From Malacoraja senta (Eukaryota): a stretch of DNA of 64,000 nucleotides. Under the pieces are notes generated by a model. That model ran no database searches, was not told the origin of the DNA, and saw nothing but the letters and a program-made list of their open reading frames with translations. The position numbers and the translations under genes were made by a program. The stretch lies in contig CM075987.1 in the NCBI GenBank assembly GCA_038087875.1, positions 22,508,001-22,572,000 on the forward strand, read 5' to 3'. Positions 1 through 64,000 of this stretch are shown one piece after another. The stretch's first letter is position 1; every line of letters starts with the position of its first letter.

Positions 1-659
1 AACCATCTTCCTAATTACCAGTTTCTGGTAATGAATTTGTCGTGATTCATGTGGAAGAACATCCAAGCTTCTCTGAAAACCAACATCTAATCACTCTAAA
101 CATATGAATATATTCAGCTTTCTGCTTGTCCACAACAGCTAACAGCCTCAAAAATGCCTCACCATTTTCCACTTTATACTCTGACCGATGTCCGCGCCCA
201 ATCACTCCATCCCTCTACATCCTAAATTATGAACAAAATGTAACTATTTTTAATCTTTTTAATTTATTTTTAATTGTCATGCTTCCTGGCATTTTTTTGT
301 TCTGGTTTATCCTGCCCTCAATATCACTCATCAGCCAGGGTTCTTTGGACATCCTGTCTACACCTTTCGCTAATACAAGACCAGGTTGACCCTGTACGCT
401 CTTTATTTCACCATTCTCCTGTTTGTCCATGTAAACCTACCTGTACGTGGCTGCTGACTCTACACATTTGCCAGTTCCGGTTTTTATGATAATGAAATGC
501 ACTGATCGTTGTGGTGCATCACAGATAAAAATAGACCAAACTAAAAATGAAGCATTTATTCCTAGTTGTTTGTCCTTTGTGTAATTACCTATATTTTTTT
601 ACCTATAATTACACAATCCTGTGAGTCCTTATTTGTGAAATGACCTTTCATGTAAAATT

Positions 660-1000
660 CATGAGAGGCAAAGAGAGAGGGGAGACAACCAGAACCCTTT
701 TCCCAGGATGGAATAGCTTTAAGGTGAGAGGGGCAAAGATTAAAGGAGATGTGCAGGGCAACCTTGTACACAGATGGTGGGGAGTGCCTGGAACGTGTTG
801 GCAAGGATAATGGTTGGGGCAGGTATGATGGTGGCATTTAAGAGGCTTTTGGATCGGCACATGGATATGCATGGAATTGAGGGATATGGATTATGCACAG
901 GTTGATAAGAGATGCTCTTGGCATTATGTTCACCGCAAACATTGTTGGCCATAGGGGCCTGTTCTTGTGCTGTACTGTTCTATGGTCTATGTTCCATGTG
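660..1000 (+). mobile_element. CR1/HER1-type LINE 3' fragment
   Basis: agctttaaggtgagaggggcaaag...gggcctgttcttgtgctgtactgttctatg tail, recurring at ~39385-39912, 43745-44070, 45775-46222 and 57941-58362. Confidence 0.75.
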
Positions 1001-1660
1001 GCACTTTATCAAATGGCTTTAAGAATCACTCGTCCCCATTACTTACTGCTGGTTACATCACTAAACATGTCTGGACATCTGCCAAACATAATTTCCCTTC
1101 CATAAAACACGTAGATTTTGCTTATTATATTATGATTTCTAAGTGCCTTGCCACTTTCTCAAATGTGAATTCTCTTATTTTGCCAACTACTAAAGTCAGG
1201 CTAGCAGGCCTATGGTTCCTTATTTCCTCTTTCCCCCAGGTAACTTTGTTAAGTTTGCTATTGTTCCTTCTACGTCGGATCTTGTCTAAATGTCGTAAAT
1301 GCGGGTTGATCATTCATGACACGTCCAGTACGTCTGTGCTAAGCTCCTCTGAACACTGAGACAGTTTTTAATCCCATCCCTTAGCTTTCTTTTATTAGTG
1401 ATCACTTTAAGTTCCTCATGCTCATTACTTTGCCACTGATTTGGATGTTATTTGTTTCTCCTGCTGTGAACGTTTAAAACAAAGGCGTTCTTTAATGTTC
1501 TATCCTTTTCCTTATTCTAATTTCTCTGGTCTCATTCTCTAAGTGATCCACATTTACTCTGATTGCTCTCTTACATTATACATATTCATTATCAGTTTCG
1601 ATAGTTATTGCTAATTTACCATCAAGTTGCGAATTTACCATATAATATATGGTAATGAAT

Positions 1661-2215
1661 CCTGGTGACTGCGCAGGACTGGCAGCTTTCTGTAGACCTG
1701 GTGAAACAGCTGATGTTTCCACTGCGCATTGCCACGACCACCCTGAGGCCAGACATCCTCCTGGTCTCAGAGGCAACCAAAAACATCGTCTTGTTGGAAC
1801 TGACAGTGCCGTGGGAGGATCGTCTGGAGGAGACCCACGAGAGGAAGATGACCAAATACGAAGAGCTGGTCTTAGACTGCCGTAAGCAGGGCTGGAAGGC
1901 AAGGTGTATCGAGGTTGGCTGCAGAGGTTTTGCAGGGCAATCACTCTACAAAGCCTTGAGTGCACTGGGCATCAACGGAGTGGCGATGAGAAAGCCATCA
2001 AGAACACCACAGAGGCAGCGGAGAAGGCCTCGAGATGGCTCTGGATCAGGAGAGAAGGTCCATGGGGAGGAGCGAATGCCACCTGAACACAAGTCGTGGT
2101 CTGATCAACCACGGCTGGGTCGCCTGGGTGAGGCTGTCTGATTTTGAAAGACCTGAAACACCCAATGATCCCAAGTTACATCACTGATGATGTGTTCAGG
2201 AGCATCAAGAGATGT
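1661..2215 (+). mobile_element. 3' fragment of a non-LTR retrotransposon with restriction-like endonuclease (HERO-like)
   Basis: TTLRPDILLVSE..IVLLELTVPWEDRLEETHERKMTKYEEL..IEVGCRGF, then frameshifted AAEKASRWLWIRR: a PD-(D/E)xK-type RLE domain, followed by a short 3' UTR. Confidence 0.8.
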
Positions 2216-3010
2216 ATTTTTTTTAATCAATCACCTTCTTTATCAATGTGTTGGCCATCATTTGCAGGTTTGAAAATTTGCCCCAATCCTCACCACTTCA
2301 TACGTTTTTTCCCCAAAATGCCCAAGCCTTTAGTTTTAACGAAAATCAATCAATTTTCTCTTCACTTCATCACAAATGTATGATTATTCTTTCCATGGAA
2401 TTTTGTTTCTCAGTAGAGTGTATATTCATTGAGAACTGTCATAGAATCAGAACAATAGATTTCCTTTGTGTATTTACCATTACACGTCGCATGTCATACT
2501 CTTGAAATATAATTTCTCAATCTACCTTAGCAGACCTGGGGTTTATGTATTATGTATTCTAAACTGGGTTTACTTAATTCTGAATCTCTAAATTTGTTAA
2601 GTAGATTACTTTTGATTAATGCAAAATTATTATGATATCACTCTCATTCAGATGATCCAGTTCTATTAGGTTGCAAATTAACATTTTGTCTCAAATAACC
2701 TGTACTTTGATGGGCTCCACAATGTTCCCCAGAGACTATCCCTAACACATTCTATGAATTGTTTACCAAACTGCTCCTGCCAGTTTGATTTGTCGTTTCA
2801 AGCTGAAGATTAAAGTCTCCTTTAATTCTTGCATTACCTTTACAACAAGCTCCACTTACTTCCAAATATATTGCTATTGACTAGAGAATTCTAAACTACC
2901 CCAACTGGATTTTTTTGTCCTTTGTTGCTCAACTCCATCATATTGATTCAGAGGCATATTTGAAAAACGGCAGAACTAATACCTCAGCATTCCAGGGTAT
3001 AGAACCTTCA

Positions 3011-3440
3011 GGTGTGTGTGTATGTGTGTGTGAGAGAGTGCGCGTGTGCTTGTGAGAGTATGTGTGAGTGAGAGAGAATGTGTGTTTGTATGTGCGTGCG
3101 TGTATGTGTGTGTATACGTGTGCGCTAATCGTGTCTGTGTGTGTGTGTGTGAGTATTGTGTGTATAGTATGTGTGTGTGTGTGTGAATGCTCGTGTGTGC
3201 ACGTGTGTGTGTGTTTGCGCATGTGTGTATGTGTGTGTGAAATGTAAAGCTGGAGGGAGGGATGTGGGTGGACGGGGACAAGGAGGGAGGGAAAAAGTGG
3301 GGGATAAAACGGAGATAAATAGGAGACTCAGGGATGGGAGATGAGCATATGGAGGAGGGGGACGAAGCAGGGTGGCACGGGGTGGGGGGAAATGTGTGTG
3401 TGCCAGCATGAGGGGGGTGGGCACGGGAAAGAGGGGGTGG
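3011..3440. repeat. Degenerate (TG)n microsatellite followed by a G/A-rich low-complexity tract
   Basis: Directly visible; source of the spurious His/Thr-rich ORFs. Confidence 0.95.
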
Positions 3441-4049
3441 ATGTGGATTATTTACTTGACATTATTCTCTGCCATGTGGATGACTCTCTGCTCTAACTTC
3501 TGATCCAAGATCTTTCTTCACTGCTGCTCTAATGTCATACTCGCTTCCTTCTCCATTTTACCTTTGTTGTCACCATGTTTAAATCTCTTGGAATATTCAG
3601 TCCGCAACCTGAGTCATCATACGCTATCGTGGCCATTGAATCAAATTAATTTATCCCTATGAAGTAACGGGTTGATAAGAGTAAGTTGATTAATATTGTG
3701 CATATTATCTTATTTCAAAGTGATATGAAACAGTGTTAGATAACCGATATTAGCAAGATGAAAGCTAATGCAATTAAAGAGACAATGACACGATGGATGT
3801 AAAAAGTAGCTGAAGGACAGTTATGTATATAATGACATTCTACAGGAGTCACTGTTAGGACCACTGTTTTTTTGATAAACTGTATATTAATAGCCTAGAC
3901 TTGATTATTCAGAGGATAATATCAAAGTTTACAGGTGACGTTAAATTCAGAAAGGAAGTAGGTTCTGCGGAGAATAGTAATAAACATAGACTGACTGGTG
4001 AATTGGACAGGCATGTGGCCGATGACATTTAAAGCACAGGAGTGTATTG

Positions 4050-4225
4050 TGAAGGTTGACAAAAACGCTGGAGAAACTCAGCGGGTGAGGCAGCTTCTTC
4101 AGAAGGGTCTCGACCCGAAACGTCGCCTATTCCTTCGCTCCATAGATGCTGCCTCACCCGCTGAGTTTCTCCAGCTTTTTTGCCTACCTTTGATTTTTCC
4201 AGCATCGGCAGTTCTTTCTTAAACA
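4050..4225. mobile_element. Short fold-back element made of inverted Penelope-type 3' ends
   Basis: gctggagaaactcagcgggtgaggcagc ... gctgcctcacccgctgagtttctccagc inverted arms. Similar fold-backs at ~4670-4890, 21305-21465, 36065-36235 and 53570-53820. Confidence 0.7.
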
Positions 4226-5319
4226 CAACGGAGTGTGAAGTGATGCTTTTTTATAAGGAGGAGGGGCAAGATGGATTAAATGCTATAATTTTAAGGACGG
4301 GGGAATCCAGAGCAGAAACAAAGTGGTCTGTGTGTGCAAACTGATTGAGTTTGGCAGGACATGGGAGGTGCAGGTATAAACAGCAATCAGGGATTTGTGA
4401 CATTAATAATATGACATTAATAATTGAGGCCTAGACCTCAACTGGTGTTTGTGTTCATTTCTGGGATAGACCTCATTAGAAAAGCTGTTAGACTTAGAGA
4501 GACTGCATGAAATATTTATTAGTTTGGTGCTGGGGATCAAGATATTGAACTCCATGTATTGATCAGTTGAGTAAGGAAGAGATTTTCTGGTGGGAGAAGA
4601 TTGATACCAGAAAACAGAGGTTTCAGGTGATTGGCGGAAGAACCAAATTGATACTGAATTGATATGTGGAGACACACAAGACTGCAGATACTGAAATGTT
4701 GATTAAAACACAAAGCGCTGGGGGAACTCAGTGGGTCAGGCAGCATCTGAGGAGGAAATGGACAGATACATTTTGGGTCAGATCCTATCTTCAGACTGAT
4801 GAAGGGGTCATGTTCTGAAATGTCATCTGTCTATTTCCTCCCCAGATGCTGCCTGACCTGCGGAGTTCCTCACACATTGTGGTTTTGCACAGAATTGATT
4901 TGCCGTTTGTTATGATTTAGAATGAACTGCCTAAAGTGAAAGCAGATTCAGTAGAATCTTCAAAAGCAATTGGAGAAAACCTTGAATGGGAAGAAACTGC
5001 CAGGATTATAGGGAAGAGGGAAAAACTAATTGAGCAGTTCTTTCAAATAATTAGTAAAGGCACAATATACACATCACTTCTTTCTGCTGCATCAGATAAT
5101 AAAGCATTCTTAATTCACATGTTTAATCAATAATGTGTTATTATTAATGTTTAATGCTTTGTGTGTCATTCCTAACTGTCACTGTATGTCATGTTGTCAC
5201 TTGTGGGCGGAGCACCAAGGCAAATTCCTTGTATGTGAATACTTGGCCAATAAACTTGTTCATTCATTCATTCATTCATTCATAACTGATAGATCATCCA
5301 CTCATTTATCTCCTCCCGC

Positions 5320-5940
5320 CTTGATTACTGCAACTCCCTTTACACTGGCATCAGCCAATTATCTCTGTCCTGCCTGCAATTGGTCCAAAACGCTGCAGCA
5401 AGACTCCTGACGGGCACCCGAAAAGGGACCACATCACCCCGATTCTGGCCTCTCTCCACTGGCTCCCAGTGCGGTTCCGAATCAATTTCAAGCTCCTTCT
5501 TTATGTCTACAAAGCCCTTACCGGGCTTGCCCCCACCTACATCAAAAATCTGCTAACCCACCACTCCACCTCCAGGCTCCCTCAGATCGGCCGACTTGGG
5601 ATTACTGACGGTCTAGGCATAAGCTCAGGGGCGACCGCGCGTTTGCGGTTGCAGCACCTAGACTGTGGAACAGCATCCCTCTTCCCATCAGAACTGCCCC
5701 CTCCATCAACTCTTTTAAGTCTAGACTTTTAAAACTTATTTCTACTCTCAAGCCTTTCTTTGAGGTCCTCTGAGGAGCGCTGTATGTATGTATTTATGTA
5801 TGTATGGTAAATCTATATACCACTGTTTGTAGCATGTTAGTACCTGCACTGATGTAAAGCACTTTGGTCAACGAGAGTTGTTTTTAAATGTGCTATAGAA
5901 ATAAAATTGACTTGATTTGATACACAGGAGAGTTGCAGAG
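5320..5940 (+). mobile_element. L2-clade LINE 3' fragment
   Basis: Translates (with frameshifts) to YCNSL..LQLVQNAAARLL..HITPILASLHWLPVRFRINFKLLLYVYKALTGLAP; ends gtgctatagaaataaaattgacttga. Confidence 0.85.
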
Positions 5941-7054
5941 TTGTCTAATTCAGAGATATGGGCATTGTTTAGTTTAGTTTAGAGATACAGCATGAAAACA
6001 GGCTCTTCAACCCACTGAGTCTACGCCGACCGATGATCACCCGTACACTAGTTCTATCCTCCAAACTAGGGACAAATTACAGAAGTAGCCGGCTGAATTA
6101 TCTTTGGATACATGAGTTAACAACTTGGATCTAGATTTTCTTTCTAATCCGGAGAAATGTACGAGAACTAACAAAGCAAAACCCTCTCTAAATGGAGACT
6201 TTAATGTAAATACTTCACCTTGTTTGTAGTTGCCAGCTTGCTCGCTGAATGTTTAGATGCTGGCTATGAAAAAGTGGATTGGACAGATTTGGAATCAATT
6301 AATTTGCAGAGTAATTTTGATCAAGGGAATATTTTGGATTTTCTCCAGCACAGAGATCTGAATGAAAATTAATCAGGCACAACACTGTAATTAGAGAAAT
6401 TGATTCCCAGGAATCCAATGCCCTGACCCCTCTCGTGTATCACATATCACTGGGCCCTCTGGTGAAACACGACCCACTGCAAGATCAAAGCACTCAGCGA
6501 TGCCAGAGGTGGAACAAAAATATACAATTTGCCATGCAAATGCATTTCCCAAACTAAAGCTCTCTGCTAAACATACACTGATGGCAGAGGCTGAGACCTG
6601 GCCCCCCTTTGCTTATTCCTCTCACAATTGACAAAAGTTTTCCGTTGCTAAATCAGCAAACAAATGTTCATTCAAACTCAATCCAGTAGAATGCTAACAT
6701 AAACAAGAGCCTCAAGCGAAGCAGCCTACACCTGAACAACACTGAGGCCAGGGCAGTCCAAATAGGCTCTGGGCATCCGAACATCTCTCTAATGTTGTTT
6801 AGGAAGGAACTGCAGATGCTGCTTTTAACCAAAGATTAGGCACAAAAAGTAGGATGAAGACAGCACACACGACCTCTACATGTGATAATTAAACTCTCTT
6901 GACTCTATGACATTATAGGACCAATGTCCAGAGTTCTGGACTATTGATGTGTTCAACACAAGTTTAAATCCCACCATAGGAATTAGGGACTTTAGATTCA
7001 ACCAAATCCTCCTGAAATTAAATGCCTCGTATCAGTGGTGGCGACCATGAGATT

Positions 7055-7540
7055 TGGATACAAGGAACTGCAGATGCTGTCTTAAGAAAAAAAGACACAA
7101 AGTGCTGGAGTAACTCAGCAGGTGAGGCAGCATTTTTGGAAAATGTGGATAGGTGACGTTTCGGGACGAGAGCCTTGTCTGGTGGGGGTGGGGGGAGGGG
7201 AGGGTGGAAGAAGGATGGAGGTAGGAAGGGCAGGACAAAGCCTGGCAGGTAATAGGATGATTGAGGGGGGGGGGGGGGGGGGGAGGATTGATAGGCAGAT
7301 GGTTGACAAAGGCTAGAGATGAAAAAAACAGGTGGTGTGAGACAAAAGATTGAAGAGGTGTGAATTGTGAAGCTACAAGTGGGAATGTAGATGGACGGGA
7401 GCAGGAGGGGAGAAACGGGTGTGAGTCCATGTTGGGCACAGGGAAGGAGGGATTGGGGGAGGAAGCAGAGAAGGGTGGAGGATTATGTCATTACCTAAGA
7501 TTGGACAATTCAATACCTGCTGAGTTTCTCCAGCATTACT
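7055..7540 (-). mobile_element. Penelope-like element 3' region
   Basis: Pyrimidine-rich 3' region followed by cccgaaacgtcacctatcc...ctgagttactccagc on the minus strand. Plus-strand copies at ~21030-21270 and 40580-40760. Confidence 0.7.
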
Positions 7541-7696
7541 GTGTACCTTCAATACTCACACCGTTGGGTTGAAAATTGCTCAAGCAATATATGCCATGAA
7601 ATTGAGGCATTGCTGTGTTGGTTCATAGATGTGCATCGGGGTTTAGAAATCCACCTTCCTTGCCAAGGTGTAGCTTCAAATCCACCAGTGTGTCAG

Positions 7697-7826
7697 TCTG
7701 AAGAAGGGTTTCGGCCCGAAACGTTGCCTATTTCCTTCGCTCCATAGATGCTGCTGCACCCGCTGAGTTTCTCCAGCATTTTTGTGTACCTTCGATTTTC
7801 CAGCATCTGCAGTTCCTTCTTTAACA
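7697..7826 (+). mobile_element. 130-bp Penelope-end insertion with hammerhead-like motif
   Basis: 14-bp TSD caccagtgtgtcag (7683-7696 / 7827-7840); starts tCTGAAGAagggtttcggcccGAAAcgtt. Confidence 0.8.
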
Positions 7827-9052
7827 CACCAGTGTGTCAGGCCTCTCAGTTCAGACTGGGCAATATATTGTCTGCCTGCAATTCTCACATAATACTCACA
7901 TCGTGTGAATTAAAAGTATTCACCATTCTGCACCATCCTATCTGCCACCCCCTCCGTGATAGAGAATCCCTTTGCACAAAGATAGTTATTCGTGCACACA
8001 CACACACACACAAATACACAAATACTCACACAAATGTCTGCATTCACTTGCATGCAGTTTTATGGATGTATACATACTGTATATTAATTTACAAACCCAT
8101 GTAATAAGTGGAAACACAAGGAAAGCAGATGCTGGAATCGAGCAAAACACAAAGTGCTGGAGAATTCAGTGGGTCGGGGAGCATTTGGGGAAGGAAAGGA
8201 TAGGCGACATTTTGGATCAGGACCTTTCTTCTGACAGATGGAGTAAAGGGAAGAAAGCTGGAGCACTTTATAAGTCTTTGTCCTCATCTGTCTGAAGAAG
8301 GGTTTTGACCCGAAACATCGCATGTCCGTTCCCCCCACATTGCTACCACTTTGCTTTTTTGCCCAAGTGGTAAGTAGTTATTTATCACATTAACAAGCTG
8401 ACCTTGCAACACCTCATGTCACATCAAATCACTTTCTGTTCTTCTGTCAGCCTGGTTCTTGCCTGAATAGTTTATGGTAGCTCAAAGCAGAGTCTTGACC
8501 CACTGCCGGAGCTATGTGTGTCCGTGAGACTGGGTGCGTCAGAGATACAGGGAGATGGATTCCAGCTACCAGCTAGTTAACCGAGGATGAAATTCAGAGT
8601 CTCTTAATGAACTAAATACATAGAAAGGCCACTGCTTCCAAATGCCATGAGATAGGAAAGAGGAAAAGCAACAAAGTCACACATATTGGAGCCATGTGTG
8701 TGAGCTCGACAAGTACAGCACAAATTTAATTAAATCTCCCAGACAGCCAGGAACTTTCTTGAAATATAACGATCACATTTCCCTGGCTCACACTCTATCA
8801 CTGCCCTTGTTCCTGTTGTATATTCACTGACATTCTTCCAACTGTTCTGCTCTGCTCAGAATTTAAAGGAAACCTTCAGAAAATTGTGCCCAGTTCTGGT
8901 CTGAACACAAAAAGGCTACAAAGGCACTGCTGAAGGCACCAAAAGTGGTCACAAGCAAACCAGAACGTTCAACATAGATTGTACAAGCTGACGCTTCATT
9001 CTGTGTGGAAAATAATTTTCATTTTTAAAGGGGATTTGATAGAATAAATATT

Positions 9053-9185
9053 CTTCTTTCGTGTGGCGTGCACAGCCTAAAGTTGTTGGACAACTTGTTC
9101 TATTTAATCTTCCGTTTACGCACGTCGAGTTGATTGCATTAGTCGAAACAGGGCGGACAACATGAAGGTTGCAATCTTCCACCCC
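9053..9185 (-). mobile_element. 133-bp non-tRNA short retroelement
   Basis: Perfect 12-bp TSD agaataaatatt (9041-9052 / 9186-9197); minus-strand 3' end ...gccacacgaaagaag. Confidence 0.75.
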
Positions 9186-9905
9186 AGAATAAATATTGAG
9201 AAGTTTACTTTCGCTTAGAGATTGGGAATGGAACATGAAACCTTTCGCCCCAGCAAGTCCATACCAACTATCGATCACCCATTCGCACTAGTTTAGTTCT
9301 ATGTTATCCCACTTTCACATCCACTTCCGACACATTAGGGGCAGCTTATAGAGGCCAAATAACCAACAAACCCACACATCTTTTGAATTAAAACATTGAA
9401 AACTCATTTGATTAAAATGAATGCAGAACTCCTACCCTTCGTAGTTCTTGTCTTTAAGATTGCACTTACTGAATAGGAATTGCTTTCACATTCACATTCG
9501 TTCCTCTTTACCACGAGTGTTAACAGACTATTCAAGAAACAGTTCATCTGGGATATTTACACATATATATTTTTGCAGCGGATCTTTATTTCATTCCCAC
9601 TGCCGGCATCTTCCCAAGCCATAGGTGTGGAGGCCAGGTGCAGCAATCACTTTCCCACTGCTGGGCCCAGTTAACTCAGCACCAGTGGAGGAACGCACAT
9701 GTCATACCTTGTGTTGTGGAACCAGAGGATGATCTGGATGCACGAGAGGTCGCCTGGAATTCCTTGTACTTATACAAGGTTCTCTTAACAGGAAAGGTGG
9801 AAAACCACTGGAATAAGAAGCACTACAGAGTCAGCTATCACGTGTGTTTCCTTCAGGTTCTCTAGTTTCCTCCCACATCCCAAAGACATGCAGGTTTGTA
9901 GGTTT

Positions 9906-10313
9906 GTGGAGTTTAGAAGGATGAGAGGATATCTCATTGAAACATATAAGATTGTTAAGGGTTTGGACACGCTAGAGGCAGGAAACATGTCCCGATGTTG
10001 GGGGAGTCCAGAACCAGGCGCCACAGTTTAAGAATAAGGAGTAAGCCATTTAGAACGGAGATGAGGAAACACTTTTTCTCACAGAGAGTGGTGAGTCTGT
10101 GGAATTCTCTGCCTCAGAGGGCGGTGGAGGCAGGTTCTCTGGATGCCTTCAAGAGAGAGCTAGATAGGGCTCTTAAAAATAGCGGAGTCAGGGGATATGG
10201 GGAGAAGGCAGGAACGGGGCACAGATTGGGGATGATCAGCCATGATCACATTGAATGCCGGTGCTGGCTCGAAGGGCCGAATGGCCTACTCCTGCACCTA
10301 TTGTCTATTGTCT
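9906..10313 (+). mobile_element. CR1 LINE 3' fragment nested in an HE1-type SINE (~9835-10435)
   Basis: ESRTRRHSLRIRSKPFRTEMRKHFFSQRVVSLWNSLP; tail ctattgtctattgtc. SINE sequence resumes on both sides. Confidence 0.88.
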
Positions 10314-12299
10314 AATCAGCCTCTGTAAATTGCCCCCAGTGTGTAGGGAATGGATGCGAAGGTGGGATAACATAGAACTAGTATGGACTTGGCGGGCTGA
10401 AGGGCCTGTTTCCATGCTATATCTCTAAACTAAATCAAAAGATCACAAGGTTAAGATATTTAATTTGTGATAAATTCCGTGCTGGGGATGTGGGAACGTA
10501 GTACTGGAGGTGACCTCTTTTTGATGAAAAATTAAATAAAGTACCTGTCTGCCCTCTAGTCCACAAATGTAGAAATTAGTAGTTCCATAAAGGAATTTGG
10601 AGGAATTTTGTTACCCGGAGTGAGTAAGTTGCACCTGTTATCACATGGCATGTTTGAGGAGATCAACAGACGTATTTCAGTTCAAGCGAGTAAAGATGAG
10701 AGGGAAAGGGGGAGGCTTGTATTGAGCACCAGTGTAGAGCAGTTGGGCTGAACTGTCTGAGCTCTCCATGTGATGATCAGGCTGGAACACGATCGGCCAC
10801 AAGGTAGAAGGAGCCTGATGACACCGCCTTGGCTGCTCCGTCAAGAAGGGCCGCAGAAAGAGTTTGCCATCCTCTGATTCTCTCATGTTTCATGAAGAGC
10901 TCCAGGTCACAATTGCAATCAGTACAGAAATCAACTCAACAATCAGTGGAGAGATCCCAAGGGAACCTTTCAGTGCCTGAGTTTATGCAGGAGTGAAGAC
11001 GGCAAAGGGAATTAATTTATCAAACGGGCAGAGAGATTGGTGCGGGAATGGGAAAAGTACATTTACTTCATATAGATGTCGGAAGCACACTGTGTGAACT
11101 TTTTTTTTGCGTACAGGCTATGTTTACATATCCTGCGTGGTGCTGCAAGTAAGAATTTCACTGTTCTGTCAAAGACATATGACAATAAAACATTCTGGAC
11201 TCTTGAAGGAGCAGTTGATGCAAATGCAATGACAACTATCAAAGGATAATGAGATATGCACTTGAAGGCAGAAATGTACAGGACTCTGGGGAAGAGCAAG
11301 GAAGTCGGATTAATTAAATACCCCATCAATGGGCTCATTCAATGGCTATCGGAAACCTGTTGCGTGATGCCTCGGGTCTGGTCATATTTTGGAAAATACA
11401 TCATTCAAATCTAAAACGGTGATTAAAAGAGATCTGAGCTCTTCCTCTGGTCACTGTTGAGTTGAACCCTTCCCCGTTGCTCTGTCAAGCTGAGCTCTCA
11501 CCCAGAGCCCAAAGTGGGCTTTGTTACTCTCTATGCACAGAACTGCATTGTAATTCAGTTTGTCATGTTCCCTTTGACCTGTGTAACTGATGAGACTCCC
11601 GAGTGTGCCGAGAATGAATAAAGAGATGGCCTACACTGTGGCTGTTAAGGGGTTAAGTGCAAAAAGCTGAGATCCCTTCACCCCCCCCACCCCCCATCCC
11701 CCCACCCCTTTCCATCACGTTTTATTGCTACCGACAGTCAAACCATATCTAGTACCTGCAAAGCATTAAGACCTCGAGCACAGAGTCTAGGAAACAATCC
11801 AAATGCCCCGAGGTGCGGATATTGATAGTCTGATGCAGCCACCAGTCCCAGGCACATGAAAGACCTCCAGCCTTGAGAGAAATGGATTAACTGAGGCAGC
11901 TATTAAACCCAACTGAATCTCCCAAATCATTGCCTCTTGCGACGAGACCCAGGGATTTCGCGACTGACAGATTCGAGCTTCCCCCTGATCCTTTCCACAA
12001 TTTCCTCTCGAGGATGCGTTCAGAAATAGCACGGGCTCCTTGTGAAAGGATCTAAATCCTTATCTGGATCCAAACATTTCACCAAATAAGAATTACGTTC
12101 TCGATTTATAATGTTCCCCTCTCCCCTGCCGCACTGCTCTCAACATAACGCAGCGATATCAAGCAGCTGACTGTGACTCCTCAGGAGTCAATGCAACCCC
12201 TGATTACTGGTGGAACTCAGCAGATCAATCAACATCTGTGGAGGTAGAGGGGTGATCAACATCTCCCTGTCTGACAGCCTGCATCAGGAATGGGTGTAG

Positions 12300-12570
12300 G
12301 ACGAAGTGCATAGAGGAGAAATGGAGGGGTTGGTGTATCATCGAAGACCCACACCACCATTGCCACCCTCTCATTTCACTCCAACCATCTGAGAAAGGTA
12401 CAGGGGCCTGAAAACCGTGACCACCAGGTTGAAGAACAGCTTCCTCCCAGCAACCATCAGGCTCTTGAACATTGCACATCAACCTCAGCAATTGTATCTT
12501 TGGCTGCACAAGGGACTTTGGTAATTTTTGCACTATTTTGGTTAGCTTGTTTTACGGTTTGGAGTGATGC
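12300..12570 (+). mobile_element. Rex1/L2-like LINE 3' fragment
   Basis: gacccacaccacc...accaccaggttgaagaacagcttcctcccagcaaccatcaggctcttgaac. Related tails at ~11100-11205, 15605-15860 and 41280-41540. Confidence 0.6.
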
Positions 12571-12773
12571 TTTACAAATGAAAGCCTTTTTCCCGTTCAC
12601 CCTATTTGTATTAAAAATCTACTCTTGCAATTTTTTTCTAACCTTACTTTTGCAAGCCCTCTCTCTCCAAGAGAGATTGCCCTAATTCTGGTTTACCGTG
12701 TGCTCTCCCTGACAGCTTTGTCTATTAATCACTTGAGTATTTTCACTAGATTCCTTTGTTATTTCTCTCACAT

Positions 12774-13090
12774 TAGTTTAGTGTCGTGATACAGCGCGGA
12801 AACCGGCCCTTCGGCCCACCGAGTCCGCATGGTCCAGCGATCCCCGCACATTAACGTTATCCTACACACACTAGGGGCAATTTACACATACACCAGGCCA
12901 ATTAACCTACATACCTGTACGTCTTTGGAGTGTGGGAGGAAACCGAAGATCTCGGAGAAAACCCACGCGGTCACGGGGAGAACGTACGGACTCCATACAG
13001 ACAGCACCCGTAGTTGGGATCGAACCCGGGTCTCTGGCGCGGCAAGCGCTGTCAGGCAGCAACTCTACCCGCTGCGCCACCATGCCGCCC
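12774..13090 (-). mobile_element. tRNA-derived HE1/V-SINE-type SINE, near full length
   Basis: Minus strand gggcggcatggtggcgcagcgg (box A)...gggttcgatccc (box B)...ggtttcctcccacactccaaagac core...(taaac)n tail. Confidence 0.88.
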
Positions 13091-13365
13091 CAAAGTTCCC
13101 GCTTTACTGAGTTTTCTGATGAAGTGTTCAGCCACTCTGTCATTCCCTTTCTCCGTATACCATGCTCCAGTGAAAGGTGTGGAGTAACCCACTGTGCTCT
13201 GTATGCATTTCCCAATCAGAATGAGAAAGATCAGATAATTCCCCTGACAGTCTTTTACCTGAAAATAACTCAGCTCTTGGTGACAAGGATTGATTTTAAC
13301 ATATGATTTGTGTCTCAGGGAAGTCTAATAGAAAACTACCCTGACCGTTATTGTGAGAGATTTCC

Positions 13366-13671
13366 TTTAGATTAGTTTGGTGACACAGTGCTGAAACAGG
13401 CCCTTCGGCCTACCGAGTCGGCGCCAACCAGCGATTCCTGTACACTAACACCGTCCTACACACTAGGGACAATTTTTACAATTTCTACCCATTTTTACCG
13501 AAACCGATTAACCTACAAACCTGCACGTCTTTGGAATGTGGGAGGAGACTGGAGCACCCAGAGAAAAGCACGTGGTCACGGGGATAACATACAAACTCCA
13601 TACAGACAGCACCTGTAGTCAGGATTGAACTCGGGTCTCTGGCGCTGTAAGGCTGCACCACAATGCCACCC
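13366..13671 (-). mobile_element. HE1/V-SINE-type SINE
   Basis: Same head, core and tail as 12774-13090. Further partial minus copies at ~5966-6085, 9215-9385, 15180-15545, 20481-21018 and 43310-43420. Confidence 0.82.
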
Positions 13672-14227
13672 TAAATGGAAGAGGTTCCATCATGGGTTTT
13701 GTTTGTTGTGGTTTATTGATTTACTGTTATGGGAAAATGGACTCTGTTGACAGATTGGTCTAGTGCCCGGTTTAAAGACTCCGTTTGCTGAGTCAACCGA
13801 TGTTCTTTGCCCGAACTCCAACTCATTACCTGACACCAAGGTTCAACACTCTACTCACTTGTGTCACCCCCCTAGAATGTTTATATGGTATAAATCTTGT
13901 GTGTAAAATCCATCCTCGTCACTTCGAGCTACAGCGATTTCAGGCAGGATTGGCAGGGGAATTGCCAGGTCACTGCCGTTCCGATTGGGAAATGCATACG
14001 GACTGCAGTGAGCTGTAATCAGGAGGGGAAAAAAAGCTAATATTTACATTTCTATGGAGACACAAGAGAGTGCAGATGCCCGAATCTGAAGCAACAATCA
14101 ATCTGCTGGAGGAAGTCAGCGACTCGCTGGGTCGAGCTCTGCATCAGTGAGGGGAAGGGAATGGTTTCACATTTCAAGTCAAAACCCTGTACTAGTCCTA
14201 ATGCAGGGTTTAGACCCAAAGCGTTGA

Positions 14228-14740
14228 CTATTCTTGCCATAGAGGGAGTAAAGGGAAGGTTCACCAGACTGATTCCTGGGATGGCAGGACTTTCATATGA
14301 AGAAAGACTGGATAGACTCGGCTTGTACTCGCTAGAATTTAGAAGATTGACAGGGGATCTTATAGAAACTTACAAAATTCTTATGGGGTTGGACAGGCTG
14401 GATGCAGGAAGATTGTTCCCGATGTTGGGGAAGTCCAGGACAAGGGGTCACAGTTTAAGGATAAGGCCGTCTTTTAGGACCGAGCTGAGAAAAACATTTT
14501 TCACACAGAGAGTGGTGAATCTGTGGAATTCTCTGCCACAGAAGGTAGTTGAGGCCAGTTCATTGGCTATATTTAAGAGGGAGTTAGATGTGGCCCTTGT
14601 GGCTAAAGGGATCAGGGGGTATGGAGAGAAGGCAGGTACAGGATACTGAGTTGGATGATCAGCCATGATCATATTGAATGACGGTGCAGGCTCGAAGGGC
14701 CGAATGGCCTACTCCTGCACCTATTTTCTATGTTTCTGTT
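14228..14740 (+). mobile_element. CR1 LINE 3' fragment inserted into a Penelope-end element
   Basis: ILAIEGVKGRFTRLIPGMAGLSYEERLDRLGLYSLEFRRL...; nearly identical to 28135-28637. Confidence 0.9.
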
Positions 14741-15069
14741 CCTTCCCCATTCTCCCCCCTCAGATGATGATGAACCAACTGAGCTCCTCCAACAGATTGT
14801 TTGTTGCTTACATTCCTACAGCACCTTTTACCAATCCCAAAATGTGTCAAGGGCAATTACCGTAATACTTTTGAACAGTACACTGAGGCATCAAGGTGGT
14901 CCGGCAACAGAGTGGATGGAGCATAATAGAGAAGGTCTCGGACAAGGAATGGAAATTTCCACCTATCACCCAATGTGAAGAGCCAAAACTCACCCGAAGA
15001 GTACAGTTTGGGAGATGGAGCATGGAAACAAGCTTGTCCGCTTGCTGAGTCCATGGTGAACATCCAACA

Positions 15070-15165
15070 GTCTGAAGAAGGGTCTCGACCCGAAACGTCG
15101 CCCATTCCTTCTCTCCAGAGATGCTGCCTGTCCCGCTGAGTTACTCCAGCTTTTTATGTCTACCC
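15070..15165 (+). mobile_element. 96-bp Penelope-end insertion with hammerhead-like motif
   Basis: 13-bp TSD tgaacatccaaca (15057-15069 / 15166-15178); gtCTGAAGAagggtctcgacccGAAAcgtc. Confidence 0.8.
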
Positions 15166-16529
15166 TGAACATCCAACACCCAGTTCTATTCTAATCCTAC
15201 ACTAACCCATTTTACCCTCTCTGCAACTCCACATTATGTGTCTCACCTACACAATTGGGGCAGTTAACCTATCAACCCAGGCTCACAAAGGACTGCAGAT
15301 GTTGGAATCTTGAGCAAACCGCAAGGTGCTGGAGTAACTCAGCGGGTCAGGGAGCAGGAGCATCTGTGGAGGGAATGGATGGGCGCTGTTTTGAGTGGGG
15401 ACCCATATGTCTTTGGGATGTGCGAGGAAACCTATGCAACCACAAGGAAAATGTCTGGACTGCACACGCACAGCAATAGAGATCAGGATCAAACCCAGGT
15501 CTCTGGAGCTGTGAGGCAGCAGCTCTAACAGCTGTACCACCCTGCTGCTCAATAGTTGGATAAATGCAGAGAGATTTTATTACAGTGGGGTTGGTTAAGA
15601 ATTCCCCTGCTCTTGAACACTATACAACACTAACCTCAACTATCAACATCTATGGACTCATTTTGATTGCACTTAGGACTTTGGGTTGTTTCTGTGATAT
15701 TGTGGTTATGAATTTATAGATTTTTTTGTTAATTATATATTATCTTATTATATATATATTGTGTATTATGTATTGTATTTAGAGGCCTGATTTGTTGCTG
15801 CAAGTAAAAATGTAATTGTTCTGTTAATATATATGACAATTAAACACGCTTGACTCTGATTAAATAATATCATAGAATCATTTTTATCCACCTGAGAAAA
15901 TAGACAGTGCCTCCATTTTCTCAGAGAAACAGCACTAACCTACCGAACAGTGTTCCTACAGCAATGTTAAGCTCCCTCAGCAGCACACTGGAGAACATCA
16001 GGCTGGATTAAAGGACTCAAGCCCCTGGCGTCAGACGTCCCCCATAATCTTCGAACTCAGGCAAGAATACTACTCTCTAAATCAGCATCATCGCCGTTGC
16101 ATGTGTGAAGCGAGTGGATAAATCTGGAAGGACTCAAACACTTTGGTTACACAGTTATTTTCTGTGAGGGATTCTTGACGTATTCTAAAAGAATGAGTTG
16201 AAACCAGATAGCTTGAGGGTTGTAATGGGTTCAGTATGTGGCATATGTGGAGCCAGACACTGGAGACACAGTCTGGGTGGGTTAAAGCCAATCGCAGAAC
16301 AAGCCCTTCAACTGTTTTAAAGATTCCAGTTTACGAGGGATATTGATAACAAGAAACTCTTTCCATCGGCAGGAAGATCAATAAAAGAAGCTTCAGGATA
16401 AAGATCAATCAGATCCTCAGGAAAATGCCTAACATGAGGTGGTAAAAGAATTGTGGGTGTGTGTGGGGGCTGTGGGGAGAAAGGAGCCATTTTGTTCACG
16501 CAGTCAAACATGTTCTAGAAGCTGAGCCT

Positions 16530-17240
16530 TTATAAGGCGCTGGTCAGGCCATATTTGAGATACTGTGAGCAGTTTTGGGTCTCATATCTGAAGAAGGATG
16601 TGCTGGCATTGGAGAGGGTCCATAGGAGGTTTATGAAAAGGATGCTTTCAAGAGAGAGCTAGATAGGGCTCTTAAAAATAGCGGAGTCAGGGGATATGGG
16701 GAGAAGGCAGGAGACATTGAATGGCGGTGCTGGCTCGAAGGGCTGAATGGCCTACTCCTGCACCTATTGTCTATTGTCTATCCTGTGGTTAATTGGGGTA
16801 ATATATAAGGAGCATTTGAAGGCTCTGTGACTGTACTCACTTGGAGTTTAGAAGGATGAGGGGGGGGATCACATTGAAATCTACCAAATAATGAAAGGTC
16901 TAGATAGAATGGATATAGGGAGGATATTTCCAGTATGGGGTGAGTCTAGGACCAGAGGGAATAACCTCAGAATAAAAGGAAGTACAATGGAGATGAGGAG
17001 GAATTTCTTTAGCCACTGGGTGGTGAATCTGTGGAATTCATTGCCAAAGGCGGCTGTGGAGGCAAAGTCATTGGGTATTTTTAAAGGTAGTTTGATAGGT
17101 TCTTGATTAGTAAGGGTGCCAAGTTACAGGGAGAAGGCAGGAGAATGGGGTTGAGAGGGGAAAATAAATCAGCCATGATCAAATGGTGGAGCAGACTCGA
17201 TGGTTCGAATGGCCTAATTCTGCTTCTATGTCTTATGGTC
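16530..17240 (+). mobile_element. CR1 LINE 3' fragment with a second CR1 3' end nested at ~16640-16780
   Basis: YKALVRPYL..CEQFW region, interrupted by a different subfamily tail, then MKGLDRMD..ESRTRGNNLRIKG. Confidence 0.8.
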
Positions 17241-18075
17241 TTATTGAATACATTGCTGGAATGGATGTAGAAGCTCATTAAATACATACTGAATACAGAA
17301 CAAAGTAGGGAAAGGGGAGTGGGCTGTTTTCAAAGTAACAGCACAGATATGTTAGACTGAATGGCCTCGTTCTCTATCCTATAGGTCTCTGATCCCACTT
17401 AGTGCATGTCAGGAATAAATGACCCCAATCATTGAATCTGATCAATGAATGTGAGCTAATTCTTGATCTGGAAAACCAGGAATTGTCGCTAGTATCATGT
17501 ACCCTGCAAATAATTTTCATTGAATGTAGAGAGTAATTTTGAAATGGCCCAGTATGTTCAGCAGCCAATAAAACACAGGACATTTGTAATTGCCGTAATG
17601 AGTTGCATGAAAATCAAAATCACATACACATACACTTATTTGTTTTCTTTGTAGCACATGAGTTAGGTCTTGTATGCATTAACATTCTAGGGACAGGAAC
17701 CCATAATTCAAGCTGACACATTCTATGTAGTATTGAGGGAGTGGTCCATGGTCAGTCTTGTCTATCACATGAACTGTGGCTCCATCAACCTCTCACACGG
17801 ATGGTAATGCCTCATGACAAACCTTCCCCTGAGGTTCTGACCAATGTTTATTCCTAAATCACCATAACTAAAATGCATTAACTGGTTGTTACTATTTGCA
17901 ACATGTAAATTGACAGTCAGATTTCCTACAGTGCTGGTCACTTCTCAGAATTATCTGACCACAAAACATATTTTGGATCGGTCTTTGTTCACAAAAGGTG
18001 TTTGAAGTTCAATCTTTCATTCTGTGTTTTTATACCATTTTAAAGAGGCTCTGAATACTTTATACCTGTCACTGC

Positions 18076-18543
18076 CGTGGTCTGCATTTATAGAATTATT
18101 ACAAACATAGGGTGCAAAAGTACTTAAAAAAAAAAAAAAATTGAGGTCAGGTAAGGGGGGATGATAGTTGAAGAGTTGGTATGTCCTATTTACGTAATAC
18201 TCAAAAAAAAAAAAAAAATTTTTTTTTTTTTTTTTTTCTTTTCCTCTCTTTCTCTTTTTTTTCCTAGGGCCTATCTCTTAACTCTTTTTTTTTTTAGTTT
18301 TTAATTTCGCTCTTATAGGGTCTTCGTCCTTTTTTGTTGTTACATTTTCTACACTTTTCTACACTTTCACTTTTTCCTTCACTTTCTTCTTTCTTTCAAT
18401 CTTTTCCTTTTCTAGTGTAAAAAAAAAAAATAAAGGGAGTACATTAATTGTAAGAAGATACAAATGACGAGTATTAATGTATGTGGTTGTAATGTAATGT
18501 ACTTCTAATAAATAAAAATAAAAAAAATAAAAAAGAAAAAGAA
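18076..18543 (+). mobile_element. L1/Tx1-like LINE 3' end with poly(A) tail
   Basis: Perfect 14-bp TSD atacctgtcactgc (18062-18075 / 18544-18557). Begins with an ORF2-like C-terminus WSAFIELLQT*, then a T-rich 3' UTR, aataaa and an A-rich tail. Confidence 0.78.
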
Positions 18544-18741
18544 ATACCTGTCACTGCAATACAAGACATTAAAACCAATCCAATAAAATAAATTTCAAGT
18601 GCAGAGGGTGGGAACATAAGCATAGAAACATAGAAAAATAGGTGCAGGAGTACGGCCGTTCGTGCCAACACCGCCATTCAATATGATCATGGCTGATCAT
18701 ATAAAATCAGTACCCCGTTCCTGTTTTTTCCCCAAATCCCT

Positions 18742-20143
18742 TGACTGGAGCAGGTTATTTGAAGGGAAAGGAACATCGGCCAAGTGGGACGTTTTTAAAA
18801 GTGTGCTGACGATAGCTCAGGATATGTACATCCCCGTTGGAGTGAAGGGCAAAGCAGGCTAACGTAAGGAAACTTGGCTGACAATGGAAATTGAGGTGTT
18901 GGTCAAAAACAAGAAGGATGCATGGGACAGGTATAGGCAGCTGGGATCAAGTGTATCCCTGGAGGAGTTTCGGTAGCTAAGGAGTAAACTGAAAAAGGAG
19001 ATCATAAGGTCAAAAAGGGGCCAGGAGATAGCTCTGGTGGGTAGCATTAAGGACAATCCCAAAATGTTTTATAAATATATGGGGGGAAATGGTAACTAGA
19101 GAGAGTGGGACCTCTCAGGAATCAAAGGGCTCACCTCCGTGTGGAGTCACAGCAGATGGGCAAGGTCCTCAATGAGTATGTCTCCTCTGTATTTACCGAG
19201 GAGAAAGACAATAGGAAAGAGGAACTTGGGGCAGTCAATGGAAGCGTCTTGCGAGCAGTCAGTGTTACCATCGAAGAAGTACTGAAGGTACTGCCATGTA
19301 TGAGGGTAGACAAATCTTCAGGGCCTGATCAGATAAATCCTAGGACATTGCGAGAAACTAGAGAGGAATTTGCGGGAGCCCTGGTTGAAATTTACGAGTC
19401 GTCCTTAAATACAGGAGAGGTGCCGGAAGACTGGAGGGTGGCAAATGTTGTGCCTCTTTTCAAGAAGGGCTGCAGGGAAAATGCTGGGAACTATAGGTCG
19501 TTGAGCTTAACATCTGTAGTTGGAAAGTTACGAGAGAGTATTCTAAGGGATAGGTTATACGGGCATTTGGATGGGCAAGGGCTGATTAGGGATAGTCAGC
19601 ATGGTTTTGTACATGGGGGGTCGTGTCTCATAAAATCTGATTGTTTTTTTGAAGACGTGACCAAAAAAGTTGATGAGGGCAGAGCTGCAGATGTTGTGTA
19701 CATGGATTTCAGTAAGGCATTCGACAAGGTTCCGCATGGTAGGCTGTTCAGAAAGGTTAGATTGCATGGGATCCAAGGAGAGATAGCTGAATGGATAGAA
19801 AATTAGCTCCATGGAAAGAAGCAGCGGGTGATGGTGGAAGGTTGCTTCACGGACTGGAGGCCTGTGACTAGTGGTGTGCCTCAAGGTTCGGTGCTGGGCC
19901 CATTACTGTTTGTCATCTACATCAACGATTTGGATGAGAACGTACCAAGTCTGCTGAGGATACAAAAGTGAGTGGTTTTGCAGATAATGAAGATGGCTGT
20001 GAAAGAATGCAGCAGGATCTGGATCGATTGGCCAGGTGGGCGGTGGAATGGGTGATGGAATTTAATACAGAGAAGTGTGAGGTGTTGCATTTTGGGACCT
20101 CGAACAAGGGCAGGACCTATACAGTAAATGGTAGGCCTCTGGC
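18742..20143 (+). mobile_element. CR1 ORF2 internal fragment (RT domain, decayed)
   Basis: [42 protein letters not shown]; stops and frameshifts. Flanked by minus-strand CR1 pieces (18620-18745, 20145-20445). Confidence 0.9.
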
Positions 20144-21497
20144 TAGTCTATAATTCCCCATTTTCTCTCTCCCTCCTTTCTTAAAAAGTGGAGTTACATT
20201 AGTTACCCTCCAGTCCATTGGAACTGATCCAGAGTCTATAGAACATTGGAAAATGTTCCCCAATGCAACATGATTTCGAGGGCCACCTCCTTGAGTACTC
20301 TGGGATGCAGAACATCAGGCCCTGGGGATTTACCTGCCTTCAGTCCCAACAGTTTACCGAACACCATTTCCTGACTAATGTCGATTCCCTTCAGTTCCTC
20401 CCTGCCACTAGATCATCGGTCCCCTAGTATTCCTGGGGATTATTTTGAGAGAACAAGTAAGAGTAAACTAATGGAACTAAATTTAGTTTAGAGATACAGC
20501 ATGGAAACAGTGCCTAGGGCCTTGGAGTCCATGCCGACCATCAATCACACGATTCACACTAGATCAATGTTATCCCACTTTCTTATGGTCTCCCTACACA
20601 CAAGTGCCAATTTACAGAGATCAATGAACCTTTAGTCAGAGGGTGGTGCATCTGTGGAATTCTTAACGGAGGCCAAGTCAATGGATTTTTTAAGGCAGAG
20701 ATAGATTCTTGATTAGTACTGGTGTGTCAGGGTTTATGGGGAGAAGGCAGGAGAATGGGGTTAGGAGGGTGAGATAGATCAGCCACGATTGAATGGCAGA
20801 GTAGACGATGGGCCAAATGACCTAAGTCTGTTCCTATCACTTATGATCTTATGAATCTACAACCCCGCACGACTTTGGGATGTGGGAGGAAACCGGAGCA
20901 CCTGGAGGAAACGCAAGCAGTCATAGGGAGAATGTGCAAACTCTACACAGACAGCACCCGAGGTCAGGATCGAACCAGGGTCCCTGGCACTGTGAGGCAT
21001 CAGCTTTACCGCTGTGCTGCTCTTTGCGGGTTTCATATTTCACACCTCGTCTCTTCTTATCTCTCAACTTTGTCCACCCATCTGCCAATCAAACTCCCTC
21101 ACCTGTATCCACCCTATCACTTGCACGCTTTGTCCTGCTCCCATCTCAGGGAGTTTGATTCATTACAATCAGTTTGAAGAAAGGTCCCGACCCGAAAATT
21201 TGACTTATCCATGTCCTCCAGATATGCTACCTGTTCTGCTGAATTACTCCTGCACTTTGTATCTTTTTCTGGCTTCCAAAGACTGGTGAACTCACCTCGA
21301 GATGGGTACAAATTGCTGGAATAACTTAGCGGGTCAGGCAGCATCTCTGGAGAAAAACGACAGGTGACTTTTCAGGTCCTGACCTTTTTCTCAAGAGATG
21401 CTGCCTGACATGCTGAGTTACTCCAGCACTTTGTGTCTATCTTGATTATAAACCAACATATGCAGCTCACCTCAATTCTGGGTCAGCAAGGTGATTA

Positions 21498-21511
21498 CTG
21501 CCCTCTTGTGG
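21498..21511 (-). promoter_or_regulatory. Candidate CTCF motif
   Basis: Minus strand CCACAAGAGGGCAG, one mismatch to the CCASYAGRKGGCRS consensus. Motif only. Confidence 0.3.
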
Positions 21512-24500
21512 TGACATAAATGGGCGGCTGGAATTAAGTGAATATCTGAATTGGGCAATGCAATAGAATGAAGCACCAGATATATGTACATGCAGAACTT
21601 CTAGTCAAGTTTGCATGTTGGAATGATCTGCTTTTCCTGGAGGATTAAGAAGTGGGTCCCAAGATTCCATGAAATGAAATTCTCATGATTATGTTCAAAA
21701 TATGGATGTTGTTGTTAGGAAGTTAGCATCTCAGAATTTGGGAATAGAAGGCAACCCTTCAGTCCAGATTGCACCACCAGCTGGATGTAGCTGATATATA
21801 TTTCAACTACATGTACCTACTTTAGCTATGAGCCCTCAGTGACTTTAACCTCAATCATGTTTTTGAATACAGTATTTCAATATGTCTTCAACACCAATTA
21901 TGTTGCTGTGGTGGTTCAAATAAAGAATTGCAGATTGCCACAGGTCTTTTTGTTCGAAAATACTGTGTGTTATTTTATTCCTGAAAATCTCCCTGTATGC
22001 CACCAGGACCTGATACCTCAAATTGTTCCAAATTGTTTCATATTATTTTCAACTATTGCAAAGAAATTTGGCAGCCAATTTGTATATGCACTATCGGTAC
22101 ATAATGGTTTGAATTCAATGTTTGCTTTTGTAACATCACAGCCATTTATATCACACAATTGATTGGAACAAAATTGCAGGACCAAGCATGATGGCAAAAT
22201 TCATGAAGTCTATCCAGTTATTTTACAAAGTTATTCAAATATGTTGATCGAATTTGTGTATGTAGTTCATATTTGAGCTTTGCGCATTGCTGATATTTTA
22301 GTCCCCTGACAGCGAGCAGCCTTAACCACTGGCATCTATGTGATGAAGGTGATCAATCCCAGAAAGGCATCAGACGTGGGAGGTCTGGATGTTTCCATAA
22401 TTTCAACCTAGCCACATTGAAGGAATAGATCTTATTCAGGATGAATTGTGCAACTTAAATAGGAGCCTGGATGCAATGATGGTTGAGACTTGCTTGAATA
22501 GACCTCCACTAATTTTAGAATCAGCTCAGCGAGGCATTACACTCGTATCAGTCTGGTTGAAATAAAAACTCAACTAGTTATCAGCCAAATGCTAGGAATG
22601 CTTTTTGCAAAGCAAAATTAGGTTGGCAAAAGACCAGAATCCATTTGCAGTTGCTATGCAGCTGTTTCTAATGAGAATGGTGCATAGTCCTACTCCCCAC
22701 CACCCAATCAATCCTGGACCTCCCTCTCTACACACCCTGCCCAATATCTTTGATGAGTCTCCAACAGCTGGTTTAAACCACTTTACATCTGCACAGAAAA
22801 TGATTTTCAACCACTTTCTCAGTAACCTGGATGGCATAAGAGAGAATCAGATAGAACTGTGCAGATGATTCACTTAAATTGTATCACACTTCAACCAAGA
22901 CAAAAACCAAACATGTACGGGCTGTTGTTAATCTCAACCCTGTTACAAAGAAACACTGCCTTCATCTTCAAAACCACTTGACAGTTCAGCAACCCCACTT
23001 TGATTTTTTTTAGGCAAACCTCAAGCTTTTAATACTAGTCTATTCTTCATGCAGCTCACAATTCCTGCAGGAAATGAGAGAACTAAAAATAGGCTTTGTG
23101 TTCTTTCCAAAGGTTCCAAAAAGCGTTTAAAAAAGAAAATGAACAGAAAATTCAGCCTGCCTATATACTTGGGAGTGGCTAATAATTATGTGTAGTGGGC
23201 ACCTCGAAACAATTTGAATTTCCAAGTCGCTAAACTTAATTAAATATTTCAAGGAGTTTCATGGGGGCATTGTCACGCAATATTTGAGAAGTCAAAGAAA
23301 TTAAGTTAGGTACTAAAAACCTGGACGAGATTAGGAATGGGATTCTAGAGTTCCCAGAATGGTCACCACCAGCAGCAGAGGGACAAAAATAAGAAACAAA
23401 CAAGAATCCATTATTGGGGTGCATTTGGTGATCATATAGATGGGGGTGATAGAACAAGGGTTTTTCCAAAGATGGGACTTTTAAAATAAAGTTACTTCAA
23501 GAGCATGAGCCAATTTGTCAATGAGCACATTAAGAGTTTTGGATGAGTTCTGGAAGAGTTTTGTTGTTCATTGCTTTCTGTTATTTTTATTTAATTCACC
23601 AAATGTCAACTACTCCTCCCCTGACATTACTGCCAAGCCACTGCAGCAATGTTGTGGAATGACCGGACAATGATCTGGTTTGGACATACATCTATGCCTG
23701 TTCAACACTGGGACAAAGTTGCTAACTTTCTGACCAAATACATATGTTGTGAAAGCACAATGAAGATTGCATTGGTTTGCAAAGACCTAACCACCACCTT
23801 ATGAAGAGCAGTGGGCGATAAATGCAGCAAACCTCATGTCTAGAGTGATCAAAATCACATACAGGAATGAGGAAGGCCATTAGCTACAGAAGTCTGTAAA
23901 TTTACTAGCTCTTCATTGAATTTGTACCTTAAGTTGCTGCATTTTCCTTGATACAACTTAAAACATCCACTCCCAAAAGAAAAGTCTATTGATCTTGCAT
24001 TAAAGGCCAGAATCCAGATTGTGCAAGTTCTATATTTTCCAGTCACATCAAGGATTTTGATTGACAAAGCAGGTTGGTGATGTCTACTGCCAATTGGATG
24101 AAGTGCTTCATTTCTAAATGGCCTGTAATTTAAAGTAGTCACCTTGAAATACTGTGGAGCATGCAATGAAGGTTATCCACAGCATTGTTGAGATAAGGAG
24201 CTCCAGGATCTCTTACACTGTTTTAATACATTTCTGGGATTTCTAACTCTCCTAAGCAGGATATTCTACAATAATCTGATTTGCTCCTTTGATCAATTTA
24301 CCTGAACAGCCCAATTTGAAGAATTAAATATTAGCCAGGATACCATAATAACTCCCATGAAATACAAAATATGGATGTTGGCTTTTTGGGCAAGTTAGAA
24401 TGCATTATGATTTAATATCTATTCCTTTTTTTTCAGTAGTCCTAACATAAAAAAAGAGAGAACTCCATCTTGACTTCATGCAAACAGATGCAGAGAATGG

Positions 24501-24614
24501 GATAAATCTTTGACCAAAGAGTTTGGGTAATATAAACAAAGTTAGCAGAACAGAGACAAAGTTGAGAAGGCAAAGATGTAGCCTCAGCTAAATGTGCAAA
24601 CAACAATTATATTT

Positions 24615-25050
24615 TAAGACCATAACACATAGGAGCAGAATTAGGCCATTCAGCCCATCAAGTCTACTCCACCATTCAATGATGGCTGCTATTTTTCCCC
24701 TCTCAACCCCTTCTTTTGCCATCTCCCCATGGCCTTTGATGCCTTTCCTAATCAAGAACCTATCACTCAGCCTTAAAAATACTCAATGTTTTGGCCTCCA
24801 CAGTAGTCCGTGGCAATGAATTCCAGATACACCACCCTCTGGCTAAAGATATTCTTCCTCATCTCCATTCTGCAGTTATATCATTTTATTCTGAGGCATA
24901 CCCACTCTATCTAGGCCTTTCATTATCCAGTAGGTTTCAATGAGATCCCCCCCCCCCCCCCCCCTCATCCTTCTAAACTCCAGCGAGTACAGGCCCAGAA
25001 CTTTCAAACATTCTACATATGTTAATCCAATCATTGCTGGGATCATGGAC
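24615..25050 (-). mobile_element. CR1 LINE 3' fragment
   Basis: Reverse complement of the CR1 tail (cataggagcagaattaggccattc...cttctaaactccagcgagtacagg). Confidence 0.8.
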
Positions 25051-25572
25051 TCCTTTAACTTTGATTCACATTAACTTGGCCAGAGCAATGTGATTGGACA
25101 GAAGGCTTGCAGGATGGCTCACTATGACTTGTTATTCCAACATCAGGGAACGTTCAAAGATATTTGGAGCCAAGGAATGTTATTATTTGCATTCATATAA
25201 CAGGAGTTTAAATGATTCACCACTAAATCACACTATATAAAGTAGTGTGAATCACATTTAGAGTTCTAATTGCCAGACTAAACGTCCATTAATGTGTCGG
25301 TAACCACCAAACAATCCTTTGAAAATGTCCAAATGACAGGACAAACAGGCCCTTGGTCTTATCTGAAAGTTCATTTGTATCACAAAGCAGCACCCCTTCA
25401 GCATTGCTTTGGCAGGTCATCCTGAACTATGGCCAGAGATGAGACAAGAAGTTTATGTTTAATAGTCAGGGAGTTGAAGAGACTATAAACAAACAAGCTT
25501 GGCATTGGAGAAACATACTTCATTACAGGCAAGTACTCAAGAGAAGATTCTGCTGTCACCAACAGGTCTGTA

Positions 25573-28500
25573 CAGTGCTGTCGGGGAGGATTTAAACTAA
25601 TGTGGCAGGGGAATGGGAGCATGAGTAGAGAGACAGAGGGGTGTAAAATGAGGGTAGAAGCAACAGGTAGCAAGGTGAAAAGTAAAAGTGGCAGGCAGCA
25701 AAATCCAGGGCAAAAATCAAAAAGGGCCACTTTTCAACATAATTGTATAAGGGGTAAGAGTGTTGTAAAAACAAGCCTGACGGCTTTGTGTCTCAATGCA
25801 AGGAGCATTCGTAATAAGGTGGATGAGTTGAATGTGCAGATCGTTATTAATGAATATGATATAGTTGGGATCACGGAGACATGGCTCCAGGGTGACCAAG
25901 GCTGGGAGCTGAACATCCAGGGATATTCAATATTCAGGAGGGATAGACAGAAAGGAAAAGGAGGTGGCGTAGCGTTGCTGGTTAGAGATTAACGCAATAG
26001 AAAGGAAGGACATTAGCTTGGAGGATGTGGAATCGATATGGGTAGAGCTGCGAAACACTAAGGGGCAGAAAACGCTAGTGGGAGTTGTGTACAGGCCACC
26101 GAACAGTAGTAGTGGAGTTGGGGATGGCATCAAACAGGAAATTAGAAATGCGTGCAACAAAGGTAAAACAGTTATAATGGGTGACTTCAATCTACATATA
26201 GATTGGGTGAATCAAATTGGCAGGGGTGCTGAGGGAGAGGAGTTCTTGGAATGTATGCGGGATAGTTTTCTATACCAACATGTAGAGGAACCAACGAGAG
26301 AACAGGCTATTCTAGACTGGGTATTGAGTAATGAGGAAGGGTTGGTTAGCAGTCTTGTTGTGCGTGGCCCCTTGGGCAAGAATGACCATAATATGGTTGA
26401 GTTCTTCATTAGGATGGAGAGTGACATTGTTAATTCAGAAACAAGTGTTCTGAACTTAAAGAAGGGTAACTTTGAGGGTATGAGATGTGAATTGGCCAAG
26501 ATAGACTGGCAAGTGATTCTTAAAGGGTTGACGGTGGATATGCAATGGAAGGCATTTAAAGACTGCATGGATGAACTACAATTGTTCATCCCAGTTTGGC
26601 AAAAGAATAAATCAGGGAAGGTAGCGCATCCGTGGATAACAAGGGAAATCAGGGATAGTATCAAAACAAAAGATGAAGCATACAAATTAGACAGAAAAAG
26701 CAGCCTACCAGAGGACTGGGAGAAATTCAGCGTCCAGCAGAGGAGGACAAAGGGCTTAATTAGGTAAGGGAAAATAGATTATGAAAAAAACCTGGCAGGG
26801 AACATAAAAACTGACTGCAAAGGTTTTTATAGATATGTGAAGAGAAAAAGATAAGTTAAAACAAATGTAGGTCCCTTGCAGTCAGAAACTGGTGAATTGA
26901 TCATGGGGAACAAGGATATGGCAGACCAATTGAATAACTACTTTGGTTCTGACTTCACTAAGGAAGACATAAATAATCTGCCGGAAATAGCTGGGGACCG
27001 GGGGTCAAATGAGATGGAGGAACTGAGTGAAATCCCGGTTAGCCGGGAAGTGGTGTTAGGTAAATTGAATGGATTAAAGGCCGATAAATCCCCAGGGCCA
27101 GATAAGCTGCATCCCAGAGTACTTAAGGAAGTAGCCCCAGAAATAGTGGATGCATTAGTGATAATTTTTCAGAACTCTTTAGATTCTGGAGTAGTTCCTG
27201 AGGATTGGAGGGTAGCTAATGTAACCCCACTTTTTAAAAAGGGAGGGAGAGAAAACGGGGAATTACAGACCAGTTAGTCTAACATCGGTAGTGGGGAAAA
27301 TGCTAGAGCCAGTTATTAAAGATGGGATAGCAGCACATTTGGAAAGTGGTGAAATCATTGGACAAAGTCAGCATGGATTTATGAAAGGTAAATCATGTCT
27401 GACGAATCTTATAGAATTTTTCGAGGATGTAACTAGTAGAGTGGATAAGTGAGAACCAGTGGATGTTATATCTGGACTTTCAGAAGGCTTTCGACAAGGT
27501 CCCACATAAGAGATTAGTATGCAAACTTAAAGCACACGGAATTGGGGGTTCAGTATTGATGTGGATAGAGAACTGGTTGGCAGACAGGAAGCAAAGAGTA
27601 GGAGTAAACGGGTCCTTTTCAGAATGGCAGGCAGTGACTAGTGGGGTACCGCAAGGCTCAGTGCTGGGACCCCAGCTATTTACAATATATATTAATGATC
27701 TGGATGAGGGAATTGAATGCAACATCTCCAAGTTTGTGGATGACACAAAGCTGGGGGGCAGTGTTAGCTGTGAGGAGGGTGCTAGGAGGCTGCAAGGTGA
27801 CTTGGATAGGTTGGGTGAGTGGGCAAATGCATGGCAGATGCAGTATAATGTGGATAAATGTGAGGTTATCCACTTTGGTGGCAAAAACAAGAAAGTAGAC
27901 TATTATCTGAATGGTGGCCGATTAGGAAAAGGGGAGATGCAACGAGATCTGGGTGTCATGGTACACCAGTCATTGAAAGTAGGCATGCAGTGAAGAAAGT
28001 GAATGGTATGTTAGCATTCATAGCAAAAGGATTTGAGTATAAGAGCAGGGAGGTTCTACTGCAGTTGTACAGGGTCTTGGTGAGGCCACACCTGGAGTAT
28101 TGCGTACAGTTTTGGTCACCAAATCTGAGGAAAGACATTCTTGCCATAGAGGGAGTACAGAGAAGGTTCACCAGACTGATTCCTGGGATGGCAGGACTTT
28201 TATATGAAGAAAGACGGTTGTACTCGCTAGAATTTAGAAGATTGAGGGGAGATCTTATAGAAACTTACAAGATTCTTAAGGGGTTGGACAGGCTAGATGC
28301 AGGAAGATTGTTCCCGATGTTGGGGAAGTCCAGAACAAGGGGTCACAGTTTAAGGATAAGGGGGATGTCATTTAGGACCGAGATGAGAAAATCATTTTTC
28401 ACACAGAGAGTGGTGAATCTGTGGAATTCTCTGCCACAAAAGGTAGTTGAGGCCAGTTCATTGGTTATATTTAAGAGGGAGTTAGATGTGGCCCTTGTGG

Positions 28501-28637
28501 CTAAAGGGATCAGGGGGTATGGAGAGAAGGCAGGTACACGATACTGAGTTGGATGATCAGCCATGATCATATTGAATGGCAGTGCATGGTTGAAGGGCCG
28601 AATGGCCTACTCCTGCACCTATTTTCTATGTTTCTAT
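25573..28637 (+). mobile_element. CR1 LINE with nearly complete but disrupted ORF2 (APE endonuclease + RT)
   Basis: LNARSIRNK..GITETWL..RRDR..GGGVALLV; VYRPPNS; IMGDFN; RT motifs [31 protein letters not shown]. Split into five ORFs by frameshifts and stops; tail ttttctatgtttctatg. Confidence 0.95.
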
Positions 28638-29388
28638 GTACCATAAAGACAATTCTGCTGAATGACAAAACACACAGACTTCACACAAAAATAATTTATT
28701 TAATAAATTATGGTTTCTGATGAATTGCATTGTTTGAAAATGGAAATAAATCTCTTGCTTCTCAGAATGAGGTTTGTATGCCTTTCCGAACATGAAACAC
28801 AGCATGGTCAAATGCAGAGGGTGGGTGGGGGTAAACGAGTGTTGTTTAGAGGGCAAGGGAGAGAGGAAGCAAGAGTGAGAGAGAAATAATTAAACTTTTA
28901 AGTTCAGCAGCTGTTTTACAGGCAAATGCAGAAGCCCAATTACAGGCTCTCGTCCTGGAATAGATTGTTTTACTCTAAAAAAAAATGCAGTCAAGATTTC
29001 CCATTCATTCTAGGTGCCAAACTGAATTCAGTAATGTAAAACATTTTCATTCTTCCTCCTCTTCGCTGGAAAATCTGAAGAAACATTATGTCATTAGTTG
29101 CAGCTAACTAGATTCCAGCCATGGCCATTAATCCTCTGAAGCCATGACTCAGCATCCTGCAGGTAAGTGCTTGTTCTGAGTTTATTGATCATCAGATTTA
29201 TTCTCTTGGTCGATGGTGGGAGCTGCCTTTCAGGAATAAAGTTAAATTCAGTTTGCAGTCTCCTCACTGTGTTTTATTTCAATTAAATGCAAAGTCTTAG
29301 AGCTGTGTGCCACTCTTGTTATTTCCCCCTCCCCTTAGACACTATACCCATTCACCACCCACCCCCCTACCCGTGGATAAGGCTTGCT

Positions 29389-29645
29389 TCATCTCAGAGC
29401 CAGACTGTACACCTGATAAATTTCATCGGGGAAGTCTTCCTGCTTTTCCACTGCCAACACATTGAGTCCTGCCAGCTGCACAATGGTGTGCAGGGTGCTC
29501 AACTCCCGGCAGACGCTACTGTCCACCTCGTCCTCAATCACCCCCTCCTGGCTCACGTTGTCCTTCACGCAGATTATTCCATTTGGCCGAAGACCTTTCT
29601 GACACCTCTTGAGGAACTGGGCAAGATGATCGTCAGTCAGGTGTC
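29389..29645 (-). CDS. NTMT1: N-terminal Xaa-Pro-Lys N-methyltransferase 1, last coding exon
   Basis: Acceptor ttgcag|GA CAC at 29645. Encodes (G)HLTDDHLAQFLKRCQKGLRPNGIICVKDNVSQEGVIEDEVDSSVCR...PDEIYQVYSLALR* with TGA at 29389-29391. 257 nt. Joined CDS is 162+253+257=672 nt = 223 aa, colinear with vertebrate NTMT1 as recalled. Confidence 0.96.
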
Positions 29646-30948
29646 CTGCAACAAGCCCAAAGATACTATAAGTTACAGAAAAAGTTGTCACAACTGCATT
29701 AATATGGTTCACGCTCTGGCCTACATTCACACAATCATAATGATAGCACAGACACACTAGTCCCACTTCCTTCTGCTTTTTTCCACTGGCTTACAATTTT
29801 TACATTGAATTTAATAAATACTTGATGCTATTTTCAGTTACTACATTTGTTTCCTTCAGACAGCGTTCCAGAATCAAAAGAGTACTTTTGACAATTAAAC
29901 CAAATTGGTATCCTCTGATTCGATACTTCCGCGACTGGAATCCTCATTCTTTTTAAAAACCATTGCGATTTTAGATATCTCTTACATCCCCCCCCCTTGA
30001 CCTTTCTACACTAAGGAAAACCAGTTTCTCCATACAAATTAAAACTTTTCCTTCCAGGTACCATTCCAGTAAATCATTTCTGCATTTTCACCAGGACACA
30101 GACATGCCGAAGTACAACATACACAATACCTAGCAGCACCACCCTGTAGAGCTATGACTTTTATTAGTATCCCGTTGTATTTCCAAAGATCATCCATGGA
30201 TACTGCTGTGTCAAGAGCCTGTTGTGAACTGCTACACTACCCGATGCTGCACACTGCCATGATGGGAATCTGGAACAAACCTCAGTTGATGTTCTTCAAG
30301 CAATAAAGTACCCACAGCCTGGCGCCTTGAGGCTGTGAGAGATGGTGCTGAGGTTGCGTGAGTCAGTGTTGGATGACCTAGGGTGACCAGTCAGATCACT
30401 CATCACTGAAATGAGGCTCGCAGAGTGTCACCTTGGCCAGCATAGATACAGACAGCACATGTTCTATGTGTTGACAGATCAGCTGCATTCAACAATCTCT
30501 CTCATCATCTCCTGTTGAACGTCAAAGAACTTTCTGCTCTCACCTGCCCTTATTTAGCTGCACATCATCATTGTGTTTATTACCCCAGAGCAAACACGGT
30601 GTTTGGGAAAGCAGGTGTTGCCACTTCGTGGTGGCCAGGGTTAGGCCCTGAGGCATACATCCATCGGAGTGCTGAGCAGTCAAGACGGCTCCCTCAGATG
30701 CAAACAACACCAGGCCGACAGGTAGCCTCTGCACACAAATCTGTGGTCAACTCAATTGGATTTGTGCCAGATACCTTGTGGTTAAGTTCGTTGCTGGATT
30801 TGCACCAGTTTCCTGGCATGGCAGAGGACAGCTCAAGGTTTATCGGGTACCCTGCACGGCAGCATCTATAATGCTAACATGACTCGGTTTAGCACCAATT
30901 CCATAAATGCTTTTGTTCTTATCAACAGATCTGAAGTATTGAATAAGA

Positions 30949-31898
30949 CTAGACCAAGTGTGGACCCGTTGGGCCCGTTCCCCCAACGCAATATTCCATC
31001 ACTCACCCATAGCTAACTGCGCAGGTGCAGCTGACGTTTTTAAAGTTTAAAATGGCAATGACTTGTAAAATATAAGATCAATGTGAACGCATCTCACTCT
31101 CCCACTTCAGTCCCCCATTCCCTTCCTCCATTATCCTCCCTCTCCCCACCCTCCTCTGCTTCCTCCCCTCACCCCCTCCTCTCTTCCCCTTCCCTCCTCC
31201 ATTACCTCGACATCCCTCTTCCTACCCCTATCCTGCTCCATTCCTCCCTACCACTCCTCTTCACCCCCTCTCCCTCACCCCCTCCCTCCATAACCCCCCT
31301 CCCTCCATAACCCCTCTCCCCTCCCTACCTCCTCCTCTCCCTCAGTTTCACTGCTCCCCCACTCCTCACCTCACCTTCCCCATTGCCCTCCTCTCTATCC
31401 CCCACTCCTCTCCCTCTAACCCCCTCCCCACTATCCCTCCTCACCTCCCCCACTTCCCCCCTCTCTACCCCCCTCCTCTCCCTCTATCCCCCTGATCCCG
31501 CACTCCTCACCTCCCCCCAGACAATGAAAATCGCGATATTTCTTTAAAATAGCCTAAACACAATGTTAGCTGTTAATGATACCTAATGTTAATGAAAACT
31601 GAAGAATTTAATGTAAATGCGATTCGGGATCCCATTGTGATGTCATTGTAACATGGTTGACGGGCAGGGCAAGTGGAAAAGTGGTTTGAAAAGGGGTTTT
31701 TGTAATATTTAAATTGTGAATAACTTGTAAAATATAATATCAATCTGAACGAAACTTGTTTCATTTATATTCCAGGACAATGGTGAGAAAGGTGGGCCAA
31801 AAATTGTAGTGCTATCATGTACCGTTTTGGCGGGGTTTTGGGGTATCACATCCACGCACGCATACGAACAAACAAGATGAGAGTTTCAGTAATATATA
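30949..31898 (-). mobile_element. Non-autonomous Helitron (copy A)
   Basis: Minus-strand 3' end gggcccaacgggtcc hairpin + acacttggtCTAG|T. 5' end TATATATTACTGAAACTCTC lacks the first TC. Contains an internal C/T-rich tract. Confidence 0.75.
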
Positions 31899-32621
31899 CT
31901 GGACCAAGTGGGACCCGTTGGGTCCCGCCCCCCAACGCGGGGGGGGGGGGGGGCAGCGTCACTGGGGAGGGCTGGTCCCCGAACGCAATATTCCACCACT
32001 CACCCATAGGTCCCAATGCTCACCACTCCCTAGAGAGGGAGGGGGGTAGAAAAGGGGGGGGTAGAGAGGGAAGGGGGCTAGAGGAGGGAGGGACGGCAGA
32101 GAGGAAGGGGGTAGAGAGCGAGGGGGAGGGGGGTAGTGGGAGGGGTAGAGAGGGAGGGGAGGTGGAGGGGGTAGAGAGGGAGAGGGTGTAGAGTGGGAGA
32201 GTAGAGGGAGGGGGAGGGGGTAGAGACCCTACTCCCTCCTCCTCATCTCCCTCCTCCTCATTTCCCTCATCCTCCTCCCCTCACTTCCATTCCCTGCCCC
32301 AGGACCTACCCAGGTCAGAGCAGCGCCAGGACAGCTTGAGAGCCCATTGTGATTGGTGCACTGTGAGAGGCATTGTGACATCATCACTGGGCTCTCTCTG
32401 AGAAAGCGGTTTAGGCTTTTTTTTGAAACATTAAATCATGAATTACTTTGGAAATATAGGTCGGAATGCGACGGGAAGATGTTTATCACTTCGACGGGGA
32501 AAATGTGAGTAGAATATCTTAAAATGGGAAGGCTGTGGCGTAGCGTTTGGAAGAAGATAGGAAAAAGCAGAGCACAGTGACAAATTGCCGGCACAAACAA
32601 AGAGTTTTAGTAATATATAGA
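31899..32621 (-). mobile_element. Non-autonomous Helitron (copy B)
   Basis: 5' A|TCTATATATTACTAAAACTCT at 32621; 3' perfect hairpin GGGACCC-AAC-GGGTCCC 11 nt before a CCAG terminus; no TSD. Confidence 0.78.
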
Positions 32622-33474
32622 TATCTGTGTACGAGGCCTAACCAATCCATTATTTGTAAAGGTTCAACCTTATCTCTTTACTTTTGTAATCTCTGCCCAG
32701 TAAAAAGAAAGTGAAAACCCAGATTTAACCAACTGTTGGAAAATTAGAAGCAGCCTCTCATTTCCACAAGGTCAAGTCTCAGAACTAATTATATCCATTG
32801 GTTATTTCACTTCCCAATGTGCTACTGAGATACAAACATCAACAGCTGCCCAGCTGTGTGTTCAGTTAGCCACACTCAGCTTGGGAGAGAGCAATCCGGC
32901 TCAACGGCACCCTTTTACCAAGTCTTGCCACCTCGTGATCTTGACAATGATGTCTAGGCACCCAATGGAATAGAATCATATCTGACAATTGGCTACCTAA
33001 TAAACAATTGCATTCAAAGTTCTAGGTTATGGTTGGGAAGTAGTTCAGGGAGGCAGTTGACATCTCGCACAATTCTATAATAGTTCGGCTGTGGTAGTCC
33101 TTCATTCATTCATCATCGTTGAAAACATTAGCGACACAGTGGTGCTTGTTTCTGACGGGACTGTGGTAGTGGCAGTATTAAATGTCAATGCATGTGCTTT
33201 TGCAGTTTGCATCATTCATTGGAGGCATGATTTTCCAATTTACTTCTATAAATGTAACTTAATAATGCTAAGAGACCAGACAAAATAAGGTCATTTGCTC
33301 TCAGTGGTGCTATTGTGATTGTCCTTATTTGGCTCCAGTATATCTGCAACAGTGCCGCAGTGCAAATTTTGTTGGTGCCAGAGCTGTCACACACACACAC
33401 GCTGTCACACACTCACACTCACACCCCCAGACGCACCCTCACTCACCCACCCACTCTCTCACCACACACCCACT

Positions 33475-34116
33475 CACACCTGCAATGGACCACAACTCTA
33501 CTTCATTTGGTGCCAGATCCACACCTTCAACAAACGCTTCCTCGCCTATCTGGACTCTACCAAGGATCACAATCTTGCCTGCCTCCAGACCGGTCCCTCC
33601 ACCGACACTCCTTGACTCGACCGCCCGCCCGGAGCTCCATCTCTGGATCGCGGCGCCGCCTGCTCGACCACCACGAGGCCGAGATGGCCATCACGAGGAG
33701 CAGCGACAACATCCACTGCCTATCCGACCCTCACCGCTTTCCCGGCCAAACCCACGCCTGGACCACCGAAACTGCCGTGGTTGCCGACTCTCACCACCTC
33801 CCTGGGGCCACCGCCGCTGTTGCCAACCTTCACTGTCTACCCAGGGCCACCGATGCTGCTGCCGCCGACCCGTATCTCTACTCCAGCCCCCCACGGCCCT
33901 CCACCAGCGACTCCGCCGACCCTCTCCCCCGGCCACCAGCGGGCCAGAGCCGTCACCTCACCAGAGTTTCAAGCTCAGCACCAGGCCCACAACCTCCACG
34001 ATGCAGGCAGCACGTGGTCTGACTCTGCTGGGTCCTACTGCTCCCCTCCCCCTCCTACAGGGAACCTCAGTAGTGAAGGGTCTTCCCCTTCCCACTCTTT
34101 CAACCAGGTTACCCCG
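33475..34116 (+). mobile_element. GC-rich insertion, probably the 5' ORF region of a Penelope-like element
   Basis: Flanked by 14-bp direct repeat accacacacccact (33461-33474 / 34117-34130). CNGPQLYFIWCQIHTFNKRFLAYLDSTKD resembles N-terminal Penelope-like ORF regions (recall only). Confidence 0.5.
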
Positions 34117-34778
34117 ACCACACACCCACTAGTTAAAATTCCCAGTTTTTGGGGGGGGGGGTTTAAACAGGTGCCAGAGCAGCACTGCACCCCTGAACTG
34201 CAATCTGGTGAGTAAATACAACAGATCTTGGGGATACAAGCAAACTACTGCAAATACAGCAGTTTCTGCATGAAATAAACGAGTTTCAGACTTTTTTTTA
34301 AAAAGAGAAATTTCCTGCATTTTCTACTTTTCAAATTGCATATTTTTAGCATCTGCAGTTATTTTGATTTTCAAGACATAAAGATGATTTTGTGTTGGCT
34401 GGAGTGTCCAGAATGAGCGATTTTAACCTCAGGATAGGCGATGTGCTATTTATACCATAGATTTTCTCAGTCAGAGGATTGTGAACCTGTGGACGTCTCT
34501 ACCAAAGGCATCAGTATAGGTCAATTAATTATATTCAAGAAGGAGGTATATTTCTTAATGCTAAGGAGATCGACAGGTATGGACCAAAGATGAAAGGGTG
34601 CTAAAGTGGATGATCACAGTGAATGATGGAGAAAGTTCAGAAAACCCAACAGCCTACATCTGCTTCTACCTTCAGTATTCTCAAAACCAATTCTCTGCTT
34701 AAAATAGAGGCTGCAGCCTTGGTTCAATTTCCATCTCTCCTCCAAACCCATCCCTATCAGTTTTGGTCAACGACATAC

Positions 34779-35031
34779 CGATCACCCATTGGATCCAGAT
34801 GACATCGTATCGCTGGGGTTGGGGGATGAAGTCTTGCAAACCACAGCAGAAATAGTTGCCTACGCGTTTGCCCTCCTCCCCCAGGTGGGTCTTGGCCTTG
34901 GCCAGGAAATCTTCTGTCACATCCACCATGTCAACGACTTTAAACATGGGTAGAAGCAATCGTTTGGTGATTCTGCCGATCCCAGCACCACAGTCCAGTG
35001 CACAGCTAGCCCCTGCTTTCTCAGATCCTTC
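34779..35031 (-). CDS. NTMT1: NTMT1 middle coding exon (SAM-binding motif I)
   Basis: Acceptor caacag|GAA, donor ATC G|gtatgt. 253 nt. Encodes EGSEKAGASCALDCGAGIGRITKRLLLPMFKVVDMVD...YDVIWIQWVIG with the class I methyltransferase LDCGAGIG motif. Confidence 0.96.
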
Positions 35032-35344
35032 CTGTTGAGAACAGAAAACAGCTTGAACCAGCAGCAGTAGCGCAGGATGTTGTATATTTCTGTAGCCTGA
35101 AACATATCGCTCTCTGCCTATACTGGAGTTGTAACAAGCTCTAACCATGGTAGAAAAACAGAAAATGCTGGAAACATGCAGCAGATCAAACAGGATATCT
35201 CCAGAACTACCTTCAATTATTTTATTTCAAAAAAATCAGTTACTGTCGCAATTTAGGAACAAAAGGGCAAAATTTATACATAGCAGTTTTACCAAATGAA
35301 TAATCTTTCTTTAAAAAAATTCATTAAAGAATAAAAGTTACTTC

Positions 35345-35900
35345 AAACTTCACAATTTGGTCTCCTCTACATTGAAGAGGCAAAACGCATATTGGGTGAT
35401 CATTTTGCAGATCCCCTGCATTCAGTCTGCAGGGACGATTCTGAGCCTACCATGGTGAGCCACTTTAATTATCAATCCCACTCCGATTCCAACCTGTCTG
35501 TCTGCAGCCTTTCTCACTGATATGGTGAGGACCAAAGTAAACTAATAGAACAATATCTTATCTTCAGTCTGGGCACTTTGCAATCATCTGGAAGGAACAC
35601 TGAATGTTCCAACTTTAGGTGAGTTGCCCTCCCATTGTTGTGCTTATATCCCCTTCTGTCCCTCTTTAAAATGCCTTGCTAACTGTCAGTTCTCATGCTC
35701 CAAACTACCTGACCTATCTTAACATCCCCATATAGGCTTTTTTTCTCTTAAATGTCCCTCTCCCTAGCTGTGGTTTTGAACTGTAAGCCCTCCAGTCTAC
35801 CCACCCTCGTTTTGGGGAAGTGTGGCTGACCCAAAACGGAATGGTTTCTCTTTCCACAGAGGCTGCTTGACAGATTTTCTTTCAACATTTTTGTTTTTAA
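35345..35900 (+). mobile_element. Decayed Penelope-like element (GIY-YIG endonuclease end + 3' region)
   Basis: GLLYIEEAKRILGDHFADPL...SHFN..HSDSNLSVC..KLIEQYLIFSLGTLQSSG. Other GIY-YIG remnants at ~39190-39370 and 49965-50400. Confidence 0.75.
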
Positions 35901-36488
35901 TGAAGATTTTAGGGGAAAATATAATGATTCATGGAAATTATGACATTGTAATTGAGCACATGAAATATCAGAAACTTGGAAAATAACCTAACCAGCAGCA
36001 TGATAAACGGTGTGGCCACAATTTTTTGTGGATGAACAAAATGAAAGCTCTATTCAGTAATGACTGAAGATAGACACAAAATGCTGGAGTAACTCAGCGG
36101 GACAGGCAGCATCTCTGGATAGAAGGAATAGGTGACGTTTCAGGTCGAGACCCTTCTTTAGACTGTCCCGCTGTTACTCCAGCATTTTGTGTCTATCTTC
36201 AGTGTAAACCAGCATCTGCAGTTCCTTCCTACACATTCAGTTATAACCATCTGTTTTCCATCATGTGTCCTAACATTATTTCACCCACACATTTCGCCAG
36301 CCAAACGATTTGCCAAAATGAGACCTAAAGCTGGTTTAGTCATAAAAGTCAAAAGTTCATGCAGCTTTTGTTTGTGTGTGGGGAGGGGTTTAGTGGACAG
36401 GGGGAAGAGGGGAATATGGTGCTTGGCAGGGACAAATGTTTAAGAACATACAAAAGCTATTCATGCACAGATGGTCATGGAGCCTCAC

Positions 36489-36650
36489 CCCAATAAACCG
36501 CTGCAGAAACCTCTTGGAAGAATTGATGTCAATGTTGGAGATATGCCCATATCCTCCCAACATGCCATCCACTGTTGGGGGGATGTTCTTCCAGTATTTC
36601 TTAGCTCTGGAGTAGAATCCATCCTCATCACCAATCACCTCGGCATTCAT
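36489..36650 (-). CDS. NTMT1: NTMT1 first coding exon
   Basis: ATG at 36650; MNAEVIGDEDGFYSRAKKYWKNIPPTVDGMLGGYGHISNIDINSSKRFLQRFIG; donor GGG|gtgagg. A polypyrimidine acceptor ending catcaacag places the exon start at 36683, so a non-coding upstream exon must exist. Confidence 0.96.
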
Positions 36651-37512
36651 AATTCAAGTGAAATTTGAAATAAAACTAGAAGCCTGTTGATGGGAAGGAG
36701 GAGAAAGGGAAATTATAAATAATTCCTTCCTATTTAAGCTGTAACTACAGAGATTTAAAGAGCGGGATCACTTTATGGAGAAACCTTAGATTTCCATATA
36801 CTATAAGCAACATAATCATGCAGTGCACAGAACTGCCAGTATAACAACAAGCCACTTTGTGAATTAAATCAAGGGATATAGGAACACAACAGCAAAATTA
36901 AATTAATACTAAAAATCTGCCATGATCAATGATAACTTTGGCTCTAGGGGCCTTGGATGACTAAATAAATAAACTAACGTTAAAATAAATAACGTTTCAA
37001 AAGATAGGACAGATTTCGACAAATGCGAGTCATGTAAAGAACAGCAAAACAGCAAACAGCAGATTGAAAAAGCTACAAAAAGAAACTGCACAATTTCACC
37101 AAAATAATGAAAATAAGGAGATGGTGGTAATGATGAATCGTCAGTATTTGGAGCAGAAAATAGCATGCGTAACATCTTGCATTAGGAATGCAAATTGATC
37201 ACAATTATTTGATACAATATAACAGAAATGAAGAAATTCTGCACACCAAGGATCACCTCATCTCCAGGACCAGATTGGTTGCTTCCCAGGATTTTAAAAG
37301 TAGATTAGAATATTGCGAGATTATAGCGAGGGAATCAGCAACATTCATAGAGTACTGGAGTCATACAGCATGGAAATGGGCCCTTCAGCACGTCTTGCTC
37401 ATGCCGACCAACATGCCCCACCGAGACTAGTCCGACCTGCCTGTGTTTGACCCATATCCTTCTAAAGTATTCCATGCACCTGTCAAAATGTTTTATAAAT
37501 GTGATACCACCA

Positions 37513-38200
37513 GGGGCACCGCACGATGGCTGCTCCACCGGCAGTCTGTTTGTTTTTTCATCTTTTTATAATTTTTAGTGTTTGTTAAAAGTTTGTTTTA
37601 ATGTTCTCTAGTTTGTCTTATGTGGGGGGAGGGGGAAGGGATCGGGGGAAACTTTTTTCCAGGTTCTTACCTTGCCGGAGATGTGATTAATTTTCGGATC
37701 GCATTCTCCGGGCGCTCTGCGGCCTTCCATCGATGGAGCTGGAGGCCTCCTTGGACTGTCGTGAGCCCCACCGCAGGGCGTGGACTTAACATCGGAGCTG
37801 ATCCCGCTCGCAGTCTCGGGAGAGGCCGAGTCGGGAAGCTCCAACGATGCAGAAGGTTTGACCAGCCCCGACGCGAGGTTCAATACATCCCCCCGATGCG
37901 GGAGCTGATCGCCTCAGCGTGGATGGCCCGAACGCCGCCGACTACATGAGTCAAGATCGTCCCGTCAATGGAGGGCTCGAGGCCCCCGACCACGGGAGAA
38001 CAAAGGGAAGGGACTTGAACTTTATTTCGCCTTCCATCGCAGTGAGGAATGTGTAGGAGTCACTGTGGTCGATGTTCATGTTAAAAAAATGTGTTTTGGG
38101 TGTTCTGTTGCTTATTATTTGTATGACTGATTTGGCAAATGAAATTCCTCGTATGTTGCAAAACATACTTGGCAAATAAAGTAATATTCTGATTCTGATT
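37513..38200 (+). mobile_element. CpG-rich non-autonomous retroelement with (ATTCTG)n tail
   Basis: TSD-like ataccacca / atacccacca (37504-37512 / 38201-38210). 3' end aaattcctcgtatgttgcaaaacatacttggcaaataaag resembles the L2/Rex-type tail at 5215-5283. Inserted in a minus-strand HER1-type tail. Confidence 0.7.
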
Positions 38201-38318
38201 ATACCCACCAACTACTTCCTCTGGGAGCTCACTACATATACCTTTACCACCCTTTGTGTAAAAAAGTTGCCCCTCAGGTTCCTATTAAATCTTCCCCCCC
38301 CCCCTCCCCCCTCACCTT

Positions 38319-38518
38319 NNNNNNNNNNNNNNNNNNNNNNNNNNNNNNNNNNNNNNNNNNNNNNNNNNNNNNNNNNNNNNNNNNNNNNNNNNNNNNNNNN
38401 NNNNNNNNNNNNNNNNNNNNNNNNNNNNNNNNNNNNNNNNNNNNNNNNNNNNNNNNNNNNNNNNNNNNNNNNNNNNNNNNNNNNNNNNNNNNNNNNNNNN
38501 NNNNNNNNNNNNNNNNNN
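38319..38518. other. Assembly gap (exactly 200 N)
   Basis: Run of 200 Ns. The round number suggests a placeholder scaffolding gap of unknown true size. Confidence 0.99.
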
Positions 38519-38587
38519 GTACAATGAGTGTGACCAAGAAAACAGATAAACAAATGTCCTCACATAACGATTCAAGCTTCAACCCAC

Positions 38588-38913
38588 CTCCAACAGCAGG
38601 TCTCTGTTCTTCATCATGGCCTTGTTCTTCTCTTCGCTCTGCATTGCAAAGTCCTTAGCCCACTTGTAGTTCTCCTCCTTGCATATCTTCAGCTCCTCGC
38701 TGAAGTTGTTGCGCTCCTCCCGCATCTTCCAGAAGCGCTCCTGGTGCTTGTGCAGCTCGTTCAGCTTCACCTGCAGCTGCTTGATGAGGTCCTCCTTCGT
38801 CTTCAGCTGGGCGGTCACCTCCTGGGCCCGCCGCTGACTCTGCATCACCGCCTGCTGCTGCTTCTGAACCTCCGCCATCAGCAGCTCCGTCAGGCTTGAT
38901 TCTCCACCCGCAT
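38588..38913 (-). CDS. CARD9: CARD9 third coding exon (start of coiled coil); gene continues into the gap
   Basis: Acceptor gcttag|AT, donor GAG|gtgggt. 326 nt. Encodes DAGGESSLTELLMAEVQK...HKHQERFWKMREERNNFSEELKICKEENYKWAKDFAMQSEEKNKAMMKNRDLLLE. Confidence 0.93.
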
Positions 38914-39977
38914 CTAAGCAAAAAAACAGTCAGCCCCTCGTCAGTGGCCGGGCTGGGACAACACACCCCAGAGCTAAAGCATCTCCTCCACCTCCCCACT
39001 GCAAGGTCCACTGATAGATGTGTGGCCTCCATCAGGCATGGCCGCTGCTTCCCTCTGCAGCCGCTCCCAATCTCTGTTCTCATTGTGTCTGAACCTTCAA
39101 AATGAACGTTGTAGTCTATTCATCCAGAGGAGGAATTGGATCTTCATTCAATTTCTCGCAACATCGCCCCGCAAACAACTAGCAGCACTCAAGACCAAGC
39201 GCAGATACGGCAGCTGTTGTGTTGAACACTTGAGCTTGGTCCACCAAGGCCTGCTGGATCTCCCGGTTGCAAACCATTTAAATTCCCATTGCCAGAGTAA
39301 GGCCACAGGAACAACTCCTCACATTCGCTCGGGGAGCTTACAGTCCAACATTGAATTTCCCAATTTTATCTACCTCCTCCTTTTTCACTCACATTTGGAG
39401 TATTGCGTGCGGTTCTGGTCACCCCATTACAGGAAGCATTTGAAGGCTTTGGAAAGGGTGCAGAAGAGATTTATCGAACATATGGATAAGAGGGTATTCC
39501 CTACAAGGAGACGTTGAGCAAAGCTGGATTGGTTTCCAGAGGTTGAGAGGAGACCTAATAGAAATATATACAATAATGAGAAGCATAGATAGGATAGGCA
39601 GTCAGACACATTTTTCGACAGAATGTAAACGTCTGAGACATAGCTTTAAGTTAAGAGGGGTAAAGTTTAAAGGAGATGTGTGGAGCAATATTTGTTGAGA
39701 ATGGTGGGTGCATAGAACACGCTGTCAGGGATGGTGGTGGACGCAGTTTTGAATAGTGGTATTAGGAGGCTTTTAGAGAGGCACATGGATGTGCAGGGAA
39801 TGGAGGGATAGGATCACATGAAGGCAAGGGAGATTAGTTTAACTTGGCATCATGTTCGGCATGGACATTGTGGGCCGAAGGGCCTGTTTCTGTGCTGTAC
39901 TCTTCTATGTCTATATTTTCTTAGATTGATGCGAAACCAGAGGAGGAGGGAAAGGTTAAAGGGTGTGTTTCCTTTAC

Positions 39978-40115
39978 CGAGGATAACGGAGAATGTGCGC
40001 GTGGGGTCTTGCCCTGTGATCTTCCTGTACAGGTCGGGGTAGTAGAGTTCCAGACTCTCCAGGAAGGCGATGTAACCCTTGCACCCGGTCCGCTGGAGAA
40101 TGTCGAGCAACACGC
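39978..40115 (-). CDS. CARD9: CARD9 second coding exon (C-terminal half of CARD)
   Basis: Acceptor tttcag|GC, donor CTC G|gtaaag. 138 nt. Encodes GVLLDILQRTGCKGYIAFLESLELYYPDLYRKITGQDPTRTFSVIL. Confidence 0.95.
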
Positions 40116-40246
40116 CTGAAAACACAAGGAGCACAGGTCAGTGTCTATGGTGCACTACCCTGCCCCTCACCTCTGCCCCGGGGATGTTTGCTGCAGACCA
40201 CGACACACCGAGGTTAACTGAGGCTACCTCAGTTGAGGCTACCAGA

Positions 40247-40563
40247 GGGCGGCACGGTGGTGCAGCGGTAGAGTTGCTGCCTTACAGCGTCAGAGACCAG
40301 GGTTCGATCCCGACTACGGGAGCTGTCTGTACGGAGTTTATTCGTTCTCCCCGTGACCTGCGTGGGTTTTCTCCGGGATCTCCTGTTTCTTCCCACACTC
40401 CAAAGACATACAGTTTTGTAGGTTAATTGGCCTCGGTAAAATTATAAATTGTCCCTAGTGCGTGTAGGATAGTGTTAGTGTCCGGGGTGATCACTGGTCA
40501 CGCAGACTCGGCGGGCCGAAGGGCCTGTTTCCGCGCTGTATCTCTAAACTTAACTAAACTAAA
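40247..40563 (+). mobile_element. HE1/V-SINE-type SINE, full length
   Basis: gggcggcacggtggtgcagcggtagag...gggttcgatccc...V core...ctaaactaaac tail. Other plus copies at ~42868-43086, 46611-46872, 50442-50730, 52276-52584 and 52903-53189. Confidence 0.9.
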
Positions 40564-40794
40564 TCAGCCTTTCAAAAACAGTACCTGTATCCACCTATCA
40601 CTTGCTAGGCTTTGTCCTGCCCCATCCTCTCTTCCAGCTTTCTCTCCCACCCCATCCCCCTGCCCCCCACAATTTGAAGAATGGTCCCGACCCCAAAGGT
40701 CACCTATCCATGTTCTCCATAGATGCTGCCTAACCAGTATGTATAATCAGCATCTGTAGTTCCACCAGATTCAGGTACAGTTTCTTCCAGCTGT

Positions 40795-41280
40795 TATAGA
40801 AACATAGAAACATAGAAAATAGGTGCAGGAGGAGGCCATTCGGCCCTTCGAGCCAGCACCGCCGTTCATTGTGATCATGGCTGATTGTCCCCTATCAATA
40901 ACCCGTGCCTGCCTTCTCCCCATATCCCTCGACTCCACTAGCCCCATGAGCTCTATCTAACTCTCTCTTAAATCCATCCAGTGATTTGGCCTCCACTGCC
41001 CTCTGTGGCAGGGAATTCCATAAATTCACAACTCTCTGGTTGAAAACGTTTTCTCACCTCAGTCTTAAATGACCTCCTCTTTATTCTAAGACTGTGGCCT
41101 CTGGTTCTGGACTCGCCCAACATTTTTCCTGCATCTAGCTTGTCCAGTCCTTTTATAATTTTATATGTTTCTATAAGATTCCCCCTCATCCTTCTAAACT
41201 CCAGTGAATACAAGCCTAGTCTTTTCAATCTTTCCTCATATGACAGTCCCGCCATCCCAGGGATCAATCTCGTGAACCTA
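40795..41280 (-). mobile_element. CR1 LINE 3' fragment
   Basis: RFTRLIPGMAGLSYEERLKRLGLYSLEFRRMRG; (catagaaa)n tail as read on the plus strand. Confidence 0.9.
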
Positions 41281-41609
41281 ATCTCGTTATCAGGCAACTG
41301 AGCCATGCTACCACAACCAGAGAGCAGTGGTGAACTACTATCTATCTCATTGGTGACCCTCGCACTATCTTTGGTCGTAACTTTACTGGCTTTACCTTGC
41401 ACTAAACGTTATTCCCTGATCATGTATCTCCATACACTGTGAATGGCTCGATTGTAATCATGTATTGTCTTTCAGCTGATTGGTTAGCACGCATCAAAAG
41501 CTTTTCACTGTACCTCGGTGCACGTGACAATAAACTAAAACTGATCTGAGTTGCTTCCTCCCACCCTTTGGCCTGACTCCGTGGCCACACCGCCCCTCCG
41601 GGCACTCAC

Positions 41610-41799
41610 CGACTTTCCGCCTACGGATGACGAGGCTGGGGTCGTTGAAGATCTGCTCCTCGTCGTCATGGTTGAGGACCTTGCACTGGCGGAGGTAAGG
41701 AGTGATCCGGCACGGCTCGATCACCGACGTGAGCCTCGCTCTGTAATTCTCCAGCGTGTTCCACTGCTCCTCAGCATCGGACTCCTGGTGATCAGACAT
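41610..41799 (-). CDS. CARD9: CARD9 first coding exon (N-terminal CARD)
   Basis: Kozak ccaccATG at 41799; MSDHQESDAEEQWNTLENYRARLTSVIEPCRITPYLRQCKVLNHDDEEQIFNDPSLVIRRRKV; donor G|gtgagt. Likely acceptor 14 nt upstream (exon start 41813). Lies downstream of SNAPC4 on the same strand, as in the human locus. Confidence 0.95.
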
Positions 41800-42014
41800 G
41801 GTGGAGCAGCTCCCTAGCGAGCTCACTGCCCAAATGCCACACAACAGCGGTCCCACTGGCCGTGTATCCTCAATAAGGATGGGGAAATAGTTATTTAATA
41901 TTTAGAATTCGAAGAGTATTTGTTTTTACTTTGTATCATAGTTTGTTTGTACTGTTTTGTATTGTACATATCAATTTTTGTAAATAATTGATTACAATTA
42001 TTTTTGTAAAACAA

Positions 42015-42375
42015 ATGGATTGGACAGGCTAGATGCAGGGGGAAATGTTCCCGATGTTGGGGGAGTCCAGAACCAGGGGCCACAGTTAAATAATAAGGGG
42101 TAGGCCATTTAGGACTGACATGAGGAAACACTTTTTCACCCAGAGAGTTGGGAATCTGTGGAATTCTCTACCACAGAAGGCAGTGGAGGCCAATTCGCTG
42201 GATGTTTTCAAGAGAGAGTTAGATTTAGCTCTTAGGGCTAAAGGAATCAAGGGATATGGGGAAAAGGCAGGAACGGGGTACTGATATTAGATGATTAGCC
42301 ATAATCATATTGAATGGTGGTGCTGGCTCGAAGGGCCGAATGGCCTACTCCTGCACCTATTTTCTATGTTTCTAA
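42015..42375 (+). mobile_element. CR1 LINE 3' fragment
   Basis: ttggacaggctagatgcagg...ctcctgcacctattttctatgtttcta. Confidence 0.88.
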
Positions 42376-44101
42376 ACACAGCAGTCCCACTTCACACTGT
42401 GCAGAACACGCCCAGAGGTCGTGTAGGAACCTGCTGTGAAAACGAGGACTTGTCAGCGGCGGTTGCTGCTACCTGCAACGTTTTTGTTTAAAACAAAAAC
42501 TCCGTGATTTAATTTGCACCAAGAAACCACAAGAAATACAATAATTTGCAGATTACTGGGGCATCGACATTGCTTTTGTTATTTTATTTTAAAATTCTAA
42601 ACACTAAAACCGTCTTTACGAATGAACAATTTCCTTCCGTTTTATAGAAAAAAATTTATTTTGCATTTCAATAAATTTTTGACATTCATTTTTTTTAAAA
42701 GCACTGTACAAAACATAAAGGGGTTACTCGGCTGTCCAGGCAGCAACTCTGGAGGACATGGCAGACGCTGTCTCCACTTTACCGAGACGGTTCGGCCCGA
42801 CCACTCAATACTAACCCACTGGCCATTAACCAACGGCCAGTAATGCCCGCTCTTACCTGTCCCTAGCTGGGGCGGCACTGTGGCGCAGCGGGAGAGTGCC
42901 TTACAGCGAATGCAACGCCAGGAGACCCGGGTTCGATCCCGACTACGGGCATGGAGTTTGTACGTTCTTCCCCCGATCTTTTCTCCGAGACTCCCACACT
43001 CCAAATGTGAGAGGATCGCTGGTCGGCGCATACCCTGTGACGCCGAAGGGCCTGTATCCGCGATGTATCTCTAAACTAAACTAAACCTCACTGTATCGAC
43101 AGTGCCCCCCCCCCCCCCGTCTTCCACACCAGATCCGCATTCGCTCTTTGTCTTAGGACACCATTCAATCGGAGACTTAAGCTGCATTTAAATTGCAAAG
43201 CGTTGCTTCTCCCTGGCAGTGGGGTGGTAAACAGAAGCGTTTCACGTTTCGCTCAAAGTCCAATATAACCCGCCCATCAAAGTTGAAGCCTTGTTGACGT
43301 TTGGTTCATGGCAAGATACAGTAACGAAACTGGCCCCTTCAGCCCACAGAGGCTACGCCACACTAGTTCTATGTTATTCCACGTTCTCGTCCACTCCCTT
43401 CACACTAAGGGCAATCTGCCGAGCCCAAAGTGTTTATCTTTAAATAACAGGTGATCTCTGAAGAAGGGTCTTGACTCGAAACGTCACCCATTCCTTCTCT
43501 CCAGAGGTGCTGCCTGTCCCCACTGAGCTTTTTGTGTCCATCTTCGGTTTAAACCAGCATCTGCAGTTGCTTGCTTCCTACACATCTCAAAACTCTCACT
43601 CGAAACTAGACTTTGCAGTTATTGGAGGAAACGGAACTGATAACTCACCCCCTAAAACCAAGATAATGCGTTTAAAAGATGTCTATTGAGAGATTAGGTT
43701 TGGTTGGCACCTCTTACTTAAAATAGTGGACCGGTGATACGTTTCATAGATAGGGGTAGAGAGACAGACGCTCTCTCCCAGGGTAGAAAGGGAAAATACT
43801 AGAACACAGAGGTTTAAGCTGGGAGGGGCAAAAGTCAATGGAGATGTATGGGGCAAGTTTCTTTATTTACAGAGGAGGTGGTGGGTGCCTGGAGTGTGCT
43901 GCCAGGGATGGTGGTGGAGGCAGATATATGATAGTGTGGTGTTTAAAAAGTATTTTGGTTAGGCACACGGATATGCAGGGGATGGGAGGATATGGACCAT
44001 GTGCAGGGAGAGGCGATTCATTCAACTTGCGATCATGTTCAGTAGAGACATTGTGGGATGAAGGGCCTGTTGATGAAGCAGCCAGTCCTATCTATTTTCT
44101 A

Positions 44102-44197
44102 AGGTACACAAAAATGCTGGAGAAACTCAGCGGGGTGCAGCAGCATCTATGGAGCGAAGGAAATAGGTAACGTTTCGGGCCGAAACCCTTCTTCAGA
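44102..44197 (-). mobile_element. 96-bp Penelope-end insertion with hammerhead-like motif
   Basis: 14-bp TSD ctatctattttcta (44088-44101 / 44198-44211). A similar copy at 48092-48191 has a 15-bp TSD tccattactgaaggt. Confidence 0.8.
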
Positions 44198-44538
44198 CTA
44201 TCTATTTTCTACGTTGATTCAGCCAAAGTTGGACTGAATTTGGATAAACGTTTAACATAAAAATAGGTACCTTTAACAATTGCTCTGCACTCAGTACTAC
44301 TCAGTATCACAAACCCACGTCCCAAGTGGGATTTAAACCTTCACCTTCCTGCCTCAGAGGGTGCAAGTGTGACCCACAGACGCAGAAGGCGTGCGATACA
44401 TGGCTCCCAACAACACACTTGGTTCCAACTAAACCTTCTCCCTCATGGATCTGTGTCTCAGAACCTGACCGGACAGGAAGTTCTAAGCACCTTTTGTGTC
44501 CTGGATACTATTTAAAAATCACTGCACAAGACACTTAC

Positions 44539-44660
44539 CTGATGAGCTGGGAGCCGAGGGTGGGTGCTGCCGGGCGCTGGAACAGCACAGATTGTCTGGA
44601 AGAGGAAGTCTTAATGAATTGTGAAGTGGAACAAAATGGGTGAGGTCATCTCGCAGAGCT
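44539..44660 (-). promoter_or_regulatory. CARD9: Candidate non-coding first exon and myeloid promoter of CARD9
   Basis: Perfect donor CAG|gtaagt (exon end 44539) in unique sequence about 2.7 kb upstream of the CARD9 ATG exon. PU.1/ETS-like GAAGAGGAAGT at ~44599-44609 and a further CAGGAAGT at ~44474. The 5' end is not determinable. Confidence 0.5.
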
Positions 44661-47600
44661 GAGGCTCCAGCGCTTACTCATTTCCCTCATTCAATTGATC
44701 ACAATCACTGAATAGTACAGCTTAAATTGTTTAGCCAGTTGGGCCGGTGCTAACTCTTTGAAAATGTTTCTCTATATAGTACACATTTTAGCATCAAGGT
44801 GGTACAGTAATGCAGCATTAGTACCCAACCCGAAACATCGACTAACCATTCTCTCCACTGATGTACCCGACCTGCTGAGTTATGCCAGCACTTTGTGTTT
44901 TACTTGGTATAGTAATGTTGTGGTTAGTGAATCAGAGACCTGGACCAGGAAGTCAAGTTCAAATGTTGGTTATAACTGACTGAAGAATGGCTCTGGAGAA
45001 GGGTCTCGACCTGAAATGTTACATATTCCTTATCTGCAGAGATGCTGTCTGACCCACTGAGTTATTCCAGCTTTTTGTGTCTATCTTCAATAACATGGTA
45101 TCCACTGATGAAGCACGTGGTGTAGAACACTCACTCCATCATTAAACATTCACCGAGAAATGTTTAATTTGCATTTAAAACATTGCTTCTACCATCTTCA
45201 TCACAGCCAGTGCCTTATGGACTGAAATATTATTTCTGCAGGTTGGTTTGGAATATCTCACCACCCCTTCGAGCAAAGGCTTCATAGTTCTGAATGCAAC
45301 AGAACAGATTAAACCTTCCCTGAAATGTTCAAAATATTTGGCAGGGCTGGCAGCAGCTGTAGAGTGAAATGGTTAACATTCTAGGAACTTCACACTGCAT
45401 CACCACACGAGCACTGTTTCCCAATGTTCATTGGGTGACTGCGGAGATTATAGGAAGTAAACTCACTACTACCACTTCTGTATTTCTATCCAGATCATTT
45501 ATCTAGATGTATTCATTTGGGCTCTTTATTCTTAAGCCCTTGATTACAGAATTGATAGCTTTAAAAGATGCATTCGAAGAAACCCATACAGCCCCGCTGT
45601 TAATGACTGGCCAAAGGTCCACTCTCGTTTGTAGAAGGTGAACCGGTCTGAAGGAACCATAAAAAGATTTTGCCTTGTAACTTCAGCTGCAGCAGGCGTC
45701 CCTTCTGGGGAGGTTGGGTTTGTGCTTCAGGTGGAGTCAGACTGGGGAGATGTCAGAGAATTCCAGTAATTTGCTTTGCTGGATTAAGGGTATTAGGTAT
45801 AAGGAGAGGCTGGACACACTTGCCTTCTTGAAGTTGAGAGATCTGATAGAAGTATATAATATTATGAGAAGGATAGACAGAGGTATATATTATGAGGCAT
45901 GGACAGGGTAGGGTGGCAGAAGTTGTTCTCAAGTTGTAAATGCCAAAAACTAGAGGGCACAGCTTTAAGGTGAGATGGGAAAAGTTTAAAGATTTGTGGG
46001 GCAAGTTGTTTTTTTTTTTACACAAGATGGTGGGTGCCTGGAACACAATGCCAGGGGTAGATAGTGGCATTTAAGAGACTTTTAGATAGGCACATGGATT
46101 TGCATGGAATTGAGGGATATGGATGATGTGCAGGCAGATGAGGTAGTTCATCTTGGCATTATGTTCGGCTCAGACACAGTGGGCCACAGGGCCTGCTCCT
46201 GTGCTGTACTGTTCTATGTTCAATTCATTTTGGGAGGAATGGTTAGTGATGGATGCTCTTGTGAACAAATGGACTTATTTGCCTTGCACCATATCACATT
46301 TCATGATTAAAGATGCAGCTTCACCCATTCAAATGTTGACTCAAGGACTGACTTCATGTGCAGAGGAAGTGATGCACGTATTAGAGGTAATTGAAACTTT
46401 GCACATCACTTCAAGGGGAATTCACCCAGACAGCCACAGTTTCAAGATTTCCTCGAGCCTTCTCCGTCATCTGCAGAAATTGAAAGCAAATACTAAGGTT
46501 AGTGGAATTCTGCTGGACTGCTCAGCAGGTAAGCCAGCATCTGCAGGGCAACAGGATGCTCAAGTTCAGTGCTCCTTCAACACTCTGAAAGGTAAATTAA
46601 GCGAAATTAAGTGCGGTAGAGTTGTTGCCTTACAGCGCCAGAGACCTGGGTTCAATCCTGACTATAGGTGGTGTCTGTACGTTCTCCCTGTAACCGCGTG
46701 GGGTTTCTCCGGATTCCTTCCACACTCCAAAGGCGTACGGGTTTGTAGGCTAATGGCTACTGTAAATTGTCTCCAGTGTATAGGATAGTGCAAGTGTTTG
46801 GGGCGATTGCTGGTCGGCGCAGACTTGGTGGCCGAAAGGCTTGTTTCTTCGCTGCATCTCTAAAGTCTAAAGCGAAATGTTAACTTGTTCTCTCTCCACC
46901 TATCTTGCAGGATAAATACCGACCCGAGTTTCTGACCATAAACATCATTTGCTTGGGGAATGTGAAAACTGGGAGGTTTGAGCTGCTCGGTGAAGTCCAA
47001 CATATCAAATAACCGGCTGCCATCCCAGAGATTATCCACATAGTGGGGGCTGGAGGGGAGGCAAAGACTCATACTAAGGAAGAATCCCGACCTCAAGTAA
47101 ACAGAATGAGGAAGAAAAGATTAATGAAGTGTCAGATTTTTTTTCCTTTATTATCCAAGGGTCATCTGGTTAAGACCATGATCCAAGTGAGGAAACAGGT
47201 TGCCTGCTTCAACTATCCCTGCTATCTGGAGAAAGCTCCCACCTATTGATCTTGTAACTCCACCATCTCTAGGTTACCAAAGAGTCCAATAAAATCCAAA
47301 CGCTGAGCATTAAAAAGAAGAAATTTATTTCTGAGTAAAATATTTCTTAATTTGCCACATACATGACACAATAATTATAAATGATCCAGGAAGCTGCAGG
47401 ATTCTGTACAATTGTCTCGTACAGAAGCTCTGTTAACACCAACCGTCTGTGGCCCCTGAAAGAAGGCCATAGGAAAGCAATGTCACGACTGGAGAAAACA
47501 ACGTGCCGGTCGGTCATTAACATGTCATGACAAACTTTAGAAGTGAACATTATTTGACCCCTTTCTTCCAAATATCTGCACAAAGTCCGTGTCAGTCAAT

Positions 47601-48492
47601 GGAAATTTAGTTGTGGGAGCGGTCTTTGCACTGGCCCTCAGCTTACACTCCATCTCCAGAAACCAAGTTCAAACGCGAAACAGGTCCAAGGAACTGTAAA
47701 CATCATGCCTAGAATGAAAGAACATCCGGATTAGCGCTTGGAAGGGAACTCGCAGAAAAGTCATTAGAACTCCAAAATACCAAAACGTGCAGGTTGTGCA
47801 TTAATTGGTTTCTGTAAATGGTTCTTAGTGTGTAGGATAGATCTAGTGTCCGGGTGATCAATGGCCGGCGTCGACTCAGTGGGCCTGTTTCCACGCTGTA
47901 TCTCTAAACCCAGTACGTGACTCAACTTCTGAGAAGCTTCCGGAAGGGTGAAAAGCTGCACAAACCAGTCCCTGGAGCAGCTGATTTCTATATCACTGTT
48001 TCAGGAGTCAGCCTGTGGGGTGCAATCCCACTCATTCTTCCCAATTAGTCAGTTTCAAATAAATTCACCGCACACCTCCATTACTGAAGGTGGACGAAAA
48101 TGCTGGAGAAACTCAGCGGGTGAGGCAGCATCTAGGGAGCGAAAGAAATAGGCAACGTTTCGGGTCGAGACCCTTCTTCAGACTCCATTCTTCCATTACT
48201 GAAGGTAGTTACAGAGCAGCAGTGCGAGCCCGTGAGCATTCACGGATGGGTTCAGGATAATTATTGTCACGTGTACTGAGATACAGCGAAAACATTTGTT
48301 TTGCGTGTTATCCATCAAATCACACACACACGTACATAAACACAATCAAGCTGAACACAAGTACTGTAGAGCAAAGGGAAAGCTAGAGTGCAGAATTTAG
48401 TTTGCAGCATTGTAGCGCACCAGTTCCAGAGACAACGTTAAAGGGATAATGGACATGATCACACCTATTTCTCACACCTCTGCTCTCATGCT

Positions 48493-49959
48493 GTAGCGAA
48501 GTTACAAAACGTACCTTCAGCGGCGCTGCAGTTCTGCCACTGGCCGTGTGCGCGACTTTAGCGCCTTTGAGGGGGGGGGGGGGTGGCGGGATTAAAATCC
48601 AGTTTCTACTGCTTATCGGAGGCGGACTTCCTCGGGCTGCTAGCTGCTGAAGAATAATCGATCGGACTTCCGTTCCCGATTTTTTTTTAAATTGCGAGAC
48701 AATTTAATAATTATATCAAAATAAAAAGTGACTTCTAACGCCCTCAACGCCTACAACGTGACGGATCGCAAGAACGGGACAAAACAAAGGTTAAGTCGTT
48801 TATTTTACATATAAACTTGCTTCTTGGGATGGCTTTAATCTAATTTTATGTTGCGAAAATATTATTTGGGCCCCATACGAACCGGCAGTGTTTTTCATGC
48901 CTATATGGAGTTCAAATTCACCGCAAATGCAACGTTCCAATCGATTGCGTTCCAGAAAAACCCACTCGCAAGATGATTTAAATGCTCTTTTTTTTTTGTG
49001 GACAATCATGTCGTAAGAGCATCTAAATCGTCTATATTTTGTGTTATTGTCTATCCAGAGTCAATATTTTTATACTAAATATCACTTTTAGTCCCATGTA
49101 TTGTGCAAAAAAATAATAATTTTGATTATATTGAGTGGATGTTTAAACATTAAATTCCTTCCATCTGGCATATAAATTCATGACAGTATGATTTAAAAAT
49201 CATGTTATATTGTGAATTCTTGTGTGAATGGGATTAGTTTGTTATTTGGATACTTAGGCGATTTAAAAAAAAAAAAAAAATCTTAAGAAATGGAATCTAC
49301 AGGACATTCTTAATGGGAAAGTAGTGGGCAGAAAGGCATGTCATGCATGGTTTGAAGAGCAAAAACTTGTAGTTTACAATGCCAAAATTGAAAAGTTGAG
49401 GAAAAACAAGGTGTACAGAGTTGCTTATTGGTTACAATCTGAGGAGTATGATGATGCGACTGATTATGATATGCCAATGTACCAGCTAGCAACTGGTCTT
49501 CTCCATAAAGACCTGGTCTATTGCTAGAAATTATAATTTATTTACATATCTGTTACGGACTTACAGCATATAATACAATAATATTAAAATTTTGTAATTA
49601 ACTACAATTAGGTAATTAACTAGTTATATGCTTTAATTTCAGGTCATCCAAGTAAGATGTTTTATATTTGTTTCAGAATGCTTCAATCTATAATAACTGA
49701 AAATTTCATTCAGTTCTCTTAATTTTTAAGAAAGTTATGGGCTTTTGACTGTCCTCGATCACAGCTTTTGTGTTAAGTCAATGGAAAAGCAATAGGGAAC
49801 AAAATAATAATTTCCGAGCATGAAAATGGCCATAACTTTTTTAATACTGAAGATATGAAAGTGAATTAGGTGTCAAATTAAACTTCTTTTTATGCTTTAT
49901 CTGATAGGATAAATTGCAGACTTGATTTTTTAAATCTCAAAATGTTGTAACATTGCTAC
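48493..49959 (+). mobile_element. Non-autonomous DNA transposon with short imperfect TIRs and 5-bp TSD
   Basis: ATGCT|GTAGCGAAGTTACAAAA ... TGTTGTAACATTGCTAC|ATGCT. Lies immediately upstream of, and probably within, a decayed Penelope fragment. Confidence 0.8.
49291..49527 (+). pseudogene. Transposon-borne C-terminal coding remnant, Spindlin/Tudor-like domain
   Basis: WNLQDILNGKVVGRKACHAWFEEQKLVVYNAKIEKLRKNKVYRVAYWLQSEEYDDATDYDMPMYQLATGLLHKDLVYC*. By-eye similarity to Spin/Ssty repeats; no in-frame ATG precedes the domain. Confidence 0.55.
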
Positions 49960-51495
49960 ATGCTACCCTAATATACCCCTGGACAAAACATCCTTTGCAA
50001 TATTGCAAAAACCAGCTCCAATATTTCACTGCCCGTCACATATTCTTGTCTCCTTTCAACATTTTAAGACAATGACTCCCTGGTCCATTCTTCCAGCCCC
50101 ACAAACCACTTCCTGTTGTATGGTACTTTCCCAAACCACGGAAGGACTTGCAACCCCTGTCCCTGCACATCTTCCCTCCCGTCATCCAGGAACACCCCCC
50201 TCCCCCAGGTGAAGCAGTGATTCACACACTTCTTCCAATCTCGTGACCTGCAAACACTATGTGATCCTCTCTACACTGGAGAAACCAAATGCAGGTTGGA
50301 CGATTGTTCTGTAGAGCAGCTGCCTTCGAGCCCACAGGCTGAACTTCAATTTTGTTTTGCCTGCTCCTTTAATTCTCAATCTCACCCAACTTCACTCTCC
50401 CACGCTGTTAAAACACGGCGCAACACAAGCTTGTGGAACAAGGGCGGCACGGTAGAGTTTCTGCCTTACAGCGCCAGGGACCCGGGTTCCATCCTGACTA
50501 CGGGTGCTTGACTGTACGGAGTTTGTACGTTCTCCCCATGACCTGCGTGGGTATCCTCATGGAACTCCGGTTTCCTCCCACACTCCAAAGACATACAGGT
50601 TTGTAGGTTAATTGGTTTGGTATAATTGTAAATTATCCCTAGTGTGTGTAGAATAGCATTAGTATACGGGATCGCTGGTCGACACGAACTTGGTGGGCCT
50701 GTTTCCTCACTGTATCTCTAAACTAAACTACGTCTTCTGTTTAAATTGGCAGGACCCTTCGGAAGATATTTGGGGTGCAAGACCTCACTCTGGAAGTGAG
50801 AAGGCGGCATACAGCATATTTGCTCTAAGTAGAACACAGAACAGAATGGGAACAAACCCTTCGACCCACAAAGTCTGTGCCAAACAGGATGCCAAGACCA
50901 ACTCTTACCTGCCTGAACATAATCTAGTCCCTACATATCCATATGCGCCTATCCAAAAATAACGTAAATGCTAAAATCGTATCTGCCTACACCACTACCC
51001 TGGCATCACATGCCAAACACTCATTGCTGCTCTCTCAGGTAGATGGCAATAAAGAAAATAAACAAACATGTGCAGATGATGTGCCTTTGATTACAAAAAA
51101 AAAATCACAATATGGACCGTTTCTTAAGAATGCATTCACCTCCGTACTGCAGAGTCGCCTATACTACACTGTGTGAGATGGTGAAAGTTGTTTTTAAATT
51201 GCAAGTTTTTAATCTGTTTTTCAGCACCTCCTTGCACAATTTTCTGCATTGCCTCTCTGAACCATTCTCCTCCCGCAACACTAAATCTGAACCCGAGCAA
51301 AAATAAGATCTGTCCCATCTGGATTGAGAAGTCTTGCACCAAACCTCAGCCTTTGTTTCAAGACATAATCTCAAAACAGTAGTATTTCACAATCCAGCCA
51401 CAGTAATATTGCAATATTAACCAGTTTCATACTCAATCACCAGAACTTTCCACTGACACATCGTTTTGCTTCAATACCTCCGTATATTCTGCAAC

Positions 51496-51618
51496 TCAAG
51501 GATTTTTCCTCAGGCGACGACTTCGTCTTGTTGCTACATGAACCTCACCCTCAGGGGCAACAGAAACTTCTGGAACATTGCGAGGTTCTGGGGGGTTTTG
51601 ATCCTCTGGCTCTGTTTC
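51496..51618 (-). CDS. SNAPC4: SNAPC4 terminal coding exon
   Basis: Acceptor ctgtcag|GAA. Encodes ETEPEDQNPPEPRNVPEVSVAPEGEVHVATRRSRRLRKNP*, with a basic C-terminus like vertebrate SNAPC4. Phase 0, matching the upstream exon. Confidence 0.8.
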   Translation of the reverse strand, partial: ETEPEDQNPPEPRNVPEVSVAPEGEVHVATRRSRRLRKNP

Positions 51619-54542
51619 CTGACAGGATCAGAAAAACAATAAAAAGGGTTACAACTCAGTAAAAACAAAAGCTCCTGGCATGCAGGACATTTTGTAGAAT
51701 CCAAGGCTAATCAACCCAACCTTTTTTCTTAATTTAAACATTTTGGTTACATTAAACAAGGCAGGAATAGACAGAGTTAAATTCTGTCCAAATCTTATAT
51801 AATACTTGCCTATCCTGGTCCAATTTTCTTTACAACAAGCTATTCTCATGTCACTAAAAGCAAAAATTGCAGATGCTAAAAATTTGAAATGAAAACATTT
51901 CAAAGGCATTTTCTATTTTATTGTTATGTCATTTTGCCCAGTTCCATTAATTTGCAGCCAACTAAGTAGACTTTCGGGCCAGATGTGTCAATGAAGATGA
52001 TTTATGAAGAATTAAACCATGGCCTCAGATTGATGAAGAACTGGTTTAAGGCTCCCTGAATGAATTGCAGCCCCCCCCATGGCAGGAGGGAGTGGGAAAG
52101 AGAAGGAAGGGGAAGGGGAGAGTGGGCCAGAACACATCAATGAAGAGCCAGCAGTGACATAGAGACTTCCTGGCACACTGTGGACTTCTGGATGTGTGCT
52201 ACAGTGCAAACGAGCTCTTGGTCTGGCCCTGCATTCAACATTAAATCCAGGGGCCAGACACACCTCATACCAGGATGACACGGTGGCGCAACGGTAGAGC
52301 TATTGCCTTACAGCACCAGAGACCTCTGTTCGATCCTGACTAGGGGTGCTTGTCTGTACGGAGTTTGCACGTTCTCCCTGTGACCTGTGTGGGTTTTCTC
52401 TGGGATTTCCGGTTTCCTCCCACTCTCCAAAGACATACAGGTTTGTGGGTTAATTGACTTCAGTAAAATTGTAAATTGTCCCGTATGTATGTAGGTTAGC
52501 GTAAGTGTGTGGAGATCGCTGGACGGTGCAAACTGAGTGGACCGAAGGGCTTGTTTCTGCGCTGTATCTCTAAACTAAACTAAACCCCTCAGCTTCTCAC
52601 TGCTGGTTCAACTGACAATGCCAACAATCATTTCATTGGAGTTGGTGATCCACATCTGAACACTAAGTTTCATGTTTATATTTATTTCACAATAGTTTTT
52701 AAAGTGAAAATTCATACAATTTTGAATAAATCTAATTTAATTCTTTTTCAGTCACATCTCATTAGAGACATTTAGAAATAGTGAAAAAGGCTTCCGACAG
52801 CATGTGGTGCCAGCAAACCATTAGGGCAGTCTGTCAACTGGTCACCACTTTAGAGGCTGGCTCAATCTAAACAATGGCTGCAGCAGCAATGTCAGGAATG
52901 GGAGGGCGGCACAGTGGTGCAGCTGGTAGAGCCGCTGCCTCAGAGTTCGATCCCGACCTCGGGTCCTGCCCGTGTGGAGTTTGCACGTTCTCTCTCTCTG
53001 ACTGCGTGGGTTTCCTCCCTCCTTCGAAAGACACGAGGGTTTGTAGGTTTATTGGCATCTGTAAATTACCCGTAGTGTGCAGGGAGTGGATGAGAGTGAA
53101 ATAACAGAACGAGTGTGAACGGATGATCGATGGTTATCTTGGACTGGGTGGGCTGAAGGGCCCATTTCCATACTGTACCTCTAAACTAAGGAAGCAGCCA
53201 TGCTTCCACAAAAGTGAAGTGGAGGTTGTGAGTGCAAGGTGGAACCTGTACAATAAGCCAGTCCATTAAATACCTCAGAACGGCTGAATTCAAATCAAAT
53301 TCACTGAGCCACCCGCACTGGTTAACATTCCTCTCCCTCAAATTAAACCTCAGCTCTGAGAGCACCACAACCACTGATGTACAGATAGGTTACAAACACT
53401 CCCAGTTTTGCTAAAACACTATTGGCTCTTCCATGTTTGTCGTTGAGTTAGAAAGATATTTTTCACAGTAATGAATAGCGTGCCAATCACTGTGCATTGG
53501 AAAATGTTGCAGCAGTGTCCACAGTGTATTTAGCTCAGACTTTTCAGTTAATGAAAAGAGATAGCTGTGTGGGAAGGAACTGCTGATGCTGGTTTAAACT
53601 GAAGATAGACACAAAATGCTGGAGTAACTCAGCGGGTCAGACAGTATCTCTATTCGGATTAAGTCTGAAGAAGGGTCTCAATCCGAAACGTCACCCATTC
53701 CTTCTCTCCAGAGATGCTGCCTGTCCCGCTGAGTTATTCCAGCTTTTTGTGTCTATCACAATTTCACCTATTCCTTTTCTCCAGAGATGCTGTCTGACTG
53801 GCCGAGTTACTCCAACATTTTTGCATCTAAAAGAGATAGCTGCTTTGTTTGTTCGGCAGCCACGAGGCAGAAGTACAGTTTGGATCAGCTTCTGCTTCCA
53901 GGTCCTTCACATCTAACCTTCCTCCATTACATAACTAACATTTTTTCACTCCACTTCCTTTTTGCTAAAGAGTCCACAGTCACGGGAGAGAGAGAGAAAA
54001 AAAACGAACTACTTTCCACAGTTATACCACCCACTGTCTGAGCAGGCTTTGCTTTTTGAATACCACATAACCAGGTGGGGAAACACCAGGTTCACTGGTG
54101 TGGGTGGGGAGCGCTTAAACAACATTGGTAGTGGGATGGGCACCAGCATGCAGTAACAAAAGTGGAATAGGGTGGAGAAAGTAGAAGTGCAGGATAATAG
54201 AGAAGGAAGCTTTTCATTATCAGATGGGAGCAGACAAATAGATTGAGAAATTCAAATCTATATTTAGAATCCAAGTAGTCAGAACCCTTTTCCCCCATGT
54301 TGGAAACATCAAAGACTTAAGGGCAATGATTTGCGGTGAAAGGGGCAAATTGAAAGGAAATGTGCAGGGCATGTTTTTTTTTTTCTATAGAGGGTGGTGG
54401 GTGCGTAGAATGCACTGCCAGGGGTTGTGGTGGAGACAGATACGATGGCCAGGGAATAGAGGGGTATTGATCATTCAAGAGGGGGAAAAGGGGGGGACGA
54501 GAGGGAGAAAATACCATTAGAACATAAACTTCTCCCACTTAC

Positions 54543-56413
54543 CAAACTGCCCAGCAAGTCACAGTCAAATGACAGGTCAGCAGGGATCTCAAAGGGCTGG
54601 TTTGGCTCGCTGCTGGTCACTTCCTCTGTCACGCAGTGTTCTGGCAATCCTTCAGTATCTTCCTCACTCTCTATGTCCGTCTCCGTGTACTCGCATTCTT
54701 CCGAGGAGTCTTGGCTGAGATCTTCATTTGATGAGCTGATTGTGGTGGAAGTCCCCTCCGGTGGTAGCGTGGCCAGAAACGCAGGTAGTGTGAAGGCAGA
54801 GAGAAAGCGAGCTTTCAAGAGCTGGTACGCAGGGTTGTTCTGCAGACGCTCCCTCACTTGCACCCTGGCTGCCTCAAGTCTTATTTTGGGATCAATTGGT
54901 TCATTCACATCGGCTGCCTCGTGGGCAAGCACATTCTGCTCCAGGACCTTCTTGTGCAGCAGTAGGTTTGAGAAGCCTCTCAGAGTCGCAGCAAAGGGTG
55001 GCAGATAAGGTAGGCTAGTTGACGTCCCTGGTACACGGATACCACCTTTCCCTTCCAGCCAGTCTCTCGTTACTGGATCTTTGTCGTGACACAAGAGTGT
55101 AAAGTCAACAGAGGTTTTGTCCGACTGTGACGGTGTGGCTGGCTGCTTGGTCCCCTCGGATGGAGCCACACTGCTGGGCTGTGTACATGGCGACGTGGTA
55201 CTTGCAACATCTACAGTCACCCTTGATTGTCCAGATCCCTGAGCAAGCTGTGTGGTCGATAGAGGAGTGGGATCGTTGCCATCAATGCGGTTAGCTGCCA
55301 CCTGCTTCGTGGCCTCCAGTGCTGGAGGATCTGTGGACGTTGTTGCAGCACTGTTGGATGTCAGACTTGGAGCCAATGCAGACGACAGTGTTTGTTGAAT
55401 CTGCACGTTGCTGGATGATGATGGGACCAACTTGCACGCCGCCAGGGGAGGAGTGTTCAGAGGCTGGCTTGCGGACAGCGTTACACTGGTGGTGGTCTGC
55501 ACTGGTGCTACACTGGGGCCACCAATCTCCGACTGACTGGGTGCAATGGTGGAGTTCACCTGGGCTTGAGTTGTCGAGCTCAACGAGGTGCTGGCACCCG
55601 CTCCACTCTGGGGGACGGTGGTGGTTTGGCTGGCGCCAGTGACTGCGGTGGGAGTTTGGCTATTCGGATTGGGCAGGCCCACGACTGTGCCTGGAGGAAG
55701 ACAGAGCAGACCCTGGGGAGTGACCAGGGCCATGATGGGTACGCTGGAGTTAGGGAGCATTAGTGGAACCACCATGCCGTTGGTCTGCAGCACAGGCTGC
55801 ACTGGTGGCGCTGGAGCAATTGGCTGCAGCCACCTAGCACCACAGTTGGCTTTAGCAGATTGAAGTGAAGCAGCATTCAGTGCAGTGATATTTTTCGTTG
55901 GTTCAACTATGGCTGATGAACCTACCTGACTAGAGTGTGGTAATGGAGCAGCCCCTGTGTTAGCTTCTCCATTTGGTTGCTCCGACAACAGCTGCGGTGT
56001 ACCTGCCACTGGCTTACCATGTGCAGCGTGTCTCACCGTGGATTCAATCTTGGGCTTTGTCCTGCTCCTGGTTTGAATTGAACATTGTTTAACCACTTGT
56101 GATTCAAGACCGACGGGCATCTTGCTGGAAGACGCAGGTTGCGGCATCATCACCACCTGTAATGGTTGCTGGATTGTCAACGGTTGTGGAATGACCAAAG
56201 GTCCGGACGCTAGTCTAGAGGTTTTGATCAGGCTCCTGGCTCTTCGCCTCTCAGCAAGCAGATCTTGGACAGTCTTTGGTTTCTCTTTTGGAGGTGCAGA
56301 GCTGAGCTTAAACCGAGCCATTTCCATGGTCTTCCCATTGCCCACGTCAATGGTGGTTCCTTTCACCTGGTTCAGGTAGGGCCCCGACCTCGACTGGTTT
56401 TCACTCGTGATTG
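54543..56413 (-). CDS. SNAPC4: SNAPC4 (SNAP190) large penultimate coding exon
   Basis: 1871 nt; acceptor tttccag|CA, donor TTG|gtaagt. Contains KPKTVQDLLAERR, LVTPQGLL and WLEGKGGIRVPG..LPYLPPFAATLRGFSNLLLHKKVLE..LQNNPAYQLLKARFLSAFTLPAFLATLPP, matching conserved SNAPC4 C-terminal blocks. Confidence 0.93.
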
Positions 56414-57763
56414 CTGGAAAGGAAAATGACAAGGGAACTGTTGATTGCGAGGCAGAAGCAAAAAAGGGGAAATAGTTTTGGTTGTGGGGAGCTCTAATCA
56501 CATTTGTAATATTTGAATCAGAAACATACAATGTAGTAGCTAGCCAGATCCACCCACAAGTTTAAGTTTGTTGTTTGAAAGACCAATGTTATTAAACTGA
56601 ATATTTTATTTCTATCACAATTTGCCATAGTAACAAACATACTGGAAGACAAAAAGGTGTAAATATCAATCCAGATTCTTCTGCGCAAAAATCACAGCTG
56701 ATGCTCTGGTTCAGTACTGAGAAAACCTTGTACTATTGGGGGTATGGTCTTTCAATGAGGCATTAACATCATTCACTGACTCTGCCTTCTTGTGCAAATA
56801 TAGAACCCATCACAGATTATTTTGAAGAAGAAAGTTCTTCGAAAGTTTCCTCAGTAATTATTTATTTTCTCAGTCACACAAAAAAATCGGTTATATGATC
56901 ATCATATTGCTCACTGTGAGCAGATTATATTTCCTCTAGTGACTATGTTTCCAGGAGACTTCATTGGTTGTGAAAGTGCTTCATGACATCCTGACAAGTC
57001 TTCCTCTTGAAACAAATGACAATGATCTACACCATTACTGGTTCCGATCACACTTCATGTCCAATCTAACTCAGCAACTATTCAATCTACTGGGACCAAC
57101 AACAGAAATGACACGGGCCAACAGAGGGAAAGAAAATGTCTGGAAAATTCTCCCCGGCCTTTGTGAATAAGCGTAACCAGCCAAAGGATGTCAGTTACCA
57201 GCGACAGCTTCATCAGGCTTACAGATACCAGACAAGGAAGGGTCAAGGCTACATTGTGACAGACTCTACCAACACACTACCTCAAATTTAAAAAGTCCCT
57301 CTGTTGGAGAGGTACAATATATATGAATACACTTCCCAGGAGGAGAGGAACGGTGACCACAAGAGAAGTAGTGAGATGACTGCAGGATGAATTTTAGTTT
57401 CATTTACTGTGTGGAGTAATTGAAAAGCTCAAAATTGAGGAACTGAGTATTCACAGCTGAATAAAGATTACATATATATATTAGAAAATCACAAGGGGCC
57501 ATAAGCATCTCTGAACTATGGCCTATTGGGGGCTAGACCATTAGAACGAGACCATTGGAGGAAGAGGGGTGATCTCATAGAGGCCCATCCAGTTGGTGGG
57601 CTGAGGAAAGGGAAAACAATGAACACTATATATTGCAGGTATATACATAATTAAATGTTGGCATCAAATTTGTAGAGTCAAGATTGTCAAGAATGTTTAA
57701 TTGTCACATGCCTAAAGACCAGAATAATTCTCAGATGCGCGTCATTAAAAAGCAACATCATAC

Positions 57764-57791
57764 CTGGCAAGCTTTGAGCAGCCTTGTTCAT
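57764..57791 (-). CDS. SNAPC4: SNAPC4 28-nt micro-exon
   Basis: tttttactctag|ATGAACAAGGCTGCTCAAAGCTTGCCAG|gtatga. Encodes MNKAAQSLP+G and converts phase 0 to phase 1, exactly as needed to join the flanking exons. Confidence 0.8.
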
Positions 57792-58866
57792 CTAGAGTAA
57801 AAAGTAAAAACACAATGATCAGCACATACTTTCCTAAAACAAACTATCCACCATAAGACAAACAGAATTACATAAATAAACAGAGGAAGGAAAAGAGACA
57901 ATCGCCAACAGAAGAAAAAAAATCCACTGAAGTCTACGACTAGAGGGTCTGAGCTACGGGCAGACGTTGAGTAGGCTGGGGCTCTATTCCTTGGAGCGCA
58001 GGAGGACGAGGGGTGATCTCGTAGAGGTGTATCAGATCATGAGAGAATAGATTGGGTAGATGCACAGTCTCTTGCCCAGAGTAGGTGAATTGAGGACCAG
58101 GGGACATAGGTTTAAGGTGAAGGGGAAAAGATTTAATAGGAGTCTGAGGGGTAACTTTTTCCACACAAAAGGTGGTGGATGTATGGAACAAGCGGGCCAG
58201 AGGAGGTAGTTGATGCAGGAACTATCCCAACATTTAAGAAACAGTTAGACAGGTACATGGATAGGACAGGTTTGGAGGGATATGGACCAAATGCTGGCAG
58301 GTGGGACTAGTGTGGCTGGGACAAGTTGGGCCGAAGGGCCTGTTTCCACACTGTATCACTCTACAAACCGTATGTCGAGAAAGATTGGAGGGCAAACGTG
58401 GATTGTGGGTCATCCTGGGACACGAGTGTGAACTGGCTTTGAGACTCACTGCTGGCTAGATCAGCTCATAATTCCCAAGGATAATATAAAAAGCTCAAGT
58501 CCTCCGACCTAATGCCAGTGTTAACAGCTGAATGCGTAGTACCAGGTGAGGGAGAGGTATCGGGCCTATTTAGACTGCAAGTGCATGCAAATTACCTTTA
58601 ACTGGTCAGTACAAGGTCAAACACAACTGAGTCAACATGGCTCTGCTTAACTCTCAAACCATTGGGTGCAACTGTACATTATTGAACAGTCTGTACTTTA
58701 ATCGGGACTCTAAATTTGTCCAAGCACAAAATTTTTCCACCACGTTCTCCAAGTGCCCAATGTTCAAAGCTTCCATCTATTAACATTGTTACCACAGTGC
58801 CAAGATTAAATGATGCCTCTAGTGAACATCCCTGGATCAAACCGAGTAGTCTCAAGTCTTCAGTAC

Positions 58867-58914
58867 CTTATCTTTTATGATCTGCATGCATCCTTCTTTA
58901 TCAATCCGGAACAC
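58867..58914 (-). CDS. SNAPC4: SNAPC4 internal exon
   Basis: ttcgcag|GTG...AAG|gtactg. 48 nt; VFRIDKEGCMQIIKDK, similar to human LFHIDTAGCLEVVRERK as recalled. Confidence 0.85.
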
Positions 58915-59057
58915 CTGCGAACAACAGAGGGTGGTGTTGGTACACGTGTCACTGCCGCGGACGTTGCCAACTCTTATAGGACAAGGGTTCTGACCGTACG
59001 TATACATAGAGCCTACGGCGGCTGTCAAAGCTATACCTGCTCATTTCAAAAGTGAAG

Positions 59058-59347
59058 GTAGACAAATATGCTGTAGAAACTCAGCGGGTGAGGCAGCATC
59101 TATGGAGCGAAGGAATAGGTGACGTTTCGGTTCGAGACCCTTCTTCAGACCCGAAAGGGTCTGAAGAAGGGTCTCGACCCAAAACGTCACCTATTACTTC
59201 GCTCCATAGATGCTGCCTCACCCGTCGGGTCTGAAGAAGGGTCTCAAACCGAAACGTCACCTATTCAGTCAGCCGCCTCGCCCGCTGAGTTTCTCCAGCA
59301 TTTTTGTCTACCTATGATTTTTCCAGCATCTGCAGTTCCTTCTTAAA
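59058..59347. mobile_element. Composite Penelope-end insertion (one inverted + two direct copies)
   Basis: 16-bp TSD cattt(c/a)aaaagtgaag (59042-59057 / 59348-59363); three CTGAAGAAGGGTCTC motifs. Confidence 0.8.
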
Positions 59348-59928
59348 CATTTAAAAAGTGAAGTAAGTTTAATCACGTATAACAAGTTCCAGGAGATCAG
59401 TGTAAAGGTAGGGCACAAATTTTACCAAGAATCTTTGTATGTCAGTGAATTGCAGCAATTGCAGAATGGGATAGAACATATTAGGGGAACGGAATCAAAA
59501 AACAGATGTTTTGCCTTTAATGGCAAGAATGATTTTGCCATTGGAGGTTACAAACCACTGGGCAAGCTACAACAACAGTTGGATCACTTTCAGTCTCGAC
59601 ATGAATGGACCATTGTGACAGGTCCTTCTGTCGAGTGCCCTCGTCAGGTTTAATAATATTGTGTGTTGATAATCTTGAGTGGTTTAATGACAATACATTG
59701 TCATCTGTTTGTGTCCCATTAAAAACAAACAGGAACTCGAGCACAACAACCCCCCCCCCCCCCCCCCCCCACACCCATCCGACAGAGAGCCACAACTATA
59801 CTTAATCACTCCTATCTAATTTCCAACCACAGCCCCAGGGACATTTACACAGAATCTCTGATCCACGACAGCTCTGCCCAGTATCCAAACACTTACTTTT
59901 CTCAAAGGCTCACAACAGAGAAGCTTAC

Positions 59929-59999
59929 CTGTAGCAAGAGAATAAAAACAGGAGTGCTGCTTAAACCAGTTGCTTCCAGTCTCTCGCGCTGAACATCAA
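59929..59999 (-). CDS. SNAPC4: SNAPC4 internal exon
   Basis: caaacag|TT...CAG|gtaagc. 71 nt; (I)DVQRERLEATGLSSTPVFILLLQ, similar to human ADGLREQLQQARLASTPVFTLFTQ as recalled. Confidence 0.88.
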
Positions 60000-60963
60000 C
60001 TGTTTGCAAGAGAAGGAAAGTGTTTGAAATATTATGCATATCCTTACAATGTCCAGTTTCCCCACTTAAATTTTTGTGCTGAGTTTAAAAATCAGAATAA
60101 GTGCACTGAACTGGTGGATTGCGCCACAAGCTGCTAGTTGGAATTATTTTACTGCCCCAGGATAACGCATAAAGAACACACATTTCCTATGGTTAATGTG
60201 AAGGCCCATGGAACTAGCGTGAACGCAGTAGTTTCCCCAGTGTCCTCGACCTAAATACTTATACCTCAGCTTAAGCAGATTACCTAGTTATCACTATTTG
60301 TATCAATGGTGGCTCTGCAGTTCCGACGATGACAGCTCCATGGCAAATAGTACAAGAATGCAAGAAAACAGGAGCAGTAGAGTAGCAAGACCCCTCAAGT
60401 CTGCCCTGCCTTTCAATATGTGGCTGATCTCTACTGGCCCAAACTCCTCGAAGTTCTTGAAGATTATTTAATCTTTCAACTAGCTTCACCATGAAATATA
60501 TCCAATGATCTGGCATTCACCACCCTCTGGAGCAGAGAATTCCAGAGATTCACAACCCCAAGATATTTCTGTGCACCTCAGATTTAAATGACCAGTCCCT
60601 TATTGAGTGAATTTTGAATTTCCGACCCGACAGCTGGAGACATGAACATCGTTGAACTGGTTAAAATTAAAGGGAACTCAAGCTGCTGGAAGCACAAGTA
60701 CACAGACCGTGGAGGGTTGTATAGAATATAGTTCTCAGCATCATAGCGCACCAGTTCCATAGACAAAGTCCAATGTCCACAATGGGGTAGAGGTGTGGTG
60801 GACAGTACCCTAGCTTATGGAAGGAACGTTCAGCCTGGTGGGATTCACTGGGAAGTTATGAGCTTTAATTACTCATAGGAAATTTGAGGAAGGATAAGGT
60901 AATTCTCTTGTAAGGGCTCAGAGATTCCCAAGGCAAAATCCATTGGTACGTTGAGTTGCTTAC

Positions 60964-61192
60964 TTTCCCTCTGAACAACTGGCCTTGCTGTGGTCCACCG
61001 GGAGATCTCTGCAAGCAACCTTCTTTCCAGATTTGTATCGGAGAGCTTTGCTGTACTCATCGTCCGCCTTGGCGGCTTGGGATTCCTTTGGGATCGTGGA
61101 GGCTCCTGTTGCTCATCAGTTGCCACCAAGCTCTGGGTGAGTTTGGGAGGTGGCTCTGGCTCCGATACTACTGTTGATACAGATGAGACACT
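60964..61192 (-). CDS. SNAPC4: SNAPC4 internal exon
   Basis: tgtatag|AGT...GAA A|gtaagc. 229 nt; SVSSVSTVVSEPEPPPK...NLERRLLAEISRWTTARPVVQRE. Phases fit both neighbouring exons. Confidence 0.82.
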
Positions 61193-61860
61193 CTATACAA
61201 AAGGGGGAAAAAAAGTTAAAAGTTGGAGTCTTTCCTCCGTTGGTCACACTCACGTTGCAGCCACAGCCTGTTCCCGAGCTCCTTGGTCTTCATTCTGCAC
61301 TCAAATTGGTCAACATGGGCATCTCTAACATGGCATTGGGCCTGTGCTGGCTATTCCATATATTCTCACTCCCCTGCTCTCTCACAGTCGTGTAACCTTT
61401 TGGAAAAGTGTTTCTTCAATTGCCCTTTTGAAATTTTACAACTAGATGCCTCTAACAATCTTGCAGGCAGTTCCAGATTGCAACAGCTCACTCTGGTAAT
61501 TTTCCTGATCACAGCGTGCCTGTCCTCTGATTACCGATTTATCTGCCATTGTAAACAGTTGGCTAATGGGATAAATGCACCACATGTTGTTACATACAGC
61601 CAGAGGGAAAGCCGCAGATATTCTTTTATTACACTAATAACCACGAGCGCGAGAGATCAAATTCCTAAAAGCAAGGATTGGAAATACAAGGATAATTATT
61701 TTACCATTCAGAAAATGAATTAAAAATGCTGGATTGTTGCAAAAATCGGACAGGTTCACTAATTCATTTTAGTGAAATAAACTTGTCAATAACTGATCTG
61801 GGTCTGCATCTGATTCCAGTGCTACAATGGACATGGTTGGTAAGAGCCACACACCACATA

Positions 61861-63525
61861 CAGTGCCCTCCATAATGTTTAGGACAAAGACCCATCATTT
61901 ATTTATTAGCCTCTGTACCCCACAATTTGAGATTTGTAATAGGAAAAAAATCACATGTGGTTAAAGTGCATTGTCAGATTTTAATAAAGGGCATTGTTAT
62001 ACATTTTGGTTTCACCATGTAGAAATTACAGCAGTGTTTATACATAGTCCCCCCATTTCAGGGCACCATAATGTTTGGGACACAGCAATGTCATGTAAAT
62101 GAAAGTAGTCATGTTTAGTATTTTGTTGCATATCCTTTGCATGCAATGACTGCTTGAAGTCTGTGATTCATGGACATCACCAGTTGCTGGGTGTCTTCTC
62201 TGGTGATGATCTGCCAGGCCTGTATCGCAGCCATCTTTAGCTTATGCTTGTTTTGGGGGCTAGTCCCCTTCAGTTTTCTCTTCAGCATATAAAAGGCATG
62301 CTCAATTGGGTTCAGATCGGGTGATTGACTTGGCCACTCAAGTATTGACCATTTTTTAGCTTTGAAAAACTCCTTTGTTGCTTTAGCAGTATGTTTGCGA
62401 TCATTGTCTTGCTGTAGAATTAACTGCCGGCCAATGAGTTTTGAGGCATTTGTTTGAACTTGATGTGAAACTATACACTTCAGAATTCATTATGCTACTA
62501 CCATCAGCAGTTGTATCATCAATGAAGATAAGTGAGCCAGTACCTTCAGCAGCCATACATGCCCAGGCCATAACACCCCCACCACTGTGTTTCACAGATG
62601 AGGTGGTATACTTTGGATCTTGGGCAGTTCCTTCTCTCCTCCATACTTTGCTCTTGCCATCACTCTGATATAAGTTAATCTTCGTCTCATCCGTCCACAA
62701 GACCTTTTTCCAGAACTGTGGTTGCTCTTTTAAATACTTCTTGGCAAACTGTACCCGGCCATCCTATTTTTGCAGCTAACCAGTGGTTTGCATCTTGCAG
62801 TGTAGCCTCTGTATTTCTGTTCATGAAGTCTTCTGCAGACAGTGGTCATTGACAAATCCACATCTGACTCCTGAAGAGTGTTTCTGATCTGTTGGACAGG
62901 TGTTTGGGGGTTTTCCTTTATTGTAGAGAGAATTCTTCTGTCATCAGCTGCGGAGGTCTTCCTTGGCCTGCCAGTCCCTTTGCGATTAGTAAGCTCACCA
63001 GTGCTCTCTTTCTTCTTAATGATGTTCCAAACAGTTGATTTTGGTAAGCCTAAGGTTTGGCTGATGTCTCTAACTGTTTTATTCTTGTTTCTCAGTCTCA
63101 TACGGGCTTATTTGACTTTCATTTGCACAACTTTGGTCCTCATGTTGATAACTGATAAACAGCAATAAATGCTTCCAAAGGTGATGGAAAGACTGGAGGA
63201 AGTACTAGGTGCCGGGAGCTCTCATATACCTGCATTAAGGAGGCAATTAAACACACCTGAGCAATTACAAATGCCTGTGAAGCCATGTGCCCTGAAATTT
63301 GGGGGGGGGGGGGGGGGGGGGGGAAACGACACACATTATGTATGAACACAGCTGCAAATTTCTATATGGTGAAATCAAAATGTTTAAAAATGGCCTTTAA
63401 TAAAATCTGACAATGTGCACTTTAAGCACATGATTTTTTTTAAATATTACAAATCTCAAATTGTGGAGTACAGAGGCAAATAAATAAATGATGGGTCTTT
63501 GTCCCAAACATAATGGAGGGCACTG
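61861..63525 (-). mobile_element. Tc1/mariner (DD34E, IR/DR type) DNA transposon, full length, inactive
   Basis: TA|CAGTGCCCTCCATAATGTTT ... AAACATAATGGAGGGCACTG|TG; TIRs over 200 bp; inner direct repeat at ~62061-62083. Confidence 0.95.
62115..63143 (-). pseudogene. Tc1 transposase pseudogene
   Basis: HTH region, GRPRK, WTDETK, QQDND...WPSQSPDLNPIE (34 residues between the second catalytic D and E). Early stop and frameshifts. Confidence 0.93.
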
Positions 63526-63802
63526 TGGCTGATGGCTAAAGCAGGCCTGGCTGATATATCAAACCCATCCAGGTGTTAAAAATTGAATTCAAATATGCAG
63601 ATGGGTGGATTACAATGAAAGCAACAGAAGCACTGAACCATTACCCTTCCCCCTCATTTCAATGGATGAATGTCAATTGAGGAGAATGGCCCAGAGTCTT
63701 TATTTTTGGGAGCAATGGGTGGAAAGATTAGATGGATCCAGAATGCCGAAGATCTCCCACTCTCTCGCCAACCACCAGTATTATTTTTAAACGTTTACTC
63801 AC

Positions 63803-64000
63803 CTTTGCTGTTTCCCCTGCACCTGGAGGAGCACTGGGTGCCTTGGGTATATTTCTCCAAATCTTGCTCGATCTGGGTCTCCCGCGATGGGTCTGACTTT
63901 CAATCTTCAAATTGGCCACAGGCTGTTCCACTGCTGTGTCGTCGTCACCTTTGCCTGCTGTGTTTTCCTCCGCAGGTAGCTGCTGCTTTGCTACGATTGG
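63803..64000 (-). CDS. SNAPC4: SNAPC4 internal exon (partial, runs off the window)
   Basis: Open frame PIVAKQQLPAEENTAGKGDDDTAVEQ...GAGETAK ending at donor AAG|gtgagt, phase 0, matching the next exon. Confidence 0.78.

Follow-up and report, generated by a model that had tools for sequence, protein, structure and literature searches.

A non-autonomous copy of a young, hAT-like DNA transposon whose parent transposase appears to end in a Spindlin-type Tudor-like domain

This locus raises the question of what kind of mobile element carries, between inverted ends, a short coding remnant resembling a Spindlin repeat, and to which enzyme that remnant once belonged. We consider it probable (about 0.8) that positions 48494-49958 of the window, i.e. 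the whole 64-kb stretch of DNA that was analysed, are a non-autonomous, internally deleted and dead copy of a young, highly repeated cut-and-paste DNA transposon. The family has 16-bp terminal inverted repeats (TIRs) and a 7-bp target-site duplication (TSD), and its parent transposase is hAT-like with a C-terminal Spindlin-type Tudor-like barrel. In the 7-bp register the element is 1465 bp long, with termini TAG...CTA. The imperfect inverted ends of about 17 bp described in the initial annotation are present, with 14 of 17 positions matching as written. The features are as follows:

48487-48493, no strand: left TSD copy CATGCTG, from the sequence read and the 7-bp register derived from 45 copies
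48494-48509, plus strand: left TIR TAGCGAAGTTACAAAA, of which the family form is TAGCRATGTTACAAAA
48494-49294, plus strand: 5' arm, from the upstream region of the autonomous element, aligned to the L064 element
49294..49295, plus strand: deletion junction, from the blastn blocks of the window element against the L064 element
49297-49527, plus strand: coding remnant, Spindlin-like Tudor domain, the last 76-77 codons and the stop of a 978-aa transposase
49528-49958, plus strand: 3' untranslated part, without a 73-bp stretch at about 49588-49594
49717-49746 / 49824-49853 (within 49717..49853), plus strand: sub-terminal inverted pair, 30 nt, 80% complementary
49943-49958, minus strand: right TIR TAGCAATGTTACAACA (minus-strand reading), from the sequence read
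49959-49965, no strand: right TSD copy CATGCTA, which departs from the left copy at its final base

Other copies with these ends were sought in the genome. The DNA search with the element returned 5446 first-look candidates (40 scored), whose matches end at query positions 5-7 and 1470-1474, and the peptide search with the remnant returned 2082 candidates. In the 64-kb window, no family copies were found besides the two ends of the element itself. There is no paralogous empty site, the flanks adjoining the insertion being unique; the left flank also carries an unrelated repeat, about 190 bp in length. Among the matches listed to a 960-aa relative, P0004 (at least 52), 14 are stop-free over P0004 residues 2-960. 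The autonomous elements, which measure 4272-4275 bp in the 5-bp register and have the same ends as the window copy, carry an intronless open reading frame of 978 aa (L064:1495-4428). At the junction, the window copy lacks about 2.88 kb present in the autonomous element (positions 649-3530 of the latter), namely 178 promoter-proximal bp ahead of the ATG and the first 901 or so codons. The initial proposal of an internally deleted cut-and-paste copy is thus borne out by full-length copies with the same ends and by a deletion mapped against L064. The window copy retains both ends needed for transposase recognition, with roughly 800 bp on its 5' side and some 660 bp on its 3' side. Having lost most of the coding region, it could be mobilised only by transposase supplied in trans, namely the 978-aa enzyme that the 4.27-kb autonomous copies of this genome encode.

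Copies differ from the majority sequence by about 2%, and 12 autonomous copies share 99.69% pairwise identity. Judged from these values, the family is young, as had been suggested initially. A relative with 59% protein identity (L075) ends in the identical 16-mer TIR. In L083, a distant relative, the TIR pair has non-matching flanks, probably because its contig is a collapsed repeat assembly.

The CpG-rich left arm and the AT-rich body that had been noted were both found. The CpG observed/expected ratio of the first 320 bp is 1.39 in the window copy and 1.25 in the autonomous copy, and this CpG-island-like segment is probably the promoter and 5' untranslated region. The 5' arm aligns with the L064 element at 69.5% identity over positions 1-487 and at 78% over positions 507-648. 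Stranded polyA reads (run X24) across this arm are mostly sense. Over the interior of the open reading frame, reads of the same run reach just 0-3.6x and are mostly 90-95% alike, and they do not demonstrate expression of the transposase. At the other end, most copies are split at query 1101-1107 by about 73 extra bases, and positions 3831-3902 of the autonomous element are absent from the window copy. The sub-terminal inverted pair, reported previously with shorter arms, derives from the autonomous element. In 27 of 73 loci, among them 11 of the 12 autonomous copies, the cores of both arms are preserved exactly. Sub-terminal short repeats were also considered as transposase binding sites and rejected, no 7-mer or 8-mer enrichment being found.

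With regard to the coding remnant, the stop-free frame extends over 49267-49527 (86 codons), in agreement with the remnant first noted. Comparison among copies indicates that it is a relic of the C-terminal domain of the transposase, without selection here, and neither an independent gene nor translatable alone. An upstream in-frame ATG is absent in 50 of the 58 copies examined, including every copy that shares the window junction, and a small Tudor-only protein made from non-autonomous copies was rejected on this count. Selection on the remnant, suggested by a protein identity of 93-100% over 150 scored matches, was likewise rejected. Divergence from the majority is 2.16, 1.92 and 2.16% at codon positions 1, 2 and 3, which is equal among positions and the same as in the 3' untranslated region (2.25%). 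The high protein identity is explained by the ranking of the matches and by the youth of the family. Of 29 copies picked by DNA similarity, 14 have a disrupted frame, and a nearly invariant aspartate (54 of 56 rows) is a glycine in the window copy. The non-autonomous reading was checked on the points that could overturn it: window-type copies show no in-frame start and no purifying selection, and a full-length partner with the same ends is present.

Whether the peptide is attached to a transposase in longer copies was also checked, and there it forms the C-terminus of the 978-aa protein. Alignments support the same position, at the end of a long DDE-type transposase, in distant relatives. All 26 full-length relatives in the alignment, the most divergent at 24% identity, carry the domain once, at the C-terminus, and 48 of the 150 best hits align through residue 974 or further.

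The AF2 model of this domain has a pLDDT of 93.9 and a pTM of 0.80. Its best Foldseek match is Spindlin1 (5jsg_A, E 0.025, probability 1.0), and Spindlins occupy the top 24 structure matches, ahead of the barrels of retroviral integrase, TnsB, MuA and TraI. The model therefore supports a Tudor-like barrel fold of the Spindlin type. Among 56 domain members, Pfam PTM_DIR17_Tudor matches four (best E 2.7e-5) and Agenet two (0.013). The nearest named Atlas clusters, which are leads only, are PTM_DIR17_Tudor (0.81) and Spin-Ssty (0.80 and 0.79). A domain-only profile aligned with repeat 1 (P 4.3e-6, score 30.9) and repeat 2 (P 5.3e-4, score 20.9) of the host Spindlin; reversed sequences score 11-13, and none of 100 shuffles reaches either real score. 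At the sequence level, the similarity to the host Spindlin repeats is significant but weak.

The Spindlin-type assignment made initially holds for the fold and for the nearest solved structures, and it does not extend to membership of the Pfam family. Spin-Ssty (PF02513) gave no match to the window peptide at E<=10, and it is missing among the best 25 of 92 Pfam families for the 56 domain members. Run across the whole genome, PF02513 picked up the host gene alone, with 6 matches among 18 candidates, and matched no transposon copy, although these number in the thousands. BLASTP of the window peptide against a host Spindlin repeat gave no match. The two also differ in arrangement: Spindlin combines three tandem repeats, matched by PF02513, in one module, whereas the transposase carries a single domain fused to its catalytic part, which PF02513 does not match.

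Spin/Ssty Tudor-like repeats read methylated histone H3/H4. In the transposase domain, aromatic residues are conserved on model strands 1-4, namely W28 (53/55), Y37 (50/55), Y54 (54/56) and Y/F67 (48/56), together with the acidic residues D62, D66, D77 and D82. In the hhalign register, three of these aromatics line up with the residues that we take to form the Spindlin cage. W920, Y929 and Y946, with the aromatic at window-peptide position 67, could form a candidate aromatic cage. With such a cage, the domain of the intact enzyme might anchor the transpososome on a histone tail, or on a different chromatin protein, that carries methyl marks, and integration would then be biased towards certain sites or chromatin states. 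We put forward only tentatively that the domain is a working methyl-histone reader in a hAT-like transposase and that the family chooses or avoids integration sites by chromatin state. Targeting of promoters or CpG islands was considered as well: beside 44 copies, CpG-island-like 200-bp windows make up 8.4%, as compared to 5.8% in the 64-kb window, a weak background for a crude test, and no clear excess is seen. A bolder corollary would be that the Spindlin repeats and the transposase domain share ancestry via capture or domestication.

The C-terminal domain of retroviral integrase and the small barrels of TnsB, MuA and TraI have a role in DNA binding or oligomerisation. The barrel may likewise be an SH3-like domain with a general accessory role in the transpososome, binding DNA or mediating oligomerisation and reading no histone mark, which we regard as possible but doubtful. 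Spindlins rank above all of these barrels among the structure matches, and the profile similarity is specific to Spindlin repeats. Moreover, aromatics at four candidate cage positions, three of them aligned with the Spindlin cage, combine with acidic residues in the pattern of a methyl-lysine or methyl-arginine reader, and the acidic loops fit DNA binding poorly.

The methyl-histone reader would have precedents of similar logic. The chromodomain of chromovirus (Ty3/gypsy) integrase and the PWWP tether of LEDGF/p75 are chromatin-mark readers that direct integration by a DDE recombinase, to which they are attached or by which they are recruited. These systems involve retroelement integrases, whereas here a Spindlin/Tudor-type domain, and no chromodomain, would reside on a cut-and-paste hAT-like transposase.

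The 978-aa transposase is predicted to begin with a region that contains a coiled coil, to continue with a Hermes-like (hAT-type) RNase-H DDE core, interrupted by a large helical insertion domain, and a K/R-rich linker, and to close with the C-terminal barrel. D429, D506 and E784 are the candidates for catalysis, and a CxxH motif occupies 531-534. Alignments of 26 and 49 sequences show conservation of D429, D506, C531, H534 and E784, C531 and H534 being invariant or nearly so. In the AF2 model of the core (pLDDT 93.9, pTM 0.89), D429 lies on β1, D506 after β4, C531 and H534 after β5, and E784 on the helix following the insertion. The model shows a DDE RNase-H fold with a large alpha-helical insertion, which is a Hermes-like architecture overall, and all 12 Foldseek matches at E<=1e-3 are Hermes (best 1.1e-6). 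A transposase that is hAT-like in structure is supported by this model.

No link of this kind was obtained from sequence. Pfam found no transposase family in 20 full-length members (E<=0.1), nor among the best 25 families for 49 core members (E<=10). In searches of PDB sequences (phmmer with a single sequence, hmmsearch with a profile) Hermes was absent, in one case among the best 60 of 117 matches, and candidate sequence links to solved structures were discarded as coiled-coil noise only. Hermes shares 10-12% sequence identity with the transposase. The duplication of the family is 7 bp (39-43 of 45 copies), in contrast to the 8 bp usual for hAT elements including Hermes; no BED zinc finger was detected here, and the K/R-rich linker and Tudor-like domain are additions after the catalytic region. 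The short TIRs of hAT elements begin with 5'-YARNG, which the family ends TAGCG fit, whereas TAGCA and TAGGT deviate at the fifth base.

The missing sequence link and the 7-bp duplication favour, to some extent, a family outside hAT, in another or undescribed CxxH-type superfamily merely sharing the RNase-H and helical-insertion architecture with Hermes; relatives of Dada, Kolobok, MuDR or KDZ would be the candidates. We know of no solved structure for the CxxH-sharing superfamilies Kolobok, MuDR and Dada, so that Hermes may be just the nearest solved representative. The P superfamily is defined by a P-element-like transposase fold and also by a THAP DNA-binding domain. The CxxH motif is described as common to hAT, Kolobok, MuDR, P and Dada (PMC8869645), and a 7-bp duplication is described for Dada (6-7 bp, PMC8869645) and Kyakuja (PMC12730594). 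The Atlas clusters nearest to the transposase (scores 0.90-0.93) consist of proteins without a name, found most often in Basidiomycota and Mollusca. Named relatives, in the survey of taxonomic spread proposed initially, are from marine invertebrates, within a family of 1855 representative clusters at E<=1e-3.

We regard a placement outside hAT as unlikely. Dada is described with DxxH, N-terminal CCCC and C-terminal CCHC zinc fingers, introns and lengths of 4.7-11 kb (PMC3706591, PMC8869645), none of which applies here, where the motif is CxxH and the C-terminus is a Tudor-like barrel. In those descriptions Dada inserts into tRNA, snRNA and 5S genes, whereas the duplications and flanks of this family are diverse, AT-rich and without a common RNA gene. 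Named hAT subgroups with TSDs of 5, 6 and 7 bp exist (PMC12730594). One of them, hAT7, also has a 7-bp TSD and is classed as hAT; it differs, as far as descriptions can be compared, in occurring in Pucciniales and clustering with fungal and plant Ac/Tam3-type hAT, whereas the present family is animal, and those descriptions mention no Tudor domain (PMC12730594).

If the hAT-like transposase does carry a reader, its ligand could also be a methylated host protein other than a histone, serving nuclear localisation, stability or evasion of silencing. Tudor domains of the SMN/TDRD type bind proteins with dimethyl-arginine. We consider this improbable, as the closest structures (Spindlin, RDM15 and BAHCC1) were all solved with methylated histone peptides and the profile match is to Spindlin.

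The length of the duplication was decided by the family rather than by the window copy. The ATGCT repeat that had been reported is present at 48488-48492 and 49960-49964, but the full duplication is 7 bp, so the termini are not GTAG...CTAC; the window copies, CATGCTG and CATGCTA, agree at six of seven positions. The alternative of TGT...ACA ends with a 3-bp duplication was ruled out, since the base preceding GTAG is not conserved. In 45 family copies with a perfect inner 5-mer repeat, the base initially assigned as the first of the element is identical in 43 copies to the one that follows the right 5-mer, and the assigned last base is identical in 41 to the one preceding the left 5-mer; both agree in 39. 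Shuffling across copies (2000 times) gave means of 19.3 and 14.9 and maxima of 28 and 26. This co-variation of the outer bases between the flanks indicates a 7-bp TSD with termini TAG...CTA, and not a 5-bp TSD beside a terminal base that is hypervariable. In the numbering used initially, TIR positions 2-4 and 7-15 are 97-100% conserved across 92 ends.

Of the divergent 5-bp-TSD hAT lineage first proposed, the hAT-like core stands, by AF2 and Foldseek, and the duplication length does not. The hAT5 lineage, an animal hAT-type group with TSDs shorter than 8 bp in invertebrates and fish, is compared here by description only and has a TSD of 5 bp instead of 7 (PMC9004415). Membership of hAT5, a named group with 5-bp TSDs (PMC9004415; reference list of PMC12730594), is suggested by the perfect ATGCT repeat of the window copy, where G/C lengthen the inverted repeat, and by a perfect 5-mer repeat in 39 of 51 end pairs, but it is hardly credible, as the supposed terminal base is G in just 51 of 92 ends and follows the opposite flank in nearly all copies, which is the signature of a 7-bp duplication and not of a transposon base. 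Among 46 copies, the inner 5-mer is 80% A+T, C precedes it in 23 and G follows it in 27; the family prefers C-WWWWW-G targets. This preference and one point mutation, the single mismatch that made the 5-bp reading look perfect, disguised a 7-bp TSD as a 5-bp TSD with longer TIRs.

To our knowledge, non-autonomous hAT-type elements are commonplace. The parent transposase is what sets this one apart: a family invisible to Pfam that unites a Hermes-like core, 7-bp duplications and a Spindlin-like Tudor barrel with conserved candidate cage residues. Our full-text literature search, judged by titles and the beginnings of abstracts, returned no description of a transposase fused to a Tudor or Spindlin domain. 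If the domain reads histone marks, the family would allow chromatin-guided integration by an enzyme of the cut-and-paste kind to be tested directly, and chromatin-state targeting, so far known from retroelement integrases, would be found in such an enzyme if the reader model is true. With over a dozen intact, 99.7%-identical copies in this genome, which is vertebrate-like, the family could in that case be an active animal DNA transposon with intrinsic epigenetic targeting, and these intact, near-identical copies are a potential gene-transfer tool with a built-in targeting module.

This study revealed that the window element is a true repeat and an internally deleted copy of a cut-and-paste transposon family, as the initial annotation had proposed. 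A DNA search of its own 1.94-Gb genome yielded 5446 first-look candidates, and the matches (40 scored) end at query positions 5-7 and 1470-1474. The window peptide yielded 2082 candidates, and all 150 scored showed 93-100% protein identity.

With regard to the termini, imperfect inverted repeats of about 17 bp and a perfect ATGCT repeat had been described, and on reading the sequence 14/17 positions match in that register and ATGCT is present on both flanks. The corresponding GTAG...CTAC ends with a 5-bp target-site duplication (TSD) were first adopted here too (perfect 5-mer in 39/51 end pairs of family copies). The supposed first base is G in only 51/92 ends, the adjoining bases being 97-100% conserved, because that base is part of the target. 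In 45 copies whose inner 5-mer is perfectly repeated, the base preceding TAG is the same as that following the right 5-mer in 43, the base following CTA is the same as that preceding the left 5-mer in 41, and both matches occur together in 39; in 2000 shuffles across copies, the two matches averaged 19.3 and 14.9 and never exceeded 28 and 26. This co-variation rules out the 5-bp register, and the family therefore has TAG...CTA termini, 16-bp terminal inverted repeats (TIRs; TAGCRATGTTACAAAA) and a 7-bp TSD, which moves each previously described boundary by one base. The target is palindromic: C, five mostly A/T bases, G (C-WWWWW-G). The two window TSD copies are unequal at the last base only, which explains why a 5-bp TSD looked perfect there. 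The metagenomic relative L075 (59% protein identity) ends in the identical 16-mer, and the TIRs of the relative L083 (37% identity) start TAGGTATGT.

Features of the window copy
48494-49958: the element, with TSD copies CATGCTG and CATGCTA
49267-49527: stop-free frame of 86 codons
49717-49746 / 49824-49853: sub-terminal inverted pair

The inverted pair and the stop-free coding remnant had both been noted previously, as had the CpG-rich left arm (CpG o/e 1.39 in its first 320 bp) and the AT-rich body, and all were recovered. Directly left of the insertion, at 48246-48443, lies an unrelated interspersed repeat of ~190 bp with 3293 first-look candidates in the genome; the 77-81% identity of its scored copies implies a greater age than that of the transposon.

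Longer proteins ending in the same domain, such as the 960-aa P0004, were identified when a large protein collection was searched with the window peptide. Against the genome of the window, P0004 gave 52 listed matches from 4023 candidates (48 scored), and 14 of the 52 are stop-free over residues 2-960. One locus, L064, carries an intronless 978-codon open reading frame (ORF) within a 4.27-kb element that has the same ends as the window copy and its own 7-bp TSD. The expected autonomous form thus exists, and the peptide is the C-terminus of its 978-aa transposase, as predicted. Autonomous 4.27-kb copies occupy twelve different sites (L061-L072, e.g. L064:670-4942); their pairwise identity is 99.69% (range 98.92-99.97%), and the 978-codon frame is open in most of them. 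The autonomous subfamily therefore moved very recently, in agreement with the youth first attributed to the family, which may still be active in this genome.

Alignment blocks between the window element and the autonomous L064 element (positions within each element; identity)
1-491 and 1-487: 69.5%
651-802 and 507-648: 78%
803-1102 and 3531-3830: 93%
1096-1466 and 3903-4274: 94%

The window copy lacks 2.88 kb, comprising 178 bp upstream of the ATG and codons 1 to about 901; another 73 bp are missing from its 3'UTR. Its 5' arm (window 48494-49294 against L064 element 1-648) is only 69-78% identical, compared with 93-94% for the 3' part. It seems that the short elements either stem from another or older 5' lineage or arose by recombination.

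A phmmer search of 1.84 billion representatives with the 978-aa protein returned 1855 matches at E<=1e-3, 310 of them at E<=1e-30. Named family members are few: three are known, each uncharacterised or hypothetical, from a crinoid, a gastropod and a nemertean. In runs bearing eight or more organism codes, 31-letter words of the transposase ORF recur in near-identical form (shares 0.06-0.78), which indicates that the family is common to several labelled organisms.

No Pfam transposase family was returned for the family members tested (20 full-length members at E<=0.1; top 25 families for 49 core members at E<=10), and the listed matches of PDB sequence searches with the transposase are only coiled-coil noise. 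Alignments showed conservation of D429 in GFDATT, D506 in SDRxAxN, C531-x-x-H534, RYxGNRxH, GPWM and E784 in NIDAEE. In a confident AF2 model of residues 340-835 (pLDDT 93.9, pTM 0.89), the conserved residues map to β1, to positions just past β4 and β5, and to the helix following a large helical insertion, and on this modelled placement the enzyme was filed as hAT-like in architecture. Hermes may be just the nearest structure available, because other CxxH superfamilies, named in PMC8869645, have no solved structure. The 5-bp-TSD hAT lineage initially considered as a candidate is inapplicable: hAT5, which in PMC9004415 is a label for a 5-bp TSD, was ruled out by the 7-bp TSD. The sole named hAT group with 7-bp TSDs found is the fungal hAT7 (PMC12730594).

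The C-terminal domain was modelled with confidence by AF2 from a 56-row alignment of the window peptide (pLDDT 93.9, pTM 0.80) as a helix, four strands, a helix and a short strand. Pfam PTM_DIR17_Tudor matches 4/56 members (best 2.7e-5) and Agenet 2/56; Spin-Ssty is absent from the 25 families listed (of 92) for the 56 members and did not match the window peptide at E<=10. Over the whole genome, the Spin-Ssty model matched only the host Spindlin gene; this gene, with three Spin-Ssty repeats, occurs at two places with identical scores (G000:C1:146910001-146913122 and C1031:213027-216144), and the locus may be duplicated or doubly assembled. A domain-only profile matched host Spindlin repeat 1 (P 4.3e-6, score 30.9, probability 87%) and repeat 2 (P 5.3e-4, score 20.9), against 11-13 for reversed sequences, and 0/100 shuffles reached either real score (maxima 15.3 and 16.5). 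The Spindlin-type, Tudor-like assignment made initially is supported by the fold and, significantly but weakly, by the profile; membership of Pfam Spin-Ssty is not supported. When aligned by hhalign, residues W28, Y37 and Y54 of the peptide coincide with three Spindlin cage positions. The aromatic residues are conserved (W28 53/55, Y37 50/55, Y54 54/56, Y/F67 48/56), as are acidic residues at positions 62, 66, 77 and 82. Each of the 26 full-length relatives aligned has the domain, even at 24% identity; it is therefore integral to the enzyme and has been maintained by selection.

The peptide in the window copy is a neutrally decaying relic and no gene, since 50/58 copies examined have no in-frame ATG upstream of the remnant, the frame is broken in 14/29 copies chosen by DNA similarity, and divergence from the majority is equal at codon positions 1/2/3 (2.16, 1.92 and 2.16%) and in line with that of the 3'UTR (2.25%). 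A nearly invariant Asp (54/56 aligned rows) is Gly in the window copy. Deletion derivatives with other junctions exist; one of ~1 kb, without the Tudor remnant, has the joint L064 1339>4571 in three sequencing runs (X24, X3, X18), seen in DNA contigs and 39 polyA reads. In one DNA run, read depth over the element ends is several-hundred-fold that over the ORF interior, and polyA reads of X24 cover the ends mostly in sense and the interior at only 0-3.6x.

The window copy retains the ends and sub-terminal regions and, being a passive substrate, depends on the 978-aa enzyme supplied in trans. Judging from the fold, transposition would proceed by hAT-type DDE chemistry, the target being cut at C-WWWWW-G sites with a 7-bp stagger. 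The C-terminal barrel would dock the enzyme on a methylated histone tail. This putative docking, suggested by the profile match, by conservation of the aromatic and acidic residues and again by the fold, is tentative (probability about 0.4). Its main rival is a more general part in DNA binding or assembly, by analogy with the small barrels found in integrases and in transposases of bacteria, and is considered somewhat less likely. No clear CpG-island-like excess was found near copies (8.4% vs 5.8%; 88 flanks of 44 copies), in a crude and weak comparison whose background is a single window and in which old insertions have been filtered by selection.

Elsewhere in the window, reading by eye revealed long stop-free frames with endonuclease/reverse-transcriptase-like motifs, several with a common conserved C-terminal stretch, and two further frames.

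Other features of the window
14041-14649, 19096-19806, 25489-28547 and 40968-41408: probably LINE fragments
34699-35226 (-): frame with a SAM-methyltransferase-like glycine motif, probably a host exon
~38330-38500: unread bases (N, translated as X)
54471-56561 (-): 696-codon Ser/Thr/Pro-rich open frame, probably a host exon

The window copy itself is ordinary, and the function of the C-terminal module is put forward as a hypothesis. The family behind this copy is worth a bench test.
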